The notes under the pieces: generated by a model
Seen by the model: only the letters and a program-made list of their open reading frames with translations
The model's database searches: none
What the model was told of the DNA's origin: nothing
Shown: in pieces, positions 1 through 64,000 of the stretch
Layout: every line of letters starts with the position of its first letter
Numbering within the stretch: the stretch's first letter is position 1
From: Escherichia phage vB_EcoM-LTH02
Sequence record: PP430346
Reading direction: 5' to 3' (one strand)
DNA: 64,000 nucleotides
Translations under genes and position numbers: made by a program

Positions 1-285
1 GGCCGGGAAAATCCATCAAAAGAGGCTTATATCAGTTTACAGAAAGAACTAGAAAGAGATTTAGAGGCTTCAGAATATAACATCGCCGCGAAAGTTGTAG
101 ATGCAAACGGTAGCACGGTTTTAGAGAGTTTTTATATTGGTTATGCTTTCGATTGGTGCTACAGTGACGGCGATGATTTAGATGACAGACTAAAAGAGGA
201 AGTGAACAACGCAGACGCAGAATCTGAAGTATTAGAACGCTTGGAAGCATTAAAAGATTCAGTGATGAATATCTTTAAGAACTAA
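1..285 (+). CDS. hypothetical protein, C-terminal fragment (gene begins upstream of window)
   Basis: Frame 1 is open from the window edge to TAA at 283-285 (94 codons, no internal stop); absent from ORF track only because it has no start codon inside the window. Confidence 0.5.
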   Translation, partial: GRENPSKEAYISLQKELERDLEASEYNIAAKVVDANGSTVLESFYIGYAFDWCYSDGDDLDDRLKEEVNNADAESEVLERLEALKDSVMNIFKN

Positions 286-376
286 ATAGATTTCTTTACA
301 CGGGGCTAACAAGCGGATATGATAGCCCCAGATAAAGAGATTTATCAAATTAACCCTTAAACTAGGAGATTCAAAA

Positions 377-673
377 ATGAAATTATCAAATAAAGTTAGG
401 GAAAACCTTAGCAAATTACTCAACAAAATTGATTTTATAGAGACATCAAGGAATAGTCATGATGTTATGGAATGGTTACACGGCAAAATAAAAGGCCGTC
501 GTGTAGTGATTTGCTTATGGAATAGTTGCAGGGAGTATAAAAAGCCTGTATTGCAAATTAATGTTTATGATGATACTTTTAAAAGTCCTGTAAAGTCTAA
601 AAGCGATTTATTAGAATCCTATGAGATAACTGTAAATGGCAAAGTATCACGTAAAGAGGAAACACCATGTTAA
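377..673 (+). CDS. hypothetical early protein (98 aa)
   Basis: ATG at 377 preceded by conserved leader CTTAAACTAGGAGATTCAAAA (SD AGGAG); ORF track. Confidence 0.6.
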   Translation: MKLSNKVRENLSKLLNKIDFIETSRNSHDVMEWLHGKIKGRRVVICLWNSCREYKKPVLQINVYDDTFKSPVKSKSDLLESYEITVNGKVSRKEETPC

Positions 674-999
674 TGACTGGTATCACTGCAATCATTGCCA
701 TTTTCGCGCTATATAAGGCATATAAAGCCTATAATCTAGCAAATAAGGCAATCACACAGCAAGTTAGCAATAACCTTGTAGAGAGCTTTCTAGGGCGTTT
801 AAGTGATGAGCAAATAAAGCGGCTAGAGATGAGCTTCAGATATAAAGCGAAAACCTATCAGATAAGTGACATCTTCAAAGATGATTTCCAGTTAGTTGAT
901 GATTATAATTCTCTGATAAATGCTTTAAACATCAGTGACTTGAAAGACTATCACGCTGTAATTGTTCAAGAATTGAGCAAACGAAAACAAAGTGTTTGA
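667..999 (+). CDS. hypothetical small protein with hydrophobic N-terminus (110 aa)
   Basis: ATG at 667 overlaps the stop of the upstream ORF (translational coupling); N-terminal MLMTGITAIIAIFALY looks like a transmembrane helix. Confidence 0.55.
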   Translation: MLMTGITAIIAIFALYKAYKAYNLANKAITQQVSNNLVESFLGRLSDEQIKRLEMSFRYKAKTYQISDIFKDDFQLVDDYNSLINALNISDLKDYHAVIVQELSKRKQSV

Positions 1000-1024
1000 C
1001 ACTGATTTTTAGATAGGTTAAATT
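996..1024 (+). promoter_or_regulatory. sigma70-like promoter (TTGACA-17-TAAATT), one of a repeated set
   Basis: TTGACA 996-1001, 17-nt spacer, TAAATT 1019-1024; the same architecture recurs at 2045-2073 and as the near-identical block AAAAGATGTTGACA upstream of the gene at 4275. Confidence 0.55.
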
Positions 1025-1034
1025 ACACATCAAC

Positions 1035-1055
1035 GGGGAGGGGATGACCTTCCCC
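1035..1055 (+). promoter_or_regulatory. conserved 5'-leader hairpin (GGGGAGGG-GATGA-CCTTCCCC) upstream of SD
   Basis: 8-bp GC-rich stem between predicted transcription start and SD; variants at 311-336, 1560-1588, 2075-2095, 2358-2390, 2690-2718, 3649-3669, 4210-4230, 4814-4832, 5149-5169. Confidence 0.5.
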
Positions 1056-1090
1056 ACTAAATAAAGTCCTTAAACTAGGAGATTCTAAAA

Positions 1091-1249
1091 ATGTTTTGTG
1101 CAGGTGATAAAGTTGTCTGGAATGATATAGATGACGGTTTATGTACGAAAGTTGTTGTTATCTTAGAAATTGATTATATCACTGGTGTTGCAACTGTAGC
1201 AGATAATGATATAATCTTTGATGTCTTAATTAGTGAACTGTCAAAATAA
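1091..1249 (+). CDS. hypothetical small protein (52 aa)
   Basis: ATG at 1091 directly after the conserved leader/SD module; below ORF-track size cutoff; translated by eye MFCAGDKVVWNDIDDGLCTKVVVILEIDYITGVATVADNDIIFDVLISELSK. Confidence 0.45.
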   Translation: MFCAGDKVVWNDIDDGLCTKVVVILEIDYITGVATVADNDIIFDVLISELSK

Positions 1250-1274
1250 AGTCCTTAAACTAGGAGATTCAAAA

Positions 1275-1547
1275 ATGTACACTACTAACAACGGTCGCAC
1301 CTTAAACGTAACCCTACGCCACTATGTGAACGGTGTAATGCACTTCGAGGATTTACAAGCTGAACAGCACATTTTGGATTGGCAACTTGCAGGATTCCAA
1401 AAAACTGCTACCGGATACGGGAAAAAGATTCCAACTAGCTGGAAAGTATACTACGAAGGCCGTTTGCGTAGAATTTATCAAGATGTATGCGGCAATAGCG
1501 CATCAAGTTACATCATAGTAAAAGGCAAAAAGCTGCATTTAGCATAA
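1275..1547 (+). CDS. hypothetical early protein (90 aa)
   Basis: ORF track 1233..1547; start moved to the ATG at 1275 that follows CTAGGAGATTCAAAA. Confidence 0.6.
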   Translation: MYTTNNGRTLNVTLRHYVNGVMHFEDLQAEQHILDWQLAGFQKTATGYGKKIPTSWKVYYEGRLRRIYQDVCGNSASSYIIVKGKKLHLA

Positions 1548-1632
1548 AGTACTTTACAAGGGGCTTATAAGTCTGTACAGTAAGCCCCAGATAAAGAGCT
1601 TTACCACTAAATCCTAAATTGGAGATTCAAAA

Positions 1633-2037
1633 ATGGCTATTAATAATCGTGAGTTATCTATCTTAAAAGCACGTTTGACCGTCAACCGGATTAATGTTAT
1701 CACATCATCAGCACCAGATGAAACACTGCAAAACATTATTGGGAAGATTCAAAGTATTATCTTAGACGTTGAAAGCGTAAAAAACTCATTGGCTGACGTT
1801 GCAGCCGGTATCACGCTAGACGGTGCACAACATGAGATGGCCGACATGTTAGGCAAATCAAAGGTAATGAATAAAGAGCTTGATTTAAAGATGTTCCGGT
1901 TTGCTGTTAAAGTGTGGCTATCCGTCGAGTATGACGCTAATTTTGCAATCGCTGATTTCTTTGCCACTTGGTTACAACGTAACTTAACAAATCATGATTT
2001 CCGTGATGTCTGTGATGCAATCTACGCAGAACTTTAA
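1633..2037 (+). CDS. hypothetical early protein (134 aa)
   Basis: ATG after hairpin plus TTGGAGATTCAAAA leader; ORF track. Confidence 0.6.
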   Translation: MAINNRELSILKARLTVNRINVITSSAPDETLQNIIGKIQSIILDVESVKNSLADVAAGITLDGAQHEMADMLGKSKVMNKELDLKMFRFAVKVWLSVEYDANFAIADFFATWLQRNLTNHDFRDVCDAIYAEL

Positions 2038-2044
2038 AAAGATG

Positions 2045-2073
2045 TTGACACTGATTTTTAGATAGATTAAATT
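2045..2073 (+). promoter_or_regulatory. sigma70-like promoter (TTGACA-17-TAAATT)
   Basis: TTGACA 2045-2050, 17-nt spacer, TAAATT 2068-2073. Confidence 0.55.
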
Positions 2074-2137
2074 ACTCATCAACGGGGAGGCAATAACCTC
2101 CCTGCTAAATAAAGTCCTTAAACTAGGAGATTCTAAA

Positions 2138-2335
2138 ATGGCTATTATTAACGGCTTAACCATTGAAACAACACACATCAAAGATATCAAAGTTGGTGAT
2201 GTAGTCCTTTCCCACGGCGTAGAAAAAACTGTCACTGCAAAGGATATCAAAGAGGATTCTTTCATGGGTAGAACTCTCTTCGGTGATTCTTATTGCTTAG
2301 GTTATCTTGCAGTTTTAAAAGTTGTCAAAAATTAA
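2138..2335 (+). CDS. hypothetical early protein (65 aa)
   Basis: Promoter-hairpin-SD module upstream (TTGACA 2045-2050); ORF track. Confidence 0.55.
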   Translation: MAIINGLTIETTHIKDIKVGDVVLSHGVEKTVTAKDIKEDSFMGRTLFGDSYCLGYLAVLKVVKN

Positions 2336-2425
2336 GTAATAAAGTACTTTACAAGGGGCTTAAAAGTTGGTATCTTAAGCCCCAGATAAAGAGCTTTACA
2401 CAGTCCTTAAACTAGGAGATTAAAA

Positions 2426-2674
2426 ATGATGAACTATTTCAATGTCCCTGATACCTGCCGACTATTGACACAAGAAGAAAACTTGGGTAAACCTTTTCTT
2501 TACCACATGCCAGACAACACACCAAAAACTTATAGTTACAATGTCAACCGTTTTACCGCATACGCTGCAAAGAACGGTTATAAGTTGGTCACTCAAAAAG
2601 TAATGCTGGTTACAACCGCTGACGAGATTCCTACAGTTGCAGTTAAACTAATTTTCTCAAAAAAAGTTAAATAA
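2426..2674 (+). CDS. hypothetical early protein (82 aa)
   Basis: Conserved leader CTAGGAGATTAAAA then ATG; ORF track. Confidence 0.55.
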   Translation: MMNYFNVPDTCRLLTQEENLGKPFLYHMPDNTPKTYSYNVNRFTAYAAKNGYKLVTQKVMLVTTADEIPTVAVKLIFSKKVK

Positions 2675-2759
2675 AGTACTTTACAAGGGGCTTATAGTTC
2701 GATAAAGTAAGCCCCAGATAAAGAGCTTTACCACTAAATCCTAAACTGGAGATTCAAAA

Positions 2760-3323
2760 ATGAAATGCTATCACGGAACTACCCTCAAAAACTTTGTAAA
2801 CCTGCTGAATGGTGGCGACAAGCCGGAAGGAATCTGGAACTGCTCATACATGGATGATTGTTTCTACGTTTACCCAATGAACAAGATTATCAAAACGGAA
2901 TGTCTGGAAGATGAGGAAGATTCTTACATTCGTGAACGCTGCATTCAAAACGCTTTAGAATCTGGGCTTATTACGGCAGCTTTCCAAATGGAAACGCAGG
3001 ACGTAATTGTCATTGAGATGGATATCCCAGAGGAAGAGCTAGAGGATGATTATTCTTGTGACAACATGAGCGATATCGCCAGCTTTACCGGACACTTTGA
3101 TAAAGGTTGGATTATTGGCCTTCACTCGACGAAATTTAGTGCGATGTATGCACCTTTCTTTGTACCAGATGCAACTAACCGCAATTTAGGCTATGTTGAC
3201 GATGATTTGTTAAGTATGGCGAAAATTGTACAGAATAGCGGTGATAGTTCCGTGTTTTGTGACTTGCTGGATAAAATCACGGCAAACATCACAGAGCGCA
3301 ATTTAAAAGACTTTTTAGGTTAA
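2760..3323 (+). CDS. hypothetical acidic early protein (187 aa)
   Basis: Conserved leader; product rich in D/E (EEELEDDYSCDNMSD, YVDDDLL). Confidence 0.6.
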   Translation: MKCYHGTTLKNFVNLLNGGDKPEGIWNCSYMDDCFYVYPMNKIIKTECLEDEEDSYIRERCIQNALESGLITAAFQMETQDVIVIEMDIPEEELEDDYSCDNMSDIASFTGHFDKGWIIGLHSTKFSAMYAPFFVPDATNRNLGYVDDDLLSMAKIVQNSGDSSVFCDLLDKITANITERNLKDFLG

Positions 3324-3386
3324 TCAGAACAAAGACACCAACTTCCAACTTAAGGCCCATACAGGGCCATTTAAAGGGCTTAAATC

Positions 3387-3620
3387 ATGCTTACAACCGT
3401 TTATCTTATCCTTTCTATTTGTAATGGTCATTCATGTGATTTTAAAGGGCTTGAGGAGTTTACAGGGAGTAAAGAAAATGCTATTCAAGTTTGCCAGATA
3501 GCAAGACAAGACTATCCCGCCAGTGATGATATTCAATGCTACTTTAAGACAGAAGATGAAGACGGCGTCTATTTTGACAGTGTTGATGGTCAATATGAAA
3601 TTATCATTGAAAAAGACTAG
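3387..3620 (+). CDS. hypothetical protein (77 aa)
   Basis: ORF track; preceded by hairpin GGCCCATACAGGGCC; weak SD. Confidence 0.45.
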   Translation: MLTTVYLILSICNGHSCDFKGLEEFTGSKENAIQVCQIARQDYPASDDIQCYFKTEDEDGVYFDSVDGQYEIIIEKD

Positions 3621-3711
3621 ACAAGCCTGATAAAAGTCTGTAAATTGTCAATCAACGGGGAGGGAATGACCTTCCCCACTAAGTAAAGTCCTTAAACTAG
3701 GAGATTCTAAA

Positions 3712-4053
3712 ATGGCTTATGTAACTGTAATTACCGATAAAGAAGATTCATCTTGGTCAACTCAAGTAAGTGATAAGATGTCACCTATGCAGTGCCTAAA
3801 ATACTTTGAGCAGTGGAACAAAGGCGAGGATGTCAGCCCCTTTCAAGTGATGCAAATCATCCATACAGATAACGAAGGGAACAAAACGACACTTAATAGC
3901 GAGTATTACGCAAATCGTTTTGAGAGTCGAGTTGAAACGATGAAGGGGCTGCGTGAGGCCGGATATGGGCACATTGCCGCCTTGTTATGGGATAGCCTAC
4001 TAAAAAATCAGCGTATCAGCTATGTAAAACCTGAAAAAATATTCATCAGTTAA
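3712..4053 (+). CDS. hypothetical early protein (113 aa)
   Basis: Promoter-hairpin-SD module (hairpin GGGGAGGGAATGACCTTCCCC), ATG at 3712. Confidence 0.6.
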   Translation: MAYVTVITDKEDSSWSTQVSDKMSPMQCLKYFEQWNKGEDVSPFQVMQIIHTDNEGNKTTLNSEYYANRFESRVETMKGLREAGYGHIAALLWDSLLKNQRISYVKPEKIFIS

Positions 4054-4274
4054 TCAATAACTTACAAAAAACTTTTAAAAAGATGTTGACAATCCCTCTT
4101 GACATTGGTAACTTTGTTCGAGGGGGTTATCTAAAAGGGATTAACTTAAAAGATTCTTTATAGATAGACTTAAAAAATTGCTTGCAATCAGATATCAAAA
4201 CAAGTAAATTACTCATCAACGGGGAGGCAATAACCTCCCTACTAAGTAAAGTCCTTAAACTAGGAGATTCTAAA

Positions 4275-4805
4275 ATGAACAAGTTCAAAGCTATCAACTA
4301 TATTCGTTCAAATAATGTAATGTCTAAGCCTGTTAAAGATACCTATGAATTTCGTTGTAATGGGGTACACTTTGCAACCATTACCAAATCAGAAAACGGG
4401 GCTTATTACGTTCATCGTCGTAATGTTGCAACCGTTGTAGTCTCTCATTTTATGCAAGCTGTCGCGGAACTTCTCCCGATGTTTTTAGGTCTTTATTTAG
4501 ATGAGTGTAAAAACGTTCACAGCCACGTTAAAAACCTTTTAAACGGTTATAAAATGGCTTATGAACGTTCTATCAAGTCACTAAACAAGTTTTACAATGC
4601 ACCTGCAAATACTGTTTCAATAGCCTATGCTGCAAATGGTGAGATGGTAAACTTATCCAATGTGGAAGAAATCAAGCTGCATGATTTACGCCCTAGCGGT
4701 TACTCTAAGACTCTCGGTGAAGGTTTAACGTTCAATATCAAGAACTTAGAGAAAACTTTAAAAGATATTGAAAAAGATATTGACGAGACAATCAAAAATC
4801 TGTAA
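4275..4805 (+). CDS. hypothetical early protein (176 aa)
   Basis: ORF track 4182..4805; start moved to ATG at 4275 after conserved CTAGGAGATTCTAAA leader. Confidence 0.6.
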   Translation: MNKFKAINYIRSNNVMSKPVKDTYEFRCNGVHFATITKSENGAYYVHRRNVATVVVSHFMQAVAELLPMFLGLYLDECKNVHSHVKNLLNGYKMAYERSIKSLNKFYNAPANTVSIAYAANGEMVNLSNVEEIKLHDLRPSGYSKTLGEGLTFNIKNLEKTLKDIEKDIDETIKNL

Positions 4806-4867
4806 ATTACTAATCAACGGGGGATGACCTCCCCCCACTAAATAAAAACCTAAACTGGAGATTCAAA

Positions 4868-5131
4868 ATGGAACACGTCGAACTGACCACACTTTTACAA
4901 ATTGCAACCGACAAAGAGGATGTAGCATTATTCCACCGCATCGAAAGTGATTTGTTCAATGGTGAAATCATTAAAGAATCTTATGAAGTTGTCGGATTCA
5001 AAGATGGTAAATCATTTGGATTCTTTGACCTCGACAAAGGCAAAGCGGTTACAAAATATGATGTTTTATCTTGTGAGATTCTGACAAAATACAACGAAAA
5101 AAGACTTGCAACATACGCCAACATGCAGTAA
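4868..5131 (+). CDS. hypothetical early protein (87 aa)
   Basis: Hairpin plus AAACTGGAGATTCAAA leader; ORF track. Confidence 0.55.
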   Translation: MEHVELTTLLQIATDKEDVALFHRIESDLFNGEIIKESYEVVGFKDGKSFGFFDLDKGKAVTKYDVLSCEILTKYNEKRLATYANMQ

Positions 5132-5199
5132 ATTACTAATCAACGGGGAGGGAATGACCTTCCCCACTAAGTAAAATCCTTAAACTAGGAGATTCTAAA

Positions 5200-5448
5200 A
5201 TGGCAACTATCCGCGCAACTGTCAATGCTTATGGCTGTTATACTCTGGACGTGAAATTTGATATTGGTGGGACTGATGAGTGTTTTTCATTAGTGAAGAC
5301 AGTTATCAAGCAAGTTATCCCAGATTATAACCCTACTGATGACTTCTGGAAAGATGCAGTAAAAGAGGCGTTGAACGATGAACATCATTACCATTATTGG
5401 GGTGACTTGATTGTCTCCCTGTACTACAATAAACAAGGTTACAACTAA
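5200..5448 (+). CDS. hypothetical early protein (82 aa)
   Basis: Conserved hairpin/SD module; last gene of the plus cassette, followed by an intrinsic terminator. Confidence 0.55.
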   Translation: MATIRATVNAYGCYTLDVKFDIGGTDECFSLVKTVIKQVIPDYNPTDDFWKDAVKEALNDEHHYHYWGDLIVSLYYNKQGYN

Positions 5449-5486
5449 TCGACGCAGCGGGGCTAAATAGCCCCAGATACCTTCAA

Positions 5487-5511
5487 AGCTCCTTTTCATA
5501 GGGGCTTTTTT
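5487..5511 (+). terminator. intrinsic terminator closing the early cassette
   Basis: Stem AGCTCC/GGGGCT with loop TTTTCATA followed by TTTTT; a second hairpin GGGGCTAAATAGCCCC sits at 5459-5474. Confidence 0.55.
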
Positions 5512-5977
5512 ACGTCTTATCGAATCTCTATACAATCCTTTCCCTTTCCTTCCCAGAATCTTACTAGACCTTAAAAGCAATAACTCTATAGCTTACTCTA
5601 TAACCTTTTATCAAATCAACTTAAATATAAGCCCATAACCCGAAAGGGAAGGGCAACCGTTTAAACGCTCTATAAAGCTCTATAACAGCCTTATCAACCT
5701 AACTTAAGGGATTGCATTAACTCACCCTTAAAAGCCCTTTATAAAGCTTCCTAGAGCCTTAAAAGAATCTTATAAGGGTGTAAGCTTTATCATCTCGTTA
5801 GCTATCTTGTGAACTACTAAAAATGGCTTGTTAGTGTCTTAAAAGTATGCTATAGGGGCTATAAAGTTACTCCAAAGTTACGTGAAAGGGGCTATAAAGT
5901 TACGTAAATGCTAGCCCCCTTAACATTTCTTTAACAATTTCTTAACAATCCCTACATAGTTATGCTTTTAAGGAACT

Positions 5978-7050
5978 TGTTAGCAACTTGTTAGCCCCTT
6001 GTTAAATCTTTGTTAAGACCACGTAAAAGCCTTGTAAGAGTCTTTGACATAGCCTTAAAAGCCCCTGTAAAGCCCTATAAATAGGTATCTGTACAGTTGG
6101 GGTGTAATTACTAGGAAGAGGCTTAAAAGAGCTTACAAAGAGCTATAGAGAGCTTTTAAGAGGGCTATTTAGAGAATCACTAAGAGGGAAAGGGAACGAT
6201 AAGAAAGAGATAGTGACCATGTTAATAGCTTGTTAAAAAGATTAAACACTTGTTAGAAACTTGTTAATTATCTTAACAAAATAACTCATAAAAATTAACT
6301 TGTTAGCTCTTGTTAGTCATCTGTTAAGAGACTATAAAGACCATGTAGCAACTGTTAAGAACTTGTTACAGCCTTGTTAGTTCTGTTAAGAGTCTGTTAA
6401 GACCTCTGAAGAGATGTTAAGAGGTTGAGAGAGTTGTTAAGAGATTGTTAATGATATTTTAAAATTCTGCAAAGGGGATGTTACAGGGATGTTAAGGGCT
6501 ACCAAGCAGATATACACCTTCTACAGATATTTTTGAGTTCCTTCAAAGACCCTAAAAAATGACTTGATAGTCCTATTTTATAAAAATTTTAAAATTCTGA
6601 ATAATTACCTAAACAGTCTTTTAAAAATACAGGCATAAACAGGCTTATAAGATACCTTGTTAATACCGTGTTAGACCTTGTGAGATAAGGTCTGTAAAGA
6701 TATTCCTGTTAAGTTTGTTAAAACAGTCTATATAGAGGCTTAGTAATACCTAGTGAACACCTATAGAGGGTAACATAGCTAACATAATGGGTTACTGTTA
6801 AGTAACACAGGTAACCTAGAGATTAAGAGGTGTATAGGGGCTTCTAAGAGGCTATAGAGAGATGGTTAAGGTGATTGTATAGGTTGTTAAGAAGGCTTGT
6901 TAGAAGGCTTGTTAGAGGGCTATTTAGAAGGTTTATACAGAAGGCTATTAAGACCACTAGATAGATACTAAGATACTATATAGTACTATATAACTATATA
7001 TAGAGAGTAAGCTTAAGAAGGTTGTTAAGAAGGATAGATATTTTATTCAC
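5978..7050. repeat. iteron-like array of TGTTA(A/G) repeats (more than 30 copies, one orientation, about 10-11 bp phasing)
   Basis: Copies at 6251, 6262, 6301, 6311, 6322, 6353, 6364, 6375, 6384, 6395, 6415, 6435, 6446, 6490 and further copies 5978-6030 and 6650-7050; spacings are 9-11 bp or multiples; no ORF above the track cutoff in 5581-7161. Confidence 0.7.
6968..7006. repeat. AT-rich block with three tandem ACTATATA units
   Basis: ATACTATATAGTACTATATAACTATATATAGAG; possible DNA-unwinding element next to the iteron array. Confidence 0.45.
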
Positions 7051-7161
7051 ATATGATGGTGACCCAGAGGTTGGGACAACCGATAAAATTTTATAAAAAT
7101 TATAAATTTCGTAAAATTTACTCAATAAAAAGCCCCCAATTAAGGAGGCTCTTAAGATATT

Positions 7162-7767
7162 TTAAATCAGTGTTTCCAGAACTGTCTTCAGTGATGACTT
7201 GGTTGTCTGATAAAAATGAGTAAATCCATTGTTGTTATCGAATACCTGCATCATGATATCATCTCCCTTGATTGGGTACACTCGGATATCATAGTGGAAC
7301 CCGTTAAAGACAGCAGAACCATTACAGAATGAACTAAAGTCATCCACTGAGATGTACTCTTCGTGACCTGTGATTTTTATACAAACACCTTTACTCGGTC
7401 TCTTAGGGTTGATATCTTCCATCACAGACATACTCTGTCCACCAAGAGATATCATAGTGACCACTTTACGGTTCTTCTGTCTAAAGTACATCTTAACTTT
7501 CTGTAAAGTATCTTCATAGAACGGATAAGACCTTTCTACAAAGATTCCTTCAAGTGGCTCTTTACCATTTTCAACTTCTCTGTTATGCCGTACTGCAAAG
7601 ATAATTTGTTCAAACCAGTCAAGATTTTCTTCGGATAGTGCTTCCCGAACATCATTCCAGTCAAGTACTAGGTAGTTACCTTCAACATCTTTTGAGTTAT
7701 CTTTTTTCATATCTATTACACCATTATCGTAAAACTTGGTAAGCTGGAACTGCAAACTTGTTGCCAT
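7162..7767 (-). CDS. hypothetical protein (201 aa)
   Basis: ORF track; ATG start verified; overlaps upstream ORF by 44 nt, so the true start may be the internal Met near 7710. Confidence 0.5.
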   Translation of the reverse strand: MATSLQFQLTKFYDNGVIDMKKDNSKDVEGNYLVLDWNDVREALSEENLDWFEQIIFAVRHNREVENGKEPLEGIFVERSYPFYEDTLQKVKMYFRQKNRKVVTMISLGGQSMSVMEDINPKRPSKGVCIKITGHEEYISVDDFSSFCNGSAVFNGFHYDIRVYPIKGDDIMMQVFDNNNGFTHFYQTTKSSLKTVLETLI

Positions 7768-8188
7768 TGTTCTTAATGAGGTCTTCTTCTGTTACTAAGA
7801 ATGTAAGACCAAACAAATGTAAATAGGTGCTATCACACTCAAATATCTTAAATAGGTATTTACCGTCATGATAAACAAATTCTACTACACCTTTTGCAAC
7901 AACCTCTCCAGTCTTGAAATCTTTAAGGCAGTATACATTACCAACTTTAGGAACTGTTTTCATCTCAGGTTCTTTTAGCTTCTCACCAACTTCTACATCA
8001 CCTAGTAAGTTAGAACTTTCAAAAGCTACATGTTGCATATAAGCCTCTGAGCATTCCCAGATAAAACAATGTACAAGAACCTTAGCTGCATGTCTTGAAC
8101 AATTCAACTTATCACAAATCTCTTTGTACATTTCATCTTTAGTTGAGTTATCAAGCATTGCTTTTTGAGCGACTTCTTTAATTTTCAT
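7724..8188 (-). CDS. hypothetical protein (154 aa)
   Basis: ORF track; ATG start verified. Confidence 0.5.
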   Translation of the reverse strand: MKIKEVAQKAMLDNSTKDEMYKEICDKLNCSRHAAKVLVHCFIWECSEAYMQHVAFESSNLLGDVEVGEKLKEPEMKTVPKVGNVYCLKDFKTGEVVAKGVVEFVYHDGKYLFKIFECDSTYLHLFGLTFLVTEEDLIKNNGNKFAVPAYQVLR

Positions 8189-8241
8189 TTCGCTACCTTC
8201 TAAGTTTCTACAAAGGGGCTATCAAGTAACCCCTCAAGTTA

Positions 8242-8466
8242 TTACTCAGACTTTTCAGCCTTCTTATCGGATTTCTTACTAGTCTTCTTCTCAGCTTTCT
8301 GTTCAGGTTCCTTCTCAGAAGTTTCCTTGATAATCATATCAAGAAGCTCTGATAAGTCACTCTTCAGTAGAGTAACAGGCTGCTCATTGTAGAAGTTTTT
8401 GTCAAGATAATCTTTGAACTCTTCAATAGAAGGAAATCCAAAAATTGGTACAGGTGTCTTAATCAT
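8242..8466 (-). CDS. hypothetical protein with lysine-rich C-terminus (74 aa)
   Basis: ORF track; ATG start verified. Confidence 0.4.
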   Translation of the reverse strand: MIKTPVPIFGFPSIEEFKDYLDKNFYNEQPVTLLKSDLSELLDMIIKETSEKEPEQKAEKKTSKKSDKKAEKSE

Positions 8467-8542
8467 TACTTAGTTTCTCCATAAGCATCTTTCAAGATTG
8501 CCTTGTTAATCATTTCAGCGATTGCAAAACGAACACATACAG

Positions 8543-9046
8543 CTATAATTGTAGGTTGCATTCTTTACTTACCTCTTCAAGTTTAACCTCAGAATCCTTA
8601 AGTCGTTTCTTATGAACTCTGAATCTCATTAGTGCTATGATGATACCAACTAAAGGGACAGAATACAAGTACCAAACATCATATACCTTTGCAGTAATCT
8701 GTGTAATGGTCAAGTCTTGAGCTATGGAACTGATTGCTGATACTGCCAGTAATGTTGCTAGGAAAAATGCCAGTACCATTACCGTACTTAAACAACCTCT
8801 GGCGTGGTGTTCATGCTTAATGCACTTATTCTTTTCGTCAACGACCCTGTTGTAGTCGTTTGTAAAGTCTCTGTAGAAAGCTTTCAAGTATTCTTTATTG
8901 TAGCCTTCAAAGCAACCTGTACCGTACCAATAATCACCACCAAAGTGTGCTATGATACCAGTATCTCCATTCGGTTTAGTTACTCTCAAAGATGTGTGAT
9001 GACGAGTATCTTGATAGTCTATTTTGTATCTTTCTTCGTAAATCAT
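8543..9046 (-). CDS. hypothetical membrane protein (two predicted TM helices)
   Basis: ORF track 8543..9076 begins at GTG; moved to ATG at 9046 (SD GAGGG upstream; abuts stop of upstream ORF); hydrophobic stretches LSTVMVLAFFLATLLAVSAI and YSVPLVGIIIALM. Confidence 0.5.
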   Translation of the reverse strand: MIYEERYKIDYQDTRHHTSLRVTKPNGDTGIIAHFGGDYWYGTGCFEGYNKEYLKAFYRDFTNDYNRVVDEKNKCIKHEHHARGCLSTVMVLAFFLATLLAVSAISSIAQDLTITQITAKVYDVWYLYSVPLVGIIIALMRFRVHKKRLKDSEVKLEEVSKECNLQL

Positions 9047-9276
9047 TTTCCAATCCCTCTCAATCGTTTGTTCCACTCAAGGTCAACAAGTCTTTGTAGG
9101 ACTTTCCCTCTAGGTGTTACACCTTTTAAATCTGCATCGTAGCAACGGTAAAAGTCACCTTCAGCGTGTTTACCATAGCATTTCCTGATATTCTGACTTC
9201 TACGATATTGTTCTAATAGAGACAGTCTGTAGTAATCTTCAACTGTAGTTAGTTTTTTCATTCTTTCACCACGCAT
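9043..9276 (-). CDS. hypothetical protein (77 aa)
   Basis: ORF track; ATG start. Confidence 0.45.
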   Translation of the reverse strand: MRGERMKKLTTVEDYYRLSLLEQYRRSQNIRKCYGKHAEGDFYRCYDADLKGVTPRGKVLQRLVDLEWNKRLRGIGK

Positions 9277-9344
9277 CTTCTTAAGAAACTAAAAAGGGAA
9301 CTACCTCTCGATAGCTCCCATCATAGTTAACATTGTATACTTGG

Positions 9345-9926
9345 TCAAGAGTATTTTTTAGGCAGTAATGCGCTACGCTTGTTGCTCTCTTCACTCAACA
9401 GTGCGATGAAGTCGTCACCTTTGCCTTTCCACGGGCTGAATGAAGGGATATGTTCACGAATAGCTTCAATCACTGTCTTCAGTGCTGTATTTTTCATCCA
9501 CCAGTCAGAATCTGCTGATGCTACAACATAGTACCCGCCATCATCAGTAAGGATTGGCTCTGAGATACATGGTGAAATAAGAGTGGTGATGATTGAGCCA
9601 TTGTTCATGTAGTATGTGCGTTTCATAACCTTTTCAAGAAGCTTGTGAAGGTCACCAAACAGTGTTACAAGCTCTTTATGGTCAATGTCTTTTTCGAGAT
9701 TTGCTCGATACTTCAAAAGTGCAGCATCAACTTCTCTGTCATTAAACTTGAAGTACTGGACTTCCTCAACAAGACAAACACTGATGTTGTTGACATTCAT
9801 AGTCAACTTGCAGACTTTTGCAGGAGAATTGATATTTGGTTGAAAAAGTGCAATACACCCTTCAATGTTTCCAAAATGTTGTACTAATGTCACTTGTGGA
9901 GTGATACTCTGTTGCTCTTCGGACAT
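9345..9926 (-). CDS. hypothetical protein (193 aa)
   Basis: ORF track; ATG start. Confidence 0.5.
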   Translation of the reverse strand: MSEEQQSITPQVTLVQHFGNIEGCIALFQPNINSPAKVCKLTMNVNNISVCLVEEVQYFKFNDREVDAALLKYRANLEKDIDHKELVTLFGDLHKLLEKVMKRTYYMNNGSIITTLISPCISEPILTDDGGYYVVASADSDWWMKNTALKTVIEAIREHIPSFSPWKGKGDDFIALLSEESNKRSALLPKKYS

Positions 9927-10270
9927 TACAGTTTCCTCATTAAATACTTTTTAAGTTGTGTGTTAGGTTTCTCAAAAACTTCTATAGAAGATATCTTGAC
10001 AGATTCACCACGCATACCTGTATGTTTGAAAATATAGTACTCCAACATACCTATATACTTTGCTGGTAAGTCATGCTTGACATACACCGTTACAGAATCT
10101 TCAAATTCAACAACCTTTGTACCATCTTTGTAGTTAAACTCTTTAGGATGGTCGTAGTTGTCGATATCATACATTAAAAAGAGTCTTTTCCGTTGCATAT
10201 CAAGCTTATTGGTTAAAGACTCTTTGATGTCTGAGAAGTTTTTGTACACTGTGACATGGAGCTTACTCAT
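9926..10270 (-). CDS. hypothetical protein (114 aa)
   Basis: ORF track; start overlaps the downstream gene. Confidence 0.5.
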   Translation of the reverse strand: MSKLHVTVYKNFSDIKESLTNKLDMQRKRLFLMYDIDNYDHPKEFNYKDGTKVVEFEDSVTVYVKHDLPAKYIGMLEYYIFKHTGMRGESVKISSIEVFEKPNTQLKKYLMRKL

Positions 10271-10556
10271 CGTTAAACTCTCTGACGAAGAAATAGTTGA
10301 CTTTATTATTGCCTACCATAAGGTCAAAGCAGGTATTCTCAAAAGGTTTGTTGTAGGCATCATATGAAGTGTACGTATCAGCTACTTGTTTAGTATTGAG
10401 CTTTTTACTTGATGGATTTAAGAGGCCACCATACAGTTTCTTTATAGCCTCTTCTACAACAGACCAGATAATTTCGTCAGTAATTTCTTCGTACAGGTCA
10501 AGTTCACGCTCTAGTGAGAAGTCACAAATAGGGAAAATAACCTGTACTTTACTCAT
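10263..10556 (-). CDS. hypothetical protein (97 aa)
   Basis: ORF track. Confidence 0.45.
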   Translation of the reverse strand: MSKVQVIFPICDFSLERELDLYEEITDEIIWSVVEEAIKKLYGGLLNPSSKKLNTKQVADTYTSYDAYNKPFENTCFDLMVGNNKVNYFFVREFNDE

Positions 10557-10951
10557 TAACGAATAACCTGTGAGACTTGAATTGCTTCAGTTACAGACAA
10601 ATCACCAACTTTCTCTTCTTTGATAAAAGTGAAGGTGAGTTCAACAGGCTCTTGCTCTTCTTGCTCAACCGGAATACCGTTAAGCTCATCAAAGATTGAT
10701 TGGGTAGTCCAGTCTTCCCCACCATCTGGATAGTGGATGGCATAAAGAGGGAACTCTAAATTATACCAAGCAAAAACAGGGCAACCATCTGCATCATCTC
10801 GGCATCTGTGGAGATATGTGTTTGTACCTTCAAAATGCAAATGGAGATTACCATTCTTCTCAAAGAGAAGAGCATCTTGCAGGTCTAGTTCCTCATTTTC
10901 GCTGTAACGGCTGACATCGACTTTAACGTGAATATGACTGTTATTATTCAT
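10556..10951 (-). CDS. hypothetical protein (131 aa)
   Basis: ORF track. Confidence 0.5.
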   Translation of the reverse strand: MNNNSHIHVKVDVSRYSENEELDLQDALLFEKNGNLHLHFEGTNTYLHRCRDDADGCPVFAWYNLEFPLYAIHYPDGGEDWTTQSIFDELNGIPVEQEEQEPVELTFTFIKEEKVGDLSVTEAIQVSQVIR

Positions 10952-11342
10952 AAAAACCTCTCTCTGCTTGTTCGATTTTTGCTTTTAGAACTTCACACCG
11001 TTCAATGTGATATCTGGCTTCATGTTCATGTGTCGCCAAAGTTCTTTCAAGAATGGTTTTATAGTAACCTGCAAGTTGCTCTCTTGTCAATGGGTTCTCT
11101 GAAATAATATCGAGACCACTTTCACCAAGAGTATTAAACTGCCCATGTTCATTTACATGATAAGTCTCAAACTTGAATAAACCGTTATTAGCAGATTCAA
11201 TAGGCGATAGTTCAACCAACTCAACAGTGAACATTGTGTGCACCCTATCACCAACTGTAACAATGTTACTTCCAATGATGCGTACAAGCGAACCATTACG
11301 AGTGTACTTAAAAGTCCCAAAGTCACTAGCCCAAAGCTTCAT
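10944..11342 (-). CDS. hypothetical protein (132 aa)
   Basis: ORF track; strong SD TAAGGAGAAAACT upstream of ATG. Confidence 0.55.
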   Translation of the reverse strand: MKLWASDFGTFKYTRNGSLVRIIGSNIVTVGDRVHTMFTVELVELSPIESANNGLFKFETYHVNEHGQFNTLGESGLDIISENPLTREQLAGYYKTILERTLATHEHEARYHIERCEVLKAKIEQAERGFYE

Positions 11343-11361
11343 AGTTTTCTCCTTAGAAAAT

Positions 11362-11383
11362 AAAAAAGGCTCCCGAAGGAGCC
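11362..11383 (-). terminator. intrinsic terminator downstream of the endolysin gene
   Basis: Hairpin GGCTCC-CGAA-GGAGCC followed on the minus strand by TTTTTT. Confidence 0.55.
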
Positions 11384-11393
11384 TATGAAGATA

Positions 11394-11858
11394 TTACTTT
11401 GGATATACACTGTCAAGATAAATGCCAGCTTCCATTCTACGTCTGTTTTTCAGGCCGTTTGAAGTGACCTTCTTACCTTTGACTGTGACCTTGTTCCACC
11501 ACTGCATAGCTTCTGCACAACCTACCTTGTTACCAGCATTGTGGCGCTTGATAAATGTAGAATCCTGCATAGCTGTGATACCGATGTTGTATGTTTCACT
11601 TACAAGTGCATCGAACTCGTTCTGAGAAGTTGGAACCTTGATAGCTTTATTCACTGCTGCAACGAACTTCTCAACATCTGCAAGAAGATACTGTTCAGCT
11701 TGTTCAGCAGTAATTTTCATACCCATCTTAACAGTTTTTCCGTCAATACGGATTGTACCATACCCGATTGTCGGGATTCCGGCAGAGTCTTCGTAAGCCT
11801 CTAACTTCAGACCTTCGAAGAACTTAATAGCTTCTAAACCTTTTCTTGAGAGTTGCAT
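11394..11858 (-). CDS. endolysin, T4-lysozyme-like muramidase (GH24)
   Basis: Catalytic-region signature EGLKLEAYEDSAGIPTIGYGT matches the Glu...Asp...TIGYG pattern of T4 e-type lysozymes; ATG overlaps stop of upstream gene (TAATG). Confidence 0.85.
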   Translation of the reverse strand: MQLSRKGLEAIKFFEGLKLEAYEDSAGIPTIGYGTIRIDGKTVKMGMKITAEQAEQYLLADVEKFVAAVNKAIKVPTSQNEFDALVSETYNIGITAMQDSTFIKRHNAGNKVGCAEAMQWWNKVTVKGKKVTSNGLKNRRRMEAGIYLDSVYPK

Positions 11859-12991
11859 TATGCCTCCCCTGCTGGGTTAACTGTAACTGTTGCCGCATTA
11901 GATGTTACAGAGCCACCTGCACCAGTAACTACACAGGTGTAGCTTCCTGCGTCAGCAGTGGTTGCACCTTCTTTGGTGTAAGTTGCAGCAGTTGCGTCTA
12001 GGATGTCTTCCTCACCCTTCTTCCACTGATAACCTGTCGCACCAGTAGCCACAACATTCAGCGTTAAGGTCTCACCTTCAGTGATTTCTTGATTGGTTGG
12101 CTGCTGAGTGATAACTGGCAAAGCATTTACCGTGATTGTTGCAGGGTTAGAAGTAACAGAACCTCCAGCACCAGTTACAACACAAGTATATGAGCCTGCA
12201 TCTGCTGGCAGTGCACCAGACTTGCTATAGGTAGCATTTGTAGCTGAAGGGATGTCAGAGCCATCTTTCTTCCACTGGTAACCTGTTGCACCTGTTGCAG
12301 TCACTGATAGACTGATGTTTCCACCTTCATTAATGGTCTGGCTAGAAGGTTGCTGTGTAATCACAGGCAGTGCGTTAACAGTAACCGTTGCTGCATCTGA
12401 GGTGACACTTGTTCCACCCTCTCCAGATACAACACAAGTGTATGAACCAGCATCAGAAGGTGCTACGGATTGTTTTGTGTAAGTTGCAGAAGTGGCACTG
12501 GGGATGTCCTCACCATCCTTCTTCCACTGATATCCAGTGGCGTTAGTTGCTAGAACACTTAAAGTAAGTGTGCCACCCTCATTGACTGTTTGGCCTGTTG
12601 GTTGCTGAGTAATTGCTGGTGGCTTAATAGCATCCTTCAGCTTAGCATTCAACATTGAGAACGGCTTAACTCTTGCCAACCATTCACAATACACTGTGTC
12701 AACGTCTTTACCATTGATGATTGCATACTGTAAATCCATGAAGAAATCAGCAGTCCTCATCTGTGCACCAACACTGTAAAGGAGTTCATCACTAAAAGGA
12801 ACTTTGTAGTCTGGTTTGTAGTCAAACTTCGCAACCTCTGCAATATCAGCTTCAGGCCAATATGAGCTATAGGTTAGCGGTAAAATAGCTTCTTGATATG
12901 TTCTAAAATCATATCTCTTACCAGCCTTTACATTTGCAACGAAACCTTTTACAAATTCTTTGAAGTCTGGGTAAGTCTTTGCTTTAATCAT
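11858..12991 (-). CDS. protein with N-terminal domain plus three tandem Ig-like (I-set-like) domains
   Basis: Three roughly 80-aa repeats each with P.ITQQP...EG..L.V.ATGATGYQWKK.G.DI..AT.ATY.K...DAGSYTCVV.G.GGSVTS..AT.TVN; matching roughly 255-bp DNA repeats at about 12010, 12266, 12518. Confidence 0.7.
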   Translation of the reverse strand: MIKAKTYPDFKEFVKGFVANVKAGKRYDFRTYQEAILPLTYSSYWPEADIAEVAKFDYKPDYKVPFSDELLYSVGAQMRTADFFMDLQYAIINGKDVDTVYCEWLARVKPFSMLNAKLKDAIKPPAITQQPTGQTVNEGGTLTLSVLATNATGYQWKKDGEDIPSATSATYTKQSVAPSDAGSYTCVVSGEGGTSVTSDAATVTVNALPVITQQPSSQTINEGGNISLSVTATGATGYQWKKDGSDIPSATNATYSKSGALPADAGSYTCVVTGAGGSVTSNPATITVNALPVITQQPTNQEITEGETLTLNVVATGATGYQWKKGEEDILDATAATYTKEGATTADAGSYTCVVTGAGGSVTSNAATVTVNPAGEA

Positions 12992-13359
12992 TTCTTTTTA
13001 GCCTCTAAACGTGCGTTTAATCTAAAATAGCCTTTATGTTGTGGAGACACATCACTAACAACAATGCCTTCAACTTTATAACCCTTACCAATTACATACT
13101 GGATATCCATAAGAAACGTACCAAGCCCAACAATGTGGAACATTGGGTATAGCAACTTATCTGAATCTGGGAGTTTAATTTCTGGGTTATAGGTGGGTTG
13201 TTCGGCGGTTGGTGTAATATCCTCTTCAGGCCATTTACTCATTCTCCATGTTAAAGGTGATGCAATAACATCGTTAAGATTGTATCTTTCACCATTCTCC
13301 ACGGAGTGGATATAGGATTGTAGGAAGCAATAAAAGTCTTTTGCACTCTTAGCCTTCAT
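12988..13359 (-). CDS. paralog of the N-terminal domain of the Ig-like protein
   Basis: Shared motifs AK..DF..F......V..G.RY, WPE.DI, SD.LLY, F.MD.QY.I, LNA.L with the first about 130 aa of 11858..12991. Confidence 0.55.
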   Translation of the reverse strand: MKAKSAKDFYCFLQSYIHSVENGERYNLNDVIASPLTWRMSKWPEEDITPTAEQPTYNPEIKLPDSDKLLYPMFHIVGLGTFLMDIQYVIGKGYKVEGIVVSDVSPQHKGYFRLNARLEAKKK

Positions 13360-13406
13360 TAAATATCCTTATAAACAGATAAAGGGGCATCAGCCCCTGT
13401 TTATAC

Positions 13407-13997
13407 TTAAGCTTTGGTCTTAAGTAGGTTCTTAAGTTTTTTGAGATTCATGCTCTCGTCAAACTTAAAACCAAATCCATTGACATAATCAATGAACTCG
13501 GATTTCTTACTAAGTGATAGTGCGTAACTCATATCAAAGTTATTACTTGTTTCTGCGTCTGGACTAGAGTTCACATCAAATGAAATTTCTGTAGGCTCTT
13601 GCTTGCTACTTCTCATATTATCAATCAATAGACAGGTGTAGTTCGCTGGATAGAAGTTAACACTCCCATCAACATACCCATACTTATTATTGTGAATAAG
13701 GCTGGAAAATACCTTAAGAAATGTTTCTGAGTCGTGGCATACAAGTTTGAATTGACTGCATTCCCCAAGAGCCACTAAAGAGTAAGGGCTTTCACTATCA
13801 ATGTCATAGTTTGGATTTGATGTTGTAACCGTCACACGCATCAAGTTATTAGCGATAGTCTTCTGCTTGAAAGAATTTGGGACATAGTGAAGACCTCTAT
13901 CACACTGATTAACTAACTCTTTCAATAGGTCATTTGCATATGGTGAATTAATTGATACAGAGCCATCACTATTATAATTAAAACTTACTGTTAACAT
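13407..13997 (-). CDS. hypothetical protein (196 aa)
   Basis: ORF track; ATG start. Confidence 0.5.
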   Translation of the reverse strand: MLTVSFNYNSDGSVSINSPYANDLLKELVNQCDRGLHYVPNSFKQKTIANNLMRVTVTTSNPNYDIDSESPYSLVALGECSQFKLVCHDSETFLKVFSSLIHNNKYGYVDGSVNFYPANYTCLLIDNMRSSKQEPTEISFDVNSSPDAETSNNFDMSYALSLSKKSEFIDYVNGFGFKFDESMNLKKLKNLLKTKA

Positions 13998-14224
13998 TTT
14001 TCAGTTCTCCTGCGATTTATGATTTTGCTGCAATAGAGAAACGAAGTAAACTCACTGGAAGAAACCATTAAGTGTTGTTCACTAGATTGAGCCATTGCCC
14101 TGAAATACATTCCAGTCAAAGCATCGTAGTGACTATTCTTTCCAATTGAGGTTATATAGCCATGACTCTTTGCAGTTTTATATAAATCTATAATATCTGC
14201 GATTTCTAATTGGGAACTACACAT
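13991..14224 (-). CDS. hypothetical protein (77 aa)
   Basis: ORF track; ATG start. Confidence 0.4.
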   Translation of the reverse strand: MCSSQLEIADIIDLYKTAKSHGYITSIGKNSHYDALTGMYFRAMAQSSEQHLMVSSSEFTSFLYCSKIINRRRTEKC

Positions 14225-14466
14225 AGATAATCCTCTTGTCTTCTGTAATTTTGAAAGAACAGGTACAGACCAATTTCAGAGGATGAATAGTAGAGTAACT
14301 CTACCCTTTTTGATTCCTTACAGTGATTGGTATTTTTACCTTTCTTCGGGTTGTTTGATTTTCTCATTAAGTCTCCTTTGTAGAACAAGGCAGACCTACA
14401 GCTTTAAGTAAGATGGTACAGTAATCCATACAACAAGTCAAGAACTATTGCAAGTTAAAAAAGTTG

Positions 14467-14490
14467 TTGACAAAGTACTTGACAAGGTGT
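14467..14490 (+). promoter_or_regulatory. conserved tandem-TTGACA motif TTGACAAAGTACTTGACAAGGTGT (copy 1)
   Basis: 23 of 24 identical to 56431-56454; both copies sit at minus-to-plus strand-switch regions 120-170 nt upstream of the first plus gene; TATAAATA at 14496-14503. Confidence 0.5.
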
Positions 14491-14616
14491 AGGCTTATAA
14501 ATACTTAGAAGATAACTTAAAAGGTTCCTCTAAAAAGGCTATTTAAACAGATATCTTTCTGGATATCTATCTTTTATCTTAAAAGCCTTTTAAGAGGTCT
14601 TATAAGAGGCATACCA

Positions 14617-14988
14617 ATGAAAAACAGAACAAACAAAGGCCAGTTTAAAAAAGGCCAGTCTGGAAACCCATCTGGAAGACCAAAAGGCTCTCGTAACAAA
14701 AGCTCACTCGTAAAAGCTCAACTGACCATTGATAATTCTGCTGAGTTCGCTGCAAAGCTGTTTGAGGCGATTGTTACAAGGGACGCGGCTAAGCTTGCAG
14801 AGTTCGGGTTAAACACAGATGACGTAACCATCAAGAGTATGATTGAGGTCGGTAAAACTATCTTTACTCACTCAGCAGGTGAGATGAAAGCACTTGCAGC
14901 AGACACTAAGAAGGCTCCTGATAATGGTGGTCAACAACAGACAGATAACAAACCAACGTTCTCTGCTGTAGCGACTCTCAAAAAATAA
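14617..14988 (+). CDS. hypothetical protein with N-terminal basic motif GQSGNPSGRPKGSRNK
   Basis: ORF track; SD AAGAGG 8 nt upstream of ATG. Confidence 0.55.
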   Translation: MKNRTNKGQFKKGQSGNPSGRPKGSRNKSSLVKAQLTIDNSAEFAAKLFEAIVTRDAAKLAEFGLNTDDVTIKSMIEVGKTIFTHSAGEMKALAADTKKAPDNGGQQQTDNKPTFSAVATLKK

Positions 14989-15000
14989 TTTTAAAAGGTG

Positions 15001-15035
15001 TTGACAGACTCTACAAAGTTGCTCTAAAGTCTGTC
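15001..15035 (+). promoter_or_regulatory. promoter (TTGACA-17/18-TAAAGT) overlapped by an 8-bp palindrome
   Basis: TTGACA 15001-15006; inverted repeat GACAGACT (15003-15010) / AGTCTGTC (15028-15035) could be an operator. Confidence 0.45.
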
Positions 15036-15069
15036 ACATCAAACAACAAATGAGAGAAGAGAGTAAAAT

Positions 15070-16485
15070 ATGAGCGAGTTATTTAAACATGCGCACCTTC
15101 ATGCAGGTCGAACTGAAAATGGTGCTGTAAACCATACTTCATCAATGTCTGCTCTGGTAGACTTCTACAAAGCCGCTGGCTCAAGCCGTAGTAATGTAGA
15201 AATCTTACCAGACCTGTTCTACAAAGCTTTGCGTGAGGATGTTGATGTTGCAGTTCGTATTTTACTGCATATGCGAGATGTACGAGAAGGTATGGGTGAG
15301 CGTAAAGCTTTCCGAACTGTTTTACTTCAAGCGATTGAAGATAAGTTTTTAGAGCCTACACAGGTTCTTCGCATTATGGATAAGATTGTAGAACTTGGTC
15401 GTTTTGATGACTTCAAAATCTTCATAGGTACTCGTTTTGAGACAGATGCCTTCAAACATTTAGAAGCAGCATTACTAGACCCTGCAACAGCAGGTTTAGC
15501 AGCTAAGTGGTTACCACGAGTAAAACCACGCCACAAACAGTTTGTAAAACGTTTCTGTAAGTTTGCAAACTTAAGCGAGAAAGAGTACCGCACACTGTTA
15601 TCTGCACTGTCTGATACGGTTGAGCAAAAAATCTCTGCTAATGAGTTTGGTAAGATTGACTACAGCAAGATTCCTTCACTCGCTGCTGCACGTTACCAAA
15701 AGCTCTTTAACCGTAAAGATGGGGAACGTTACAAAGCTTATATCGAGTCACTCTCAAAAGGTGAGGCTAAGATTAACGCTGGTGCTGTTTACCCATACGA
15801 TGTGATTAAATCTATTAAGTATGGTAATGCAGATGTTGCTAATGAGCAGTGGAAAGCACTTCCAAACTGGATGGCAGAAGGTGAAAACATCTTGTGTATG
15901 ACTGATGTTTCAAGCTCAATGTCTTGGGTGAATCTTGGCTCAATTACTGCCCTTGATATTGGTGTATCACTTGCCTTATATGTAGCAGAACGCAATACAG
16001 GTTGCTTTAAAGATGAGTTAATGGTCTATTCAACAAACCCTCATTTCATTGAACTGAGTGGTGATTTACGAAACCGTCATCGTCAGGTAATGCGTCATGT
16101 TGAATATGGTTCAACTAACTTACAAGCAGCTTTTGACCGTATTCTTGAGATAGGTAAGAGAAACAACTTGACTCAGAAAGATATGCCAAGTAAGCTTATC
16201 ATCTTCTCCGATATGGAGTTCAATCAGGTTGATGGAGCTAACGGTCGTACAAACTTTGAAGCAATTCAGAGTAAGTACAAAAAAGCTGGATATGAGATGC
16301 CACAACTAGTATTCTGGTACTTAGCAAACCGTAATGGTACTTGCGAAGTGTCTGTTAAGGATAATGGTGTAGCAATGGTATCAGGGTTCTCTCCAGCCAC
16401 TTTAAAAGCTCTGCTTGGTGGTGAGAAGTTTGACCCAATCAGCGTAATGCTCAAAGCAGTAATGATTGACCGTTACATCTGGTAA
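15070..16485 (+). CDS. vWA-domain protein with MIDAS motif, possibly Ro60/TROVE-like
   Basis: 471 aa; MIDAS D-x-S-x-S in ILCMTDVSSSMS followed by a vWA-like C-terminal region; N-terminal helical region with TENGAV...SALVDFY; gene lies immediately upstream of the tRNA array. The vWA call is from sequence; the Ro60/TROVE assignment is from my memory of the family and its position, not a search. Confidence 0.55.
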   Translation: MSELFKHAHLHAGRTENGAVNHTSSMSALVDFYKAAGSSRSNVEILPDLFYKALREDVDVAVRILLHMRDVREGMGERKAFRTVLLQAIEDKFLEPTQVLRIMDKIVELGRFDDFKIFIGTRFETDAFKHLEAALLDPATAGLAAKWLPRVKPRHKQFVKRFCKFANLSEKEYRTLLSALSDTVEQKISANEFGKIDYSKIPSLAAARYQKLFNRKDGERYKAYIESLSKGEAKINAGAVYPYDVIKSIKYGNADVANEQWKALPNWMAEGENILCMTDVSSSMSWVNLGSITALDIGVSLALYVAERNTGCFKDELMVYSTNPHFIELSGDLRNRHRQVMRHVEYGSTNLQAAFDRILEIGKRNNLTQKDMPSKLIIFSDMEFNQVDGANGRTNFEAIQSKYKKAGYEMPQLVFWYLANRNGTCEVSVKDNGVAMVSGFSPATLKALLGGEKFDPISVMLKAVMIDRYIW

Positions 16486-16495
16486 AAAGTTTTAA

Positions 16496-16527
16496 AAAGG
16501 GTATTGACAATGTGTTTGATACCCTTT
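16496..16527 (+). promoter_or_regulatory. hairpin (AAAGGGTAT/ATACCCTTT) after the vWA gene with an embedded TTGACA
   Basis: 9-bp inverted repeat enclosing TTGACA at 16504-16509. Confidence 0.4.
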
Positions 16528-16594
16528 AATATGTTCTACATAGAAACGAAATGAGAGCTTTTCTAAGATACTGAAAAATATTTTAAAAAAGTTC

Positions 16595-16623
16595 TTGACA
16601 ACCACTAAAAAATAATGTTAAAG
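16595..16623 (+). promoter_or_regulatory. candidate promoter of the tRNA operon (TTGACA-17-TTAAAG)
   Basis: TTGACA 16595-16600, 17-nt spacer, weak -10 TTAAAG; first tRNA begins at 16651; flanked by inverted repeat AACCACT/AGTGGTT. Confidence 0.45.
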
Positions 16624-16650
16624 TGGTTACATAGAGTTTGAAAAGTTTAT

Positions 16651-16727
16651 CTCTGTTTAGCTCAGCTTGGTAGAGCGTTCCGTTTGGGGCGGTAAGGCCG
16701 GAGGTTCAAGTCCTCCAACAGAGACCA
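16651..16727 (+). tRNA. tRNA-Pro (anticodon TGG)
   Basis: Cloverleaf by eye: acceptor CTCTGTT/AACAGAG, D GCTC..GAGC, anticodon loop TTTGGGG, T-arm GGAGG-TTCAAGT-CCTCC, CCA encoded. Confidence 0.75.
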
Positions 16728-16734
16728 AATTAAT

Positions 16735-16812
16735 GTTCCAGTAGACAAAATGGTAAAGTCACCACTCTTTCAAAGTGGATATTTGAGGGTTCAAATCCCT
16801 TCTGGAACGCCA
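16735..16812 (+). tRNA. tRNA-Glu (anticodon TTC)
   Basis: Acceptor GTTCCAG/CTGGAAC, anticodon stem CCACT/AGTGG with loop CTTTCAA, T-loop TTCAAAT, CCA encoded. Confidence 0.75.
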
Positions 16813-16819
16813 GTTTTGA

Positions 16820-16892
16820 CAGAAGACCAATTGCAGCAAACTTAATCTTATTCATCTGACACGAAATCGGACAAAGAAGAGATTTGGTCTGG
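16820..16892 (+). ncRNA. structured element of the AGACC/GGTCT stem family (a)
   Basis: 5' CAGAAGACCAA-TTGCAGCAA ... TTGGTCTGG 3'; terminal 7-bp stem AGACCAA/TTGGTCT; lies between tRNA-Glu and tRNA-Met. Confidence 0.45.
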
Positions 16893-16903
16893 TCATTAAG
16901 AAT

Positions 16904-16980
16904 TGCGGGTATAGAGAAAGGGCGTCTCACATGTCTCATTAGCATGGTATCGGCAGGTTCGACTCCTGCACCCGCCTCCA
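16904..16980 (+). tRNA. tRNA-Met-like (anticodon CAT), irregular
   Basis: Anticodon stem CATGT/GCATG with loop CTCATTA, D-stem GAGA/TCTC, T-arm GCAGG-TTCGACT-CCTGC, 3' ACCCGCC-T-CCA; the acceptor pairs only with a T1/C72 mismatch or an extra nucleotide before the D-stem. Confidence 0.5.
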
Positions 16981-16986
16981 ATTTTG

Positions 16987-17046
16987 CAGAAGACCGTATT
17001 CAGCAACAAACTACTTTTTGCGGATAAAAGAAAAAACACGGTCTGG
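16987..17046 (+). ncRNA. structured element of the AGACC/GGTCT stem family (b)
   Basis: CAGAAGACCG-TATTCAGCAA ... CGGTCTGG; stem uses CG where elements a and c use CAA/TTG (compensatory change). Confidence 0.45.
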
Positions 17047-17057
17047 CAATGTATTAA

Positions 17058-17134
17058 GGTTAGGAAGCACATAAGGTATGTGCGGTCGCCTGTTAAGCGA
17101 ATGGCACAGGGTTCGAATCCCTGACTAACCGCCA
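17058..17134 (+). tRNA. tRNA-Asn (anticodon GTT)
   Basis: Acceptor GGTTAGG/ACTAACC, D GCAC..GTGC, loop CTGTTAA, T-arm CAGGG-TTCGAAT-CCCTG, G-CCA. Confidence 0.75.
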
Positions 17135-17143
17135 AATTTAAAT

Positions 17144-17231
17144 GTGTCGTTATCCCGTAGATGGTAGCGGTGGGGACTGTAAATCCCTTGTCATTGAGAC
17201 TCGGTAGGTTCGACTCCTACACGGCACACCA
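17144..17231 (+). tRNA. tRNA-Tyr (anticodon GTA), class II
   Basis: Acceptor GTGTCGT/ACGGCAC, loop CTGTAAA, long variable arm, T-arm GTAGG-TTCGACT-CCTAC, A-CCA. Confidence 0.7.
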
Positions 17232-17237
17232 AATAAA

Positions 17238-17315
17238 GGTTATGTAGTTTAATCTGGTTAAAATACTCCCCTGTCACGGGAGATGATGAGGGTTCAAATC
17301 CCTTCGTAACCGCCA
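17238..17315 (+). tRNA. tRNA-Asp (anticodon GTC)
   Basis: Acceptor GGTTATG/CGTAACC, anticodon stem CTCCC/GGGAG with loop CTGTCAC, T-loop TTCAAAT, G-CCA. Confidence 0.75.
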
Positions 17316-17402
17316 AATTATAATAAGTATTTCAAGATGATGTTTTGAGAGGGCTATTTAGCCCCTCCCTTAAAGAGTTCTTACGAGTATTCTTTAAAGG
17401 AG

Positions 17403-17479
17403 CAGAAGACCAAATTCAGCAAGTACGTATGATATTTTCAAGCCAATTTAATTTTGAAAAAATTTAAAACTTGGTCTGG
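17403..17479 (+). ncRNA. structured element of the AGACC/GGTCT stem family (c)
   Basis: CAGAAGACCAA-ATTCAGCAAG ... TTGGTCTGG; internal hairpin TTTTCAA...TTGAAAA. Confidence 0.45.
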
Positions 17480-17492
17480 CTCAACAAATTTA

Positions 17493-17624
17493 CAGAAGAC
17501 CGTTTACAGCAAAACTTAAACAATCTATTTCTCCGGTAAAGAAAAGGCGAAGGTTCGATTCCTTCACTCGGCAGATGTCGAGTTGGTGTAATGGTAGCAC
17601 TTAAGATGATAAACAACGGTCTGG
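17493..17624 (+). ncRNA. YrlA-like (Y-RNA-like) candidate: terminal stem plus circularly permuted tRNA-like module
   Basis: Terminal stem AGAAGACCGTT (17495-17504) / AACGGTCT (17615-17622); inside, in this order: hairpin TTTCT-CCGGTAA-AGAAA (17528-17544), canonical T-arm GAAGG-TTCGATT-CCTTC (17549-17565), closed acceptor-like stem ACTCGGC-AGAT-GTCGAGT (17566-17583), D-arm GTGT-AATGGTA-GCAC (17586-17600). Confidence 0.55.
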
Positions 17625-17631
17625 TAATTAT

Positions 17632-17763
17632 CTTTGTAGATAAGTTATTAAGCTTACCTGTGAGTATGCGACCACAAAGGGTGAAAGGGTAAATTCTAGA
17701 TTTAAACCCAACAAGGCACATCGCTACAGACCTTAAGCAAGTCTGGGTAGCTTATCTACAAAG
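17632..17763 (+). ncRNA. structured region closed by a 13-bp long-range inverted repeat
   Basis: CTTTGTAGATAAG (17632-17644) pairs with CTTATCTACAAAG (17751-17763); encloses hairpin CAGACC-TTAAGCAA-GTCTGG (17726-17745). Confidence 0.4.
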
Positions 17764-17773
17764 ATAATTTAAT

Positions 17774-17849
17774 GGAAGTGTAGCAGAATGGTGATGCGGC
17801 AGACTTTTAATCTGACAGGCGATGGGTTCGAATCCCTCCACTTCTACCA
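17774..17849 (+). tRNA. tRNA-Lys (anticodon TTT)
   Basis: Acceptor GGAAGTG/CACTTCT, loop CTTTTAA, T-loop TTCGAAT, A-CCA; T-stem weak (3 bp). Confidence 0.65.
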
Positions 17850-17853
17850 ATAT

Positions 17854-17930
17854 GGTTCAGTCGCAGATAAGGTAATGCAAGGGTCTCATAAACCCTATGA
17901 ATGTGGGTTCGATTCCCATCTGAACCTCCA
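17854..17930 (+). tRNA. tRNA-Met or Ile2 (anticodon CAT)
   Basis: Acceptor GGTTCAG/CTGAACC, anticodon stem AGGGT/ACCCT with loop CTCATAA, T-arm GTGGG-TTCGATT-CCCAT, T-CCA. Confidence 0.75.
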
Positions 17931-17931
17931 A

Positions 17932-18007
17932 GCTGGTATAGTTAAGAAGGTTATAACACTCCCCTGATAAGGGAACATCGGTGGTTCGATTCCACCTACC
18001 AGTACCA
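17932..18007 (+). tRNA. tRNA-Ile (anticodon GAT)
   Basis: Acceptor GCTGGTA/TACCAGT, D GTTA..TAAC, loop CTGATAA, T-arm GGTGG-TTCGATT-CCACC, A-CCA. Confidence 0.75.
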
Positions 18008-18022
18008 ATTTCAATAAAGTTG

Positions 18023-18051
18023 TTGACATTGAGATGTGACCACTTTATAGT
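18023..18051 (+). promoter_or_regulatory. internal promoter in the tRNA region (TTGACA-17-TATAGT)
   Basis: TTGACA 18023-18028, 17-nt spacer, TATAGT 18046-18051; about 200 nt non-tRNA leader follows before tRNA-Arg. Confidence 0.6.
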
Positions 18052-18254
18052 AACCTTAGTTTTCGTTGCGTAGCGTCTATTTTGCAAATTTAAAATAAAT
18101 GCAAACGACAATGTTTTTCTGGCAGTAGCTTGATAGGCTAAACACCAGTGAGGTCTTCCAATCCCTCATCAAAGAATTTGGCGTACTCGCCCACGGTATG
18201 ATTAATAAGGTGGGCATCTTTAAGGGCTTTCTAAGAGAGTCTTTAAAGATTAAT

Positions 18255-18331
18255 GCACCCTTAGTTCAATTGGATAGAGCAACGGTCTTCTAAATCGTTA
18301 GTTACAGGTTCGAATCCTGTAGGGTGTGCCA
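18255..18331 (+). tRNA. tRNA-Arg (anticodon TCT)
   Basis: Acceptor GCACCCT/AGGGTGT, D GTTC..GAGC, loop CTTCTAA, T-arm ACAGG-TTCGAAT-CCTGT, G-CCA. Confidence 0.75.
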
Positions 18332-18473
18332 AATAGTTAGCAGATTGCTTAGACGACCTTATCGGGTCTCCGTGTAAGGAGGTGGTCTGTATCTCATGTT
18401 TTCCAGAACATGTAAATAATCTGAGAAGGGGCTTTACAGTGTTGCGAAAATACGGTAAGCTTCGAATTATAGT

Positions 18474-18556
18474 GTGGGACGATGTTAAGACTCTAAGGCA
18501 TGAGCAACGGCCTCCAAAACCGTTTCAAAGGGGTTCAACTCCTCCGTCCCATGCCA
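18474..18556 (+). tRNA. tRNA-like, possibly Trp (anticodon CCA), irregular
   Basis: Acceptor GTGGGAC/GTCCCAT, T-arm AGGGG-TTCAACT-CCTCC, G-CCA; anticodon arm ACGGC-CTCCAAA-ACCGT; 9 nt instead of 2 between acceptor and D-stem, total 83 nt. Confidence 0.4.
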
Positions 18557-18569
18557 AAGTCTTATTAGG

Positions 18570-18659
18570 GGTAGGTAGCGGCTAATGGTAGCCAAACTGT
18601 CTTGAAAACAGTTGCCACTGTAGAGATACGGTGAGGGTTCGACTCCTTTACTTACCGCC
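18570..18659 (+). tRNA. tRNA-Ser (anticodon TGA), class II
   Basis: Acceptor GGTAGGT/ACTTACC, anticodon stem ACTGT/ACAGT with loop CTTGAAA, long variable arm, T-arm GAGGG-TTCGACT-CCTTT; 3' end reads G-CC-T, so CCA is not fully encoded. Confidence 0.7.
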
Positions 18660-18814
18660 TAATAAGATTTAAAGCCAAGCTTCATTCGGATGTTGCTTTG
18701 GTATCCCTCGTGTATTGTCGTACACGCACAGTAAAGCACCTAGTAGGTGTCACGGAGAAGAGATAATATCAAGCTCTCCAAAGGTTCTAGTCACCGGATT
18801 AAACAAGACTATGC

Positions 18815-18836
18815 AAAGACCAAATTAGGTCTTTTT
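18815..18836 (+). terminator. terminator-like hairpin using the AGACC/GGTCT stem
   Basis: AAAGACC-AAATTA-GGTCTTT followed by TT. Confidence 0.4.
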
Positions 18837-18915
18837 AGAGGGCTTCTAAGGTTATTACAGCTTGTTGTGGAACCTTGTTGCTTAGGTTCTTAGAAGTTCT
18901 CTAAAAAGATTTAAT

Positions 18916-18992
18916 GCACCTATAGCCCAATTGGTAGAGGCAGCAGACTTAGAATCTGCTCAGTGTGAGTTCGAATCTCTCTAGGTGTACCA
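18916..18992 (+). tRNA. tRNA with anticodon TAG (Leu by anticodon; short variable arm)
   Basis: Acceptor GCACCTA/TAGGTGT, anticodon stem GCAGA/TCTGC with loop CTTAGAA, T-loop TTCGAAT, A-CCA; 77 nt. Confidence 0.65.
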
Positions 18993-18999
18993 AATTAAT

Positions 19000-19075
19000 G
19001 CAGGTGTAGCAAAATGGTTATGCGGCTGACTCTTAATCAGTAAGACGATGGGTTCAATTCCCTCCACCTGTACCA
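19000..19075 (+). tRNA. tRNA-Lys (anticodon CTT)
   Basis: Acceptor GCAGGTG/CACCTGT, loop CTCTTAA, T-loop TTCAATT, A-CCA; paralog of tRNA-Lys(TTT). Confidence 0.65.
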
Positions 19076-19081
19076 AACATT

Positions 19082-19157
19082 GGGGATGTAGTTTACATGG
19101 TTAAAACATAAGTTTTGCAAACTTAAGTACAGGGTTCAATTCCCTGCTTCTCCACCA
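19082..19157 (+). tRNA. tRNA-Ala (anticodon TGC)
   Basis: D GTTT..AAAC, anticodon stem TAAGT/ACTTA with loop TTTGCAA, T-arm CAGGG-TTCAATT-CCCTG, 3' CTTCTCC-A-CCA. Confidence 0.7.
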
Positions 19158-19163
19158 ATTAGT

Positions 19164-19238
19164 GCATCCATAGTTTAAACGGGAAAATTACAGTCTTCCA
19201 AACTGAGGTTGAGGGTTCGATTCCCTCTGGATGCTCCA
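19164..19238 (+). tRNA. tRNA-Gly (anticodon TCC)
   Basis: Acceptor GCATCCA/TGGATGC, loop CTTCCAA, T-arm GAGGG-TTCGATT-CCCTC, T-CCA. Confidence 0.75.
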
Positions 19239-19244
19239 AACAAT

Positions 19245-19321
19245 GCTGCTTTCGTATAATTGGCTATTACACATCCCTTGTAAGGATGGAAATGCAGGTT
19301 CGAGTCCTGTGAGCAGCACCA
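19245..19321 (+). tRNA. tRNA-Thr (anticodon TGT)
   Basis: Acceptor GCTGCTT/GAGCAGC, anticodon stem CATCC/GGATG with loop CTTGTAA, T-loop TTCGAGT, A-CCA. Confidence 0.75.
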
Positions 19322-19325
19322 ATTC

Positions 19326-19411
19326 AGAGGTCAAGTGAAAGACCGCTGGTGTCAACTGAAGACCGTAACAAATTCCACGGAGTTGAGTTAGCGGCACAAC
19401 TTCAGACCTCT
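19326..19411 (+). ncRNA. multi-stem structured element between tRNA-Thr and the next tRNA
   Basis: Nested stems AGAGGTC (19326-19332) / GACCTCT (19405-19411); CCGCT (19343-19347) / AGCGG (19390-19394); TCAACT (19352-19357) / AGTTGA (19381-19386); apical loop carries GAAGACCGTAACAAATTCC, related to the 5' arms of elements a-d. Confidence 0.45.
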
Positions 19412-19416
19412 TCCAT

Positions 19417-19491
19417 ACTCGCTTAGTTTATATGGTAAAACACCACCCTTACAAGATGAAGAAAAAGGTTCAAGTCCTTTAGTGAGTACCA
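19417..19491 (+). tRNA. tRNA-like, anticodon probably TAC (Val); weak anticodon stem
   Basis: Acceptor ACTCGCT/AGTGAGT, D GTTT..AAAC, T-arm AAAGG-TTCAAGT-CCTTT, A-CCA; anticodon region CCACC-CTTACAA-GATGA forms only 3 of 5 pairs. Confidence 0.45.
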
Positions 19492-19492
19492 T

Positions 19493-19570
19493 GTTCCAGT
19501 ATCCCAATTGGCAGAGGATGCAAGCTCAAACCTTGTACTAGTGACGGTTCGAATCCGTCTTGGAACACCA
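19493..19570 (+). tRNA. tRNA with anticodon CAA (Leu by anticodon; short variable arm)
   Basis: Acceptor GTTCCAG/TTGGAAC, anticodon stem GCAAG/CTTGT with loop CTCAAAC, T-arm GACGG-TTCGAAT-CCGTC, A-CCA. Confidence 0.65.
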
Positions 19571-19575
19571 ATTTT

Positions 19576-19651
19576 GCAGGATTAGTTCAAATGGATAGAG
19601 CAACAGTCTACGAAGCTGTTAATAGGGGTTCGAATCCCTTATCCTGCGCCA
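19576..19651 (+). tRNA. tRNA-Arg (anticodon ACG)
   Basis: Acceptor GCAGGAT/ATCCTGC, D GTTC..GAGC, loop CTACGAA, T-loop TTCGAAT, G-CCA. Confidence 0.75.
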
Positions 19652-19670
19652 ATTTAAAGAGGCTATTTAG

Positions 19671-20228
19671 ATGAGATATTTGAAGTATGCTTCATGGATT
19701 TTCTTAGCTTTGTTAGAGCCATTTGCAGCAATCTTAGCAGTTATCTTAGCACCTTTCGTAGTTCCATTTTACAGTGAGAAGAAAGGACACTTACCTTTCG
19801 GATTTAGATGGATGGAAACTTACGACAACCCGATTGATGGTGATGAAGGTCACGTCAAACGATGGGCTAAGATTAGAAAGATTGGTAAGCTTGGTATCTA
19901 TATGCAGAGAGTCGGTTGGCTCTGGAGAAACAAAGCTTATAACTTCTCTTATCATGTGTTAGGAAGAGATGTGAAAGATGTTACTAAGTGGAAAGGTAAT
20001 ATTAATGTAAGTTCTAACCCTGAAGATAATCAGACAGGTTATCTCCTAATGTGGAACAGTAATGCTTGGGGATTATTCGCTTTTATCCCATCAATTAAAG
20101 TCTTTGGTAAACAATTCTACTGGAGAATTTATGTTGGATGGAAACTTAAAAGTGTTGTCCCAAAAGAAAGAGCATTCTCAAGGGAAAGAGTTATGTTGGC
20201 ATTCTTTATTCATCCACTAAGAAAGTAA
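19671..20228 (+). CDS. hypothetical Trp-rich membrane-anchored protein embedded in the tRNA array (185 aa)
   Basis: ATG at 19671 with SD in AAGAGGCTATTTAG; N-terminal hydrophobic helix WIFLALLEPFAAILAVILAPFVV. Confidence 0.55.
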   Translation: MRYLKYASWIFLALLEPFAAILAVILAPFVVPFYSEKKGHLPFGFRWMETYDNPIDGDEGHVKRWAKIRKIGKLGIYMQRVGWLWRNKAYNFSYHVLGRDVKDVTKWKGNINVSSNPEDNQTGYLLMWNSNAWGLFAFIPSIKVFGKQFYWRIYVGWKLKSVVPKERAFSRERVMLAFFIHPLRK

Positions 20229-20236
20229 AGATTTAA

Positions 20237-20312
20237 AGGGGATTAGTTTACAAGGTTAAAACCTCGGTCTTTGAAATCGAAGAAGTTGGTTCAATTCCAA
20301 CATCCCCCGCCA
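20237..20312 (+). tRNA. tRNA-Gln (anticodon TTG)
   Basis: Acceptor AGGGGAT/ATCCCCC (A1/C72 mismatch), D GTTT..AAAC, anticodon stem TCGGT/ATCGA with loop CTTTGAA, T-arm GTTGG-TTCAATT-CCAAC, G-CCA. Confidence 0.7.
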
Positions 20313-20314
20313 AT

Positions 20315-20393
20315 GCTCCATTACTCCAATTGGCAGAGAGGCCAGACTTAAAATCTGTGTTATGTATCGGTTCGAATCCGATATGGAGTACCA
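20315..20393 (+). tRNA. tRNA with anticodon TAA (Leu by anticodon; short variable arm)
   Basis: Acceptor GCTCCAT/ATGGAGT, loop CTTAAAA, T-arm ATCGG-TTCGAAT-CCGAT, A-CCA. Confidence 0.6.
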
Positions 20394-20398
20394 AATTT

Positions 20399-20474
20399 AG
20401 CGGTATAGCATAACTGGCAATGCAGCAGTCTCTGAAGCTGTCTTATTAAGGTTCAAATCCTTATGCCGCTGCCA
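20399..20474 (+). tRNA. tRNA-Gln (anticodon CTG)
   Basis: Acceptor AGCGGTA/TGCCGCT, D GCAT..ATGC, loop CTCTGAA, T-arm TAAGG-TTCAAAT-CCTTA, G-CCA. Confidence 0.7.
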
Positions 20475-20505
20475 CTTCTAAGGGTTCTTACGAGAGTCCT
20501 TAAAT

Positions 20506-20581
20506 GTGGCCTTATCATAAAAGGTAATGACCCATGCTGTGAACATGGTCTATACGGGTTCAAATCCCGTAGGTCACCCCA
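20506..20581 (+). tRNA. tRNA-His (anticodon GTG)
   Basis: Acceptor GTGGCCT/AGGTCAC, D TCAT..ATGA, anticodon stem CCATG/CATGG with loop CTGTGAA, T-arm ACGGG-TTCAAAT-CCCGT, discriminator C then CCA. Confidence 0.75.
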
Positions 20582-20586
20582 ATTTA

Positions 20587-20663
20587 TAGTCCAAGTAGCT
20601 TATATGGTTAAAGCGCGTGTCTGAAAAACATGAGAAGAGGGTTCAAATCCCACTGGACTACCA
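20587..20663 (+). tRNA. tRNA-Phe-like (anticodon GAA), irregular acceptor/D junction
   Basis: D GCTT..AAGC, anticodon stem CGTGT/ACATG with loop CTGAAAA, T-loop TTCAAAT; acceptor TAGTCCA/TGGACTA pairs perfectly but leaves a nonstandard junction and 3' end. Confidence 0.55.
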
Positions 20664-20679
20664 ATTTCAAAGGTGCTTA

Positions 20680-21414
20680 ATGAAAGAGATGACAGAACAA
20701 GGTAAGGAGATTTTTAATCTCTTAAAAACCGGTAGAGGGTTTTCTAATCCCCTTATTACTGGTGCAGCAGTTCTCGGTGGAACCGTAGCTGCCTCTACAT
20801 CACTTGTAAGCTCTATTAGCTCTGTAACAGACCCTACAATAAAAGATAAGCTTATTGCTGCTGGACTTACAACAGTTCTGCTTAATAGCTTTACAACGAG
20901 TCTGACAAGCACTACATCAACCACTAAGACATTGACAGATTACGGTCAAAAATCAATTGATGAGTTTTCATCACGTATGCAGGTAGCAAAAGGATATTCC
21001 AATGTTATGGGTGCAGCAGGAGAGCAAGTTGGTTGTACACCATTTAGTGGTATTATGGGTGTTGCTACAGAGTATGGTCAAAAAGCTATTGACACAATTA
21101 ACAGCACACTAGACAGTGTTAACGGTGTGTTAAGTGACTTACAGGATGCTATTGATGAAGGTCTTGATACCATTTCTGATTTAGCTAACCAAGCTGTTAG
21201 CAAGATTAATGAAGGTATCTCAAAGATTACAGCTTATGCAGATGAAGTTGTGCAGATGATTGAAGAAGAAGCTGCCCTTATTGCAGAGTACCTTAAAACG
21301 AATATCAATGGGTTCTTAGCAGGTATCTTACCAGACTGGTTTGATGATGCTTGTAAAACTGGTGTAATTGATACTATTGCAACACCAGAAATGAAGAACG
21401 CATTACAGAAATAA
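20680..21414 (+). CDS. hypothetical Ser/Thr-rich protein (244 aa)
   Basis: ORF track 20617..21414 starts at GTG inside tRNA-Phe; moved to ATG at 20680; stop lies 1 nt before tRNA-Ser(GCT). Confidence 0.55.
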   Translation: MKEMTEQGKEIFNLLKTGRGFSNPLITGAAVLGGTVAASTSLVSSISSVTDPTIKDKLIAAGLTTVLLNSFTTSLTSTTSTTKTLTDYGQKSIDEFSSRMQVAKGYSNVMGAAGEQVGCTPFSGIMGVATEYGQKAIDTINSTLDSVNGVLSDLQDAIDEGLDTISDLANQAVSKINEGISKITAYADEVVQMIEEEAALIAEYLKTNINGFLAGILPDWFDDACKTGVIDTIATPEMKNALQK

Positions 21415-21415
21415 T

Positions 21416-21508
21416 GGAAGATTAACCCTAAAAGGTAAGGGAGCAGTTTGCTAAACTGCCAGTAGCTGAGAAATCGGTGTACCAGTTCAAGTCTGGTATC
21501 TTCCTCCA
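21416..21508 (+). tRNA. tRNA-Ser (anticodon GCT), class II
   Basis: Acceptor GGAAGAT/ATCTTCC, anticodon stem GCAGT/ACTGC with loop TTGCTAA, long variable arm, T-arm ACCAG-TTCAAGT-CTGGT, T-CCA. Confidence 0.7.
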
Positions 21509-21512
21509 ATTT

Positions 21513-21588
21513 GAATCCGTGACAGAAATGGCTATGTGCCTGTCTGCAAAACAGGTTTATAAGGGTTCGAGTCCCTTCGGATTCTCCA
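21513..21588 (+). tRNA. tRNA-Cys (anticodon GCA)
   Basis: Acceptor GAATCCG/CGGATTC, anticodon stem CCTGT/ACAGG with loop CTGCAAA, T-arm AAGGG-TTCGAGT-CCCTT, T-CCA. Confidence 0.75.
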
Positions 21589-21625
21589 AGTTATTTTACT
21601 CTCTCTCAATTAAAATAATAATAAT

Positions 21626-21686
21626 GCCCTGCTATAAGTATTCTTCCTTTCGCTACCGAAGAGTATTTTTAGACAGGGCTTTTTTA
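21626..21686 (+). terminator. intrinsic terminator after the tRNA array
   Basis: GCCCTG ... CAGGGC stem followed by TTTTTT; a second hairpin GACGGT-CTCTGT-ACCGTC plus TTTTTT lies at about 21752-21775. Confidence 0.55.
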
Positions 21687-21810
21687 CAGAGTTATACTTT
21701 ATAAGAAGACTTATACAGTATGTCTCTGACGTACATTGTGGTTTCTCCTTGACGGTCTCTGTACCGTCTTTTTTAAGGGGAAACATGGTTAATTATTTGG
21801 AGAAAACATA

Positions 21811-22011
21811 ATGAGCGAGACCGTTTACAAAGAACTTTATGAAGCTAATAAGAAGCTGGAATTTATGCAGAATACTATTATGGCAATTGCAGACAGATTA
21901 TCTGTAGCAACAGGTATTGATATTAAAGAAGCATCTATGGATGCACTTCTTGATGCTGTTGATGCAAAGTTCGAAGTTAAGAAAGAAGAGACTGCTACAG
22001 ACTCTGAATAA
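21811..22011 (+). CDS. hypothetical protein (66 aa) upstream of large terminase
   Basis: ORF track; SD GGAGAAAAC; position is compatible with, but does not establish, a small terminase subunit. Confidence 0.45.
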   Translation: MSETVYKELYEANKKLEFMQNTIMAIADRLSVATGIDIKEASMDALLDAVDAKFEVKKEETATDSE

Positions 22012-22032
22012 TTCTATTTGCGGAGGTGCTTA

Positions 22033-23634
22033 ATGGACTTAAATGCTGTTAAGCAGAAGCGAGTGGAAGATGTTAGGAAAGTCCTAGCTGGAGAGTTGGG
22101 GCTTTCTGATGAAGTAAAAGAAATTATCAAATCATTCGGTAAAGACCCCTCTAAATTCCTTCCAACTCAAATTCTGACTTTATTAAGATACACACCAGAC
22201 CAAGTTAGACTTATCTTCAAATTGATGACTGATAAGAACTATGTAGCCCCTCAGCCGGGTTCTCAAGAGGTCTTTTTAAATACTAATGCTGACTTGGTTC
22301 TATATGGTGGTGCTGCTGGTGCTGGTAAAACTGCTGCATTGTTAATGGACTCTTTAAGGTTTATTGAAGACCCTAACTATAATGCTGTATATTTCCGTAG
22401 AAATACAACACAGTTACAAGGTGGTTTATGGCCTGCTGCAAAGAAACTATTTGGTAAGTTTGGCGGGGTTCCTCATGAGCAGAAGATGACTATCACATTC
22501 CCTTCTGGGGCAACTATTAAGTTCACCTACCTAGAACTTGAAAAGCACGCTGAAGGTCATCAGGGTATTGAATACTCAGCTATCTACTTTGACGAAGGTA
22601 CACACTTCTCTGCTTCACAGATTTCATACCTACAGACCCGTCTTCGTTCTGGTGCTGAAGGTGATTCATACATGAAGATTTCTATGAACCCAGATAGAGA
22701 CCACTTCATTTATGATTGGGTAGAGCCATTCTTAGATGAAGAAGGTTACCCAGACCCTGAGAAATGTGGTCGTATTCGTTGGTATGTCATGAATGATGGT
22801 GTGATGGTTTCTGATTGGGAGAGAGACAAGATTCTTGAAATGTTCCCTCTTGAGATTCCTCAGACATACACCTTCATCTCTGGTACGATTGATGATAACC
22901 CAATTCTTGACTTCTTAGAGCCTAAATATCGTGGTAAGTTGGAAAACAACACACCTGTAAACGTTGCAAGACTTCGTTTCGGTAACTGGAAGGCTCGTGC
23001 AGAAGGTTCAAACTATTGGCAAAGACAATGGTGTGAGATTGTTGATTCACTACCAGAAGATGTGTTTGATGTCAGAGCATGGGACTTAGCAGCGACTTTA
23101 CCATCTGAAATTAACCCTAACCCAGACTGGACAGCGGGTGTTAAGATGGGTAAATCTAAAAAAGACGGTTGCTATTATATCATTGATGTAGTAAGATTTA
23201 GAGATAGACCCTCTGGAGTCGAAACACAAATTAATTTGACTGCTGAAAGTGACGGTAAGCGAACTGGTATTTTTATCCCTCAAGACCCAGGCGCTGCTGG
23301 TAAATCCTATGCAACATCCCTCATCAGGAAACTTGCCGAGAAAGGTTATCGCGCAAGAGCTAAACCAACAAATAAAGATAAAGTTACCCGCTTTGCGGGA
23401 TTTTCTGCTGCTTCTGAAGCTGGACTTGTAAAAGTCTTGAGAGGTAGTTGGAATGAAGCTTACTTTCAAGAACTTGAAGGTTTTTGTGGCGATGGTAAAA
23501 CTAAAGATGACCAAGTGGATGCTACCAGTGATGCTTTCAACAGTCTTAACGAAGTTAAATTATTCAAGCCACCATCAATGGGTGCTCACACAGACTTAGT
23601 GAGAGGAAACCCATATGAGGGGCTTAGACGTTGA
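22033..23634 (+). CDS. terminase large subunit
   Basis: Walker A LYGGAAGAGKTAAL, Walker B-like AIYFDEGTHF, C-terminal nuclease-type region; start moved from TTG 22018 to ATG 22033 (SD GGAGG). Confidence 0.85.
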   Translation: MDLNAVKQKRVEDVRKVLAGELGLSDEVKEIIKSFGKDPSKFLPTQILTLLRYTPDQVRLIFKLMTDKNYVAPQPGSQEVFLNTNADLVLYGGAAGAGKTAALLMDSLRFIEDPNYNAVYFRRNTTQLQGGLWPAAKKLFGKFGGVPHEQKMTITFPSGATIKFTYLELEKHAEGHQGIEYSAIYFDEGTHFSASQISYLQTRLRSGAEGDSYMKISMNPDRDHFIYDWVEPFLDEEGYPDPEKCGRIRWYVMNDGVMVSDWERDKILEMFPLEIPQTYTFISGTIDDNPILDFLEPKYRGKLENNTPVNVARLRFGNWKARAEGSNYWQRQWCEIVDSLPEDVFDVRAWDLAATLPSEINPNPDWTAGVKMGKSKKDGCYYIIDVVRFRDRPSGVETQINLTAESDGKRTGIFIPQDPGAAGKSYATSLIRKLAEKGYRARAKPTNKDKVTRFAGFSAASEAGLVKVLRGSWNEAYFQELEGFCGDGKTKDDQVDATSDAFNSLNEVKLFKPPSMGAHTDLVRGNPYEGLRR

Positions 23635-23650
23635 TAGCTAGGTGAGAAGA

Positions 23651-25117
23651 ATGGCAGAAATTACAGAAACACAAGAAAGCTTACCACCATTTAGAATGGG
23701 TGAAGTAGGTTCTTTGGGTCTGAAGGTTAAGAATGGAAGAATCTATGAAGAACCTCGTCAGGCACTAAGGTTCCCTGAAAGTATTAAAACTTTCCAATTA
23801 ATGATGCGTGACCCTGCTGTAGCAGCATCTGTAAATATTATTAAGATGTTTGTCAGAAAAGTCAACTGGAGATTCGTACCTCCAAAGGGAAAAGAGCAAG
23901 ACCCTAAAATGCTTGAAAGAGCAGACTTCTTTAATTCTTTAATGGATGACATGGAGCATGATTGGGCAGATTTTATTAACTCTGTAATGTCATTCTGCAC
24001 TTATGGGTTCTGTGTTAACGAAAAGGTTTATAAGAAACGTCAGGGTAAAAAAGGAAAGTACCAGTCAAAATTTGATGATGGTCTAATTGGGTGGGCTAAA
24101 TTACCAATCAGAAACCAATCAACACTTGATAAGTGGTATTTTGACGAAGACTTTAGAAAAGTTACTGGTGTCAGACAAAATCTAAGAAATGTTTCACATA
24201 TTGCTGGAGCAATTAATCTTGGAGAAAGACCACTAACAAGAAAACTCCCACGAGCTAAATTCATGCTGTTTAAGTATGATGATGAGTATGGTAACCCAGA
24301 AGGTCGTTCACCATTACTTAACGCTTATGTACCGTGGAAGTATAAAGTACAGATTGAAGAGTATGAAGCTGTTGGTGTTTCAAGAGACTTAGTAGGTATG
24401 CCAAAGATTGGTTTACCACCAGATTATCTGGATGAAAATGCAGAACCTGAAAAGAAAGCTTTCGTACAATACTGCAAAACTGTTGTTAATGATATGATTG
24501 CTAACGATAGAGCAGGTTTAATCTGGCCTAGATATATCGACCCAGATACTAAAGAGGATATTTTTGAGTTCTCATTAGTTTCTAGACAGGGTGCTAAAGC
24601 ATATGACACAGGTTCTATTATTGACAGATATTCCAAGCAAATTATGATGGCATTTATGTCAGATGTTCTTGCTATGGGTCAGTCAAAATATGGTTCATTC
24701 TCTCTTGCAGATTCTAAGACAAGCCTATTAGCTATGTCAGTAGATATTCTGCTGAAGCAAATTAAGAACGTAATTAACCGTGATTTAGTTGCACAGACTT
24801 ATGCTCTTAATATGTGGGATGATGAAGAACATGTTCAAATCACATATGATGATATCGAAACTCCAGACCTTGAAGCAATTGGTTCTTATATTCAGAAGAC
24901 TGTTGCAGTAGGTGCTTTGGAAGTTGACAAAGAGCTATCTAACAAACTTAGAGAGCATATTGGTCTTCCTCCTGCTGATGAGTCTCAGCCAGTATCTGAA
25001 AAGCTTTCTCCAAATAGCCAAAGCCGTTCAGGAGATGGTTATAAGACCGCTGGAGAAGGTACTGCAAAGACACCTTCAGCGAAAGACCCAAGCACAGCAA
25101 ATAAGGCAAATAAATAA
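23651..25117 (+). CDS. portal protein
   Basis: About 490 aa, immediately downstream of large terminase and upstream of the prohead protease (conserved order); start moved to ATG 23651. Confidence 0.7.
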   Translation: MAEITETQESLPPFRMGEVGSLGLKVKNGRIYEEPRQALRFPESIKTFQLMMRDPAVAASVNIIKMFVRKVNWRFVPPKGKEQDPKMLERADFFNSLMDDMEHDWADFINSVMSFCTYGFCVNEKVYKKRQGKKGKYQSKFDDGLIGWAKLPIRNQSTLDKWYFDEDFRKVTGVRQNLRNVSHIAGAINLGERPLTRKLPRAKFMLFKYDDEYGNPEGRSPLLNAYVPWKYKVQIEEYEAVGVSRDLVGMPKIGLPPDYLDENAEPEKKAFVQYCKTVVNDMIANDRAGLIWPRYIDPDTKEDIFEFSLVSRQGAKAYDTGSIIDRYSKQIMMAFMSDVLAMGQSKYGSFSLADSKTSLLAMSVDILLKQIKNVINRDLVAQTYALNMWDDEEHVQITYDDIETPDLEAIGSYIQKTVAVGALEVDKELSNKLREHIGLPPADESQPVSEKLSPNSQSRSGDGYKTAGEGTAKTPSAKDPSTANKANK

Positions 25118-25617
25118 TGGCTGAAGTTATCTCTATTTCAAATGCTACACGAGTGCATTCGTATAGAGGTGTCCTTATCATTACTGATAAACTATCTGTA
25201 GAGGCTGGCTCAAGGGTCAGCCTTTCAGGTTATGTTAGTGATGGTGGAGTCTCTGACGTTTTCACTATTTGTAGGTTACTTGATGCACCAATGAGTGGAA
25301 AACCGTTTATTTCAGGAAATTGTAGTGAAATTGTTAAAATTCCATTTGACAGTTCATGCCTTTTGGGTGTAAAGTTATATAACTGCGAGAATAAACGTAT
25401 CAATGTTAATAGCATTGAAGCCGCTTTCATTACCCTCGACACTGCATTTCAATCTCCAATGGCAGTTAATAAAGAAACAAACAGACTTGAATACATTTTT
25501 TCACAAAATGATTACAAAGTACTTGTCAAAGGTAAAGTATATGATATGATTGTAAATGTGGTAGATGAATCTGGTAACCATTCAACAGTCCTTAAACAAA
25601 AAGTAAGGTTTAATTAA
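25117..25617 (+). CDS. hypothetical protein (166 aa)
   Basis: ORF track; start overlaps portal stop. Confidence 0.5.
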   Translation: MAEVISISNATRVHSYRGVLIITDKLSVEAGSRVSLSGYVSDGGVSDVFTICRLLDAPMSGKPFISGNCSEIVKIPFDSSCLLGVKLYNCENKRINVNSIEAAFITLDTAFQSPMAVNKETNRLEYIFSQNDYKVLVKGKVYDMIVNVVDESGNHSTVLKQKVRFN

Positions 25618-25949
25618 TGGGAACATTAACTATTGATGGTAAGAATAAAATCCTCGCCACGCTAACCCCAACGACTATTATTTTACACAATGTAGACCCA
25701 ACGGCAGACCCTACAGCAAATAAGGTTACTCAGCCAGTGGCTATTTATTTTTCTGAACCGGATAATGGCTTAATTGCCTCAGAAGACACAGTTAATATTA
25801 CTGTTCCAGCTTCTGCAACGGTCTCACACTATAGCTTGTGGGATGCTAACGATAAATGCGTGGCAACTGGTGCTCTTAGCAAACCTCAATTCTTTGCTGA
25901 AGAAGGTATCTATGTTATCTCTTCAGTCTCTGTAGATTTAAACAAATAG
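25617..25949 (+). CDS. hypothetical protein (110 aa)
   Basis: ORF track. Confidence 0.5.
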   Translation: MGTLTIDGKNKILATLTPTTIILHNVDPTADPTANKVTQPVAIYFSEPDNGLIASEDTVNITVPASATVSHYSLWDANDKCVATGALSKPQFFAEEGIYVISSVSVDLNK

Positions 25950-25960
25950 GGTGAGTAAAA

Positions 25961-27307
25961 ATGAGTTCGAATATCTTCAGACTTGCTGATAGATTATTCA
26001 ACCAACCTTTACTAGCCACTGAATCATTAGCTCACTCAGCAGCAACTTATGTGAATAACAGATTGCTGGGTGATGTCCAAGCAGCAGTAAACTTTGATAA
26101 ACCCAAAGGTGAAGCAAGAAGTCTTTTAAAAGTAAAAGATGACATTGCTATTATCCCTATTATGGGTGGTTTAACTCATCGTATGACATTCATTGATGCA
26201 ATGTGTACAGGTGGTCTAAGCTCTTATGAAGGTTTACGTAGAGGCTTTGACGAAGCTTTAGCAGATGAGTCAATCAAGACTATTGTTCTGCATATTGATT
26301 CTGGTGGTGGTGAAGCTTCAGGTTGCTTTGAATTAGCACGTCACATTATGGCTTCAAGAGGCCAAAAGAAAATTATTGCTTATGTAGATGAGTTCGCTTG
26401 TTCCGCTGCATATGCTCTTGCATCTTCTGCTGAAGAAATTATTGCATCACCAGATGCAGATGTTGGTTCTATTGGTGTAATCATGGTTCATCAGGAATTA
26501 ACTAAGGCATTTGAAAAGAATGGCGTAACAATTAACGTCATCAAAGCTGGTGAGTTTAAAGGTATGGGTTCACCATTCCAAGCACTTTCAGAAGAAAGCA
26601 AAGAAAGACTTCAAAAGAGAATTAATGATACCTACGCAACCTTTACAGGTTTTGTAGCCGAATCTCGTAATCTCTCTGAAGAAGCTGTAAAGAATACTGA
26701 GGCGAATGTTTATTCTGCTCAGGAAGCTCTTGAACTTGGTTTAATTAACTCAATCATGTCTCAAGATGATTTCTTAAATTACTTACAAGGTTCTGAAGAG
26801 GCTCCTGTAAGTTTAAACGTTAACAATTCAGGTGAAGAAATGACTGAACAAGAAAAGCAAGAACTAGAAGCTTTGCGTCTTCAGGTTGCTCAAATGAAAG
26901 CTAAAGAACAGGAAGCTGCTTTGTCAGATTTGACTAATAAGATTTCTGCTTCTGCTGAAGCTTTTGGATTTGATGCAAAAGAAGCTGCAACGACTATTTT
27001 AGGTGCTGGTCTTGATAACCCTCTGAGTGTTCTGTTTATGAATGCTATGGAAGGTGCTAACCAGAAACTTAATGAAACTATCGCATCCCATGCTTCTGCA
27101 ATGGAAGAAAAAGAATCAGAGATTACCAAGCTGAAAGAAACTGCTGGTGCTGTTCTTGAACATTCCAACGCTATGGAAGAAATGGGTAATGACGGCGAAG
27201 CTGATTTGGTTGAAGAAGAAAAAGAACCAGCTAAGAATGCTTCCGAAGACACCGCTGAACAACGCAAACTGGCTCTCCAGAATGCTCTAAAATCTCTTAT
27301 CAAATAA
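25961..27307 (+). CDS. prohead protease (S49/SppA-like) fused to a coiled-coil scaffolding domain
   Basis: HIDSGGGEASG and DEFACSAAYALASSAEEI..GSIGV resemble S49 motifs; C-terminal half is Ala/Glu-rich coiled coil (EQEKQELEALRLQVAQMKAKEQEAA). Confidence 0.7.
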   Translation: MSSNIFRLADRLFNQPLLATESLAHSAATYVNNRLLGDVQAAVNFDKPKGEARSLLKVKDDIAIIPIMGGLTHRMTFIDAMCTGGLSSYEGLRRGFDEALADESIKTIVLHIDSGGGEASGCFELARHIMASRGQKKIIAYVDEFACSAAYALASSAEEIIASPDADVGSIGVIMVHQELTKAFEKNGVTINVIKAGEFKGMGSPFQALSEESKERLQKRINDTYATFTGFVAESRNLSEEAVKNTEANVYSAQEALELGLINSIMSQDDFLNYLQGSEEAPVSLNVNNSGEEMTEQEKQELEALRLQVAQMKAKEQEAALSDLTNKISASAEAFGFDAKEAATTILGAGLDNPLSVLFMNAMEGANQKLNETIASHASAMEEKESEITKLKETAGAVLEHSNAMEEMGNDGEADLVEEEKEPAKNASEDTAEQRKLALQNALKSLIK

Positions 27308-27318
27308 GGAACACAATA

Positions 27319-27696
27319 ATGGCATATCAAGGTTTTACTAAGTTAGGTAAAAGAGAACCTCTGAATGATATCATTCTTTGGGAACAGGTTACCCCAACAG
27401 GCCACTCTCGTAAAGAGTACACCCCAGTTGCTTCAACAGAATACCGTGTAGGTGAAGTTCTGAAAGCAGACGGTACTAAAGTTACAGCAGGACAAGAAGC
27501 TCAGGCTGATTCAGTATGTATCGTTAATTTCTACGCAGACCTGCAACTGTCTTACCACGGTCAGTTGAAAGTTGTTGGTATCCACCGTGATGCAGAACTA
27601 AAAGACCTGCTAATTCTTGAATCAAGCGTTGATGCTGATGAAGTCAAGAAAGCTCTGGCTGCTAAAGGCATTGATTTCGTACCAACTGGCCTGTAA
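27319..27696 (+). CDS. head decoration protein (lambda gpD-like position)
   Basis: 125 aa between protease/scaffold and major capsid gene, the position of lambda D; assignment is positional. Confidence 0.45.
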   Translation: MAYQGFTKLGKREPLNDIILWEQVTPTGHSRKEYTPVASTEYRVGEVLKADGTKVTAGQEAQADSVCIVNFYADLQLSYHGQLKVVGIHRDAELKDLLILESSVDADEVKKALAAKGIDFVPTGL

Positions 27697-27729
27697 TAAC
27701 AATAATAAGACATTCTGGAGAATTTTACA

Positions 27730-28836
27730 ATGTTGACTAATTCTGAAAAAAGCAGATTTTTCCTTGCTGACCTGACTGGTGAAGTCCAGTCTATCCCAAA
27801 TACTTATGGGTATATTTCCAACTTAGGTCTGTTCCGTTCAGCACCAATCACCCAAACTACTTTCCTTATGGACTTGACTGATTGGGATGTTAGCTTGCTT
27901 GATGCGGTAGACCGTGATAGCCGTAAAGCAGAGACTAGCGCACCTGAGCGTGTTCGTCAAATCAGCTTCCCAATGATGTACTTCAAAGAAGTTGAAAGCA
28001 TCACTCCTGATGAAATTCAGGGTGTACGTCAGCCAGGCACTGCAAACGAGCTTACTACTGAAGCTGTAGTACGTGCTAAGAAGCTGATGAAGATTCGTAC
28101 CAAGTTCGATATTACTCGTGAGTTCCTGTTTATGCAAGCTCTGAAGGGTAAAGTTGTCGATGCTCGTGGTACTCTGTACGCTGACCTGTACAAGCAGTTC
28201 GATGTTGAGAAGAAGACTGTTTACTTCGACCTTGACAACCCTAATGCGGATATCGACGCTTCTATTGAAGAACTGCGTATGCACATGGAAGATGAAGCTA
28301 AGACTGGCACTGTAATCAACGGTGAAGAAATTCACGTAGTTGTTGACCGTGTGTTCTTCAGCAAGCTGACTAAACATCCTAAGATTCGTGATGCTTATCT
28401 TGCACAGCAGACTCCGCTGGCTTGGCAACAGATTACTGGTTCTCTGAGAACTGGTGGTACTGACGGCGTTCAGGCTCATATGAACACCTTCTACTACGGT
28501 GGTGTTAAGTTTGTCCAGTACAACGGTAAGTTCAAGGACAAGCGTGGTAAGGTTCACACTCTGGTGAGCATTGATAGCGTAGCAGATACTGTTGGTGTTG
28601 GTCATGCTTTCCCTAACGTTTCTATGCTGGGTGAAGCAAACAACATCTTCGAAGTGGCATATGGTCCATGTCCTAAGATGGGTTATGCAAATACACTTGG
28701 TCAGGAACTGTACGTATTCGAATACGAAAAAGACCGTGACGAAGGTATTGACTTTGAAGCTCACTCTTACATGCTGCCATACTGTACTCGTCCTCAGTTG
28801 CTGGTAGATGTTCGCGCTGACGCCAAAGGTGGCTGA
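27730..28836 (+). CDS. major capsid protein (lambda gpE-like)
   Basis: 368 aa, size and position typical; gene order protease-decoration-capsid matches lambda-type head modules. Confidence 0.75.
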   Translation: MLTNSEKSRFFLADLTGEVQSIPNTYGYISNLGLFRSAPITQTTFLMDLTDWDVSLLDAVDRDSRKAETSAPERVRQISFPMMYFKEVESITPDEIQGVRQPGTANELTTEAVVRAKKLMKIRTKFDITREFLFMQALKGKVVDARGTLYADLYKQFDVEKKTVYFDLDNPNADIDASIEELRMHMEDEAKTGTVINGEEIHVVVDRVFFSKLTKHPKIRDAYLAQQTPLAWQQITGSLRTGGTDGVQAHMNTFYYGGVKFVQYNGKFKDKRGKVHTLVSIDSVADTVGVGHAFPNVSMLGEANNIFEVAYGPCPKMGYANTLGQELYVFEYEKDRDEGIDFEAHSYMLPYCTRPQLLVDVRADAKGG

Positions 28837-28856
28837 TAAACTTAGGAGGGTTATGA

Positions 28857-29306
28857 ATGTGTTATACAGGCGACCCAGCCAATAACCCTCTTGATAGAGT
28901 AAGAATCCTCTGCACAGACACCAATAATGACGAAATTCTTATTGAGCAGTCTGTGCTAGAGTGGTTCTATCTAGAATCTGGAAAGGATGAAAAGAAAGCA
29001 GCCATCAAAGCTCTTAAATATTTACTCTTTCAAGTAGCCAAGATGGGAGATGAGAAGGTTGGTGGTGTTTATTTACGTAACTCTTCCAGATTCAAATCTC
29101 TGAAAGCTGTTTATGATGACCTTGTTAAAAGCTCTGTTTCAGGACTACCCTATGCAGGTGGTATTAATCAGTGTGATATTGACATGCGTCGTCAGAATCC
29201 TTGCTCTGTCAAGAAATACACAGAATATGGTGATGCTGCCAGATACGAAGGCAGAGATTACTGCAACCGTGTTAATGGCGTATTTATTATCGAGCGAGAT
29301 GAATAA
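28857..29306 (+). CDS. hypothetical head completion/connector protein
   Basis: ORF track; SD AGGAGGG 6 nt upstream; positional. Confidence 0.5.
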   Translation: MCYTGDPANNPLDRVRILCTDTNNDEILIEQSVLEWFYLESGKDEKKAAIKALKYLLFQVAKMGDEKVGGVYLRNSSRFKSLKAVYDDLVKSSVSGLPYAGGINQCDIDMRRQNPCSVKKYTEYGDAARYEGRDYCNRVNGVFIIERDE

Positions 29307-29788
29307 TGGTTAAAAGGGTTATTCACCCCGCTAGAGCAAAATTAGTCGGGGCTATGAAGAACTTGCAAACGGCTAATGCTCAAGTTGGGTATTTTCAAGA
29401 ACAAGGTCAACATAGCTCTGGTTTTTCTTATCCTGCTTTAATGTATTTACAAGAAGTTATTGGGGTTCCTTCAGCTTCTGGTAAAGTATATCGTAGGTTG
29501 TTTGAAATCACTATGATGCTAAACAAACAGGCCTTGTTAGAGCAGACTAAGAAGAATCTATATAAGCAACTTAGCAGTCTCAACACAGACCCTTCAAATA
29601 CCTTAGAAGCATTTGCAAAGAATGCTCAAAAGGCAATTAAAAGAGGTTTTGGTAATTCTGCTATCCTCCCTCCTAACGCACCTTCCACAGTCAAGAAAAA
29701 AGGCTTTAATGCACCTCTTGTTGAGACAGGTGACTTAAGAGATAACCTTGCTTATAAAATTTCTACTAAGAAGGGTATTAAAAAATGA
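29306..29788 (+). CDS. hypothetical head-tail joining protein
   Basis: ORF track; overlapping stop/start. Confidence 0.5.
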   Translation: MVKRVIHPARAKLVGAMKNLQTANAQVGYFQEQGQHSSGFSYPALMYLQEVIGVPSASGKVYRRLFEITMMLNKQALLEQTKKNLYKQLSSLNTDPSNTLEAFAKNAQKAIKRGFGNSAILPPNAPSTVKKKGFNAPLVETGDLRDNLAYKISTKKGIKK

Positions 29789-30186
29789 GACTCTTAAACA
29801 GACACAGCTTTGTAGTAAAGCGTAAAGTCTCTGAAGACGGTTATTATAATGATGATGGTGATTGGGTAGCTTCACAAGATATTGTAGAGGTTAACTGTAA
29901 AGGTAATATCCAGCCATACATCAAAGGTTCTGTAAAGAATGGTACACAGATTGCTTTACCGGAAGGTGTTAGGCTTACCGATACAAGAATCCTGTATACC
30001 ACATATAAACTTAGAACTTCAGATGATGTAGAGTGGAATGAGTCTGACATTGTTATGATTGATGGTCATGAGTATGAAGTATTTATGACTATGGATTGGT
30101 CACAGCAATTAGCCCATACGTCCCATTATGAATATATCATTATTAGAAGGGATAAAATGAATGCAGTTAGAAACAGCAGAACTTGA
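29785..30186 (+). CDS. hypothetical head-tail joining protein
   Basis: ORF track. Confidence 0.5.
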   Translation: MRLLNRHSFVVKRKVSEDGYYNDDGDWVASQDIVEVNCKGNIQPYIKGSVKNGTQIALPEGVRLTDTRILYTTYKLRTSDDVEWNESDIVMIDGHEYEVFMTMDWSQQLAHTSHYEYIIIRRDKMNAVRNSRT

Positions 30187-30760
30187 AAAAGGTCTAGTTA
30201 GAACCTTAGTGGATGTTATTGGTCACAGACTAGCTCGTGATAAGAATAATAGACCAAATGTAATTAGAGCTTACCCTTCTGATAACTCAAATGACAAAGG
30301 TTTAAAACCTGACCAGCCATTTATTACCGTATATTGTCAAGATGCTGCAACACCTTATGGTTGGGTTCTTGATAAGTTTGTTGAGGATGATGTAGTTTGC
30401 TACAGAATTGCTTTTCAGATTCCAGTATTAATTACGGTAAATGGTAAAGGTGCTCACAGCATTATGCTTGAGCTTAAACAACGATTAGAGATGAGTTCAG
30501 TCAGAGATTTAATTCTTGAAGAGACAGGAGCTACAGTTCTAGATACTGGAGCTATCCCAAATGACTATACTTATCTTAATACAGATTTCGAAAATTCTGC
30601 ACCTCTTGTTGTAACTCTTGTAAAAAATTCAGTCCTGAAAGATGAACGTGGAAGTATTATTGAACGTGTCATCGTTGATGGTGAATTAGTTTACGAAGAA
30701 GGACAAGAGCCACCAGAATATACTATCCATCTAGATGTAGACTCCAAAGGGGTAAAATAA
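30161..30760 (+). CDS. hypothetical tail completion protein
   Basis: ORF track. Confidence 0.5.
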   Translation: MQLETAELEKGLVRTLVDVIGHRLARDKNNRPNVIRAYPSDNSNDKGLKPDQPFITVYCQDAATPYGWVLDKFVEDDVVCYRIAFQIPVLITVNGKGAHSIMLELKQRLEMSSVRDLILEETGATVLDTGAIPNDYTYLNTDFENSAPLVVTLVKNSVLKDERGSIIERVIVDGELVYEEGQEPPEYTIHLDVDSKGVK

Positions 30761-32113
30761 ATGTGGAATCCAATTGTTAATGTAGATATTACATTGAACA
30801 CCGCAGGAACTACAAGAGAAGGTTTTGGGCTACCACTATTTTTAGCTTCAACAGATAACTTTGAAGAAAGAGTCCGTGGTTACACTTCCTTAACTGAAGT
30901 TGCTGAAGATTTCGATGAGAATACTGCTGCATATAAGGCTGCTAAACAACTTTGGAGTCAAACTCCTAAAGTAACTCAGCTTTATATTGGTAGACGTGCT
31001 ATGCAGTACACTGTATCAATTCCTGATGCCGTTACCGAAAGTACAGACTACTCAATTACTGTAGCTGCTGGCGGTGGAATTTCTCAACCATATCAGTATA
31101 CAGCAATAGAGTCAGATACTGCTGAAAAAGTATTGCAACAGTTTAAGACACAGATTGAAGCTGACCCAACAATCAAAGATAAGGTTTCTGTGAACGTAAC
31201 TGGTAGTGGTGCTTCTGCCACAATGATTATTACCAAAGCTGGTGATAATGACTTTGTGAAAGTAACAACCACAGCACAGACTGTATATATTGCAAGCACA
31301 ACTGCTGATACAGCATCAACTGCTCTGGCAGCTATTGAAGCTTATTCAACTGACTGGTATTTCATTGCAGCAGAAGATAGAACTCAACAGTTTGTCTTAG
31401 CAATGGCTTCTGAGATTCAGGCTCGTAAGAAAATCTTCTTCACTGCTAACTCTGATGTAGCAGCACTGCAAGGCACAGAATTAAACAGTGCAAATGATGT
31501 TCCAGCACAGCTTGCTAAGAACATGTACACCCGTACAGTTTGCTTGTGGCATCACACAGCAGCAGAAGACTATCCAGAGATGGCATACATTGCTTATGGT
31601 GCTCCATATGATGCAGGGTCAATTGCTTGGGGTAATGCTCAGTTGACTGGTGTAGCTGCTTCTCTACAGCCAGCTAATAAGAGACCTCTGACAAGTATTC
31701 AGAAGTCTGCTTTAGATGCACGTCACTGTAACTTTATTGACCTTGATGGTGGTGTTCCAGTGGTTCGTAGAGGGATTACTTCTGGTGGGGAATGGATTGA
31801 CATCATCCGTGGTGTTGACTGGTTAGAATCAGACCTGAAAACTTCTCTGAGAGACTTGCTAATTAACCAGAAGGGTGGTAAGATTACTTATGATGATACT
31901 GGTATTACTCGTATTCGTCAAGTCATTGAAACCTCTCTACAAAGAGCAGTCAACAGAAACTTCCTGTCATCTTACACAGTTAATGTTCCTAAAGCCTCTC
32001 AAGTTGCTTTGGCAGACAAGAAAGCTCGTATCCTGAAAGATGTTACCTTCGCAGGTATCTTAGCAGGTGCTATCTTGGATGTTGACTTGAAAGGTACAGT
32101 GGCTTACGAATAA
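30761..32113 (+). CDS. tail sheath protein (putative)
   Basis: 450 aa gene directly upstream of a roughly 150-aa tube-sized gene and the chaperone/tape-measure block, the conserved contractile-tail order. Confidence 0.55.
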   Translation: MWNPIVNVDITLNTAGTTREGFGLPLFLASTDNFEERVRGYTSLTEVAEDFDENTAAYKAAKQLWSQTPKVTQLYIGRRAMQYTVSIPDAVTESTDYSITVAAGGGISQPYQYTAIESDTAEKVLQQFKTQIEADPTIKDKVSVNVTGSGASATMIITKAGDNDFVKVTTTAQTVYIASTTADTASTALAAIEAYSTDWYFIAAEDRTQQFVLAMASEIQARKKIFFTANSDVAALQGTELNSANDVPAQLAKNMYTRTVCLWHHTAAEDYPEMAYIAYGAPYDAGSIAWGNAQLTGVAASLQPANKRPLTSIQKSALDARHCNFIDLDGGVPVVRRGITSGGEWIDIIRGVDWLESDLKTSLRDLLINQKGGKITYDDTGITRIRQVIETSLQRAVNRNFLSSYTVNVPKASQVALADKKARILKDVTFAGILAGAILDVDLKGTVAYE

Positions 32114-32128
32114 TAGAGGTAAATTGGA

Positions 32129-32575
32129 ATGGCTATGTATCAGCAATATTCCCCTAAAGACGTTGTATGTAGCTGGAATGGTATTGCCATTGAAGGCTTT
32201 GCCCCAGACTCATTCTTACGTCTACAGAGAACATCACCGCTTATCACACCAGTTGTAGGTGCGGGTGGTCAGGTTGCTCTGACAAGAAATGCAGACAAGA
32301 CAGGTACTATTGAGATTGAGCTAATGCAGACTTCTCTCTCTAATCAGATGCTTTCTGCAATTCAAGCTAAACAAGACAATATGGAACTTGAAGAAGATAT
32401 CTCTTCTAACTTCGTAATCTACGACCCATCAGGCTCTGTTCTGGCAACTGGTATCAATGCTTGGTTGCAGGAACTACCACAGATTGAACTTGGTCGTGAC
32501 CAGAACTCTAAAACTTGGATTTTTGGTTGTGAGAAGCTAGACTACACTTCTACAATTCCAGCGTCAAGTGTTTAA
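32129..32575 (+). CDS. tail tube protein (putative)
   Basis: 148 aa between sheath and chaperones; followed by hairpin plus T-run at about 32590-32625. Confidence 0.5.
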   Translation: MAMYQQYSPKDVVCSWNGIAIEGFAPDSFLRLQRTSPLITPVVGAGGQVALTRNADKTGTIEIELMQTSLSNQMLSAIQAKQDNMELEEDISSNFVIYDPSGSVLATGINAWLQELPQIELGRDQNSKTWIFGCEKLDYTSTIPASSV

Positions 32576-32648
32576 TAAATCCTATAAGGGGGAGACTTTA
32601 AAAGGTCTTCCCCTTTTTTGTTTCTTTTAAAAGTATTAAGGAATCACA

Positions 32649-33047
32649 ATGAAAACAGAATCTAGAGTAATTAATGGTAAGAAAGTAAATATCGTTCTGC
32701 TTGGGGCAAGAGATGGTATTAAGATGTCTATGAAGTTGGGTAAAATTGTTGTTCCAACTTTTGCACAGATGCTATCAAGTCTGACTGATAAAGATAAGAA
32801 AGAAGCTCCAATGGTTCCATTTAAAGAACTTGTTGAAGCTTGTTTTGACAGAATTGAAGAAATTAACCTTGAAGAAATGGCTACCCTGTTATTTCAAGGG
32901 GCAACTGTTGATGACTTCCCACTTAATATTGATACATACTTCCAAGCAAACTATGGTGAATTTATTGATTACTTAGCATTTGCGCTGGAGGCAAATTTCG
33001 GAAGTTTTTTCGAAGCAAGCATTTTCAAAAGCCTAACTTCTCAGTAA
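32649..33047 (+). CDS. tail assembly chaperone (G-like)
   Basis: Acidic 132-aa protein immediately upstream of the tape measure gene; contains slippery heptamer T_TTT_TTC near its 3' end. Confidence 0.5.
   Translation: MKTESRVINGKKVNIVLLGARDGIKMSMKLGKIVVPTFAQMLSSLTDKDKKEAPMVPFKELVEACFDRIEEINLEEMATLLFQGATVDDFPLNIDTYFQANYGEFIDYLAFALEANFGSFFEASIFKSLTSQ
33005..33011 (+). other. candidate -1 programmed ribosomal frameshift site (T_TTT_TTC)
   Basis: Heptamer in X_XXY_YYZ register of 32649..33047; the -1 frame from here is open and is the frame of 33050..33289. Confidence 0.45.
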
Positions 33048-33049
33048 AC

Positions 33050-33288
33050 ATGGGTAACACTCTACAGACACCACTGACTGATGCTGCTGTAGAGGCAACC
33101 TATGAAGAAGCAGACGAGATGAAATTTGTGCTTGCTATTTATGGTATGGAAGGGTGTAAAGAAACACTTGACCAACTCTTTGCTATGACATTCTCTGATT
33201 TATTATCATTGAGACAATTTCTTGAAATTCAGAGGTCGTATAAAGAGGAAATTGCTTACAACGAACTTAGAAGAGCAGGAAAAATGTA

Positions 33289-33289
<1 letters not shown>
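33050..33289 (+). CDS. tail assembly chaperone extension (GT-like, probably made by frameshift)
   Basis: ORF in the -1 frame relative to 32649..33047; ends with stop overlapping the tape measure ATG (TAATG). Confidence 0.4.
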
Positions 33290-41305
<8,016 letters not shown>

Positions 41306-41307
41306 TA

Positions 41308-42495
41308 ATGGCAGTAGGTGAAATTCAAATTAGTGCCTTGCCTCAAGCAGCCTTACCAATTGACCTTAGTGATATCTTCCATCTTAAGCAGGGTATTGAG
41401 GATAAGAGATGTACTCTTGAGCAATTACTTGCTCCACACTCAAGCCTAAAAAATAACCCTCATGGTGTTACTAAAACACAAATTGGTTTAGATAATGTTA
41501 TTAATGCTCTTCAGTTAGTCGCTGCAAATAACTTATCAGATATTGTTAATGTAGCTGAGGCAAGAGCAAATCTACAGATTATGTCTTCAGAAGAGGTTAA
41601 TAACCTTGTCCAGCAACATATCAAGGACAAGAGTAACCCACACAATACAACTAAGGCACAGGTTGGTTTAAGTAATGTCCAGAACTGGACAACATCTAAT
41701 CTGTATAACGAAGATGCAGATAAGTATGCTACAGCAAGAGCAGTAAATAACTTGTACAAGGCTGTTCAGGCTTCTTATCCAGTAGGTACTATCCATCTTT
41801 CTATGAACTCTGCAAACCCCTCTACATACTTAATTTGTGGAGGTACTTGGGAGTTGGTTTCAAAAGGTAGGGCATTGGTTGGTTATGACTCTGATACAAG
41901 GCCAGCAGGTTCTGTATTTGGTGCTTCAACTGTCACTTTGTCAGTTAATAACATGCCTCAACACTCACATTCTGTGTCTCTTAGTGGTGGCGGTCACACT
42001 CATAATGCAACTGTTTCAATTTCAGCTTTTGATTATGGAACTAAGACTACCAACTCTTTTGACTATGGAACAAAGACCACTAACACAACTGGTAACCATA
42101 ATCACGTTGGCAGTGGGTCAACAAGTGCTGCTGGTGCTCACAACCACAGATTGACCTATGAAGCAGGTGGTGGTCTATCGGAAAGACCTGCAATGGTCTG
42201 GTCTACAAGGAATGACCAATCATGGTACTCAGCAGATGCTGTCTGTGAAGTCGCTGGTTCGCACACCCACTCTTTTAGCGTTACCACTAATACAACTGGT
42301 AACCATAATCATACGGTGGGTATTGGTGCTCATAGCCATACAGTTGGTATTGGTTCACACACACACAATGGTACTGTGGCAGTTTCTTCTTCTGAGCATA
42401 CACATAGTGGAAACACTAATAGTGTTGGTGGTGGACAAGCTTTCAACATTGAACAGCCATCATTCGTACTGTATGTATGGCAGAGAACAGCTTAA
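41308..42495 (+). CDS. tail fiber protein with C-terminal HxH repeat domain
   Basis: C-terminal third holds many H-x-H motifs (HSHSVSLSGGGHTHNAT, GNHNHVGSG, GAHNHRL, GSHTHSFS, GAHSHTVGIGSHTHNG, EHTHSG) and ends QPSFVLYVWQRTA. Confidence 0.65.
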   Translation: MAVGEIQISALPQAALPIDLSDIFHLKQGIEDKRCTLEQLLAPHSSLKNNPHGVTKTQIGLDNVINALQLVAANNLSDIVNVAEARANLQIMSSEEVNNLVQQHIKDKSNPHNTTKAQVGLSNVQNWTTSNLYNEDADKYATARAVNNLYKAVQASYPVGTIHLSMNSANPSTYLICGGTWELVSKGRALVGYDSDTRPAGSVFGASTVTLSVNNMPQHSHSVSLSGGGHTHNATVSISAFDYGTKTTNSFDYGTKTTNTTGNHNHVGSGSTSAAGAHNHRLTYEAGGGLSERPAMVWSTRNDQSWYSADAVCEVAGSHTHSFSVTTNTTGNHNHTVGIGAHSHTVGIGSHTHNGTVAVSSSEHTHSGNTNSVGGGQAFNIEQPSFVLYVWQRTA

Positions 42496-42541
42496 TTTCT
42501 TTACAGGGGCTTTATAGCCCCTTTTAAGAGGAAAATTTATA

Positions 42542-44926
42542 ATGGCAGATTACAAATTGAGTGAATTAAACTCAATCGACACAATCCGTTCAGATGACCT
42601 TCTTCATGTCAGAGTTAAAAAGAGACCTGAAATGCTGGGTGATGAAGACCGTCGAATGACCTATCAAGATTTCTTAGCATCTTTTAAGCTTGAGAGATTT
42701 GTTCAGATTATTGGTAGTACCATGACGGGTGATTTAGGTATTGTTAAGTTACTTTATGGTGGTAAGACAGTATTTGACCCTACAGGCTCTTCTGAGATTA
42801 ATATTGGGGATGTTTTAAAGACTTTTAAAATTAACGCAAATGGTCTTAAGCTAACTATTGCAGATGCTTCAAGGTCGGCAACTGTTTATCATACCCTGAA
42901 TAAACCAAGTCCTAATGAGCTTGGGATGAGAACTAATGAAGAGAATGATGCAAGATACTCAAGATTAGCTGCAAATAACATCTTTACCTTCCAACAGGTT
43001 ATTCAAGCAAACGGTGAAGCCATTAGGTTAAAAAACTCTTCTGAGAACTCACCGCTGTATATTAGAGGTCAGGATAGCACTGGTGCTAATAGGTGGTATG
43101 TAGGTAATGGTTCAGGGAATGATGATGTTATTATCCACAACTACAAGACAGGTTGTGAAGTTAATCTGTCTAGTGTTGCTGCTATTAGCAAAACACTAAG
43201 AATCACTGGTCAAGTTCAACCATCTGACTTCTCTAACTTAGATGCTAGATATTTTACTCAGACAGTAGCTAATCAGAGATTTGCACAGTTAGCTGCTAAT
43301 AATAATTTTACTGGAACAAACACGTTTAGTAGAAACCTACTTATCATCAGTGACAGTGCTGCTTTAAGGTTGAAAAATACTGTAGCAAATGCTGCGCTAT
43401 ACGTTAAAGCCGAAGCTAATGATGGTTCTGGTAAGTGGTATGTAGGAAATGGTGATAATACATCTGCTGTATTCCTCAGCAACTATGTATATGGTTCTTA
43501 TCTTAGACTTGACAATGGACATGTCGCAGTCAACCAGAACTTCAGAATCACTGGTCAAGTTCAACCTTCAGATTGGGCTAACATTGACTCTAGATACATC
43601 CCAGCCGCAACTTTGAGTAACCTACCTAAACTTAATGTTGCTAACACATTTGTGAATGTGCAAACTATTGTATCAAATAATGAAGGCGTAGTATTGAGGA
43701 ACTTAACACAGGGACAGCCACAATATATCCGTGGTGTTGATACTGCGAATGTATCTAGGTGGTGGGTAGGTGTTGGTGGCACAAATTCTACTGATGTAGC
43801 ATTAAACAACAGCTACTCTGGGACTCAAATTACTCTTATGTCCTCAGCGATTAAAGCTAATAAGAATCTAACCATTACTGGTCAAGTACAACCATCTGAT
43901 TGGTCTAACTTAGATGCTAGATACTTTGTTAAGACTCAGTTATTAAATCAATCCTTGATGACTGTATCTGTAGATAATCTTGAAAACCCTTCAGCATTTA
44001 ATCTTGGGTATTCAGGTTTTGTCAGAAACAACAGTGTGACTAGTGGTCTGAAAGAGTTGGCAATTCATGTTGCTCACTCTAATAAGTCTGCTGCACACGC
44101 AAGGGGTATCTCTTTTGTATACGGTTCAAACGGTTTGGCAACATTCACCTATGCCTATGACAAAAATGGTGACTATGCCGGAGAGGCACAGCTTTACACA
44201 ACTGATTTTAAACCAACCCCTTCAGATATCGGTGCATACACTAAAGCTGAGACTGACCAGAAGATTGCACAGGCAGTAAGTGACTCTACAGACCTTAATA
44301 AAATCTACCCAGTTGGTATTGTAACGTGGTTTAACAGTAATGTTAACCCTAACACAGCGTTGCCTGGGTTAACTTGGACGTACCTGAACAATGGTGTTGG
44401 TAGAACTATCAGAATCGCAGCAGCAAACGGTTCAGATGTTGCTACAACTGGTGGTTCAGACTCTGTAACTTTAGCTGTTGGTAACTTACCATCACACACT
44501 CACAGTTTCTCTGCTACCACTTCATCTTTTGATTATGGTACGAAGGGCACTAATAGTACTGGTGGTCATACTCACTCTGTAAGTGGTACAACAAGTGCTG
44601 CTGGTAACCACGCTCACCACTTAGGTCTGCTATTGGTTAATGGTGGTGATGCTTTGTACGGATATACAACAGTTGGTAACAGCCTCCCTAGAACGCTTGA
44701 CTGGCTTGATAGAAGAGATAACAAGTTCCCTAACACTAACACAACTGGTAACCATACACACACATGGTCTGGTACTACAAGCGGTGCTGGCGACCATTCC
44801 CACTCTGTAGGTATTGGTGCTCACAGCCACACAGTTAGTGGTAACACTGGTAGTACAGGTTCTGGTTCGGCATTTAGTGTTACTAACCAGTTCTACAAGT
44901 TAATGGCTTGGGTAAGAACTGCTTAA
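42542..44926 (+). CDS. long tail fiber protein with three internal repeats and C-terminal HxH repeat domain
   Basis: Three roughly 110-aa repeats each ending ITGQVQPSD(F/W)(S/A)N(L/I)D(A/S)RY (DNA at about 43204, 43548, 43873); C-terminus [50 protein letters not shown], ending [11 protein letters not shown]. Confidence 0.7.
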
Positions 44927-45005
44927 TCCCTTGTTGACTGATTGTCAAGATGGTGTTAATATTTTTTATGGGTATTCTCACCATCTTGGCTGATGAGGTG
45001 ATTAA

Positions 45006-45203
45006 ATGCCTACAATCCTAGCAATTCTTCTAAAAAATCTAGGTAGCTTCTTCTGGAAACTCATTTTATCCCTTCTAAGTGAATACATGATTGAGAAAGT
45101 GTTCTTTAGGCTTGCAAGATACCTTGCGAGTAAAACAGACACACCTATTGATGATGAGTTCGTAGATAACTTAGAAAAAGCTTTTAAGGGGGAGAATAAA
45201 TGA
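45006..45203 (+). CDS. hypothetical small membrane protein (65 aa)
   Basis: Hydrophobic N-terminus PTILAILLKNLGSFFWKLILSLL. Confidence 0.4.
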   Translation: MPTILAILLKNLGSFFWKLILSLLSEYMIEKVFFRLARYLASKTDTPIDDEFVDNLEKAFKGENK

Positions 45204-45571
45204 AGTGGCTAGAGGAAGCTTTTAAAAATAATATTGGTGCAATTGTAGTTGGTATTTTTAGTGTTATTGGGATGTATACCACCATGCAAGTCTCGGATGG
45301 TAAGCAAGAAGTGTCTATCACAACAAAGTTACAGCAGTTAGATAATTATTCCAAAAGTAATTATTCAGCTATTCGTGATTTACAGTCTGATATGAGGCTG
45401 CTTCAGCTAGGGATGGAGAACCAGAAAGTCCAGTTAGAGAATGTTAAGGGTGAGAACGCAAAACTTACTAAGACTCTTGATAAATTCTCTGATAGTGTGA
45501 ACAATCTGGCTCAATCAGTATCAGCCCTCCAAGCTATTACTGAAAAGAACACAAAGAATACTGAAAAGTAA
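45200..45571 (+). CDS. hypothetical membrane-anchored coiled-coil protein (123 aa)
   Basis: TM segment IGAIVVGIFSVIGMYTT then coiled-coil region. Confidence 0.45.
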   Translation: MKWLEEAFKNNIGAIVVGIFSVIGMYTTMQVSDGKQEVSITTKLQQLDNYSKSNYSAIRDLQSDMRLLQLGMENQKVQLENVKGENAKLTKTLDKFSDSVNNLAQSVSALQAITEKNTKNTEK

Positions 45572-45576
45572 AGTTT

Positions 45577-45605
45577 AAGGCTCCTTTTTACGGGAGCCTT
45601 TTTTG
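45577..45605. terminator. bidirectional intrinsic terminator between convergent genes
   Basis: AAGGCTCC-TTTTTACG-GGAGCCTT followed by TTTTG. Confidence 0.6.
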
Positions 45606-45607
45606 TT

Positions 45608-46507
45608 TTATTTACCTACTGACAAAGGTGCTTCAATCTTTCCTGCATGTTGGTAATTGTTAATACCACCGATAAAGTCACTTGCAGTGAGATGTTTTAA
45701 GTCACTTAAAGTGTTAAGCTGTAAACCAATCTCAAAAGTCGGTGCATGAAACTCTTCATTGTTCATCAGTTCATAAACCTGCTTCATATGATTCTGATAA
45801 ATCTGAGTATCTCCAAAAACACCTATCAAGTACCGTGGAGTGTATCCAGTCATCTTACAAAGAACTTCCAGAATAAATCCATAAGATGCAATATTAAACG
45901 GAAGTCCTAAAAAGGTGTCTACAGAACGCTGATACCATTGTAAGTCAACTTCACCCTCGTTAGTGATATAAATCTGAAACAGAACATGACAAGGTGCTAG
46001 AGCCATTGAGTTTGCTGCAATATCTGCTGCATTCCAAGCATTAACAAGCATGTAACGGTCTGTGATATCACCCTTCATCTTCGTTACTAAGGTCTCTAAC
46101 TGGTCTACAACACAGCCGTTATGACCTTCAAAGTTTCTCCACTGAACCCCATAAATCCTTCCACCTGCATCTTCTAACCAATCTTGCTCAGAAGAGTAAT
46201 TAGAGCTTAACCAGCGTTTAAAATCATCTGACCAGATTGTCCAACGTTCACCATCATTTTCACCCCAAGTACGGTAACGGAGTTCACCAAGCTTATTCTC
46301 ACCGTTCAGGAACCATAAAGCTTCCCCAATAACTTGCCGTGTAAACACCTGTTTAGATGTTAAGAGAGGGAAACCAGTTCGCATATCAAAACGAAACTGA
46401 GGTGGAGCAAATGCAGAGATAACATCTCCAGTTCGTGTAGTACGCAGTTCACCAACTGATAAAACATGGTTCAGGATATTTTTGTAACTTGAATCTGCTT
46501 GTGACAT
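45608..46507 (-). CDS. thyA: thymidylate synthase
   Basis: Active-site region ALAPCHVLFQIYI and DTFLGLPFNIASYGFIL match conserved ThyA motifs. Confidence 0.9.
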   Translation of the reverse strand: MSQADSSYKNILNHVLSVGELRTTRTGDVISAFAPPQFRFDMRTGFPLLTSKQVFTRQVIGEALWFLNGENKLGELRYRTWGENDGERWTIWSDDFKRWLSSNYSSEQDWLEDAGGRIYGVQWRNFEGHNGCVVDQLETLVTKMKGDITDRYMLVNAWNAADIAANSMALAPCHVLFQIYITNEGEVDLQWYQRSVDTFLGLPFNIASYGFILEVLCKMTGYTPRYLIGVFGDTQIYQNHMKQVYELMNNEEFHAPTFEIGLQLNTLSDLKHLTASDFIGGINNYQHAGKIEAPLSVGK

Positions 46508-46508
46508 A

Positions 46509-47054
46509 TCAAAAGTGTCCTTTTACTTGTGGAACATAAATTTCAAAAGTTGCTTTACCATCCTCTGATGGTTTTGATTGTACCTTTGTAAATACACGGT
46601 TATCATACAGCTTCTCAAAGAAGTTTTCAAAAGGTAAATGCACAGTGGCCTCTTCAGTAACTTTATGGAAAACTGTATGGAACACCACACCAGCATACGG
46701 TAAAGCATTGACAAGGACACCTGCACCACCAATTACAAAGACATCTTCATCAATAGAGCTATCAAGATACTTCAAAAATGCTCCAAATGAATCTTTACTG
46801 GCTTTAGCATACATTACATCATCTTTGCCAAAGTCTATACCTAAGTATGGTACAGAATTTGTTAAGATGAGGTTTGCACGTTCTGGTAAAGGTTTACTAC
46901 CCAGAGTCTTAAAAGTCTCATTACCCATCACTACTAAGTTATTTTTAGTGAGTCTCTTAAACTCTTGCATATCCTGTTTATGTCGAGGCCACGGCATACC
47001 AGTTGGAGTACCAAACTCACCATTTTCACCACTTGCAAAGATTAATTTAATCAT
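46509..47054 (-). CDS. folA: dihydrofolate reductase
   Basis: N-terminal MIKLIFASGENGEFGTPTGMPWP, MGNETFKTLG and VIGGAGV motifs; adjacent to thyA. Confidence 0.8.
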   Translation of the reverse strand: MIKLIFASGENGEFGTPTGMPWPRHKQDMQEFKRLTKNNLVVMGNETFKTLGSKPLPERANLILTNSVPYLGIDFGKDDVMYAKASKDSFGAFLKYLDSSIDEDVFVIGGAGVLVNALPYAGVVFHTVFHKVTEEATVHLPFENFFEKLYDNRVFTKVQSKPSEDGKATFEIYVPQVKGHF

Positions 47055-47311
47055 TTTGTAAACCCTCTCTTAATGAACCAGTTGATAACAGTCTTCACAG
47101 CTTTATTGCTATGATAGATTAAGTGTGGTGTAGGTTGGTATGAACCATAAGCCCAGAATGATAGGTGCTCACCACAACCAACACATGTAGTACTCTCTTC
47201 AGCTATATGACCATTAACAATCATATGAACTTCACCTTGTAAGTCTGTACATCCACAATGTGGACAACGAATGGGTGTTCCATCAGACTCATAGCAGTGT
47301 TCAATTTTCAT
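47051..47311 (-). CDS. zinc-ribbon protein (86 aa)
   Basis: CPHCGC...CVGCGEH four-cysteine motif. Confidence 0.5.
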   Translation of the reverse strand: MKIEHCYESDGTPIRCPHCGCTDLQGEVHMIVNGHIAEESTTCVGCGEHLSFWAYGSYQPTPHLIYHSNKAVKTVINWFIKRGFTK

Positions 47312-47827
47312 TTATTTAACCTCAAAAACTGGTTCAAGAACCAATATAAAGTCTACACAGTCATCTTCTTCATCCAGAATACCATCAAAGTTCTTAGGAA
47401 CGAAGTCGAAGAGGCTCATAACAAAGCAGTCAGAAGTAACTCTAATAGTGCCTCCCATATTCTCTACAGTCAACACTGTACGACTTTCTTTTACCTCTCT
47501 CAGAAGATTACTCACAAAGTCATCTAAGAAGTACTTCATCAGTGACTTAAAACCTTTAGGGTAATCTGTACCAGAGTATGTTTCAATCTGAGGTACAAGC
47601 TTAACATTTATACTAGTCTTTGCTAAGAACGTGCTAGAGAACATACTATCAGGTAACTTGCAAACAGTCTTTCCAGTGCCTTCATGCTCAATCTCAACAA
47701 AACCAGCTTCATCACCACACGTAACTATTTTAAAAGATGCTTCATTCTCATACTGTGAAGCCATGAACTTTTTAAGCATCACTTTAAGGAAATCTGCATG
47801 AGCATCTTGTAAGTAGATATCAATCAT
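47312..47827 (-). CDS. hypothetical protein (171 aa)
   Basis: ORF track; ATG start. Confidence 0.5.
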   Translation of the reverse strand: MIDIYLQDAHADFLKVMLKKFMASQYENEASFKIVTCGDEAGFVEIEHEGTGKTVCKLPDSMFSSTFLAKTSINVKLVPQIETYSGTDYPKGFKSLMKYFLDDFVSNLLREVKESRTVLTVENMGGTIRVTSDCFVMSLFDFVPKNFDGILDEEDDCVDFILVLEPVFEVK

Positions 47828-47840
47828 AATTCATCACCTA

Positions 47841-48200
47841 TTATGGGAACAGACACTTGATGTCATCATTTTTGAAAACAAAGCTTGTGTAGTTGTGACC
47901 GTCAACATCCAACCAAACAGCCTGAACATCTACACCATCAAGATTCTGGTAAAGCTCTTTGATGAAGTGGTCTTTCACAATCTGACTGCTAGTTGTTTCC
48001 AGCTTAATGTTTGAGATTGCTGAACCTACAGCCATATAACCCATGACGCGTTTCTTCTCAGTATGCTTAATCTTACCATCTTTGTAGGCCATAATGAGAT
48101 TGGAAAGAATCTTCACACCATAATACTTTTCAAGGTGAGTTGGTACACCATAAAAGCCTAATGCGAAGTTTTCAGAGTGGATAATGTTTTCACGTTTCAT
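47841..48200 (-). CDS. hypothetical protein (119 aa)
   Basis: ORF track; ATG start. Confidence 0.5.
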   Translation of the reverse strand: MKRENIIHSENFALGFYGVPTHLEKYYGVKILSNLIMAYKDGKIKHTEKKRVMGYMAVGSAISNIKLETTSSQIVKDHFIKELYQNLDGVDVQAVWLDVDGHNYTSFVFKNDDIKCLFP

Positions 48201-48201
48201 A

Positions 48202-48501
48202 TTAATCTGCCAACCTTAAATTAAAATTAACACCAAATTTTTCACATACTTCCAACATAAACTCAAGAGAGACATTACCAGTGAGGTTGATTATGTTGGA
48301 TACACGAGCCTGAGAGATACCACAAATTTTAGCAACTTGCTCTTGAGAAAGACCTCTGGATTTAATCTCTCTCTTAAAACGATGTGCAACGAAGTCTCTC
48401 ATTTCGTCTACATCCATTGGACAAATATAACTCTCCATTTCAGCCTCTCTGTCAGCCTCCCAATCATCTTGTGGAGCATAAGGGTCAAAAACCTCATTCA
48501 T
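48202..48501 (-). CDS. helix-turn-helix (XRE-like) DNA-binding protein
   Basis: LSQEQVAKICGISQARVSNIINL helix-turn-helix; track start is TTG at 48531, moved to ATG at 48501 with SD GGAAGAAG. Confidence 0.6.
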   Translation of the reverse strand: MNEVFDPYAPQDDWEADREAEMESYICPMDVDEMRDFVAHRFKREIKSRGLSQEQVAKICGISQARVSNIINLTGNVSLEFMLEVCEKFGVNFNLRLAD

Positions 48502-48706
48502 CTTTCTTCTTCCGTTTTCGTGAAGTGTCAATCAATGAATCTATGTTTGTAGCCCTAACCTTTTCACGTTCATCGTTAAGATAATCATCAAGAGCCTTTT
48601 CAATCTGTGAATCATCTTGACAGATAACTGTAAAGACTGTAAAGCCGTCTGTATCGTCAATTATCTTACCATAACCGCTTCTGGGATGTAACTTTTTAAG
48701 AGCCAT
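48494..48706 (-). CDS. hypothetical small protein (70 aa) directly upstream of the HTH gene
   Basis: ORF track; ATG start; 3' end overlaps the HTH gene start. Confidence 0.45.
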   Translation of the reverse strand: MALKKLHPRSGYGKIIDDTDGFTVFTVICQDDSQIEKALDDYLNDEREKVRATNIDSLIDTSRKRKKKDE

Positions 48707-48707
48707 A

Positions 48708-49091
48708 TCAAATACCTGTGCAGCTTCTGTTTTCTAAGAAATACTCAACACCATACATAGCTTTTTGCATCAAATCTTCTTTAAACTGAATACGATGATT
48801 GAGCATAGCCTGTACATCAATATCATCAGGGTGCTTCTCTTTAATATTTGCAGATTGCAGGAAATACTCTGCAAGAACACGATACTGATAGTCAGTTACC
48901 TTATCAGTCATCTCTGTTAAAGACTCTTCAGAGATTGGTTTAAGTAACTCACCATTAGCTAGAGCAACACCTTTAACAATCTGGCAAGTATCTTCTGGAA
49001 CACCTGATAAGTCCACATTTGGAAGTTCTGTTGCATTGACTGGTAAATTCATTGCCATAACCATTGCAGCAGCTAATAAAATCTTTTTCAT
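48708..49091 (-). CDS. secreted/periplasmic protein with N-terminal signal peptide
   Basis: MKKILLAAAMVMAMNLPVNATE has signal-peptide character (basic n-region, hydrophobic core, A-x-A-like site). Confidence 0.55.
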   Translation of the reverse strand: MKKILLAAAMVMAMNLPVNATELPNVDLSGVPEDTCQIVKGVALANGELLKPISEESLTEMTDKVTDYQYRVLAEYFLQSANIKEKHPDDIDVQAMLNHRIQFKEDLMQKAMYGVEYFLENRSCTGI

Positions 49092-49612
49092 AATGACCTC
49101 AAAGTTATATTAAATTTTGTATTACGTTGAGTATAAAAATAAGCTATAACACCTGACTTGTCAACAGATTTTATAGCTTATTTTGGCAGATTTTTTTATA
49201 AGGCTACTGCCATCCTTCCATACATTACCTTACCACACCCTACCATACCTAACCAAACTACACCATACAATACCTTGTTAAAAGACCTTGTTTAAATGCC
49301 TTTTAAAAAGGTAAGTCTCATTTTAATGTAGCTGAGACTAACTACCCATACATTACCTTACCATACCAGACCTCACCCTACCTTAACTTACCTTACTCTA
49401 TCCTACCAAACACCACTTAAAAACCCTCTTAGAAGACTCTTAAGTGATGTAATCGGATTTTTATGTAGCTCCGATTAACTACCCATACCAAGCCTAACCT
49501 GACCGCACCAAACTTTACAACACCACACCATACCTGACCATACCAAACCTCATTAAAAGACCCTCTTAAAGACCTTTTAAAAAGGAGCCTCCGAAGAGGC
49601 TACCTAGTCAAC
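49092..49612. repeat. repeat-rich intergenic region R1 (three modules)
   Basis: Plus-strand CCATAC/CCTTACC pyrimidine tracts, each followed by a hairpin with conserved loop (minus-strand GCTACAT(T/A)AAAA); modules shared with R2, e.g. TTGGCAGATTTTTTTATAAGGCTACTGCCATCC at about 49186 and 50718. Confidence 0.6.
49576..49601 (-). terminator. intrinsic terminator downstream of gene 49613..50053
   Basis: AGCCTC-CGAA-GAGGCT hairpin followed on the minus strand by TTTTT. Confidence 0.5.
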
Positions 49613-50053
49613 TTAGAAAGGCTTTCTACGTTGCTTGTTAATGTTAGCTTTCATAGCAGCTAAGTGGTTTTGCTGTTCAATTAGTCGTGAACGTTCTTGG
49701 TGGCTAAGTGCCATAGTGTTCACATTCTCAATCGCTTGAGTGGCTTGCTTTAAAGCACGACCAATCTTACCAGACATTTTACGTTTTGCAATAGTTGCTT
49801 GATGTTTAGGTTCAACCACACGATAACCAACACCCATTGAAGCAACCAGATAAATCTTCTCTTCTTTAAGAAGTTTTTCAATGAACTTCTCAAGCCGGTT
49901 TAGACGTGTAAGCGCATAAGCCTTCATCTCATCTTCGTACTTAACAATGTCGCCTTGATAAGTTGGCTTCACAATACCTAAGAAGGTATCCATCTCAGAG
50001 TGTGATACAGTGTCACCGTAACTAAACTTTGCTGCTAATGCTTTTGTATTCAT
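49613..50053 (-). CDS. hypothetical protein (146 aa)
   Basis: ORF track; ATG start; flanked by R1 and R2 together with 50056..50643. Confidence 0.5.
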   Translation of the reverse strand: MNTKALAAKFSYGDTVSHSEMDTFLGIVKPTYQGDIVKYEDEMKAYALTRLNRLEKFIEKLLKEEKIYLVASMGVGYRVVEPKHQATIAKRKMSGKIGRALKQATQAIENVNTMALSHQERSRLIEQQNHLAAMKANINKQRRKPF

Positions 50054-50055
50054 AA

Positions 50056-50661
<606 letters not shown>

Positions 50662-50856
50662 TTAGTTGATTGTTAAGTTGTTTGTAAAGAACCCTCAACA
50701 GAAGACTCTTTAGAAACTTGGCAGATTTTTTTATAAGGCTACTGCCATCCTTCCATACATTACCAAACAGTACTGTGCCACAACACACCATACCCAACCC
50801 CACCTAACTCTACCACACCTCATTAAAAGACCTTGTTTAAAGACCTTTTAAAAAGG

Positions 50857-51058
50857 TAAGTCTCATTTTAATGTAGCTGAGACTAACTACCCTTACCAGA
50901 CCTAGCCTTGCCTTACCATACCGTACTTTACCTTACCGTACCGTACTTTACCCTACCGTACCGGACAATACTTAACCCGACCTCGCCCTACCGGACATCA
51001 CTTAAAAACCCTCTTAGAAAGACTCTTAAGTGATGCTGGTGAGTACCCGTTGGTTTAT
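50857..51058 (-). ncRNA. candidate G/U-rich small RNA (promoter-to-terminator unit without ORF)
   Basis: Minus-strand transcript would carry GGTA(A/C)GG repeats and end in hairpin AGTCTC-AGCTACATTAAAAT-GAGACT followed by TTTTT; longest ORF is 8 codons. Confidence 0.4.
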
Positions 51059-51065
51059 GCTGCTC

Positions 51066-51094
51066 AGTATACTCACCAAATTTTCTATGTCAAC
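51066..51094 (-). promoter_or_regulatory. minus-strand promoter (TTGACA-17-TATACT)
   Basis: Reverse complement of 51089-51094 is TTGACA; 17-nt spacer; reverse complement of 51066-51071 is TATACT. Confidence 0.6.
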
Positions 51095-51100
51095 AACTTT

Positions 51101-52201
51101 TTATTCGTAGTCTCGAATAACTAACCCAACAGGGAACTGTAAAGAACCTTTACGAGTCATCTTCTGGAACTGAACCGTCAAAGGTTTCCCGATAAACTCT
51201 TCAGGATGTTCAGCAAGATACTGTTTCTTCTCATGAGTAGTCTTCCATGAGACATCCACAAAGACGTTAGGAAGAGTCTCTACAACAAACTTGCCATGAC
51301 CACGCTTATCAGTCTTTACACCAGTCACTTTAAACTCTTCAGTGTGCATCTTCTTGTGCTTAATCAAGAAGTATGAACGGTGACAACACTCATAGAAGGA
51401 GTCTTCAGAGATTGAACGGTACATTGCACCTTCAAACTTAGCTTCAACCCACTTATCATGAGCTTCATCAAACTCTTCCCAAGAATTTACACGACGAGAC
51501 TTAACAGGGACAACTTTGCAGCCATCTCTAAAGTCATTCAATGGTGAAGTCTCAATAATATCTCTACGCTCAGGCCACGTTTTAGTACTGTCACAGATAT
51601 CATACCAGTAGAACTGGAGTAGATGTCGGTCTGGATTGTCAGCATTCTTAATCATAGACACAATATCTTCTAAGTCCCAACCATGAGCATAAATCTCACC
51701 ATCAAAATCTTCGACCTGTGGATGCAATTTAAGCAACAAAAGTAAATCTGGGATTAGTTCTGCTGGGACGTTGTAAACAGTATTCTCACGAGAATAAGCC
51801 GTGAAGCTAACTGAATCAGCATCCCTTGAAATTCTACAACGGACACCATCAAGTTTTGGTTGAGCATCAGCAGGGAACTTCAAATACTTTGCATGACTAA
51901 CCTTTGCAGCATCATGAGCAAGCTGTACACCTACCTTTTCAGTGTTCTGTGCAGACTCTTTTGTGTAAGCATAACCTTTACGGTCAACTTGCTTTTTATA
52001 CTTAGCAGCAACTTCAAAGAGAGCTTGCTGTTCAGCATTACGCCCATTCTTTTTACCGATGTTCTTCGGTTCTGCTGTATACTCTTCAAACATCATCTTG
52101 CCATTTTCTTTACCGTAGGTTGTAATAACTTTGTCACCTACAGCAACGCATGACCAGACGTTAAAAGAGCCGTCTTTATTTTGTTTGTACAGTATTGTCA
52201 T
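51101..52201 (-). CDS. ATP-dependent DNA ligase
   Basis: Motif I KLDGVRC (K-x-D-G-x-R adenylation motif); start moved from 52237 to ATG at 52201 (SD GAGGAA; avoids overlap with upstream ORF). Confidence 0.75.
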   Translation of the reverse strand: MTILYKQNKDGSFNVWSCVAVGDKVITTYGKENGKMMFEEYTAEPKNIGKKNGRNAEQQALFEVAAKYKKQVDRKGYAYTKESAQNTEKVGVQLAHDAAKVSHAKYLKFPADAQPKLDGVRCRISRDADSVSFTAYSRENTVYNVPAELIPDLLLLLKLHPQVEDFDGEIYAHGWDLEDIVSMIKNADNPDRHLLQFYWYDICDSTKTWPERRDIIETSPLNDFRDGCKVVPVKSRRVNSWEEFDEAHDKWVEAKFEGAMYRSISEDSFYECCHRSYFLIKHKKMHTEEFKVTGVKTDKRGHGKFVVETLPNVFVDVSWKTTHEKKQYLAEHPEEFIGKPLTVQFQKMTRKGSLQFPVGLVIRDYE

Positions 52202-52202
52202 T

Positions 52203-52394
52203 TTATTCCTCTGAGTGATACCAAGTATTGCAAGCATTACATGCGTAAAGCTCTAAGTCATTTTTATCTGGTTTATGAAAACAGTTTGCTCCGCAGTGGC
52301 AACGAAACGGCTTTCCACCAACTGTCAGGATGAAGGATTGAACCTTTCCATCAGGAGTCCGTACAGCATTTTTATGCTTGTCTTCTTTATTCAT
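52203..52394 (-). CDS. zinc-finger protein (63 aa)
   Basis: CHCGANC...CNACNTWYH cysteine/histidine cluster. Confidence 0.45.
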   Translation of the reverse strand: MNKEDKHKNAVRTPDGKVQSFILTVGGKPFRCHCGANCFHKPDKNDLELYACNACNTWYHSEE

Positions 52395-52550
52395 TTGTGA
52401 TATTGCCTTTGTCAGATTTCATATAGGACATGTTACTATGCCTTTTAATAAAATGTACAACGCATTTTGGTGTATCTTTTGTGTCTTTGATGTGCAATCT
52501 ATCGAAACTGTGTACTGTGAAGGTTGCATCTGTCATTGTTTGCTTAGGTT

Positions 52551-52757
52551 TCATTTTCTCTTACCACCAATCTCTACGTCAATAACTTGAACATCACCAG
52601 CAACATCAAACTTATGAATGATGCTTTCCACAGTGTAAGTCCAACCCTCGATTCGAACCAACTCACCTTCTCGTGGGACGATTGGGTTACGTTGGGCTAC
52701 CGTTGTAGTGGAGTGAACAGTATCATAACAGTAGATATAGTTTACTAGAACTTCCAT
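52551..52757 (-). CDS. hypothetical protein (68 aa)
   Basis: ORF track 52551..52856 overlaps the lipoprotein gene; start moved to ATG at 52757 with SD GAGGTG. Confidence 0.4.
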   Translation of the reverse strand: MEVLVNYIYCYDTVHSTTTVAQRNPIVPREGELVRIEGWTYTVESIIHKFDVAGDVQVIDVEIGGKRK

Positions 52758-52767
52758 CTTGAACACC

Positions 52768-53004
52768 TCACTCAATAACAGTAGTGTGTGATTGACCATT
52801 TTTACCATAGCTATAAGATGTTGTTGTTTGAGAGTTTGGACATCTGACAACAACAATGTCTCTGCTTATGGCATCACCATGTAACTTATAGACTTTGCAA
52901 TCTTGCATCTCTGGTGGGAGGCTATAAGAAGCGTTTTTGTCCTCGTAAGAGGGATTACAGCCAGATAGAAAGATAACACTAAGCACAATTACTGCTTTCC
53001 ACAT
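52768..53004 (-). CDS. small lipoprotein (78 aa precursor)
   Basis: Track start is GTG at 53028; ATG at 53004 with SD AGGAGA gives MWKAVIVLSVIFLSGC, a signal peptide with lipobox L-S-G-C; mature part has 3 more Cys. Confidence 0.55.
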   Translation of the reverse strand: MWKAVIVLSVIFLSGCNPSYEDKNASYSLPPEMQDCKVYKLHGDAISRDIVVVRCPNSQTTTSYSYGKNGQSHTTVIE

Positions 53005-53190
53005 AATACTTCTCCTGTTACTGTTCACGATGTTCTACTTCTCTGTACGTTCGTCGATAGTTTATAATAAGCTGTGCTAACTCGTTGCTTTTAACATCTG
53101 AACGTAGGAGTTGCCAATCAAAACCTTTACCGACTCTTCCATATAAACTAAAGAATTTTAGTTTGCGTTTCATTTTGGTATCTCCAATAC

Positions 53191-53403
53191 TCAGATGTCA
53201 ATGCTAATACGTTCACCCTTAAGGACTCCTGTACGGTCCCTTGCAATCTTACCGTCAACAATAAGGATATGTGCAGACCTTAAAGATTCGCCATTAAAAG
53301 CTTTTACGAACTTACAAGGCATTACCACAATAGACATCTCCTGAATCAACTCTGGAGTATAGCAATTGTCGTGAAGTTGCTGAATAACGTCTGCAAGTGT
53401 CAT
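53191..53403 (-). CDS. hypothetical protein (70 aa)
   Basis: Track start TTG; moved to ATG at 53403 with SD GGAGA. Confidence 0.4.
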   Translation of the reverse strand: MTLADVIQQLHDNCYTPELIQEMSIVVMPCKFVKAFNGESLRSAHILIVDGKIARDRTGVLKGERISIDI

Positions 53404-53609
53404 TTTTGATGTCTCCAATATTCAATGTCAATAAGTTCTTGTGCAATGCTTTTCAGATTGCCTTTCAAGAAAACCTTCTCAGAACCTGAAAGAGATGAAT
53501 TGTCAATTAGCCTGTTCATTCTCTCAAACAACTTCTGCTTACGATTCTTGATAGTCTCCTTTGAAGCACCTTTCATCATCGCTGCATGGGTTCTTCCACG
53601 GTGGCTCAT
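53400..53609 (-). CDS. hypothetical basic protein (69 aa)
   Basis: ORF track; ATG with SD AGGAGGG. Confidence 0.45.
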   Translation of the reverse strand: MSHRGRTHAAMMKGASKETIKNRKQKLFERMNRLIDNSSLSGSEKVFLKGNLKSIAQELIDIEYWRHQK

Positions 53610-53670
53610 AAGCCCTCCTATATAAGATATTGTATAAGGTACTCTTCCATGAGCACCTTGTCAATACTAA

Positions 53671-56370
53671 TTAGTGTACCTCAAGCCAGCTTTTACCAAC
53701 CTTACCAGTACCTGTAACAAGTGTTTCTTTCTTAAGACCTAAGTTCTTAGAAGCTTGTCCATAATACCAGTCAGTAACTGCTTTCACTTCTGCCGTCATA
53801 CTCTCTGGACATTCCCAACTTGTTTCATCGTGATATGCACAGAGCAAACGAGCACCAATAGCTGGTTGACGACCATTTAACTTCATTAAACCTTCGTCAA
53901 TCATACGACGACAAGCGAGGTTAATTGCCTCATTTTGAATCTGAGCCTCTGAACCCATCAAAAGATAGTTCAACAGTTTGTGTGGAGATTTACACCACAA
54001 CCAAGCTCCAGCAACCTTTACAAATCCCCCTTTAGAAATTGCAGCAGTCTTACCAAACACCTCTTCAAGTGCCTTTTTAGTCGCTTTGTAGTCAGCTTCC
54101 AAGTCATCTAACAGCTTCTTAATTTTAGGCAAACGAATAAAGTAAGTCTGTTTAGTCAGTGCACCTTCCTGAGTAGTTGCAGCTTTAATTGTCTTAGCAA
54201 ACTTCTCATCCCCTGCACCGAACAGTAGCGCATAGATACCATTCTTAGCTTTCTTACGACCCTTACTAATCTCATGAAGAAGATTCTCATCCTGAGTAGC
54301 TCGACAAGTCAAGATATCCTGCTCATCATTCAAGCTAAAGTAAATACTGTTCAGTGTGTGTGCATCAGTCCCTGAATAGACAACGTAAAGGTCATTCTCA
54401 GAGTCATAGCGAAGGTACTTATCAATCTCTGGATTGAGGTACTCATCAAAGTGTTTGCAATAATAGCGTCCATCTTCTTGACGAATAAACTCAATCTCTT
54501 CTTTACCTTGCGTAACCGCTTTGGTGAAGTCTTTGTCACCCATAAAGTTACAAAGAAGAACTAGCTGGGCTGAGTTCATGTCTACAGAGACAACGTTAGT
54601 ACCTTCTTCACAAATCCACACTGCCCTCATTGGTTCCCCATAGACAGCAGCACCAGACGGTACGTTTACAATACCATATTGTGTCATACGTCCAGTTGAA
54701 GTACCAAATACCATTGCACCAGCACTAAGGCGACCATCAGGACGAATCTGGTTCAACCAACCTTTTTCATCATCCTTTGAGTTCTCAATAGTTCTACGTC
54801 GGTGCATCAAAGTATAGTATCTCGCAATCTTCTGTCCAAGCTCACCTTCAATCGTATCATAAGATGATTCAGTAAGTTTTGGTGAAGTACGGATTAAGCA
54901 AGGCTCAAGCAAATCTGTGTACTTCTTCACAGACCAGTTATGTTCAATGTACTGGACACCTTCGTGTTCAACATAACTCAAACCACACCGCTCCACCATC
55001 TCATCCCACTTAGGATGTTTTGTAATCATCTTTTTGTTGTCTTTGAAACGACAAACCTTAACAGGACGACCATCTGAGTCTTTCTTATAGTTCCAGTCAT
55101 CTGGAATCCAACCAACTGATTTTAAGTAGTCTTTAACAACTGCTACCTGAGTCATACGAGAAACTTCGAACTCAATTGGTGTATAAGGTGCATCAATCAA
55201 ACCTGTGTAGCGACTTGACTCAAGCTCAAAGTGATTAACAACATGGCTGTTATAGTACTTCACAGTTTTAACTGTTTTTACTGGCTTCCAGTCTTTGCAT
55301 TTCTTACCAATCTTTGCATTCAACTCATTACAAATTGCACGAGCATCCTTCATTGCTACAAAACCTTCCTTGTACTCTTCACCAGTTACAGAGTTGGTTG
55401 GTGTATAGCAATTCCGCTTTTCAATGTTAAAAATCTTTGTAGTTGGCTTACCAAATGGCTTGATTTCATATGTCTGCATCTCACCGTTACGTACCTGTTG
55501 ACGATACTTTGTCTTAGGGTACTTGGTAATTCTCTTCAGCCCATCTGCATGACCGAATGCTTCAACATACTCATTCCAAGCTTTTGCAAACTCTTCTCCA
55601 GTAACTTTACCTTTGGTCTTAATAGTTGGTGGAAGGTGTGGTTCAACTTCCGAAGCAAGCTCATTAGTCAACTTGTCAAGTTCCTTTACATGGAACTCCA
55701 TAAGCTCTTTATCAGCTTTCCAACCATTGATAGCCTGTTGACTCATCCAGAAAGATGTTTCTTTAGCTCGCATGTAGGTTTCATAAGTATCTACGCCACA
55801 CTTCTTTAGCTTGAGATATTCATTATCCAGTGCGCGTTTAGTTTTGGCGTTAATACGGATATCTTCCACAACACGAGTGAAGATTTCTGCATTCCACACA
55901 CCCCAATGTTCAATCTCTGGTTTACGTACACCAACACGAGCACCCCATGCAGCCAAGCCATGAGCACCTTTATAACCTTTTGGAGTTGGTCTATCCATCC
56001 ACTGAACACGGGACTGGATAAGAGAATCCTGAAAGAAATTACTCCACGGCTTACACTTTGGATTATCAAAGTTCCACAAATCAGGTGCAATGTGATTGAA
56101 AACCCACCAGTCATACCCTAGACCATTATGGATGCAAAGCCGTTTTGCCTTTAACGCAAACTCAACACCTTCACGCAAACCACCCTTAATGTACTTGGTA
56201 TACTTGTGACCGAGGATAGGCTCATCTGTAAAGACCCATACAGGTGGCTCTTCATCGTCAGATTTATAGTCTGCGAAAGCCATTACGTGTACTTTAGTGA
56301 ACTCAAGGAGTAAACCATCAGTTTCTGTATCACCAACTAAATGTAAGTTTTTAAAATCTACGTTTTCCAT
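53671..56370 (-). CDS. DNA polymerase, family A (T7 gp5-like) with 3'-5' exonuclease domain
   Basis: Exo I VGDTETDGLL; polymerase motifs GTSTGRMTQ, NGIYALLFGAGDEKF, LCAYHDE resemble T7 TGRATHAFPN, FIYGFLYGAGDEKIG, HDE; start moved to ATG at 56370 with SD GAGGGAG. Confidence 0.9.
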   Translation of the reverse strand: MENVDFKNLHLVGDTETDGLLLEFTKVHVMAFADYKSDDEEPPVWVFTDEPILGHKYTKYIKGGLREGVEFALKAKRLCIHNGLGYDWWVFNHIAPDLWNFDNPKCKPWSNFFQDSLIQSRVQWMDRPTPKGYKGAHGLAAWGARVGVRKPEIEHWGVWNAEIFTRVVEDIRINAKTKRALDNEYLKLKKCGVDTYETYMRAKETSFWMSQQAINGWKADKELMEFHVKELDKLTNELASEVEPHLPPTIKTKGKVTGEEFAKAWNEYVEAFGHADGLKRITKYPKTKYRQQVRNGEMQTYEIKPFGKPTTKIFNIEKRNCYTPTNSVTGEEYKEGFVAMKDARAICNELNAKIGKKCKDWKPVKTVKTVKYYNSHVVNHFELESSRYTGLIDAPYTPIEFEVSRMTQVAVVKDYLKSVGWIPDDWNYKKDSDGRPVKVCRFKDNKKMITKHPKWDEMVERCGLSYVEHEGVQYIEHNWSVKKYTDLLEPCLIRTSPKLTESSYDTIEGELGQKIARYYTLMHRRRTIENSKDDEKGWLNQIRPDGRLSAGAMVFGTSTGRMTQYGIVNVPSGAAVYGEPMRAVWICEEGTNVVSVDMNSAQLVLLCNFMGDKDFTKAVTQGKEEIEFIRQEDGRYYCKHFDEYLNPEIDKYLRYDSENDLYVVYSGTDAHTLNSIYFSLNDEQDILTCRATQDENLLHEISKGRKKAKNGIYALLFGAGDEKFAKTIKAATTQEGALTKQTYFIRLPKIKKLLDDLEADYKATKKALEEVFGKTAAISKGGFVKVAGAWLWCKSPHKLLNYLLMGSEAQIQNEAINLACRRMIDEGLMKLNGRQPAIGARLLCAYHDETSWECPESMTAEVKAVTDWYYGQASKNLGLKKETLVTGTGKVGKSWLEVH

Positions 56371-56430
56371 TTTTACTCCCTCTAAAATCATTAACCTCAT
56401 ACATTACTGCAAAAAATTATAAAAAGCAAG

Positions 56431-56454
56431 TTGACAATGTACTTGACAAGGTGT
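56431..56454 (+). promoter_or_regulatory. conserved tandem-TTGACA motif TTGACAATGTACTTGACAAGGTGT (copy 2)
   Basis: 23 of 24 identical to 14467-14490; at the DNA polymerase (minus) to plus-gene strand switch. Confidence 0.5.
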
Positions 56455-56627
56455 TAATCTTTGCGAAGTGGGTTTTTACTTAAAAGGTTACTTAACAGTT
56501 TAACTATACAGATACTTTAAAACTCTTAAAAGATTATTTAATAGCTTTTAAAAAGCTTTAAAGTATAACGTATAGAATACGTTAAGATAAGAGATTAAAA
56601 CTTAATAGTTACTTAAAAGAGGCTTAC

Positions 56628-57050
56628 ATGCAGAAAATGTTTGTTCACCCAGACATAGCTGACTTTGTTAGAGCTTTGCAGAAGTTGGAAGAACTTGACA
56701 TTGCTGCTCAACGGGAATATGCTCACCATCACAGGAGAATGGTTGATATACAACATGAAATAGAGTTGTCTGAAAACTATGAAGATGACTTAAAATGCTC
56801 TGTGTTTGAGCATATGAAAGATGTTGCTACAGCGAGACGTAAAGCTAAAGACACAGTTGCTTTACTAGATTCTCTTAAAAAGAGGTTGCAAAGTGGTACA
56901 GACCTGTGTAATCTAGCATCACTGATTAATGATGTTGAAACTTCTTGGGATAGACATTACTATCCACGTTCTGAAAAGACACTTGACTTTTCTTCATCCG
57001 AAAACTTAAAATGTTCTAGAAAGAAACTTAACCAACTGAGAGAGAAATAA
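56628..57050 (+). CDS. hypothetical protein (140 aa)
   Basis: ORF track; SD AAGAGG. Confidence 0.5.
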   Translation: MQKMFVHPDIADFVRALQKLEELDIAAQREYAHHHRRMVDIQHEIELSENYEDDLKCSVFEHMKDVATARRKAKDTVALLDSLKKRLQSGTDLCNLASLINDVETSWDRHYYPRSEKTLDFSSSENLKCSRKKLNQLREK

Positions 57051-57051
57051 T

Positions 57052-57864
57052 ATGAACACTACTGTAGACCAGATGCTTGAAGAAAAAGGTATTGATGAAG
57101 CATTCTTAATCAATGCCGTAGAAAGCATGGCTATGATTCTTCGTGGAAACAACTACACAGAACAGTTTATGCCTGCAAGCTATAACCTGCCTAAAGACAA
57201 GTCTGATAATGGTGCTTTTGCAGAACAGGTTAATATGATGCTGTGTGACAAAAAACTTGCTTTAGCATCTATTGTTGTAGGTGTTGATGCTCTTGCAGAG
57301 TTCATTTTTTATGAGATGCAGAAAAATGACTATATTGCCATGACCTCTGAAGAAAAAGACTCGTTACTGCTCTTAGGTTATGATGAGCTAGTTGACCTGT
57401 TAATTTCGTCAACGAGTGCTGTTATGGCTGCTCTTGAGAAGCGCATGGAAGAGAAGTTGTCACGATATGAAAAACTTGATTGGGGTGTAGAAGAGTTAAG
57501 CCCACGAATCAAAGAGATTATCCAGCAAACCAAAGACTCTTTAGCAGAAGCTGTGAAAGATGATTCTGTAGCTGATGTAGAACCACTACAGGTGAAGGTT
57601 GCTTTGATGATTCCAGCTATCTCTACGATGATGAATATCGTTGCACTAATCCAGCTTTCACAGATGATGGGTGCAAGCATTGAGTTCATTGAGAGCATGA
57701 CTGGTGGTGTGAGTATGCAAGCAATCAATGATGTTTTGGTAAGCATCGGTGCTTCAATCATTGAAGAGAAGCTGCGCATTAACTTTGGTGATGATTTTGT
57801 GAAGCAAATCTCAGCTATGGCTGAAAAAGAACACTCACAGATTACCAGTGACCAACTGCACTAA
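57052..57864 (+). CDS. hypothetical protein (270 aa)
   Basis: ORF track; coupled to upstream gene. Confidence 0.5.
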   Translation: MNTTVDQMLEEKGIDEAFLINAVESMAMILRGNNYTEQFMPASYNLPKDKSDNGAFAEQVNMMLCDKKLALASIVVGVDALAEFIFYEMQKNDYIAMTSEEKDSLLLLGYDELVDLLISSTSAVMAALEKRMEEKLSRYEKLDWGVEELSPRIKEIIQQTKDSLAEAVKDDSVADVEPLQVKVALMIPAISTMMNIVALIQLSQMMGASIEFIESMTGGVSMQAINDVLVSIGASIIEEKLRINFGDDFVKQISAMAEKEHSQITSDQLH

Positions 57865-57925
57865 GTCTTTATAAATCTTACAAGCCTCCTTAGTTGGGGG
57901 CTTTTTAGTAATTAAGGGAGATAAA

Positions 57926-58669
57926 ATGAGTAGTATTATCGCATTTACTGGAAAGGCACGTTCTGGAAAAGATACCTCATGCTCTATTGTTAAGAATATT
58001 CTAGAAGATGAGTATGGCTACAATGTTGCAGTAATGGCCTATGCAGACAATCTTAAGCTATCTGCATCAAAGATATTTGACTTGACGTGGAATGACCTGT
58101 ACGGTGAAACTAAAGAGACTCCACAGGTTTTTGATTTATCATACTCTGAACTTATGCCTAAAGTTACAGAAGCTATGGAGTTTACCTTCAGAGATGAACG
58201 TTACCATATGGACTTCAAGCTTATATCAGAGTTAACCGGACGATTAATCATGGAACTTAAGAAGGTAGCTAAACCGACTCTATTGACACGTCTAGGGTTT
58301 AGTAAAAAGTATAAATTCTCGTCAAGGCAAATTCAACAGATTTGGGGTACTGAAGTTATCCGTAAAGTTATGGGTGACAAATTCTGGGCTAAAGACCTTG
58401 AAAAACGAATGGCTCGCTTCTTTGAATCTTGTTCACTTATGAATCAAGAGGGTGTTGTTTTAATCAGTGACTTAAGGTTTGACTCTGAAGCTGAGTGGCT
58501 GAGTAGATTTGCACACCAGACTATTGAAGTAAAAAGAGACAATGTGGACAAGGTTTCATCACATGTTTCAGAAAATGGAATTTCTACCAAATATGCGCGT
58601 GACATTATCCATAATAATGGTACTCTTGCAGACCTTGAAAGTAAGCTAAGAGCTATCCTGAAAATTTAA
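57926..58669 (+). CDS. deoxynucleoside monophosphate kinase (T4 gp1-like)
   Basis: N-terminal P-loop IIAFTGKARSGKDT resembles T4 gp1 LIFLSGVKRSGKDT. Confidence 0.75.
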   Translation: MSSIIAFTGKARSGKDTSCSIVKNILEDEYGYNVAVMAYADNLKLSASKIFDLTWNDLYGETKETPQVFDLSYSELMPKVTEAMEFTFRDERYHMDFKLISELTGRLIMELKKVAKPTLLTRLGFSKKYKFSSRQIQQIWGTEVIRKVMGDKFWAKDLEKRMARFFESCSLMNQEGVVLISDLRFDSEAEWLSRFAHQTIEVKRDNVDKVSSHVSENGISTKYARDIIHNNGTLADLESKLRAILKI

Positions 58670-58677
58670 AAGAGAGA

Positions 58678-58878
58678 ATGAAGATGAGAGTAAAAGATAA
58701 TTTTAAGGTTATTGACCATCGTTTAGTGGAACTCTCATCTCTTTCCAATGAGGTAATGATTGAACGTCTTAAGAGAGTTGAATCACGAAGGAAAGAGATT
58801 GCAGATGAGATTCATGAACTGGACAAGATTGAAAATGGATTGAAGGCAGAACTACAACGAAGAGGTGCTAATGTCTAA
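58678..58878 (+). CDS. hypothetical small coiled-coil protein (66 aa)
   Basis: ORF track. Confidence 0.4.
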   Translation: MKMRVKDNFKVIDHRLVELSSLSNEVMIERLKRVESRRKEIADEIHELDKIENGLKAELQRRGANV

Positions 58879-60856
58879 AGGTCGTAAATTGAAAGAGGCT
58901 GGTCAGTTTATTGGTCATTGTGCATGTCCACGTTGTGGTTCATCAGATGCTGGTTCAATCTACCATCATGACGATGGTTCTTATTCGATGACTTGCTTTA
59001 GCTGTAACAAAGGTTTCCCAGAGTGGGATTTTGATAAAGGACAAATCGTGAGCACTTATTCTACTGGTTCAGATAATAAAAACCGTACTTTCCGTGGAAT
59101 GGATTTAGATGATGTAAAAGAAAACCTAGAAGCAATGGATTTGAAAGACAGGAAGATTCCTGCAAAAGTCCTTGAGCGTTTAGGTATTAAGGTTGACATT
59201 GATAGTGACGGTGAAATTGATGCGCATTTCTATCCAACTTACAAACGTAATGAAGATGGCAAGCTAGAACATGTTGGCTACCGTGTTCGTCACCGTTACC
59301 CAGAAGACCATCCAAAAGAACACCTACGTGGCAAGTTAAAAGACTTTTCAGGTGGTGTTGGGGATATTAAAGGTGAACTGGCAATGTTCGGTTCATGGAT
59401 TGCTCCAGAAGGTGGTAACCGTTTATTCATCTGGGAAGGTGAGATGGAATGTGCTACAGCAATCTACATGACTTCTCTGGCAATTAAAGATAAGTCTCGT
59501 CGTAAGAATTACTGTCACGTATCTGTACCATCAGGTGCAAACATTAAGTCTATCAAAGACAACTATCAGTACATTACATCATTTGACGAGATTTACTTGT
59601 GCTTTGATAATGATGAAGCAGGTGCTAAAGCAACAAAAGAGGCTGCTGGCATCTTACCTATTGAGAAGGTTCGTTTGTTCCAGTATCCAGAAGGTGTAAA
59701 AGACCTTAATGAATGGTGGACAAAGTTCTATAAAGAGAAAGACACAGTTCTGGAAGGATTTAAGCAGCGTATCTACAATGCACCTCGTTACTGCCCTGCT
59801 GGTATCAAGAATTTCGCAGACGGTTTTGAGGCAATGAAGAATCGTGGTCAGATTCCATTGATTCCTTTCCCAGAGTCTTTCGGGGATTTGAACAGGCTGA
59901 CTTATGGTGGTTATGGTTTAGGTGAGATTACAACTATTGCAGCACCATCTTCAGTAGGTAAGTCAGCTTACACTCGTGAGATGATTTATTCAGCTTGGAA
60001 AGAAACTGATTACAATATCGGTGTAATTCCTGTAGAAGACACCTATGAAGAGTTGATGGAGATGCTCTGTGCAATTCACCTAAGCAAGCAGATTTCTGAG
60101 ATTCCTTATGACGAACGTAATTGGGATGAATTAAAGGAAGCACACGCAGAACTATCTAAAGGTCGTCGTATCCACATCGTAGACCATCAAGGGGCAATTG
60201 ACCAAGATAACCTGCTTGAATTTGTTGACTATCTTGTTAACAGTTTAGACTGTAAGATTATTATTCTTGACCCTATTACGTTGGCTCTGTCACGTTCAGA
60301 TACGGATGAAGAGGAAGTTTTGTCTGAACTATTGCGTCGTTGCAAACGCTATCAGTATGCACAGGTTAACGTCTGTCACGTTCGTAAGAGTGCAGGTGGT
60401 CAGAAAGCTAACTCTGAAGGTGGAGATATCTCTGAAGAGGATATTAAGGGTTCTGGTGCATACTTCCAGATTTCCATGAACAACATTCTGTTAATGCGTA
60501 ACAAGGTTGACCCAGACCCTGTTAAGAAAAACTTGACAAAAATCAAGTTAACTAAGTGTCGTCGTCATGGTAAGTCAACAGGTATCGCTGGTCATACTTG
60601 GTACAATCCAGACACAGGACGTCTTATCAAAGCTTCTGGGTGTGGTGTTGACATTGATGGTGCAGCAGAGAATATTCGTCAACAGTTTGGTATTGGTGAA
60701 GCTGAAGACCATTATGATGACTCTTTACCTCATTACGAGGATGAAGTGTTTGACCGTGAGACTGGTGAAGTTTATACTGAAGAACAGCGTCAAAGCTCAA
60801 CGATTCCACCTGTATTAAGTGAGGATGCAGATGACTGCCCATTCGAAACTGAGTGA
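58869..60856 (+). CDS. DNA primase-helicase (T7 gp4-like)
   Basis: N-terminal zinc ribbon CACPRCGSSD...CFSCNKG, TOPRIM-like FDNDEAGAKA, helicase Walker A AAPSSVGKSAYT; start moved from GTG 58865 to ATG 58869 (SD AAGAGGTG). Confidence 0.85.
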
Positions 60857-60953
60857 TAGTTATAAAAGAGAGGGGTTCATACCCTTCTTTGAAGAAAAAA
60901 GTTTAAATGAATTTCAGGAAGAGTGTTTGACAAAGGTTGATAGGTTCTATAGA

Positions 60954-61112
60954 ATGCTCTACATGAAATGTGATGGAGGCGTTGAGGTAGAAGAAAAGTT
61001 CCATCACAGCATAATCACAGTCACTATTACTATACCTAAACATAATATTGGTTGGCTGTTTATAATTAAAGAAAATGTGTTTGAATATCAAGTATATCGG
61101 AGAATATCATGA
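60954..61112 (+). CDS. hypothetical small protein (uncertain start)
   Basis: ORF track 60819..61112 begins at GTG inside the primase gene; first ATG past the primase stop is 60954; stop overlaps next ATG (ATGA). Confidence 0.25.
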   Translation: MLYMKCDGGVEVEEKFHHSIITVTITIPKHNIGWLFIIKENVFEYQVYRRIS

Positions 61113-61258
61113 AACACTCTAAAGCATTTGAACAAGTTTTTGGGGATTCCTTAAAAGCCACTGCTGGTAAACCAGCAAAATACTATGAAGAGAAGCGTGT
61201 AAGAACTGGAAAAACTGCACGTAAAGCAGCTTCTAAAGATAAGCACAACTTCCAGTAA
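61109..61258 (+). CDS. hypothetical small basic protein (49 aa)
   Basis: ATG at 61109 overlapping upstream stop; below track cutoff; translated by eye MKHSKAFEQVFGDSLKATAGKPAKYYEEKRVRTGKTARKAASKDKHNFQ. Confidence 0.35.
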   Translation: MKHSKAFEQVFGDSLKATAGKPAKYYEEKRVRTGKTARKAASKDKHNFQ

Positions 61259-61330
61259 TTAATATTTGACAATAGAGTATCAACAAATTAGAATTGGTAC
61301 TCTTCATAAATTGAGATAGAGGTTTAAATA

Positions 61331-62188
61331 ATGTCTAAAGTTGTTAAAATGAAAGCTCCGGTAGAGAAGTACAATGGTACTGAACGTCAAACTCTGCGTT
61401 ACCTTCTGAAAGATGTCTGGTTTTATTACCTGAACACTTCACCACGTCCGGGAAAAGGTAAATCCATTGATAAGAAATTCCCAGGCAAAGACTGTAACTA
61501 CAGTGTTTCAATTCTGGCAGAAGATGGTAACAAGCTGTTTAAAGAGTTTACTAAGTCTAAGAAAAACCCAGAAGGTTGGGATAAAGTTACTACTGAAGCA
61601 GTTGATGCAGATGACTTCGAAGAGAAGTTTGGTTGCAAACCACCATTTGAAGCAGACACTTACTACATCTTGAAAGTAAGTCGTGCAGCAGCTTATAAAG
61701 ATGGTGCTGTGTGGACAGCTAAACAGTCATTCCCTGTAATGCTGATTGAAGAAGTAAATGGTAAGCGTGTAGCTGTTAAACAGCCGATGAAGAAAATCAA
61801 AGCTCAAGCATCTGACAAACATGAAGATGACAAGAACTATGATGTAATTCATCCAGATATTGCAGTCGGTAATGGTTCTTTTGGTAGTGTGATTCTTTCT
61901 ACTCACTTCTACACTTTTGAGAACAATGTTCTGACAAAACCTATTCAGGAACAGTTTATCATTGATACCCTTGTACCTTACACTGGTGGTAACGGTACTA
62001 ACGGTGAACCTGAACTGGATGAAGACGAACTGGCTATGCTTGGTCTTGATGGTGTTGAAGATAACGGTGAAATCACTGAAGAAGACGCAAAAGACCACAA
62101 ACCTGCTAATGATTCTGATGATGGTGACGATGAAGACTTGCCAGACCCAGATGACGAAGAAGATGAAGACTTCGATACAGAAGACTAA
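61331..62188 (+). CDS. single-stranded DNA-binding protein (putative)
   Basis: Acidic C-terminal tail DDGDDEDLPDPDDEEDEDFDTED with a penultimate aromatic residue, as in phage SSBs; sits in the replication module. Confidence 0.5.
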   Translation: MSKVVKMKAPVEKYNGTERQTLRYLLKDVWFYYLNTSPRPGKGKSIDKKFPGKDCNYSVSILAEDGNKLFKEFTKSKKNPEGWDKVTTEAVDADDFEEKFGCKPPFEADTYYILKVSRAAAYKDGAVWTAKQSFPVMLIEEVNGKRVAVKQPMKKIKAQASDKHEDDKNYDVIHPDIAVGNGSFGSVILSTHFYTFENNVLTKPIQEQFIIDTLVPYTGGNGTNGEPELDEDELAMLGLDGVEDNGEITEEDAKDHKPANDSDDGDDEDLPDPDDEEDEDFDTED

Positions 62189-62250
62189 TCTCTAAAAGTT
62201 ACTTTAAAGCCCTGTACTTAGTATGGGGCTTTTTCATATGGAGAGCCACA

Positions 62251-63291
62251 ATGGAGAAGTATACACTAACAAAACTTCCCGATTCAGTTACACATGTCTT
62301 TATCGACTCTGACAGTATTGCCTATAAAGGTGCTTGTGTAGTTGAGAAAGCAAAATATAAGTATGTCAATAAACTCACAGCAGAAGAATCTGAATCATTT
62401 GATAATGCAAAAGATGCTGCAAGATGGTTAGCAGACCAGAGAATCCTTGTAGAAGAACTTGGCCTAACATTTGATGAAGATGAATGGGAAAGACAGACTT
62501 GGAAAGAAGCTAAGAGTGAAAAAGAAGCTATCATGGCTACTCAGCAGGTTCTTCAGGAATGGCTTAAGGTTGTTGGTAAAGAAAGAACTTGGGTAGGTTA
62601 CTTGACAGAGAAGGGTGTACATAAGCATAAAGACGTTAAAGGTCTTGAACACCAATATCAAGGTAACCGTAAAGATGCTGTCACACCAACGCACTTAGTT
62701 GCTTGTCGTGAATATCTTTTATCCAGACCAGAGTTCAAACTCTTAAAGGGTGGATTCGAAGCTGACTCAATCGTAATTGCTAAAGCTGAAAAGATGGGTA
62801 AGAAAGCTGCTCTTATGAGTATTGACAAAGACCTTCGACAAGCTGAAGGAACCTATTGTATTGATATGACTTATGAAAAATCACCACTAATTTTTATCGC
62901 TGATAATAATGTTGGTGATATCTGGGATTGTCCTATCAAATCAAAACCAAAAGCTGCAAAAACAGTTGGTGTAGGTTTTAAATTCTTGTGTTATCAGGCT
63001 GTTGCTGGAGATAATGCAGACAACTACTTCGGCCTTAAAGGTGCTGGAAAAGTAGCTGTGATGAATGCTTTAGATGGTAAAGAGACCTATAAAGAGTGTC
63101 TTGATGCTATCTATGAACTCTATGCTAAAAAAGAGTCTTACACCTATGTGTCATGGGATGGACAGACTGTCACAAAGACACCATTAGAGCTAATGGAACA
63201 GCATTTCTGGATAGCATATCAAGAGAGAAATCCAAAAGATAATTTCTCTTTTAAGAAATATAATTGGGAGCCGTGTATGAATGAAGATTAA
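62251..63291 (+). CDS. 5'-3' exonuclease / flap endonuclease (FEN-like)
   Basis: N-terminal HVFIDSDSIAYKG, acidic cluster GFEADSIVIAKAEKMGK, H3TH-like FGLKGAGKVAV. Confidence 0.6.
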   Translation: MEKYTLTKLPDSVTHVFIDSDSIAYKGACVVEKAKYKYVNKLTAEESESFDNAKDAARWLADQRILVEELGLTFDEDEWERQTWKEAKSEKEAIMATQQVLQEWLKVVGKERTWVGYLTEKGVHKHKDVKGLEHQYQGNRKDAVTPTHLVACREYLLSRPEFKLLKGGFEADSIVIAKAEKMGKKAALMSIDKDLRQAEGTYCIDMTYEKSPLIFIADNNVGDIWDCPIKSKPKAAKTVGVGFKFLCYQAVAGDNADNYFGLKGAGKVAVMNALDGKETYKECLDAIYELYAKKESYTYVSWDGQTVTKTPLELMEQHFWIAYQERNPKDNFSFKKYNWEPCMNED

Positions 63292-63778
63292 AGGATTTGG
63301 CAATTGTCCTACCTATGGTCATTGGGTATCTTTATGTGGGGAAGTTGACCCCACTAAACATTTTGGTTTTGTCTATTTAGTACACTGTAAGAAAACCGGG
63401 CAATATTATATTGGAAAGAAACAGCTTAATAGCGTGACCAAAAGAAAAGTTGCTGGCAAGACTCGGAAGAAGGTAGTCACTAAGGAGAGTGATTGGATGA
63501 CTTATGAGACTTCTTCTGAGTATATTAAAAAGGATATTGAGAGCTTTGGAAAAGAATTTTTTGACTTTTACATTATCCAAACCTACTACACAAAAGGCGG
63601 TCTAGTTTATGGCGAAGCAAACCTTCAACATAAATTCGATGTCATGACAAAAAGGATTGACTCTAAGCTCAGACTCTTCTACAATGCCAATATTGCAGCA
63701 ATTAAGTTTATTACTAAAGAAACTTATGAAGATGCTGAAAAAAGAATCCATAAGGTAATGAAAGCAAGCTGTGCTTGA
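63281..63778 (+). CDS. GIY-YIG endonuclease-like protein (candidate homing endonuclease)
   Basis: FGFVYLVHCKKTGQYYIGKK fits GIY-x(9-11)-YIG; ATG overlaps the last 11 nt of the exonuclease gene. Confidence 0.55.
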   Translation: MKIKGFGNCPTYGHWVSLCGEVDPTKHFGFVYLVHCKKTGQYYIGKKQLNSVTKRKVAGKTRKKVVTKESDWMTYETSSEYIKKDIESFGKEFFDFYIIQTYYTKGGLVYGEANLQHKFDVMTKRIDSKLRLFYNANIAAIKFITKETYEDAEKRIHKVMKASCA

Positions 63779-63799
63779 TAACTATTGAGAGAGAATAAA

Positions 63800-64000
63800 A
63801 TGTTTAACAAAAGTAAAGCTGTGAGTCATGTAGCAAAGGTTGACAGCAAGATTGAAGAACTTGAGCGCATTCTTGCAAATGCCAGAGAGTCAATAATTAA
63901 AGAAGTTGAAGCTGTTGAATCTCAAATGCAGCACCTAATGCTTAAACGTCAAGAGTTACGTGAGCATCTGGAATATATTGAAACACGAGAGCTAAAAGTT
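63800..64000 (+). CDS. hypothetical coiled-coil protein, N-terminal fragment (continues past window)
   Basis: ATG at 63800 with SD GAGAGAGAA; open to the window end. Confidence 0.45.
   Translation, partial: MFNKSKAVSHVAKVDSKIEELERILANARESIIKEVEAVESQMQHLMLKRQELREHLEYIETRELKV

Follow-up and report, generated by a model that had tools for sequence, protein, structure and literature searches.

A hyperplastic array of small ORFan genes behind two repeated types of promoter-like stem-loop module in a Felix O1-like phage

The left part of the analysed window (the whole stretch of 64,000 nucleotides from Escherichia phage vB_EcoM-LTH02, record PP430346) is probably a hyperplastic early-gene array, in which a composite module of one of two repeated types precedes each small ORFan and makes it an independent expression unit, and cassettes are exchanged as with the PeSLs (promoter-early stem-loops) of T4-type phages. 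The phage is a Felixounavirus (Felix O1-like myovirus), and its closest complete genome is that of P54 (88 kb) with 96%. The array is cut by the left window edge; in P54 it runs approx. 1.4 kb and four more genes further upstream, up to the phosphatase gene. According to the ORF list, 13 complete cargo genes are present between 377 and 5448, all on the + strand. A Pfam search with these 13 genes gave no match above the cut-off. Twelve of them matched PHROGs of unknown function, and no PHROG match was obtained for the 52-aa gene 1091-1249.

1-285, + strand: fourteenth cargo gene, partial, with the window start inside the gene
377-673, 667-999, 1091-1249, 1275-1547, 1633-2037, 2138-2335, 2426-2674, + strand: first seven cargo genes (ORFs)
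2760-3323, 3387-3620, 3712-4053, 4275-4805, 4868-5131, 5200-5448, + strand: last six cargo genes (ORFs)

The original prediction of a near-identical leader on at least 11 genes was confirmed. Eleven leaders were found on the + strand between 355 and 5199 (at 359, 1072, 1257, 1615, 2120, 2409, 2742, 3694, 4257, 4851 and 5182), each terminating at the ATG of one + strand gene, and no comparable copy was detected in the remaining 58 kb of the window. The sequence TAAACTAGGAGATTC occurs in seven exact copies and one with a single mismatch, on the + strand only and all inside 358-5195. With up to three mismatches, nine matches were obtained in total, which 0 of 100 shuffles reached; the count of 11 results once the second allele (CCTAAACTGGAGATTC / CCTAAATTGGAGATTC) is added. 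Two types of repeated intergenic module end with the leader at their 3' side. Two of the 13 cargo genes lack one, namely 667-999, which overlaps the previous gene and is coupled to it, and 3387-3620, which has its own SD behind a terminator-like hairpin. With GGAG followed after 8 nt by the ATG, the leader reads as a strong RBS with optimal spacing. It exists as three alleles that are used interchangeably, also before orthologous genes, as are several spacer variants, and all pairings of spacer allele with leader allele were found.

A hairpin had been proposed before each leader. This holds for ten of the 11; the exception is the leader at 1253-1274, which belongs to a module consisting of the leader only:

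1250-1274, + strand: leader-only module upstream of gene 1275-1547, a 27-nt direct repeat with 1062-1085

The two repeat copies bracket the accessory 52-aa gene 1091-1249, and relatives without this gene have their junction exactly at 1094/1244-1248. Nine of the ten module hairpins folded non-randomly, with z-scores between -2.6 and -5.1 against shuffles. They fall into two types that correspond to two fixed architectures, one with the hairpin downstream of the -10 (class A, six copies) and one with the hairpin wrapped around it (class B, four copies), and in both the promoter-like hexamers hold an exact spacing of 17 nt. The enclosure of a putative promoter by the class B hairpins and the expected location of class A hairpins at the transcript 5' end had been overlooked in the original prediction.

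Class A modules consist of a -35 hexamer, 17 nt, TAAATT, 10 nt, a G/C hairpin of 6-8 bp and the leader. Identical TTGACA-17-TAAATT promoters had been claimed for several genes. The exact form was found at two sites only (996 and 2045), and the other four modules contain TAAATT with TAGACA, TTGCAA (twice) or TTGACG as -35, all at exactly 17 nt.

996-1090, + strand: class A module 1, before gene 1091-1249; -35 TTGACA 996-1001 (includes the TGA stop of the preceding gene), -10 TAAATT 1019-1024, hairpin 1035-1055, leader 1068-1090; dG -20.2, z -2.8; repeat family D1
2045-2137, + strand: class A module 2, before gene 2138-2335; -35 TTGACA 2045-2050, -10 TAAATT 2068-2073, hairpin 2083-2104, leader 2116-2137; dG -18.3, z -3.7, 0/200 shuffles
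3618-3711, + strand: class A module 3, before gene 3712-4053; -35 TAGACA 3618-3623 (includes a TAG stop), -10 3641-3646, hairpin 3657-3677, leader 3690-3711; dG -19.6, z -2.9
4054-4274, + strand: long intergenic region containing class A module 4; -35 TTGCAA 4182-4187, -10 4205-4210, hairpin 4221-4240, leader 4253-4274; dG -16.9, z -2.7
4780-4867, + strand: class A module 5, before gene 4868-5131; -35 TTGACG 4780-4785 (within the previous gene), -10 TAAATT 4803-4808 (TAA also serves as the stop codon), hairpin 4819-4835 (weakest copy), leader 4849-4867; dG -12.4, z -1.45
5106-5199, + strand: class A module 6, before gene 5200-5448; -35 TTGCAA 5106-5111 (in coding sequence), -10 5129-5134 (TAA also serves as the stop), hairpin 5145-5165, leader 5178-5199; dG -19.1, z -2.6

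An extra promoter-like site, TTGACAATCCCTCTTGACA (approx. 4086-4104), lies upstream of module 4 and is conserved in all relatives; the AYO145A record annotates a promoter in the region equivalent to 4054-4274. Modules 5 and 6 flank an accessory 87-aa gene that is missing in P54, Felix O1 and others. Among 86 distinct class A modules, 85 had a -35 with at least 4/6 matches separated from the -10 by exactly 17 nt, also where this hexamer is located within coding sequence, and 72 had TAAATT as -10. The hairpin begins at a fixed 10 nt past the -10.

In class B, TTTACA, 17 nt and TAnnnT are embedded in a three-tier RNA helix of approx. 19 bp, followed by the leader. The helix is interrupted by a 3x3 internal loop and a 1x1 mismatch and sits exactly between cistrons.

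286-376, + strand: class B module 1 (divergent copy), before gene 377-673; -35 TTTACA 295-300, -10 TATGAT 318-323 in the loop (TTTACA-17-TATGAT, 10/12), helix approx. 286-345, leader 355-376; dG -26.6, z -5.1, 0/200 shuffles; covariance model 73.8 bits
1548-1632, + strand: class B module 2, before gene 1633-2037; -35 1553-1558, -10 TACAGT 1576-1581, three-tier helix 1545-1603, leader 1611-1632; dG -24.2, z -3.9; 85.1 bits
2336-2425, + strand: class B module 3, before gene 2426-2674; -35 2348-2353, -10 TATCTT 2371-2376, helix 2340-2398, leader 2405-2425; dG -24.6, z -3.3; 85.0 bits
2675-2759, + strand: class B module 4, before gene 2760-3323; -35 2680-2685, -10 TAAAGT 2703-2708, helix 2672-2730, leader 2738-2759; dG -24.2, z -4.3, 0/200 shuffles; 88.8 bits

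The covariance-model search returned these four copies in the window and seven in the P54 genome, all within the array. In the alignment of the helix, 97.4% of the cells were paired compared to 31-57% when the structure was slid. Three pairs carried double changes (GC to UA eight times, GC to UA four times and UA to AU twice), a CG to UG change occurred 18 times, and the outer helix of module 1 shows a compensatory GC to UA change. The covariation score was matched by 0 of 500 shuffles, for sequences that are related by descent and from which the structure itself was derived. G.U wobbles in the module hairpins place the pairing on the sense strand only, and on this strand the hairpins are kept by pair-preserving and compensatory changes. 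Concerning the -10 within the loop, TA was invariant and the last T at least 90% conserved among 52 distinct sequences from four genera, the loop being otherwise variable, and in 63 of 65 copies from Felixounavirus, 17 nt separate it from the preceding TTTACA. As no U-tract follows the hairpin in any module, classic intrinsic termination is not predicted there. One further junction lacks a module, and the array closes with half a class B module and an intrinsic terminator:

3324-3386, + strand: non-module junction, before gene 3387-3620; hairpin GGCCC-AUACA-GGGCC 3354-3368 (dG -11.2, z -1.35, not significant), then AUUU and a different SD; relatives carry the terminator-like GCCCCTTGTAGGGGCTTTT here
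5449-5512, + strand: array end; half class B module GGGGCTAAATAGCCCCAGATACC 5459-5483, terminator stem 5485-5508 with T-run (dG -26.7, z -4.5)

Felix O1 has its terminator t23 at the position equivalent to the array end (PMC3185647), and the AYO145A record annotates a terminator at this site.

Comparison with related phages gave good support to the proposed swapping of small genes behind a constant leader. The leader and hairpin modules are conserved in approx. 250-290 Ounavirinae genomes, with genus-specific sequences and compensatory stem changes, and the architecture is kept with diverged sequence in Suspvirus, Mooglevirus and Kolesnikvirus. The cargo consists of ORFans, each either present or missing in its entirety, and cargo frequencies were 233, 122 and 25 phage records. 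Among 17 loci, one common gene order with 15 variably present families was observed; genes 667-999, 1275-1547, 1633-2037, 3712-4053 and 5200-5448 were found in all 17, and the other cargo genes were variable. Of 24 clusters of homology breakpoints, 18 were located in intergenic DNA ±5 nt, and this DNA makes up 22.8% of the region (binomial p 8.7e-8). Single junction modules align to both flanking modules across 31-109 nt and are chimeric, and one leader-duplication scar was detected as well. Within the genus, the gene order is strictly collinear, so that "shuffling" there means gain and loss at fixed slots. Between genera, gene order is rearranged in Erwinia phage phiEa21-4 and one family is relocated in Maleficent. 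Sequence comparison shows that complete cargo units are acquired, lost and, between genera, moved, and that the junctions fall within the modules. The nearest match was an orthologue in another genome for 79 of 95 class A and 58 of 79 class B modules; intragenomic conversion is therefore only occasional. Purifying selection could account for part of the module homogeneity.

The designation of the genes as early holds for a part of them. In RT-PCR on Felix O1, the orthologues ORF16, 20, 21 and 22 were maximal at 5 min, while ORF17, 19 and 23 were maximal at 25 min and not at 5 min (PMC3185647).

The architecture is already known as the PeSLs, mobile regulatory cassettes of the T4-type phages RB49/phi1, T4/PST and KVP40/nt-1 (Arbiol et al. 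2010, PMC2839356; Comeau et al. 2014, PMC4122927), which the original prediction had not considered. Both systems have a repeated intergenic composite motif in a hyperplastic region, with the order stop codon, A/T-rich stretch, sigma-70-like -35/N17/-10, GGGG...CCCC stem-loop with G.T pairs, SD and ATG. The PeSL stem-loop lies between -35 and -10, overlaps the -10 (as in class B) or is downstream of it (as in class A), and the T4/PST consensus TTTACW-N17-TAYWAT equals class B. ORFan cargo, indels at the motifs among close relatives and "half" motifs at array ends are shared, too. However, the present phages are Ounavirinae with 88 kb and not Straboviridae, their modules have no sequence homology to T4-type PeSLs, and there are no more than two module types, both rigid and with a near-invariant leader of 25 nt. 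Furthermore, the class B stem-loop belongs to a longer three-tier helix that is supported by covariation, and the class A hairpins are downstream of the predicted start site and should therefore be in the 5' UTR. PeSL-type cassettes have not been described for Felix O1-like phages, for which earlier papers listed "direct repeats" only (Whichard et al. 2010, PMC3185647; DR_1-DR_9 in the wV8 GenBank record NC_012749). These repeats are the same sequences: the 57-bp repeat CTTTACATGGGGCTT...AGAGCTTTACCACT is class B and the 39-bp repeat TTGACACTGG...TAAATTACACATCAAC is the class A promoter, listed purely as repeats and not read as promoters, RNA structures or recombination sites.

Other systems resemble the array in part. 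Integron gene cassettes with attC sites form arrays of small genes that all point the same way, with an imperfect palindrome bordering each gene. The array likewise has one orientation, palindromic boundaries and cassettes varying between relatives. In contrast to integrons, each cassette has its own predicted promoter and RBS, and crossovers are found at different places in the repeat, in agreement with homologous and not with site-specific recombination; no integrase is annotated in these virulent phages. 5'-terminal stem-loops of the ompA 5' UTR type reportedly stabilise mRNA, as described by Emory, Bouvet and Belasco in 1992. A hairpin approx. 2-4 nt from the 5' end has the geometry that blocks 5'-end-dependent decay by RppH/RNase E, and the class A G/C hairpin, fixed 10 nt after the -10, would lie approx. 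2-4 nt from the 5' end, with the difference that the class A start site is a predicted one.

Early genes of phage T7 are separated by RNase III processing sites, structured helices with internal loops. An array of this type would be transcribed mainly as polycistronic RNA from a strong promoter after the phosphatase gene, and cleavage of the class B helices would yield monocistronic mRNAs with protective 3' hairpins. This is possible yet rather doubtful, and it would be compatible with PeSL-type cassettes. The position of the interrupted class B helix between cistrons, its covariation and sense-strand wobble pairs, a conserved strong promoter ahead of the first cassette in all relatives and the lack of U-tract terminators within the array are in its favour. 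However, 19 bp with two interruptions are at the low end for a substrate, the T7 sites are longer and are not known to have an embedded promoter, and the invariant TA...T at 17 nt from TTTACA serves no role for RNase III. The class A hairpins, for which such processing had also been suggested, are implausible substrates with 6-8 bp, which would leave more than half of the junctions unprocessed; RNase III processing is a candidate for class B only. That the modules are merely RNA stabilisers or insulators and recombination patches, with -35/-10 matches as by-product of AT-rich conserved repeats, appears improbable. The promoters were assigned by consensus matching, their -10s are imperfect (TAAATT; TAAAGT, TATCTT), the neural-network search of the Felix O1 authors did not list them and several Felix O1 orthologues peak late (PMC3185647). 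Against this stand the exact 17-nt spacing in both classes, -35 hexamers kept inside coding sequence and across stop codons, a class B loop that retains nothing but the three key positions of the -10, and the agreement with the published T4/PST consensus. In addition, AAAGTACTTTACAAGG, the context of the class B -35, is similar to AAAGTACTTGACAAGG at window position 14473. This second site lies in a divergent intergenic region, which matches the site of the Felix O1 predicted promoter P41 by position only.

Phages are known to shut off their early genes in a coordinated manner, and the leader might be an operator through which the entire early array is silenced together, bound by a phage-encoded repressor like T4 RegA or targeted by an SD-cleaving nuclease like T4 RegB. 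Its conservation past the SD across genera (CC(T)TAAAC..GGAG/AGGA..ATC..AAAA-ATG) would agree with this, as would a mini-hairpin in which UCC(U) pairs with the SD (A)GGA and the additional U and A that mark the long allele are never found apart (0 intermediates among 239 copies). Nonetheless, we consider such an operator unlikely, and none of the present tests supported the earlier suggestion of a translational-repressor site. With -1.9 to -3.6 kcal/mol, the mini-hairpin is a weak one, its "covariation" amounts to one linked event, GGAG is missing from the Erwinia phage leaders, and no RegA- or RegB-like gene was found among the annotations of P54, Felix O1 and wV8. The alleles and spacer variants are interchangeable before orthologous genes, and recombination between repeated copies together with an optimally spaced SD suffices for the extended leader identity. 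This identity would mainly come from continued exchange of sequence between the repeated module copies through homologous recombination. A selfish or host-derived intergenic repeat (REP/ERIC/MITE-like) without a role in expression would also be repeated, partly palindromic and intergenic. It was effectively refuted by the lack of matches in 5,426 complete E. coli genomes, the single orientation, the fixed register with upstream stop codon and downstream ATG, the confinement to one array per genome and compensatory changes conserved across four genera.

In the preferred explanation of PeSL-type cassettes, we infer putative promoter activity, hairpin function and mini-circle formation from sequence patterns; the searched literature contained no measured transcript ends, promoter activity or RNA stability for any Ounavirinae phage. 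Host sigma-70 RNA polymerase would start at each module soon after infection. Class A transcripts would begin approx. 2-4 nt before the G/C hairpin, which may shield the mRNA as a 5'-terminal stem-loop from 5'-end-dependent decay. The class B helix would form only in read-through RNA from upstream and may mark or attenuate the 3' end of the upstream message by insulation, 3' protection or processing, and the enclosed promoter would restart transcription with an unstructured A-rich leader. The repeats of 25-95 nt would be crossover points for deletion, insertion and swap of cassettes. Given the close match to the PeSLs, the cassette system is real but no new principle, and the whole scheme would be the PeSL mechanism of T4-type phages.

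Over its first 6 kb, the window matched Felix O1-like myoviruses of the genus Felixounavirus, with Escherichia phage vB_EcoM_P54 as the best match (96% identity). The record of this closest relative (PV390658.1) carries the taxonomy line Straboviridae; Tevenvirinae; Tequatrovirus, yet it holds an 88 kb Felix O1-like genome and is probably mis-assigned. In total, 256 phage records matched the first 6 kb, in many separate pieces and with very unequal coverage, which signals a mosaic region. Thirteen small genes on the + strand occupy 377-5448. The motif TAAACTAGGAGATTC was present in seven exact copies and one copy with a single mismatch, on the + strand only and all inside 358-5195, and none of 100 shuffles matched the nine matches observed at ≤3 mismatches. 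With a second allele included, a Hamming scan of the window located 11 leaders, i.e. near-identical 3' ends of repeated modules, every one ending at the ATG of a gene, in agreement with the original prediction of a shared initiation region on at least 11 genes. The 11 modules lie in 286-5199 and none was found in the remaining 58 kb of the window. The complete P54 genome has every module copy in a single array of approx. 6.5 kb. Chance or low complexity is ruled out for the leader repeats by the shuffles and by the folding z-scores, and the repeated modules are a real, non-random and well-conserved feature.

Two classes of module were distinguished in the window, both within 286-5199:

Class A, six copies, + strand: A-rich stretch, -35 hexamer, exactly 17 nt, TAAATT, 10-nt spacer ending in CATCAAC, hairpin, ACTAARTAAAG, leader CCTTAAACTAGGAGATTCTAAA-ATG.
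Class B, four copies, + strand: stop codon within (A)TAAAGTACTTTACA, then GGGGCTTA, a loop of 10-13 nt, TAAGCCCC, AGATAAAGAGCTTTAC and the leader.

The -35 hexamer of class A reads TTGACA, TTGCAA, TAGACA or TTGACG and lies inside coding sequence in two copies. The identical TTGACA-17-TAAATT promoters proposed earlier were literally present in two modules, while the other promoters deviate. The class A hairpin has 6-8 bp, is G-rich/C-rich and includes a G.U pair. In class B, the loop contains TAnnnT (TATGAT, TACAGT, TATCTT or TAAAGT) exactly 17 nt past TTTACA. Stop codons of upstream genes fall inside TTGACA, TAGACA, TAAATT or TAAAGTAC, in class A often within the -35 or the -10. A hairpin had been expected before each leader and was found before ten of the 11. 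Gene 1275 (1275-1547; genes are named by their coordinates) has the leader alone, without the rest of the module. Gene 667 overlaps the preceding gene and gene 3387 sits behind a different, terminator-like hairpin.

The array is truncated by the edge of the window; in P54, it continues upstream for another approx. 1.4 kb with four more genes, as far as a phosphatase gene that has a strong AT-rich promoter behind it. The array ends at 5459-5512 with half of a class B module and, at 5485-5512, a true intrinsic terminator, the only site in the array that qualifies as such. The half module (GGGGCTAAATAGCCCCAGATACC) lies at 5459-5483 between the last cassette gene and this terminator, and SUSP1 and Maleficent also have half a class B module after the array. 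Between the array end and convergent - strand genes, approx. 1.7 kb of non-coding DNA (5450-7160) is packed with repeats of 10-12 bp periodicity (TTGTTAG, TGTTAAGAG, AAGAGCT, TATAAAG; 17 TRF arrays), and Felix O1, wV8, VpaE1_ev108, SUSP1 and Maleficent have a gap of approx. 1.5-1.7 kb at the corresponding place. This iteron-like stretch could serve as an origin of replication or as a packaging/terminal region.

Promoter sequences were compared among 17 Felixounavirus loci, namely, the window, P54, AYO145A, ten IMG/VR contigs, VpaE1_ev108, ESCO49, DaR-2019b and Felix O1. Of their 86 distinct class A modules, 85 carry a hexamer that fits TTGACA in at least four of six positions (23 perfectly) at exactly 17 nt before the -10, and 58 of the 86 have AAAA within 14 nt upstream. 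For class B, TTTACA-N17-TAnnnT was present in 63 of 65 modules. It equals TTTACW-N17-TAYWAT, the T4/PST consensus of the promoter-early stem-loops (PeSLs) known as mobile regulatory cassettes of T4-type phages. A consensus promoter scan picked up eight of the window's modules, and we strongly infer from these sequences that the modules function as promoters. A sequence similar to the class B -35 context, AAAGTACTTGACAAGG, occurs at window 14473; it lies in a divergent intergenic region that matches the place of the predicted Felix O1 promoter P41 by position only. Twin-box promoter-like sites, TTGACAA(A/T)GTACTTGACAAGGTGT, were seen at 14456-14490, in this divergent region and with the same core, and at 56420-56454. 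Another promoter-like site, in the long spacer 4054-4180 before gene 4275, combines two overlapping -35 boxes (TTGACAATCCCTCTTGACA) with a CCCTC/GAGGG inverted repeat; it is conserved across all relatives, other genera included, and carries a promoter annotation in AYO145A.

In Felix O1, RT-PCR signals were maximal at 5 min for ORFs 16, 20, 21 and 22 and at 25 min for ORFs 17, 19 and 23 (PMC3185647). The former four are orthologues of window genes 1-285 (partial), 1633-2037, 3712-4053 and 4275-4805. A literature search for a Felixounavirus transcriptome or map of transcription start sites returned nothing relevant. Transcription usually starts approx. 7-9 nt after the -10. Since the class A hairpin begins at a fixed 10 nt after the -10, it is predicted to lie 2-4 nt from the mRNA 5' end, and this geometry, with its predicted start site, is that of 5'-terminal stabiliser hairpins. 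In class B, transcription would start downstream of the helix, which would form only in RNA that reads through from the preceding cassette.

All class A 5' regions folded into a hairpin with -12 to -20 kcal/mol and z-scores of -2.6 to -3.7, apart from one weak copy at -1.45. These stems were assessed by folding of each sequence, as column-wise covariation was dropped because of variable stem length and an alignment out of register. Class B intergenic RNA folded beyond its 8-9 bp hairpin into a three-tier helix of approx. 19 pairs (UAAAGU/GCUUUA, CUUUA/UAAAG and GGGGCUUA/UAAGCCCC), interrupted by a 3x3 loop and a 1x1 mismatch, with -24 to -27 kcal/mol and z-scores of -3.3 to -5.1. In 52 distinct sequences from four genera, which are related by descent and from which the structure itself was derived, standard pairs filled 97.4% of the pair cells compared to 31-57% with the partners slid. 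Double compensatory changes occurred at three pairs (GC to UA in eight sequences, GC to UA in four and UA to AU in two). Changes of CG to UG (18 times) and AU to GU (7 times) were also found, and such wobble pairs function in the sense-strand RNA only. The observed covariation score was reached by none of 500 shuffles. Within this alignment, the loop -10 had an invariant TA and a last T that was at least 90% conserved, among variable neighbouring loop positions, a pattern that would be expected of a promoter and not of a helix. The 60-nt class B stretch appears to combine a promoter at the DNA level with a helix under selection at the RNA level. A class B covariance model retrieved known copies only, with 74-89 bits in sense and 28-38 bits in antisense orientation, except for a weak match of approx. 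21 bits in the rIIA-rIIB spacer, which contains GTGTTTGACAAGGGGCT (P54 15251-15299; Felix O1 2289-2349, outside the window) and may be a solitary promoter and hairpin element beyond the array. An Rfam search gave no match to the modules and two sub-threshold chance hits, both outside them.

Several known elements were considered as the identity of these hairpins. An intrinsic terminator was rejected, as the module hairpins are directly followed by ACTAAATAAAG or AGATAAAG and not by a U-tract, and a terminator scan called none of them (three hits elsewhere vs 4.4 expected). RNase III sites of the T7 early type comprise about two turns of double-stranded RNA, usually with an internal loop, between cistrons. 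Processing of this kind, which the original prediction had listed, may apply to class B with its 19 pairs in three tiers, 3x3 loop and 1x1 mismatch, but is implausible for the class A hairpins of just 6-8 bp. A class B promoter flanked by two palindromic operator boxes (AAAG-NN-CTTT) is a less likely reading: the boxes can pair with one another, and in the divergent copy at 286-345 both are altered, with a compensatory GC to UA. This favours the helix over two protein sites.

The 17 loci share one common gene order, while 15 of 20 families of cargo genes, i.e. the small ORFan genes behind the modules, are variably present. Their number ranges from nine in Felix O1 to 16 in VpaE1_ev108. Where a gene is absent, one complete and often chimeric module is left. 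The P54 module between the 176-aa and 82-aa genes took its 5' part from one flanking module and its 3' part from the other, and the Felix O1 crossover lies at a different point; in VpaE1_ev108, a partial leader duplication was found. Intergenic DNA (±5 nt), which makes up 22.8% of the region, contained 18 of the 24 distinct breakpoint clusters derived from blastn blocks (binomial 8.7e-8); two further ones lay on the -35 edge of a module. The single module of a relative aligned with both flanking window modules over 31-109 nt, the pattern that recombination between direct repeats leaves behind. A 27-nt leader repeat flanks the accessory 52-aa gene. Furthermore, every combination of spacer and leader alleles occurs, which indicates exchange also within modules. 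Similarity was 84-88% between paralogous and 85-92% between orthologous modules, and the nearest relative was a same-genome paralogue in just 13-20% of modules, so strong intragenomic concerted evolution was only partly borne out. The suggested cassette system, in which small genes are swapped behind a constant leader, is hence backed by variable cargo, intergenic breakpoints and chimeric junction modules.

A core cargo gene was present in 233 phage records, as against 122 for the 87-aa gene and 25 (22 at ≥99% identity) for the 52-aa gene. No known function was found for any cargo protein of the window. In several relatives (L004, L009, L016), the 187-aa gene 2760-3323 keeps its first approx. 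45 nt, and the remainder is a divergent allele. This allelic replacement (2804-3363) has one breakpoint within the gene and the other in the following intergenic region.

The leaders themselves occur in three alleles. Among 239 leaders from 20 loci, CCT-AAACT-GGAG was found 112 times, CCTT-AAACT-A-GGAG 94 times and CCT-AAATT-GGAG 33 times, with a GGAG-ATG spacer of 8 nt in 167. As the alleles alternate before orthologous genes, identity beyond the Shine-Dalgarno sequence is best explained by a well-spaced ribosome binding site embedded in a continually exchanged repeat. The leader is the sole stretch common to both classes, so that class A and class B cassettes can recombine. Translational operators of the RegA/RegB type overlap the Shine-Dalgarno sequence and AUG and depend on an RNA-binding repressor or nuclease encoded by the phage. 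Nothing tested supports the leader as such an operator, and the annotations of P54, Felix O1 and wV8 include no RegA/RegB-like gene. A weak mini-hairpin (-1.9 to -3.6 kcal/mol), in which UCC(U) pairs with (A)GGA of the Shine-Dalgarno sequence, was predicted in the leader 355-376 and the other ten. The extra T and extra A of the long allele always occurred together (no intermediates in 239) and add exactly one U-A pair. This single linked event could tune translation or be plain linkage.

Modules were found in 247-288 records at approx. five places per genome, which corresponds to about 250-290 Ounavirinae genomes. A host-derived repeat is ruled out, as 5,426 E. coli genomes gave no match. Suspvirus, Mooglevirus and Erwinia phage phiEa21-4 have the same architecture behind the same phosphatase gene with diverged sequence, e.g. 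stems GGTGTTTATA/TATAAGCACC, loop -10s TAGTAT and TAATCT at 17 nt and leader AACAACCCTTATAAAGGAATCAAAACATG. Leader and hairpin are thus conserved in related phages, as had been anticipated, with compensatory stem changes. In phiEa21-4, shared cargo families appear in changed order and ten of 17 cargo genes lack a homologue among the families defined here for Felixounavirus. One cargo family of Maleficent occupies a different slot.

Every defining PeSL feature that can be tested on sequence was found in the window modules. They are composite intergenic motifs concentrated in a hyperplastic region, with an upstream stop codon at the 5' end, a Shine-Dalgarno sequence and start codon at the 3' end and, as read from the DNA, a sigma-70-like -35/~17 nt/-10 behind an A/T-rich stretch. 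The stem-loop of PeSLs lies between -35 and -10, over the -10 or after it; that of class B lies between both and overlaps the -10, that of class A follows 10 nt after. Module hairpins reach -12 to -27 kcal/mol and z-scores to -5.1, and G.U pairs are common. ORFan cargo and indel or replacement junctions within the motifs are shared, too. PeSLs of T4-type phages are further described with a GGGG...CCCC stem-loop with G.T pairs and with degraded half-motifs (PMC2839356, PMC4122927). The half module at 5459-5483 resembles such degraded PeSLs at array edges of T4-like phages. By these features, the modules are PeSL-type cassettes in Ounavirinae, and they add to this kind a constant leader, two module classes of rigid layout and a promoter wrapped in a three-tier helix with covariation. 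The Felix O1 genome paper gives 57-bp and 39-bp repeats as direct repeats only (PMC3185647). The wV8 record annotates DR_1-DR_9 on the same repeats without interpretation, and the text of the wV8 paper is silent on them. Papers that tie PeSLs to Felix O1-like phages were not found in a literature short of most subscription journals.

Integron arrays consist of a tyrosine-recombinase integrase and attC sites with a fixed crossover point. Such an array was rejected, as the annotations of the complete genomes list no integrase and crossover positions vary within modules. We consider it very unlikely that, beyond acting as RNA element and patch of homology, the class B helix (perhaps together with the class A hairpin) also serves as the recognition structure of a dedicated, integron-like and structure-directed mobilisation, in which a phage-encoded or hijacked protein would cut out and insert the ORFan cassettes. 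The PeSL authors had speculated on a recombination protein binding GGGG...CCCC. If such mobilisation were true, the early array of Ounavirinae would be an active capture platform for anti-host genes.

Elsewhere in the window, two repeat copies of approx. 190-225 nt (49183-49407 and 50718-50952) lie 1.5 kb apart and are 77-83% identical; each begins with the terminator-like TTGGCAGATTTTTTTATAAGGCTACTGCCA, followed by a C/A-rich tract. A putative tRNA gene cluster, recognised from T-arm/acceptor-like repeat families (GGTTCGAATCC...CCA), and His-rich repeat motifs where P54 has tail-fibre genes lie at 16700-21600 and 41990-44840, and both match known Felix O1 features.

The finding extends PeSL-type cassettes from T4-like phages to an unrelated group that is widely used for typing, biocontrol and therapy of Salmonella and E. 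coli. The modules flag accessory early genes, which differ among otherwise near-identical therapeutic phages and are likely candidates for host takeover or anti-defence. They also predict sites of spontaneous deletions and offer compact natural expression cassettes for phage engineering. Repeats of promoter, hairpin and ribosome binding site flanking ORFans suggest a convergent, general route to a plug-and-play early region in large virulent phages.

Follow-up and report, generated by a model that had tools for sequence, protein, structure and literature searches.

The genome of Escherichia phage vB_EcoM-LTH02 carries an array of short TGTTA(A/G) motifs that point almost all the same way, lie on one face of the DNA helix, are conserved in relatives and coincide at their densest with the direct terminal repeat (DTR) found at the ends of the relatives' virion DNA. 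Judged from sequence and position, the array most likely marks a cut site of the packaging enzyme rather than an origin of replication. The work was done on 64,000 nucleotides of record PP430346 (the window). By BLAST the source is a Felixounavirus (Felix O1-like myovirus), so that an initial assignment to T5, with its injection-stop region, was discarded. The whole phage has 38% G+C.

The array lies in a gene-free gap between convergent gene clusters

The ORF-poor region between convergent clusters reported in a preliminary description of this DNA, made from the sequence alone, is borne out: a 1.7-kb ORF-free gap separates two convergent gene clusters, each closed by a terminator.

5449..5519, + strand: terminator region of the cluster of small (early-type) genes, from the AYO145A annotation at the homologous site
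7127..7160, - strand: terminator of the - strand gene cluster (stem 7147-7133, then a T run; AYO145A annotation)

Hairpins GGGGCT...AGCCCC / GGGGCTTTTTT are seen in the first of these regions. No ORF of at least 60 aa is present in 5450-7170, and in the relative AYO145A rho-independent terminators flank the homologous gap with no CDS annotated between them. None of the small ORFs of the gap (at least 35 aa) is kept in position or frame across 26 relatives, and an Rfam scan of 5300-7400 gave nothing near any gathering score. The genes flanking the array have no informative Pfam or PHROG match, in particular none to a Par family or an initiator-like family. Changes in GC skew only follow gene orientation and the direction of transcription.

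We counted the motif at three levels of stringency in 5800-7050, obtaining 31 copies on the + strand and 7 on the - strand for the TGTTA core, 29 and 5 for TGTTAR, and 25 and 3 for the strict pattern YTGTTAR. The near-single orientation described previously is thus confirmed by the TGTTAR count, but the stated number of more than 30 copies of (C/T)TGTTA(A/G) holds for the TGTTA core only, the strict pattern having 24 copies on the + strand in 5978-7050. In the rest of the window TGTTAR occurs 1.8 times per kb on both strands together (about 0.9/kb/strand). The longer word CTTGTTA is present in 14 copies against 0.28 expected, with no reverse copy. Neighbouring copies are 11 bp apart in 12 of 30 intervals and 9-13 bp apart in 17 of 30, other spacings being 20, 31 and 33 bp. 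On the + strand of the 64 kb, 19 phased TGTTA pairs fall inside the locus and 3 outside, so that this arrangement is essentially unique to it. The motif resembles the PhoP box, a lead that was rejected because the DNA contains no such box.

The core of the array is organized as follows.

5914..6503, + strand: homologue of the virion DTR, about 590 bp (homology to D4, HP1 and UAB_Phi87)
5919..5949, - strand: three reverse-oriented motif copies with an 11-bp unit, CTTAACAATTT, at the left DTR boundary (Tandem Repeats Finder, boundary alignment)
5974..6017, + strand: four direct TGTTAR copies spaced by exactly 11 bp (motif scan)
6220..6279, + strand: four direct motif copies and one reverse copy, at 6274 (motif scan)
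6297..6451, + strand: main block with 11 direct TGTTA cores (motif scan, conservation)
6475..6498, + strand: two direct copies (TGTTAC, TGTTAA) abutting the right DTR boundary (repeat finding, boundary alignment)
6504..6516, + strand: AAGCAGATATACA, conserved element at the right DTR boundary (alignment of relatives)

Phasing and conservation of the motifs

The proposal that the copies sit on one face of the helix proved real. For the 21 + strand TGTTA cores in 5914-6503 the Rayleigh R is 0.79 at 10.4 bp, compared with a null maximum R of 0.40 +/- 0.07 (p<0.0005), and over the whole of 5800-7050 R is 0.52 (p=0.0005). The same phasing is found in 26 of 26 relatives, with R of 0.70-0.82 and a median best period of 10.4 bp; it holds despite indels that make the length of the DTR homologue vary from 562 to 658 bp.

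The preliminary description had also asked whether the region is conserved. The array is kept in the DTR homologues of the 26 relatives and in the more distant Erwinia phage phiEa21-4 (Kolesnikvirus), and the motif array and the DTR boundaries recur in Mooglevirus as well. TGTTA cores in the DTR are 98.4% conserved as compared with 89.4 +/- 2.5% for random 5-mers (p<0.0002), motif positions are 97.1% conserved versus 86.9% for the rest of the DTR, and 17 of the 21 TGTTA sites persist in 24 or all 25 of the relatives. Within 5974..6017, three sites are found in 25/25 relatives and the fourth in 20/25; the reverse unit at 5919..5949 varies from 2 to 4 copies. The main-block copies from 6353 on are the best-conserved part across three genera and line up with HP1 and phiEa21-4 column for column. 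In phiEa21-4 the motif occurs 18 times on the + strand and 9 times on the - strand of the syntenic gap, against 0.77/kb/strand elsewhere. Not all copies can be needed, because phiEa21-4 is without the middle third of the DTR (about 6040-6340). A 20-nt inverted repeat (85%) in which 5917-5936 pairs with 6479-6498 joins both DTR boundaries; in phiEa21-4 it is not kept at the same distance.

The array core coincides with the mapped ends of related phages

A packaging site or terminus was among the roles suggested previously, and it is this option that the comparison supports: the relatives' termini map to the array and not elsewhere. The densest part of the array (5914-6503) matches the DTR of the relatives' virion DNA. 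In UAB_Phi87 a DTR of 608 bp has been mapped by Bal31 digestion, which gave discrete Bal31-sensitive fragments, and by run-off sequencing. We used the published supplementary sequence of this DTR, and the run-off sequence AACATTTTCTTAACA...GGGCTACCAA maps to 5922-6505. The 542-bp end overlap of the UAB_Phi87 GenBank record was rejected as the DTR, as the record opens in the tRNA region and the overlap differs from the published repeat. The D4 record begins and finishes with the same 581 bp, and in HP1 a 570-bp repeat_region is annotated at 1-570 and again at 88766-89335; both map to 5914-6503. PhageTerm results have been reported as DTRs for D4 and E9 and as a 581-bp DTR for Pr103Blw. The DTR itself has already been published; we found neither the phased array nor the small-terminase candidate presented below described in the literature.

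Many GenBank records have their first base roughly 1.2 kb upstream of the flanking gene, at the DTR start, and both ends of Kolesnikvirus records fall on the homologous boundaries. Across three genera, independent records open at the homologue of 5913-5915 and close at that of 6502-6505, which indicates defined, non-permuted ends. The left end is called at 5913-5915 from record starts or at 5922 from run-off sequencing, a spread of up to 8 nt, and the right end at 6502-6505. From homology at 76-94% identity we infer that the termini of the phage in the window lie in the 5914-6505 region.

The boundary sequences align across three genera, and motif copies abut both of them (5919-5949 and 6475-6498). 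The right-boundary element AAGCAGATATACA is free of substitutions in all 25 close relatives whose sequence extends that far and is identical in HP1 and phiEa21-4. In Yersinia phage P778 it reads AAGCAGGTATACA; this phage has both that element and a homologue of the DUF5681 protein described below, and the regular forward TGTTAR array is absent from it.

Elements outside the terminal repeat

Other repeats and conserved blocks occupy the remainder of the gap.

5520..5913, + strand: unique flank left of the DTR with another one-orientation repeat family, CTATAAAG / CTTAAAAG (k-mer enrichment)
6540..6760, no strand: very conserved non-coding block, 94-99% identity (alignment of relatives)
6884..6931, + strand: tandem 12-bp repeat TTGTTAGAAGGC, 3.9 copies, variable in copy number (Tandem Repeats Finder)
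6961..7002, no strand: AT-rich period-8 tandem repeat ATATATACT, 4.8 copies, 92-97% conserved (Tandem Repeats Finder)

The left flank contains seven copies of CTATAA, none reversed, and six of CTTAAAAG; phiEa21-4 has CTTCTAA in place of this family. The block at 6540..6760 comprises an AT-rich stretch (6570-6640) and four motif copies (6658-6721), and phiEa21-4 has a GTTAAG cluster ahead of the terminator comparable to the 12-bp repeat. The AT-rich ACTATATA block noticed previously corresponds to the period-8 repeat. Motif copies reach 500 bp past the right DTR boundary, and a pure terminal-repeat role leaves these copies unexplained.

A DUF5681 protein as candidate binder

The literature has reported the small terminase of Felix O1 as 'missing' since 2010, none having been found, and none is annotated here. 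Two genes are relevant to the packaging machinery.

22018..23634, + strand: large terminase subunit, TerL (phrog_979, E=1e-233)
14617..14988, + strand: 123-aa DUF5681 protein, candidate small terminase and array binder (Pfam DUF5681, E=2e-14)

The DUF5681 family is listed as unknown in both PHROGs and Pfam. The protein is a candidate small terminase by gene order only: in unrelated phages, distant DUF5681 homologues are encoded directly upstream of TerL genes or overlap them. It is present in all genera carrying the array and is 60% identical to phiEa21-4 gp42. Its N-terminal sequence FKKGQSGNPsGRPKGSRNK is invariant and AT-hook-like; across 30 homologues G20, R21 and P22 never vary, and K12, R26 and N27 vary rarely or not at all. 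The segment GRPKGSRNK is identical to the HMG-I/Y sequence GRPKGSKNK at eight of nine residues and has the Gly-Arg-Pro core with basic flanks by which AT-hooks are recognized. The resemblance covers a short motif, and the PDB profile match to the HMG-I/Y AT-hook PRGRPKGSKNKG is not significant (E=0.4). The first Arg of the canonical RGRP is absent, the residue before Gly being S, N, A or L, and Pfam returns DUF5681 only.

An AlphaFold model reaches only moderate quality (pLDDT 68), and a fold search with it gave no significant match, three small terminases being among the weak hits (E 7-10). Among four unrelated phages inspected for phased arrays near their DUF5681 genes, one (L041) has an array and the other three do not. 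Other leads for a small terminase were set aside: of the candidates beside TerL, a 66-aa ORF (21811-22011) and a 75-aa ORF have no informative matches, the latter falling at the position of the D4 tRNA-Cys gene, and DUF7217 and DUF7338 were uninformative.

A model for the array and the alternatives to it

We propose that the array in the DTR core is a set of protein-binding sites marking the packaging junction, with TerL cutting at its borders and the DUF5681 protein as the likeliest binder, a reading to which we give an even chance of being right. In this model 5914-6503 would be the single assembled copy of the DTR, present at both ends of the packaged chromosome and once per unit junction in the concatemer. 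Each TGTTA(A/G) unit would be bound by a sequence-specific protein, and about 20 copies in one orientation and on one helix face could assemble a wrapped or filament-like nucleoprotein complex across the whole repeat, which would mark the junction for the packaging machinery. TerL would then cut at the two conserved boundaries, on the left at TA|GCC beside the reverse copies and on the right at ...AC(C)|AAGCAGATATACA. The binder would most probably be the DUF5681 protein (14617-14988), acting as a so far unrecognized small terminase whose invariant GRPKGSRNK arm may read the minor groove at the TTAA part of each unit. A more specific and tentative version, which we regard as possible but doubtful, is that the Ounavirinae use a new class of small terminase (DUF5681) that has an AT-hook-like arm instead of an HTH and wraps the junction on the roughly 20 phased TGTTAA units filling the DTR, TerL cutting both borders. 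If true, this would supply the 'missing' small terminase of Felix O1 and assign a role to a domain that is widespread but functionally uncharacterized.

The preliminary description had listed an origin of replication first among its options. On this reading an initiator, encoded by the phage or the host, would attach to the phased repeats and unwind AT-rich DNA (6570-6640 or 6961-7002), the overlap with the DTR being secondary. Direct repeats in one orientation, helically phased and beside highly conserved AT-rich DNA are classic for iteron origins, although the AT-rich stretches, as putative unwinding elements, belong to a phage with only 38% G+C overall; the locus is also unique in the genome, and in the T7 record promoter phiOL is annotated just inside the repeat arrays of the left end. 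The phiOL promoter of T7 is associated with a secondary origin. Beyond such anatomy there is no positive evidence for an origin. A search for DnaA, IHF and Chi patterns gave no enrichment in the region, with a single DnaA box (7043) and no IHF consensus site, no initiator-like gene adjoins the array, and GC skew tracks gene orientation only. Known iterons measure 17-22 bp and so differ from the 6-8-bp units repeated about 20 times here, and an origin does not predict that the array boundaries fall within a few bases of the mapped DNA ends. We therefore consider an origin unlikely. It is rather unlikely, too, that the repeats serve the ends in a structural way with no recognition by terminase, as curved or wrapped DNA or as sites for an end protein involved in protection from RecBCD, end-to-end recombination into concatemers or anchoring at the portal. 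Being the DTR, the array is on both virion ends, curvature or wrapping would require just such a 10.4-bp coherence as it keeps over 520 bp, and the related phage Bas63 is without a RecBCD inhibitor according to a PhageMaP preprint. Yet with 98% of the TGTTA bases conserved, base-specific reading is indicated over shape alone, and the sequence conservation found exactly at both cut positions suggests recognition by an enzyme.

Control of transcription, either by a regulator binding the array or through a cluster of -35-like TTAACA sequences that would recruit or titrate host RNA polymerase, appears very unlikely. The reverse complement of the motif, TTAACA, matches five of six positions of the -35 consensus TTGACA, and it is because of this resemblance that a sigma-70 scan found 15 promoter-like matches versus 6.7 +/- 2.8. 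The window does encode an XRE-type HTH protein (HTH_3, 48202-48531), which had been named as a possible binder, but it makes a poor candidate: it has no detectable homologue in phiEa21-4, where the same array is retained. The region is also bounded by two convergent terminators and offers no gene that such an element could regulate. Phased copies of the motif were not seen at other intergenic regions, and no Rfam family or conserved ORF points to a product.

Comparison with known systems

The packaging reading can be set beside several characterized sites. Repeated boxes are found at lambda cosB (R sites and IHF), at SPP1 pacL/pacR and at P1 pac, where seven TGATCA/G hexamers flank the cut, and it is on such boxes near the cleavage positions, on bent DNA, that an oligomeric small-terminase complex is believed to form. 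They number 3-7 within 100-200 bp, whereas about 20-30 copies extend over 0.6-1.1 kb here; the ends here are exact terminal repeats instead of the cohesive or headful ends of cos and pac systems. In contrast to lambda cosB, the array region is without an IHF site, and a P1-like control by Dam is impossible because the array is without any GATC.

Iteron origins (lambda ori, P1 oriR, pSC101, R6K) resemble the array in having phased direct repeats beside AT-rich DNA, but their copy number is much lower; the array here is without an adjacent initiator gene or DnaA-box cluster and coincides with DNA ends. The ten 11-bp direct repeats of parC on plasmid R1 are similar in geometry, since 11-bp-spaced direct repeats in blocks are expected to wrap round a protein scaffold as with ParR. 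No par operon adjoins the array, however, and none is annotated in relatives. The partition site raised as an option in the preliminary description is thus unlikely: the phage is strictly lytic and its DNA linear, the array maps to the termini, and the flanking genes have no Par-family matches.

For Felix O1-like phages, widely used in Salmonella and E. coli typing, biocontrol and therapy, a phased array tied to mapped termini offers a concrete candidate for a cis-acting packaging signal together with a candidate protein that can be tested. It could help to decide which parts of the 1.7-kb gap may be altered in phage engineering, to judge the risk of transduction and to open sequence records at their true ends.

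A close likeness is found in T7. Both phages are virulent, with a T7-like replisome and a short exact DTR, and have many 6-7-bp motifs in one orientation in and beside the repeat. After T7, the present array would be a second case of short repeats associated with an exact DTR. The T7 motif is CCTAAAG, with a 160-bp repeat, as opposed to TGTTAR here, and the comparisons made revealed no relationship between DUF5681 and the T7 small terminase, gp18. In the T7 record (NC_001604) three copies of the motif lie within positions 1-160 and 12 copies of NTAAAG within 175-356, unlike the present array, whose roughly 21 copies fill the DTR. The T7 copies recur with a 13-bp period (R=0.89 at 13.1 bp and 0.26 at 10.4 bp) and so rotate round the helix, whereas the 10.4-11-bp period here keeps them on one face, a geometry that hints at a wrapping mechanism.

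A conserved gene-free gap carries an array of TGTTA motifs

Megablast with 5450-7170 matched 256 phage records, nearly all of them from Felixounavirus, the Felix O1-like myoviruses that infect E. coli, Salmonella and Shigella, plus Citrobacter Mooglevirus. Identities were 76-94%, and query coverage was at least 80% in 171 of the 256 records. The sequence and the ORF list bore out the ORF-poor gap noted in the preliminary description, and no position-conserved ORF of at least 35 aa was found in it among 26 distinct relatives. In AYO145A, a relative with careful annotation, the homologous gap has small genes of a + strand cluster on one side and a - strand cluster on the other, with a rho-independent terminator annotated at each flank and no CDS inside. 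No RNA family match to the region was found. One of the BLAST matches, GU169904.1 135358-137087 (H58), is named Staphylococcus phage SA1 (147 kb); because it holds a Felix O1-like region at 86% identity together with the flanking genes, its sequence suggests that the record is chimeric or contaminated.

Motif copies in the gap were counted on both strands.

Motif copies in 5800-7050
5800-7050, TGTTAR: 29 on +, 5 on -
5800-7050, strict YTGTTAR: 25 on +, 3 on -
5800-7050, TGTTA core: 31 on +, 7 on -

The earlier figure of more than 30 copies thus holds for the TGTTA core only, and the strict motif reaches 25 on the + strand. Elsewhere in the window TGTTAR occurs at 1.8 per kb with both strands summed. 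The longer CTTGTTA is present in 14 copies versus 0.28 expected, with no reverse copies. Neighbouring copies are most commonly 11 bp apart (12 intervals), with further spacings of 9, 10, 12, 13, 20, 31 and 33 bp. The AT-rich ACTATATA block was recovered as a period-8 tandem repeat at 6961-7002. When a phased pair was defined as two TGTTA cores spaced 9-12 or 20-22 bp, 19 pairs were counted within the region versus 3 (+ strand) across the other 62.7 kb; there is therefore one target locus in the 64 kb. As a separate observation on the whole window, GATC sites number 0 in 1-64000 versus 185 ± 12 expected from dinucleotide-preserving shuffles, which suggests that GATC has been strongly selected against, one possible cause being a GATC-specific restriction or Dam-linked system.

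The array core coincides with the direct terminal repeat of relatives

The records of D4, E9, SeKF_63 and Mooglevirus HP1 all open at one homologous base (query 465, window 5914). The D4 record begins and ends with an exact repeat of 581 bp that maps to window 5914-6503; its announcement gives direct terminal repeats (DTRs) called by PhageTerm, and 581-bp terminal repeats were also reported for Pr103Blw. The key evidence is experimental: the ends of the Felixounavirus UAB_Phi87 were mapped by Bal31 digestion and run-off sequencing (Bardina et al. 2016, who also summarise phage end types), and the printed 608-bp repeat, AACATTTTCTTAACAATTCTTAACAATCCCTACATAG...GGGGATGTTACAGGGATGTTAAGGGCTACCAA, corresponds by homology to window 5922-6505. 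Within the DTR lie 21 of the 31 + strand cores plus three reverse copies at 5921-5943, and copies beyond it reach ~520 bp rightward. A packaging site had been among the functions first offered for the array, and in location this was supported, the array core being the DTR homologue by the relatives' mapped ends. The database record of UAB_Phi87, JN225449.1, starts within the tRNA region, and its two ends share an identical overlap of 542 bp (loci L008 1-542 and L009 1460-2001), which differs from the experimental 608-bp repeat and looks like an assembly artefact.

DTR boundaries
Left boundary: ...GTTACGTAAATGCTA / GCCCCCTTAACATTTCTTTAACAATTTCTTAACA
Right boundary: ...GGGGATGTTACAGGGATGTTAAGGGCTACC / AAGCAGATATACA

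At the left boundary an 11-bp unit, CTTAACATTT(T), varies from 2 to 4 copies across relatives, and at the right boundary AAGCAGATATACA has no substitutions in close relatives. The inner DTR edges, 5917-5936 and 6479-6498, form a 20-nt inverted repeat (I11, 85%).

Phasing and motif sequence are conserved

The 21 DTR cores keep a common phase at a period of 10.4 bp (Rayleigh R=0.79, p<0.0005; maximum R over periods 9.5-12 bp in the null, 0.40 ± 0.07), as the preliminary description had proposed from spacing. The individual steps (11, 20 and 31 bp) give on average the B-DNA repeat, and a 209-bp gap does not disrupt the coherence. R lies between 0.70 and 0.82 in 26 of 26 relatives, and the best period between 10.15 and 10.55 bp (median 10.4), despite DTR homologue lengths of 562 to 658 bp; phasing has therefore been kept through indels.

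Alignment of the window with 25 other distinct relatives gave evidence of selection on the motif itself. Motif positions in the DTR are 97.1% identical to the window versus 86.9% for the remaining DTR, the 21 TGTTA cores average 98.4% versus 89.4 ± 2.5% for random DTR 5-mer sets (p<0.0002), and 17 of the 21 sites are retained in at least 24 of the 25 relatives. Copies outside the DTR are less stable: those at 6796, 6885 and 6910 vary, partly by change in tandem-repeat copy number. To the right of the DTR, the non-coding block 6540-6760, which includes an AT-rich stretch (6570-6640), is 94-99% conserved in 26 relatives, exceeding the neighbouring coding ends; its CTTCAAAG and CTTGATAG are common to phiEa21-4.

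This Erwinia phage (Kolesnikvirus) resembles the window at the protein level only (TerL, the large terminase, 69%; many others 40-60%). Its syntenic ORF-free gap, 16472-17900, carries 18 TGTTAR copies on + and 9 on - versus 0.77 per kb per strand elsewhere. Among other Kolesnikvirus records, those of Roscha1, Hena2 and Prophecy start at homologues of window 5913-5915, and those of MM7, the vEam_* phages and SPARTY end at homologues of 6502-6505. Each has two matching places, implying a ~440-bp DTR at the same site. Three modules are conserved in a three-genus alignment: the left-boundary module, a right-hand block of ~9 TGTTAA copies, and AAGCAGATATACA. The DTR middle (~6040-6340) is absent from phiEa21-4, and left-flank repeats are genus-specific (CTATAAAG / CTTAAAAG in the window, CTTCTAA in phiEa21-4). 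The more distant Yersinia phage vB_YenM_P778 (L045 1-1100 = 86600-87700) keeps the boundary element as AAGCAGGTATACA and has, in place of a regular array, ~10 TAACA copies in reverse orientation, few in forward orientation and an TGTAAAGTTA repeat family; array architecture thus differs among phages with this DUF5681 subfamily.

CTTAAAAG occurs in 19 copies on the window + strand. Window 5127-5204, a stretch of ~75 bp that immediately precedes the ORF at 5200, resembles three separate parts of the D4 early-gene region (L006 132-204, 243-281 and 809-869), and the Felix O1 paper describes intergenic repeats of 57 bp in which GGGGCTTAAAAGTCTGTAAAGTAAGCCCC occurs. These findings may reflect a repeated early-region regulatory or terminator element.

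Proposed function of the array

Phages with exact DTRs have one repeat per concatemer junction, and the terminase must recognise this junction and make both ends. We consider the array best explained as a predicted protein-binding array, because its motif is base-specific and kept on one face of the helix, has no second such locus in the genome, extends through the whole repeat and adjoins the two cut positions; the array would organise the concatemer junction for packaging and end formation. A replication origin, the first function offered, fits the anatomy, with phased direct repeats and AT-rich, highly conserved DNA at 6540-6760, but the region contains a single DnaA box and lacks an IHF site, no initiator gene lies next to it, GC skew follows gene orientation only, and an origin would give no reason for the array to coincide with the DNA ends. 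A role in transcription is unlikely because the region sits between convergent terminators; promoter-like matches are in excess, but this is explained by the likeness of TTAACA to TTGACA. The array may also serve a structural or end-protecting function, which is compatible with packaging.

We class the array among the short-repeat arrays associated with terminal repeats and packaging sites of phages. The nearest checkable analogue is the T7 left end, where CCTAAAG-type repeats in one orientation number 3 within the 160-bp repeat and a further 12 immediately inward of it; their period of 13 bp (R=0.89) is unlike the helical repeat, whereas it is 10.4 bp here. Functionally comparable sites, built from far fewer elements, are lambda cosB, SPP1 pac and P1 pac. 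Iteron origins and parC centromeres resemble the array in geometry but differ from it in context. The DTR and its sequence were published in 2016, and termini are routinely called by PhageTerm; neither the Felix O1 genome paper nor other full-text queries yielded an account of the array, of its phasing and cross-genus conservation, or of a small-terminase candidate.

A candidate array-binding protein

For Felix O1-like phages the literature gives a large terminase only, and the Pharokka annotation of D4 contains no small terminase. The HTH_3 protein (48202-48531), suggested earlier as a possible binder, is an unlikely reader of the motif because phiEa21-4 shares the motif and has no tblastn homologue of it. 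Three genes are considered here.

14617-14988, +: 123-aa DUF5681 protein, first gene of the late + strand block
21811-22011, +: 66-aa helical, acidic protein, immediately upstream of TerL
22018-23634, +: TerL, in the same late block, with the tRNA cluster between it and the DUF5681 gene

The 123-aa product is 60% identical to phiEa21-4 gp42 and belongs to Pfam DUF5681 (E=2e-14), listed by Pfam and PHROGs as of unknown function. On unrelated phage contigs (L035, L038, L043), genes for distant DUF5681 homologues lie immediately upstream of TerL or overlap with it. The neighbour is a Terminase_6N/Terminase_3 gene for homologue P0046, a 470-aa phrog_38 TerL for P0056 (E=2e-99) and, for P0052, the gene of an unidentified 442-aa protein; the P0044 gene lies ~2.5 kb upstream of TerL. 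The N-terminus FKKGQSGNPsGRPKGSRNK is invariant or nearly so in 30 homologues. The best solved-structure match, the HMG-I/Y AT-hook PRGRPKGSKNKG, is not significant (E=0.4), and this resemblance may serve as a lead. In the AlphaFold model (pLDDT 68), three helices are flanked by a disordered N-terminal arm and a disordered tail; a fold search with this model gave no significant match, three small terminases being among the hits at E 7-10. With low-to-moderate confidence we propose the DUF5681 protein as a candidate small terminase; its GRP arm would touch the minor groove where each unit reads TTAA.

The 66-aa protein has a positional counterpart of similar length and character in phiEa21-4 gp45, with no detectable sequence match to it and no family assignment. 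The marine (TARA) phage contig L041 also has a DUF5681-like gene; ~400 bp upstream of it, the intergenic DNA holds five 11-bp units CATTTAATAAA in tandem (2567-2625) plus further TTAATAA copies, which may form an analogous phased AT-core array. TATAAATA, the T4 late-promoter consensus, has two copies in the 64 kb, one at 6076-6083 within the terminal repeat and the other at 14496, ~120 bp upstream of the DUF5681 gene that opens the late block.

Follow-up and report, generated by a model that had tools for sequence, protein, structure and literature searches.

A Hex-Dec capsid decoration gene and a stand-alone paralog of its capsid-binding domain beside the endolysin gene of Escherichia phage vB_EcoM-LTH02

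We analyzed a 64-kb window (64,000 nucleotides of record PP430346) of Escherichia phage vB_EcoM-LTH02, a Felixounavirus and Felix O1-like myophage with 97% nucleotide identity to Salmonella phage SUT_S720. Three minus-strand genes, encoding proteins of 123 aa (13359..12988) and 377 aa (12991..11858) and a GH24 lysozyme (11858..11394), form a single overlapping cassette, and both ORFs that had been proposed from the bare sequence, at 11858..12991 and 12988..13359, are real and lie on the minus strand. Two hairpin terminators found by consensus scan flank the cassette, at 13398..13383 and 11384..11367. The first, AGGGGCTGATGCCCCT with a T-rich tail after it (13383..13398, minus strand; scan and sequence), resembles a terminator hairpin and lies at the end of an upstream 196-aa gene and the 5' edge of the cassette; the annotations of AYO145A and Mordin list its counterpart as a terminator, and it is kept in mio and Tf, phages that lack the 123-aa gene. 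The second, an intrinsic-terminator-like hairpin, AGGCTCCTTCGGGAGCCT followed by TTTTTTATTTT (11367..11384, minus strand; scan and sequence), ends the cassette, and its counterpart also carries a terminator annotation in AYO145A and Mordin.

Inside the cassette, the stop codon of the 123-aa gene overlaps the start of the 377-aa gene as ATGA, the stop of the latter overlaps the lysozyme start as TAATG, and the Shine-Dalgarno-like motifs GAGG and GGGGAGG precede the two internal starts. This arrangement bears out the translational coupling to the endolysin gene that the sequence-only reading had claimed. The endolysin gene (11394..11858, minus strand) encodes 154 aa and matched PF00959 (E 6.8e-41) and the endolysin family phrog_7. 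A sigma-70 promoter scan of the cassette gave 5 sites against a chance expectation of 8.9, and no promoter was assignable. A homologue of Gad1, which is present in L015, was also looked for, and the equivalent stretch of the window held no comparable long ORF.

The 377-aa protein consists of an N-terminal domain of about 123 residues followed by three Ig-like repeats. The N-terminal domain, the Hex-Dec capsid-binding domain (CapBD) described below, covers aa 1-123 (12623..12991, minus strand) and contains Arg79 and Arg107. Ig-like domain 1 spans aa 124-207 (12371..12622, minus strand; Pfam Ig_3/I-set and repeat boundaries), domain 2 aa 208-290 (12122..12370, minus strand; best Ig_2 stretch 209-288), and domain 3 aa 291-373 (11873..12121, minus strand; best I-set stretch 292-366), with the final four codons and the stop extending from there to 11858. 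The three I-set-type domains recognized at first sight were upheld by Pfam, where Ig_3 (E 6.4e-33), Ig_2 (1e-27), and I-set (7e-25) each matched three stretches. Pairwise identity among the repeats is 70-72% in protein and only 64-69% in nucleotides, which explains why Tandem Repeats Finder detected no array in the DNA of this region.

We identified the 377-aa protein as the known Hex-Dec, the Hoc-like decoration of Ounavirinae. In a phmmer search of the PDB, it matched 9NCF chain S (E 2.3e-281) and 9C2D chain S (E 5.5e-172), with alignment from residue 1, and it is the orthologue of both proteins: Hex-Dec of Bas63 (Escherichia phage JohannRWettstein; PMC12609058), which has the same I-set repeats, and gp20 of Shigella phage Sf14 (9C2D/9C3A chain S; PMC11821841), which shares its architecture, three Ig domains included. 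The capsid-binding domain is identical at 118 of 123 positions to that of Bas63 and at 108 of 123 (88%) to that of Sf14, a phage of a different genus (Mooglevirus) whose Ig repeats share about 70% identity with those of the source phage. Bas63 Hex-Dec carries four Ig domains (460 aa) against three in the source phage, and the count ranges from one to four among Hex-Dec orthologues. Arg79 and Arg107 are invariant across 14 Hex-Dec sequences, the source phage included.

In cryo-EM structures, Bas63 Hex-Dec and Sf14 gp20 sit at hexamer centres with one copy per asymmetric unit, and their N-terminal ~120 residues plug, as monomers, 60 of the 80 hexamer centres of a T=9 capsid (PMC12609058, PMC11821841). 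For Sf14 gp20, these are the pentamer-proximal hexamers, and the conserved Arg79 and Arg107 form salt bridges to Asp221 of the major capsid protein (MCP) (PMC11821841). Both Felix O1 gp36 (PMC3185647) and Sf14 gp20 (PMC11821841) were detected in virions by mass spectrometry. The MCP gene of the source phage, encoding the Hex-Dec binding partner, was located at 27730..28836 (plus strand) by a 100% match to the N-terminal peptide of Felix O1 MCP, and by residue count in the translation, its residue 221 is Asp, matching Sf14 gp34. By its 88-96% binding-domain identity to these orthologues, source-phage Hex-Dec would occupy the 60 pentamer-proximal hexamer centres.

Most GenBank records, UniRef, and PHROG would instead make the 377-aa protein a tail protein, under labels such as "tail protein", "HK97 major tail subunit", and "tail" (phrog_3995), and some major tail proteins do carry Ig domains of the same type (phrog_158, phrog_853). 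That similarity is limited to the Ig repeats, the orthologues are on the capsid in two cryo-EM structures (9NCF, 9C2D), which already refute a tail assignment, and the Bas63 authors explicitly call the annotation wrong (PMC12609058). We give the tail reading practically no credence; the annotations are wrong, and the source phage carries the published Hex-Dec. The 377-aa gene is thus already known, and nothing new follows for the Ig protein.

The comparison with T4 Hoc made in the sequence-only reading is apt, the near-identical Bas63 protein and the Sf14 orthologue being seated at hexamer centres. [quoted passage not shown] The two proteins have opposite domain orders, however, the capsid-binding domain being C-terminal in Hoc and N-terminal in Hex-Dec, and the two binding domains are distinct in topology with no detectable homology. 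Hoc was not among the matches of the Hex-Dec N-domain or the CapBD model in the PDB sequence search and Foldseek, and the PHROG "Hoc-like" matches of the 377-aa protein are restricted to the Ig region (residues 120-298). The protein works like Hoc, yet it is not a member of the T4 Hoc family. We know of no stand-alone copy of the Hoc binding domain.

The Ig domain of T5 pb10 (5LXK chain A, 8ZVI chain a) is homologous to those of the source phage (E 2.5e-12, query residues 132-206), and pb10 carries a single Ig domain against three in the 377-aa protein. The pb10 capsid-binding domain gave no match to CapBD by PDB sequence search or with the Foldseek model, and the N-terminal capsid-binding domain does not place the 377-aa protein in the pb10 family.

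The cassette lies outside the structural module, about 14.7 kb from the MCP gene, on the opposite strand and with an array of 26 tRNA genes in between, and the Hex-Dec gene is immediately upstream of the GH24 endolysin gene. The unusual location pointed out in the sequence-only reading therefore stands as a description and falls as a new finding, since it had been noted in 2010 for gene 36 of Felix O1 (PMC3185647) and for Bas63 in 2025, where the Hex-Dec gene is more than 10 kb away from the structural module (PMC12609058). Homologue searches for the domain pair recovered the order paralog, Hex-Dec, lysozyme in Felixounavirus, Suspvirus, and Mooglevirus and in a divergent metagenomic phage, and Bas63 has the same order (bas63_0125, bas63_0124, and bas63_0123, respectively).

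More distant relatives have a single CapBD protein. The same N-terminal CapBD was identified in a BIG2-domain protein of Erwinia phage phiEa104 (E5AFW9) and in the metagenomic proteins P0057-P0061, with HMM E values of 2e-8 to 3e-4 and a Foldseek probability of 1.00 for phiEa104, which is linked through the fold match alone. Their C-terminal modules differ, being Big_2, one I-set domain, or an Ig-less Lys-rich tail. In P0060 and P0061, which have readable flanks, the gene occupies the same syntenic slot after a gene of about 185 aa, in P0060 directly before a lysozyme gene, and no free-standing paralog was found among the single-copy relatives with readable flanks, which confines the duplication to the enterobacterial clade. 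A word-indexed protein search returned only relatives at least 65% identical and did not retrieve Hex-Dec. The lysozyme linkage is conserved backbone synteny reaching very distant relatives and is no evidence for a lysis role; we rejected the linkage as evidence for such a role because distant single-copy CapBD genes show it too.

The 123-aa protein (12988..13359, minus strand) is a stand-alone paralog of the Hex-Dec capsid-binding domain, as BLASTP, PDB matches, and an AF2 model all indicate. It aligned end to end with the Hex-Dec N-domain at 64 bits and E 1e-17, with 35% identity across 121 aa, a match much too strong for chance and in agreement with what had been read from the letters. By phmmer, its PDB matches were 9NCF chain S and 9C2D chain S only (E 1.6e-13 and 1.5e-11), with nothing else at E <= 1, and its PHROG matches were phrog_4463 ("unknown function") and phrog_3995 (E 2.5e-16). 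Its equivalents are Felix O1 gene 37, Sf14 FDI99_gp021, and bas63_0125. A Pfam match, a signal peptide, and a TM segment are all absent.

Structure prediction had been named as a check on the N-terminal domain. An AF2 model of the paralog, built with distant homologues from an exhaustive HMM search (pLDDT 78.5, pTM 0.78), matched the solved CapBD in Foldseek, with TM 0.79/0.81 to 9C2D chain S and 0.78/0.79 to 9NCF chain S; these were the only matches at E <= 0.001, and the next was at E 0.34. The model thus suggests that the paralog shares the Hex-Dec CapBD fold, a two-lobed helix plus sheet domain. A model from a shallow set of 16 sequences, most of them >75% identical, was discarded for its pLDDT of 59.7; its best Foldseek E was 0.41, with 9NCF and 9C2D missing. 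We also rejected a programmed frameshift that would join the paralog to Hex-Dec, because the ordinary ATGA stop-start overlap has its own Shine-Dalgarno and both genes hold full-length copies of one domain. Altogether, the original reading is partly borne out, being right on the Ig folds, the N-domain paralogy, and the coupling, and it is not refuted: an Ig fold is supported, orthologues of the 377-aa protein are in virions, and the N-domain of an orthologue binds the capsid. The searched literature has no discussion of the free-standing paralog, which is the sole remaining lead at the locus.

An intact paralog was found in 232 of 252 related phage records, and about 20 of the 252 genomes have lost it. 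That loss, together with weaker constraint than on the neighbouring genes, is what a functionless duplicate in slow decay would show. Decay is nevertheless highly improbable: each of the 50 informative pairs, with dS near 1, gave a dN/dS within 0.04-0.23 (median 0.135), the frame is open in four lineages, one of them only about 46% identical, and the C-terminal half is nearly invariant over three genera. These substitution patterns indicate purifying selection on a real functional gene.

The paralog has diverged faster than the domain from which it is separated by duplication, with 44% identity to the L015 lineage against 58% for the Hex-Dec CapBD and a dN/dS of 0.135 against 0.036. The families differ at 11 sites fixed differently in each, among them the capsid anchor Arg79, which is an invariant Gly78 in the paralog family; position 107 is Gln, His, or Arg there, so that anchor Arg107 is not conserved either, and the KPF motif of the Hex-Dec CapBD is KGY in the paralog. 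Invariant Lys/Arg residues number 11 in the Hex-Dec CapBD against 2 in the paralog family, and the net charge of paralog orthologues spans -4.3 to +3.8. This asymmetric evolution, the altered sites, the variable charge, and the absence of the protein from virion lists all fit a neofunctionalised paralog with a non-capsid role, for example, in modulating lysis or the endolysin or as a decoy for CapBD-sensing host defence. We consider such a role rather unlikely, as another partner has no positive evidence, the protein shows neither a Pfam match nor a signal peptide or TM segment, and the lysozyme linkage is older than the duplication and holds in single-copy relatives.

In Felix O1, RT-PCR assigned ORFs 36 and 37 to the 60-min class alongside portal, sheath, and fibre genes, and the paralog is thus expressed late together with Hex-Dec, although the time classes are crude, the co-transcribed lysin gene 35 falling in the 25 min class. 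Common late expression, the ATGA overlap directly upstream of Hex-Dec, which favours near-equimolar synthesis, and the missing virion signal could make the paralog an obligate Hex-Dec chaperone or loading factor, a CapBD mimic serving solubility or delivery to expanded capsids. Against this stand the phages mio and Tf, which share a paralog deletion scar (start codon gone and ~235 nt lost internally) and are separated by dS 0.17-0.28. In these natural knock-outs, Hex-Dec is intact and its CapBD remains under strong constraint (dN 0.010, dS 0.275), a constraint that persists over species-level divergence. Since distant relatives, phiEa104 included, also have one CapBD protein and no helper gene, an obligate chaperone is very unlikely. 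The viability of the mio/Tf deletion lineage shows that the paralog is dispensable.

The paralog is missing from the Felix O1 virion list (mass spectrometry, coverage of at least 25%, top 17 proteins; PMC3185647), whose thresholds could let a 14-kDa protein with no more than 20 copies go unseen, and from the VpaE1 virion list as summarised in the text of the VpaE1 paper. Virion proteomes did register proteins of 9.7-13.7 kDa. The wV8 proteome paper gives the tail fibre as its sole identification, and STGO-35-1 was set aside as a comparison phage, not being a Felixounavirus. In the cryo-EM of Bas63 (PMC12609058) and Sf14 (PMC11821841), the other hexamers are reported to have no density, though both phages encode an intact paralog; imposed icosahedral symmetry would smear a monomer on a three-fold axis, and the Sf14 evidence includes an asymmetric map at 4.5 A.

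These data bear on the possibility that the paralog is a stable, Ig-less plug on the 20 three-fold hexamers, the two paralogs partitioning the T=9 lattice. A predicted complete CapBD fold, late co-expression, and translational coupling with Hex-Dec would suit such a plug; Hex-Dec fills only 60 of 80 hexamer centres, Asp221 has a different geometry in three-fold hexamers (PMC11821841), the altered anchor residues could be an adaptation to that different site, and the mio/Tf deletion fits the typical dispensability of decoration proteins. The reported lack of density on those hexamers in both studies, the 4.5 A asymmetric map included, speaks against it, as do the failure of the paralog to appear in the virion lists of Felix O1 and, going by the text of its paper, VpaE1, despite detection of 9.7-13.7 kDa proteins, and an Asp-lined pore faced by just 2 invariant basic residues. 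We therefore regard a stable plug as quite improbable and do not think that the paralog belongs to the virion as a stable part. A second hexamer ligand of transient or low occupancy, at three-fold hexamers or hexamers of the pre-expansion procapsid, with the pair setting the placement or timing of the Ig fibres, is a slightly better prospect and still unlikely.

Our preferred, tentative reading is that the paralog may be a non-structural or loosely and transiently bound accessory that, inside the infected cell, acts on capsids or on the loading of Hex-Dec. Its targets could be procapsid hexamers or the 20 three-fold hexamers free of Hex-Dec. The missing conserved basic residues speak against any binding to the acidic hexamer pore, and their loss weakens the capsid-directed part of this reading.

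Taken together, the locus very probably encodes the 377-aa Hex-Dec decoration and an Ig-less, late-made duplicate of its capsid-binding domain. The ~120-residue CapBD would enter each of the 60 pentamer-adjacent hexamer centres as a monomer, where Arg79 and Arg107 would fix it to the ring of MCP Asp221, and three flexible I-set Ig domains would stick out from the capsid as a fibre whose role, by analogy with T4 Hoc, is probably adherence or aggregation and not capsid strength. This Hex-Dec part has been shown for orthologues and is transferred by near-identity. The 123-aa gene would be an ancient tandem duplicate that probably kept the whole CapBD fold, with the Ig domains absent, and its protein would be made late from the overlapping cassette common to Hex-Dec and the endolysin. 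Lysozyme adjacency would then reflect a shared late cassette within a conserved genome backbone, with no lysis function implied.

The capsid-binding module of a Hoc-like protein thus appears to have been anciently duplicated and kept as a late Ig-less protein, which the literature searched does not discuss. The mio/Tf natural knock-out lineage is an available control for a reading in which the two paralogs act as a pair. If the paralog binds hexamers, it could account for part of the 60/80 occupancy of Hex-Dec, and a true hexamer binder would be a site competitor, relevant to phage-display and vaccine designs anchored via CapBD. If it does not bind hexamers, a structural domain would have been recruited into a non-structural role. 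Either outcome would be of specialist and not general interest.

Three genes on the minus strand of the window form a compact leftward cassette, encoding a 123-aa protein (13359..12988), a 377-aa protein (12991..11858), and a 154-aa GH24 phage lysozyme/endolysin (11858..11394; Pfam E 6.8e-41). Consecutive genes overlap by ATGA (first and second) and TAATG (second and third), with a Shine-Dalgarno-like motif before each of the two internal starts, and terminator-like hairpins on the same strand mark the upstream (13398..13383) and downstream (11384..11367) edges. The 377-aa protein had 3 Ig-like repeats (Pfam Ig_3, E 6.4e-33; I-set, E 7e-25), 64–69% identical among themselves at the DNA level, and the 123-aa protein, with no Pfam match, aligned end to end with its residues 2–119 (35% identity, E 1e-17). 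The Ig repeats, the N-terminal domain paralogy, and the overlaps with the endolysin gene that the sequence-only reading had described were all borne out; the strand had gone unstated. The region was 97.4% identical to Salmonella phage SUT_S720 and 97.1% to UAB_Phi87, and the 240 phage records matching it were essentially all Felix O1-like. A 196-aa protein (phrog_4034; 13407-13997, minus strand), conserved in all relatives, adjoins the cassette upstream; a distant homologue of it had a faint Pfam Phage_Inh_N match.

A plus-strand array of 26 tRNAs (16651-21588), including 2 tRNA-Met, 2 Lys, 3 Leu, 2 Arg, 2 Ser, and 2 Gln, lies between the cassette and the structural module, and the Felix O1-type major capsid gene (27730..28836) is approximately 14.7 kb from the cassette on the opposite strand. 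Directly upstream of the array, also on the plus strand, are genes for a DUF5681 protein (14617-14988) and an adjoining 471-aa vWA/DUF2828/DUF7788 protein (15070-16485), named "RNA-binding protein" in RefSeq; this pair was syntenic even in the most distant contigs bearing the capsid-binding domain (L017 and L023). In a divergent Ounavirinae-like metagenomic phage, a Gad1 (PF25705, anti-Gabija) gene was identified approximately 4 kb downstream of the lysozyme (L015:11510-12369 and L016:8967-9826), and the equivalent stretch of the window had no comparable long ORF.

In PDB sequence searches, the 377-aa protein matched 9NCF chain S ("Immunoglobulin-like domain protein"; E 2.3e-281), which is Hex-Dec of phage Bas63 (PMC12609058), and 9C2D/9C3A chain S ("tail protein"; E 5.5e-172), which is gp20 of phage Sf14 (PMC11821841). 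[quoted passage not shown] The window CapBD was identical to those of Bas63 and Sf14 at 118/123 and 108/123 aligned residues, respectively. Arg79 and Arg107, which in Sf14 are salt-bridged to Asp221 on three capsid subunits (PMC11821841), are both present in the window protein, and Asp221 is present in the window capsid protein. Absence from virions had been named as a result that would count against the sequence-only reading; orthologues were detected by mass spectrometry in virions of Sf14 (PMC11821841) and of Felix O1 (gp36, 44% coverage; PMC3185647). The common annotation "tail protein" is wrong according to the Bas63 authors (PMC12609058). We conclude with high confidence that the 377-aa gene is the published Hex-Dec decoration gene at its normal genomic place.

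The proposed likeness to T4 Hoc holds for how the protein works, but the window protein is not a member of the Hoc family; its domain order is the reverse of that in Hoc, and its "Hoc-like" PHROG matches are confined to the Ig region. The match to T5 pb10 likewise runs through the pb10 Ig domain only, and neither Hoc nor pb10 was among the CapBD matches in sequence and fold searches. The unusual location is not a new finding, since placement away from the structural module was remarked for Felix O1 gene 36 in 2010 (PMC3185647) and, at more than 10 kb, for Bas63 in 2025 (PMC12609058); the endolysin linkage is backbone synteny.

Hex-Dec orthologues carry 1 to 4 Ig domains (210, 294, 377, and 460 aa in EcSzw_1, Felix O1, the window, and Bas63, respectively), a variation already described. 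One 209-aa protein (P0053) looks like a frameshifted Hex-Dec copy ending inside Ig1. Distant homologues carry CapBD with other partners, showing that it serves as a modular capsid anchor: Big_2 domains in P0057, P0058, P0061, and E5AFW9 of Erwinia phage phiEa104, a single I-set domain in P0059, and an Ig-less, Lys-rich low-complexity tail in P0060.

The main object is thus known and ordinary, leaving the Ig-less copy of CapBD as the one modest loose end. The words paralog, duplication, and gp21 are absent from the Bas63 and Sf14 cryo-EM papers (PMC12609058, PMC11821841), and no mention of the small upstream gene was found in later literature on Hex-Dec. Databases label it hypothetical or, by transfer, "tail protein", and its family, phrog_4463, carries no functional assignment in PHROG. 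An AF2 model built from a diverse alignment (pLDDT 78.5, pTM 0.78) matched only 9C2D_S (TM 0.79/0.81) and 9NCF_S (TM 0.78/0.79) in a Foldseek search of the PDB, with the next match at E 0.34; matching predicted viral structures were only Ounavirinae proteins, including the phiEa104 BIG2-domain protein. The paralog is thus predicted to be a complete CapBD fold.

By tblastn, 232 of the 252 related phage genomes had an intact paralog, without exception at the same position and spanning Felixounavirus, Suspvirus, and Mooglevirus. A divergent 87-kb metagenomic phage also keeps all three genes together, although its paralog is only approximately 46% identical. Only 12 relatives emerged when 1.84 billion representative proteins were searched exhaustively with an HMM. 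One survey match (H53), the Staphylococcus phage SA1 record GU169904.1, carried, at 86% identity, both the paralog and Hex-Dec of the Felix O1 type and is probably a mixed or contaminated assembly, not a true host jump. Distant relatives with readable flanks had single-copy CapBD genes and no free-standing paralog; those of P0060 and P0061 occupy the corresponding syntenic position. Neighbour-joining recovered the paralogs and the Hex-Dec proteins as two monophyletic clades, each with the divergent lineage at its base, so the duplication is old yet confined to the enterobacterial branch. The linkage of the CapBD gene to the endolysin predates the duplication and is not to be taken as a functional tie beyond the late expression that the genes share.

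Of the two copies, the paralog evolves faster, with a median pairwise dN/dS of 0.135 (range 0.04–0.23, 50 pairs) compared with 0.036 for the Hex-Dec CapBD and 0.089 for lysozyme. It is a working gene under weaker constraint, and a dead duplicate is very improbable, even with the gene missing from approximately 20 of the 252 records. In mio (L003:2306-2497) and Tf (L004:2305-2497), a pseudogene scar has lost the ATG and carries frameshifts and an internal deletion of approximately 235 nt, with 5' and 3' remnants recognisable and the upstream hairpin kept; the scar is common to both despite dS of 0.17–0.28 between flanking genes. Strong constraint persists on the Hex-Dec CapBD of these two phages, which therefore indicates that Hex-Dec is independent of the paralog, and we give very little credence to an obligate chaperone.

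RT-PCR in Felix O1 placed ORFs 36 and 37, the latter being the paralog by position, in the latest class (60 min), alongside portal, sheath, and fibre genes. The paralog is absent from the Felix O1 virion protein list, though proteins of 9.7–13.7 kDa were detected (PMC3185647), and is not among the VpaE1 virion proteins in that paper's summary. Bas63 and Sf14 carry an intact paralog gene, and their hexamer-centre density is Hex-Dec only (PMC12609058, PMC11821841); this negative evidence comprises published lists with detection thresholds and symmetrised maps. With the predicted fold, the paralog might be a stable plug of the 20 three-fold hexamers, which is quite improbable; the remaining hexamers of both phages lack density (PMC12609058, PMC11821841).

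Comparison of 14 Hex-Dec and 12 paralog sequences identified 22 positions invariant in both families, mostly core-like residues and prolines, and 11 fixed differently, including Arg79 to Gly78 and Pro110-Phe111 to Gly-Tyr. Arg107 was not conserved among the 12 paralogs, and invariant Lys/Arg residues numbered 11 in the Hex-Dec CapBD vs 2 in the paralog. We regard a role unrelated to capsids as unlikely. The evidence points to an accessory protein, made late, that retains the fold with altered capsid-contact chemistry and is no stable virion component. Tentatively, such a paralog would act within the infected cell, on capsids or on Hex-Dec loading.

What the first reader, a model, noticed from the sequence alone, without database searches (positions are those of the whole stretch)
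14467..14490. 24-nt tandem-TTGACA motif conserved at both minus-to-plus strand-switch regions
TTGACAAAGTACTTGACAAGGTGT at 14467-14490 and TTGACAATGTACTTGACAAGGTGT at 56431-56454 differ at one base. Both lie upstream of the first plus-strand gene after a minus-strand block. Neither gives a clean 17-bp spacing to a good -10 element, so the motif may be a regulator binding site or a specialised promoter rather than a plain sigma70 promoter.
Basis: seen in the sequence. Interest (0 to 1): 0.45.

Follow-up and report, generated by a model that had tools for sequence, protein, structure and literature searches.

The report
Phage promoters with a doubled −35 box
The repeated 24-base motif is the core of host-RNA-polymerase promoters that start this Felix O1-like phage's two rightward gene blocks, and it carries a strictly conserved second copy of the −35 box inside the promoter spacer, a design that also occurs in unrelated phages and has not been described.

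Summary
The two 24-mers sit at 14467-14490 and 56431-56454 and differ at one base; none is expected by chance. The window is a Felix O1-like myovirus.

The motif is the −35 and spacer part of a sigma70-type promoter. An A-tract precedes box 1 (TTGACA). A TAnnnT hexamer follows after 17 nt at site 1 (TAGGCT) and 18 nt at site 2 (TGT-TAATCT). About 12 promoters in the window share this frame.

Box 2 lies inside the spacer, at about −24 to −18. In 11 natural variants per site, both boxes and the T, A and T of the −10 never change, while the 6-nt gap varies freely. A third copy lies at 4086-4114.

Tandem boxes also occur in Moogle-, Susp-, Hafnia- and Erwinia-phage relatives. At the two strand-switch sites the Yersinia and Erwinia phages have a single box on the same core promoter. 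Marine T4-like phages conserve the same design.

Box 2 coincides with the published Z-element position of T7 A1 and A2. In this subfamily it goes with weak −10 hexamers.

Best reading: an UP/−35/box 2/−10 early promoter in which RNA polymerase itself reads box 2. No transcription start has been mapped, so the role of box 2 is inferred.

The parts
14457..14466 (+). A-tract (AAAAAA) plus GTTG just upstream of box 1, in the position of an UP-element proximal subsite
   Evidence: The same tttAAAAAGnTg context precedes about 10 other TTGACA-N17/18-TAnnnT sites in the window and in relatives. The UP-element assignment is an inference from established knowledge.
14467..14490 (+). Motif copy 1: box 1 TTGACA (14467-72, the −35), free 6-nt gap (14473-78), box 2 TTGACA (14479-84, in the spacer at about −23 to −18), then AGGTGT
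   Evidence: Both boxes are invariant and the gap is variable in 11 distinct natural variants (Fisher p = 5e-5).
14490..14495 (+). −10 hexamer TAGGCT, 17 nt from box 1
   Evidence: Orthologous variants are TAGGCT, TAGCCT, TAAGTT and TAGTGT: T, A and T are fixed and the inner bases are free.
14501..14503 (+). Predicted transcription start (inferred, not mapped)
   Evidence: Lies 6-8 nt downstream of the −10. No TSS data were found in the literature.
14515..14523 (+). ACTTAAAAG element at about +13, the start of a 115-nt AT-rich leader (14502-14616) rich in CTWWAWAG repeats
   Evidence: The same element lies 47-48 nt from box 1 at both sites. It is conserved as CTTAA(A/C)AG in Hafnia, Yersinia and Erwinia phages.
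14413..14441 (-). Candidate leftward (divergent) promoter TTGACT-N17-TACCAT for the minus-strand block
   Evidence: Found by the consensus scan. The underlying sequence ACAGTAATCCATACAACAAGTCAAG is conserved in all variants.
56421..56430 (+). A-tract (AAAAA) plus GCAAG upstream of box 1. Its complement TTGCTT (56424-56429) doubles as the −35 of the leftward promoter.
56431..56454 (+). Motif copy 2: box 1 (56431-36), gap (56437-42), box 2 (56443-48), then AGGTGT with TG at 56452-53
   Evidence: Boxes are invariant and 4 of 6 gap positions vary in 11 variants (p = 5e-3).
56455..56460 (+). −10 hexamer TAATCT, 18 nt from box 1, preceded by TGT (an extended −10, TGn)
   Evidence: Variants are TAATCT and TAGTCT, and the TG is kept in all. 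The annotators of phage AYO145A marked the same span as a promoter by pattern matching.
56478..56486 (+). ACTTAAAAG element at about +12. The predicted TSS is about 56467 and the leader is 161 nt to the ATG at 56628.
   Evidence: The TSS is inferred.
56401..56429 (-). Candidate leftward promoter TTGCTT-N17-TAATGT for the DNA polymerase block
   Evidence: The −10 varies as TAATGT, TAGGGT and TAGTGT (TAnnnT kept) and TTGCTT is invariant in the variants. The DNA polymerase start at 56370 follows the PGAP annotation of BPS17W1.
4077..4114 (+). Third tandem-box promoter: AAAAA-GATG-TTGACA(4086)-ATCCCTC-TTGACA(4099)-TTGG-TAACTT(4109). The gap is 7 nt, box 1 to −10 is 17 nt, and there is a TGn.
   Evidence: In BPS17W1 it reads TTGACA-ATACCCA-TTGACA-TTGG-TAATGT: the boxes are kept and the gap differs. 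It is followed by a 154-nt leader containing CTAAAAGGG and ACTTAAAAG before the ATG at 4275.
16504..16532 (+). Near-tandem family member: TTGACA-ATGTGT-TTGATA-CCCTT-TAATAT, with the same 6/6/5 geometry and 5 of 6 bases in box 2
18023..18051 (+). Family member with GTGACC at the box 2 position (7/6/4 geometry), followed by TATAGT
   Evidence: Sequence. It fits the hexamer pattern nT(A/G)AC(A/C) that I derived from the T7 comparison.
48202..48531 (-). The only annotated phage DNA-binding regulator (Cro/C1-type HTH_3, 99 aa). It was considered as a reader of the boxes and is not supported.
   Evidence: Pfam HTH_3 at 4e-11; Sigma70_r4 at 20.8 bits, below the 24.1 cutoff. It is restricted to Felixouna-, Moogle- and Suspvirus and absent from the tandem-box Hafnia phage.

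Best explanation
The 24-mer is the −35-to-spacer segment of a strong sigma70-type promoter recognised by unmodified host RNA polymerase. These promoters fire the phage's two rightward transcription units from the two strand-switch regions. A third copy lies at 4086. The anatomy is: an A-tract in the UP-element position, box 1 TTGACA as the −35, a 17- or 18-bp spacer, and a weak TAnnnT −10 with a TGn at sites 2 and 3. That part is shown by sequence and comparative evidence. Box 2 is a second perfect TTGACA inside the spacer, at about −24 to −18. I infer that RNA polymerase itself reads it as an extra core-promoter contact. It sits at the position of the Z-element, which is sensed through the beta-prime zipper. 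Its identity to the −35 consensus leaves open that sigma region 4 also reads it. I infer that its role is to help open-complex formation and so compensate for the weak −10. This would make these promoters UP/−35/Z/(TG)/−10 'über' early promoters, like T7 A1 and A2 and the T4 early promoters.
For: Box 1 as the −35:
- The same A-tract, TTGACA, N17/18, TAnnnT frame is found at about 12 non-coding, gene-sense sites in the window and at 28 sites in four Ounavirinae genomes.
- Orthologous promoters in the Yersinia and Erwinia phages have only one box, with the same spacing, the same −10 type and the same downstream CTTAACAG element.

The −10 hexamer:
- T, A and T are invariant and the inner bases vary in 11 variants per site.

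Selection on box 2:
- It is invariant in all variants while the gap varies.
- Five of 28 promoters carry a perfect box 2, against 0.1 expected from shuffled spacers.
- It is kept in the Hafnia phage with gaps of 4 and 5 nt, and in the Erwinia phage at other promoters.

A universal reader:
- The same architecture is conserved in marine and freshwater T4-like phages: at least 120 loci against 18 for a control with box 2 reversed.
- When that family was re-collected using only a downstream anchor, all 61 members kept both boxes.
- These phages lack the Felix HTH regulator.

The Z-element position:
- T7 A1 reads TTGACT-N6-CTAACC-N5-GATACT, the same 6/6/5 geometry as site 1. T7 A2 has GTAACA at that place.
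- The published Z-element (AACCT, AACAT; −22 to −18) overlaps that hexamer. It acts with Thermus, E. coli and Bacillus RNA polymerase. It matters most when the −10 is weak and can replace the −35 when the −10 is strong (PMC3173786).
- Tandem-box promoters in Ounavirinae have weaker −10 hexamers than single-box ones: mean 3.25 against 4.12 matches of 6, one-sided Mann-Whitney p = 6e-4.
- In phage Melnitz, box 1 has decayed to TTGCTT while box 2 is perfect and sits next to a TGn-extended −10.
Against: - No transcription start, footprint or promoter assay exists for any of these sites. The TSS positions are inferred.
- Published Z-elements are loose A/C-rich pentamers, not TTGACA. A loose element does not explain why all six bases of box 2 are invariant.
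- The distance from box 2 to the −10 floats between 4 and 7 bp.
- In the T4-like family the −10 hexamers are strong, so 'compensating a weak −10' is not general.
- The −10 comparison uses few, phylogenetically related promoters.
- The enrichment in viral contigs is dominated by a few homologous families: at least 12 clusters against 7 for the control.
Confidence: 0.55

Rival explanations
1. Box 2 is a second docking site for sigma70 region 4, used after initiation. Once RNA polymerase has moved 10-13 bp, region 4 re-binds box 2 and causes an early promoter-proximal pause. That pause could load an elongation or antitermination factor, which the many intrinsic terminators in these long units would require.
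For: - Box 2 is exactly the −35 consensus and is offset 10-13 bp from box 1.
- Sigma region 4 bound to a −35-like element is reported to cause an extra pause at +14/+15 of the phage 82 PR' promoter (PMC3326312).
- An intrinsic terminator (21751-21775), and upstream of it a long hairpin followed by a T-run (21626-21685; seen by eye, not reported by the scan), precede the structural genes.
- The Felix O1 paper states that read-through of terminators is unexplained.
- A conserved element lies at +10 to +22 in all lineages.
- The Z-element itself enhances sigma-dependent pausing.
Against: - There is no −10-like partner 16-18 bp downstream of box 2: TACTTA, AAGTGG, GGGGGT and TTGTAG (worked out).
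- No Q-like antiterminator is annotated.
- Site 3 heads only three genes.
- The single-box Yersinia and Erwinia orthologues carry the same downstream element without box 2.
Confidence: 0.15
2. The two boxes form a direct-repeat operator for a trans-acting protein, either the phage's Cro/C1-type HTH protein or a host factor. This protein would shut off or activate these three promoters and so provide temporal control.
For: - The spacer is a classic operator position.
- Only the three promoters that head major units carry perfect box 2 copies.
- The phage encodes one HTH_3 protein with a weak, sub-threshold similarity to sigma70 region 4.
- How early transcription is turned off in Felix O1 is unknown.
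Against: - The HTH protein is found only in Felixouna-, Moogle- and Suspvirus. Tandem boxes also occur in Hafnia and Erwinia phages and in T4-like phages that lack it.
- The spacing between boxes varies from 4 to 7 nt, which is awkward for a fixed dimer.
- HTH_3 proteins normally bind inverted repeats, not direct repeats.
- Nothing beyond the bare −35 hexamer is conserved.
Confidence: 0.12
3. There are two overlapping sigma70 promoters 12 bp apart, each box serving as the −35 of its own −10.
For: The annotators of related phages chose different boxes at the two sites: box 2 plus N15 plus AATACT at site 1, and box 1 plus N18 plus TAATCT at site 2.
Against: Box 2 has no conserved −10 partner at N16-18 at any site or in any lineage. 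AATACT at N15 is not conserved: it reads AAACAC in Moogle and Suspvirus.
Confidence: 0.05
4. The tandem-box promoters are origin promoters. Transcripts into the long AT-rich untranslated leaders would form R-loops that prime replication, as at T4 ori(uvsY)/ori(34) or the T7 primary origin. This is not exclusive of the best explanation.
For: - They sit at the two strand-switch points, where cumulative GC skew has its minima.
- They are followed by 115-160-nt AT-rich non-coding leaders.
- The T4-like counterpart is a conserved strong promoter that encodes nothing and points antisense.
- An Erwinia copy fires into a large non-coding region.
Against: - GC skew here simply follows transcription direction.
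- Site 3 is not at a strand switch.
- Nothing ties box 2 specifically to replication.
- No origin has been mapped in this phage group.
Confidence: 0.1

Closest known systems
T7 early promoters A1 and A2 with the Z-element (beta-prime zipper contact; Yuzenkova et al. 2011, PMC3173786)
   Same: These are strong phage early promoters for host RNA polymerase with an upstream A-tract. The geometry is identical: −35, 6-7 nt, a hexamer, 5 nt, −10. The functional Z-element at −22 to −18 overlaps the hexamer that corresponds to box 2. The reported behaviour fits the weak −10 hexamers here and the Melnitz variant: the Z-element helps when the −10 is weak and can replace the −35.
   Different: The T7 hexamers are CTAACC and GTAACA, not TTGACA. 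The published element is described as loose, whereas box 2 is an invariant, perfect −35 consensus.
T4 early 'über' UP/−35/TGn/−10 promoters (Hinton 2010, PMC2988021)
   Same: They carry multiple stacked recognition elements for unmodified host polymerase, which let the phage outcompete host promoters straight after infection. The review notes 'additional regions of consensus' of unknown role.
   Different: The T4 −35 is GTTTAC-like with a strong −10. No second −35 copy in the spacer is described. Felix O1-type phages have no known Alt, Mod, AsiA or MotA.
−35-like elements engaged by sigma70 region 4 in early elongation (lambda and 82 PR'; PMC3326312 and the references it cites)
   Same: A second −35-type hexamer near a phage promoter is read by the same sigma domain and has a regulatory outcome.
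   Different: In those cases the element works together with a −10-like pause element in the transcribed region and with a Q antiterminator. Neither is found here.
Lambda CII / P22 C1 activator sites (TTGC-N6-TTGC direct repeats straddling the −35)
   Same: It is a direct repeat of a TTG-containing unit within a weak-−10 phage promoter. This resemblance comes from my own knowledge and from a mention in PMC4837284.
   Different: The repeat unit, the period (10 bp against 10-13 bp) and the position all differ. No CII homologue is present, and the Felix promoters already have a perfect −35.

Membership tests
sigma70 −35/−10 promoter | −35 hexamer close to TTGACA | tested here: met
   Box 1 is a perfect TTGACA at all three sites and in all relatives.
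sigma70 −35/−10 promoter | −10 hexamer (TAnnnT minimum) 16-18 bp downstream of the −35 | tested here: met
   N17 TAGGCT, N18 TAATCT and N17 TAACTT. T, A and T are invariant across variants.
sigma70 −35/−10 promoter | Transcription starts 6-8 nt downstream of the −10, dependent on sigma70 holoenzyme | not testable with these tools
   No TSS mapping was found in the searchable literature. Published promoter calls are pattern-based.
UP-element-containing promoter | A-rich tract at about −46 to −38 | tested here: met
   AAAAAA(G) lies 4-5 nt upstream of box 1 at all three sites and in most family members. Function is inferred.
Extended −10 (TGn) promoter | TG at −15/−14, one base upstream of the −10 hexamer | tested here: inconclusive
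   Met at site 2 (TGT-TAATCT) and site 3 (TGG-TAACTT). At site 1 the TG abuts the hexamer (GTG-TAGGCT), one position off.
Z-element (beta-prime zipper spacer element) | Located in the spacer at about −22 to −18, roughly 4 bp upstream of the −10 | tested here: met
   Box 2 ends 4-7 bp upstream of the −10. It has the same 6/6/5 geometry as the T7 A1 hexamer that contains AACCT.
Z-element (beta-prime zipper spacer element) | Sequence resembling AACCT or AACAT | tested here: inconclusive
   The aligned pentamer is GACAA, TGACA or ACAAG. The shared pattern is nT(A/G)AC(A/C). The published consensus is undetermined.
Z-element (beta-prime zipper spacer element) | Contributes when the −10 is weak and can substitute for the −35 when the −10 is strong | tested here: inconclusive
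   There is indirect support only. Tandem-box promoters have weaker −10 hexamers (p = 6e-4). The Melnitz variant has a decayed box 1, a perfect box 2 and an extended −10.
Z-element (beta-prime zipper spacer element) | Effect depends on beta-prime zipper residues (E. coli Y47/R48) | not testable with these tools
   This needs in vitro transcription with mutant RNA polymerase.
Operator of a Cro/C1-type HTH regulator | Dyad-symmetric site, and co-occurrence of the site with the regulator gene | tested here: not met
   The site is a direct repeat. The regulator is absent from Hafnia, Erwinia and T4-like phages that carry tandem boxes.
T4 MotA-dependent middle promoter | MotA box (a/t)(a/t)TGCTT(t/c)a centred at −30, plus MotA and AsiA genes | tested here: not met
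   There is no MotA box in the motif. No RNA-polymerase modifiers are known in Felix O1 and none is annotated.
Sigma70-dependent promoter-proximal pause / Q-loading site | A −10-like element in the initial transcribed region, correctly spaced from the −35-like element | tested here: not met
   Box 2 plus N16-18 gives TACTTA, AAGTGG, GGGGGT and TTGTAG. No conserved TAnnnT is present.

The most novel reading that the evidence does not exclude
A perfect −35 hexamer placed at about −24 to −18 is a distinct, RNA-polymerase-read core promoter element, a 'second −35'. It would be either the natural consensus of the still undefined Z-element or a hand-over site for sigma region 4. Unrelated phages would have adopted it independently to make promoters strong or controllable. 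Examples are Felix O1-like phages of enterobacteria and T4-like phages of marine and freshwater bacteria. If so, natural phage sequences would define an element that biochemistry has so far described only loosely.
Probability: 0.3. Interest if true: 0.7.

Novelty: new variant of a known kind. Interest (0 to 1): 0.5.

Why it matters
How Felix O1-type phages start and time transcription at their two divergent regions has been an open question since the 2010 genome paper. That paper found no shared sequence there. This analysis assigns both regions, and a third site, to one promoter design with testable start sites. It also shows that a second −35 hexamer in the spacer is under strong selection in several phage lineages, at the position of the poorly defined Z-element. 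That provides a natural, conserved sequence for testing what RNA polymerase reads in the spacer. It also offers a compact design rule for strong or tunable promoters. If box 2 proves inert with pure polymerase, it becomes a lead to an unknown regulator.

Tried and rejected
- Two overlapping promoters. I tabulated hexamers 15-18 nt after box 2 at every site and lineage and found no conserved −10 partner, so I rejected this.
- HTH operator. I profiled the only annotated regulator by tblastn and scanned the syntenic Hafnia genes against Pfam. Co-occurrence fails.
- Phylogenetic profile for proteins shared only by tandem-box lineages. It gave only a DUF7338 protein and a 66-aa ORF with no DNA-binding signal. 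This was uninformative.
- Other sigma factors or host factors (sigma54, sigma32, sigma28, CRP, FNR, PhoB, LexA), checked by eye against consensus sequences from memory. None fits. This was not a formal test.
- BoxA-like antitermination signal for the downstream CTTAA(A/C)AG element. The resemblance to lambda and rrn boxA is partial. The element is multi-copy and also abundant in a non-transcribed-looking region, so I did not pursue it.
- Rfam searches of the window (gathering threshold), of the site 1 leader and of the T4-like element (E-value up to 1). Only tRNAs and noise were found.
- GC skew as an origin indicator. It merely follows gene direction.
- Tandem boxes as the general early promoter of the Melnitz lineage. 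This is not the case: 0 of 33 sites.
- Literature. No TSS mapping exists for Felix O1-like phages. Two key papers on −35-like pause elements (PMC3058920, PMC3274365) are not held.
- Correction. I first called the 123-aa ORF next to the T4-like element UvsY. PHROG gives it no known function.

Full report
**Observation.** The window is a Felix O1-like myovirus (Felixounavirus). A 3-kb stretch around the finding is 98.5% identical to Salmonella phage BPS17W1 and matches 252 phage records. No other match with up to 3 mismatches exists in the window, and shuffles give none. The gene layout is as follows:
- + strand genes to about 5450
- a 1.6-kb non-coding stretch
- a minus-strand block at 7162-14388
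- a + block at 14617-45571, holding 26 tRNAs and then the structural genes
- a minus-strand block at 45608-56400, holding replication genes
- a + block from 56628 onward

So both copies lie in divergent intergenic regions, as reported. These correspond to the gene 40/41 and 96/97 junctions of Felix O1. The 2010 genome paper calls their transcription unexplained and states that no shared sequence was found there (PMC3185647).

**What the motif is part of.** I took a census of TTGACA (up to 1 mismatch), N16-18, TAnnnT sites in non-coding DNA on the gene-sense strand. It reveals one clear family: tttAAAAAGnTg-TTGACA-N17/18-TAnnnT. Members lie at 2045, 4086, 14467, 15001, 16504, 16595, 18023, 56431 and 61266 on the + strand, and at 49164, 51093 and 53664 on the minus strand. 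Box 1 of the motif, with its A-tract, fits this frame at both sites:
- Site 1: TTGACA-N17-TAGGCT (14490-95).
- Site 2: TTGACA-N18-TAATCT (56455-60), preceded by TGT, which is an extended −10.

Box 2 therefore lies inside the spacer. A third tandem pair lies at 4086/4099: a 7-nt gap, then TTGG-TAACTT at N17 from box 1. A complete relative has exactly these three pairs and no more. Earlier annotators marked promoters here by pattern only and chose different boxes at the two sites.

**Phylogenetic footprint.** I collected natural variants by anchoring on downstream sequence, so the boxes were not forced. This gave 11 distinct sequences per site from Felixouna-, Moogle- and Suspviruses.
- Both boxes are invariant.
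- The 6-nt gap varies at 6 of 6 positions at site 1 and 4 of 6 at site 2 (Fisher p = 5e-5 and 5e-3).
- The hexamer at N17/18 varies only in its inner positions. It reads TAGGCT, TAGCCT, TAAGTT or TAGTGT at site 1, and TAATCT or TAGTCT at site 2. This is the classic signature of a −10 element.
- The near-identity of the two gaps (AAGTAC and ATGTAC) is specific to Felixounavirus. In Moogle the gaps are TTCCTC and AATCAC; in Suspvirus they are AATGAC and ATTCAC.

**More distant relatives.**
- The Hafnia phage SarahDanielle has tandem boxes at both strand-switch sites, with gaps of 5 and 4 nt. Box 1 stays 17 nt from TACTCT and TAATGT.
- The Yersinia phage P778 has single boxes: TTGACA-N17-TAAAGT and TTGACA-N17-TGG-TAATGT.
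- Erwinia phiEa104 has single boxes at the two junctions: N16 TAGAAT and N18 TACATT. It has tandem-box promoters elsewhere, at 16494 and 2390, both with 6/6/5 geometry.

So box 1 plus the −10 is the ancestral core promoter. Box 2 is an add-on whose place in the spacer floats by a few bases. Over four genomes, 5 of 28 A-tract promoters carry a perfect box 2, against 0.1 expected from shuffled spacers.

**Who reads box 2?**
- Box 2 has no consistent −10 partner 16-18 nt downstream, which rules out a second overlapping promoter.
- The phage's only annotated regulator is a 99-aa HTH_3 protein. It is confined to Felixouna-, Moogle- and Suspvirus. It is missing from the Hafnia phage, including the syntenic genes.
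A control with box 2 reversed gave 18 hits.
- Most of these hits are one conserved element in marine and freshwater T4-like phages, relatives of Pelagibacter phage Mosig and Methylophilales phage Melnitz. The element lies just upstream of the late sigma gene g55 and points antisense.
- When that family was re-collected by a downstream anchor only, all 61 members kept both boxes, while the gap, the 5 nt after box 2 and the inner −10 bases varied.
- In Melnitz itself, box 1 has decayed to TTGCTT while box 2 is perfect and sits 6 bp from a TGn-extended TATATT.

A reader common to such different phages and hosts is most simply RNA polymerase itself.

**Comparison with known elements.** Yuzenkova et al. 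defined the Z-element at −22 to −18, about 4 bp upstream of the −10 (PMC3173786). It is sensed through the beta-prime zipper and is active with Thermus, E. coli and Bacillus polymerase. It contributes alongside the −35 when the −10 is weak and can replace the −35 when the −10 is strong. Its consensus is undetermined.

T7 A1 reads TTGACT-taaagt-CTAACC-tatag-GATACT. This is the same 6/6/5 geometry as site 1, and its Z-element AACCT falls on the hexamer that corresponds to box 2. T7 A2 has GTAACA at that place. In line with the published behaviour, tandem-box promoters in Ounavirinae have weaker −10 hexamers than single-box ones: 3.25 against 4.12 matches of 6, p = 6e-4. The Melnitz variant looks like a −10/Z promoter.

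One thing this does not explain is why the hexamer is an exact, invariant −35 consensus. That keeps open a role for sigma region 4. Sigma region 4 is known to engage extra −35-like elements in early elongation (PMC3326312).

**Status of the claims.**
- Shown by sequence and comparison: the motif is real, conserved and part of a sigma70-type promoter frame, and box 2 is under selection and recurs in other lineages.
- Inferred: - Not found in the searchable literature: any experimental mapping.

**Verdict.** Its interpretation is partly right: this is a specialised promoter, but it is a sigma70 promoter with correct spacing. The finding is a new variant of a known kind, of moderate interest.

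Noticed in passing
window 5500-7160: A 1.6-kb non-coding stretch lies where the + and minus blocks converge. It is packed with short repeats. TTGTTA(A/G) occurs 22 times, often in direct arrays with an 11-12-nt period. TGTTAAGA occurs 11 times there, out of 22 in the window, against about 4 expected for the whole window. CTWWAWAG occurs 23 times. It looks like iterons or a protein-binding array. It could be an origin, a packaging region or a nucleoid-like binding region.
   Followed up: partly
window 14502-14616, 56467-56627, 4121-4274: The three tandem-box promoters are followed by long (115-160 nt) AT-rich untranslated leaders. CTWWAWAG-type repeats are about 19-fold enriched there, including the inverted pair CTTAAAAG-C-CTTTTAAG. 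The leaders fold somewhat better than shuffles (z = −2.2 to −2.9). Single-box promoters have short leaders. The first repeat, (A)CTTAA(A/C)AG at about +12, is conserved even in Yersinia and Erwinia phages and partly resembles boxA.
   Followed up: partly
window 21626-21685 and 21751-21775: Two hairpins, each followed by a T-run, lie directly upstream of the structural gene block, which starts with the 66-aa ORF at 21811 and the terminase large subunit. The scan tool reports only the second as terminator-like; the first I saw by eye. The census found no family promoter between 18433 and 44934. How late genes are transcribed (read-through, antitermination or an unrecognised late promoter) is unexplained.
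   Followed up: partly
window 295, 1553, 2348, 2680: A second promoter family has TTTACA-N17-TAnnnT embedded in about 57-bp repeats. The spacer and −10 lie inside a GGGGCTTA...TAAGCCCC hairpin. These are the 57-bp repeats noted in the Felix O1 paper. Promoter and hairpin overlap.
   Followed up: no
window 16495-16535: The promoter at 16504 lies inside a hairpin (GGGTATTGACA...ATACCC) that the Felix O1 paper lists as a terminator. The promoter and the terminator overlap just upstream of the tRNA array.
   Followed up: no
L077 8701-8773 and about 80 other IMG/VR loci (for example L117, L129, L144, L150): In marine and freshwater T4-like phages, a strongly conserved tandem-box sigma70-type promoter sits in the roughly 70-bp gap between a 123-133-aa ORF of unknown function (downstream of uvsW) and the late sigma gene g55. 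It points antisense, away from g55. It encodes no protein and matches no Rfam family. It could be an antisense or interference device that times g55 expression, or an origin promoter.
   Followed up: partly
L012 506-520 (Yersinia phage P778): At the site 1 equivalent, the single −35 box is part of a perfect palindrome TGTCAAG-A-CTTGACA. This gives back-to-back −35 boxes for the two divergent directions.
   Followed up: no
Erwinia phiEa104 (NC_015292) 16494, in locus L075: A tandem-box promoter (TTGACA-TTCTAC-TTGACA-GGGGC-TAAAGT) fires from the end of the last + gene into the phage's large non-coding region. This suggests a non-coding transcript.
   Followed up: no
window 14499 (hit H80, Salmonella phage Si3 NC_041922): The Si3 record begins 9 nt after the end of motif copy 1, next to the predicted start site. 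This is probably an arbitrary assembly cut, but it was not checked against physical ends.
   Followed up: no
window 53636-53664 (minus strand): A single-box promoter just downstream of the DNA polymerase gene carries the same 11-mer as box 2 plus its flank (TTGACAAGGTG), followed by N17 TACCTT.
   Followed up: no
window 14617-16485: The first two genes after site 1 are a DUF5681 protein and a 471-aa protein with DUF2828, DUF7788 and a sub-threshold vWA match, annotated 'RNA-binding protein' in related records. They lie directly upstream of the 26-tRNA array.
   Followed up: partly
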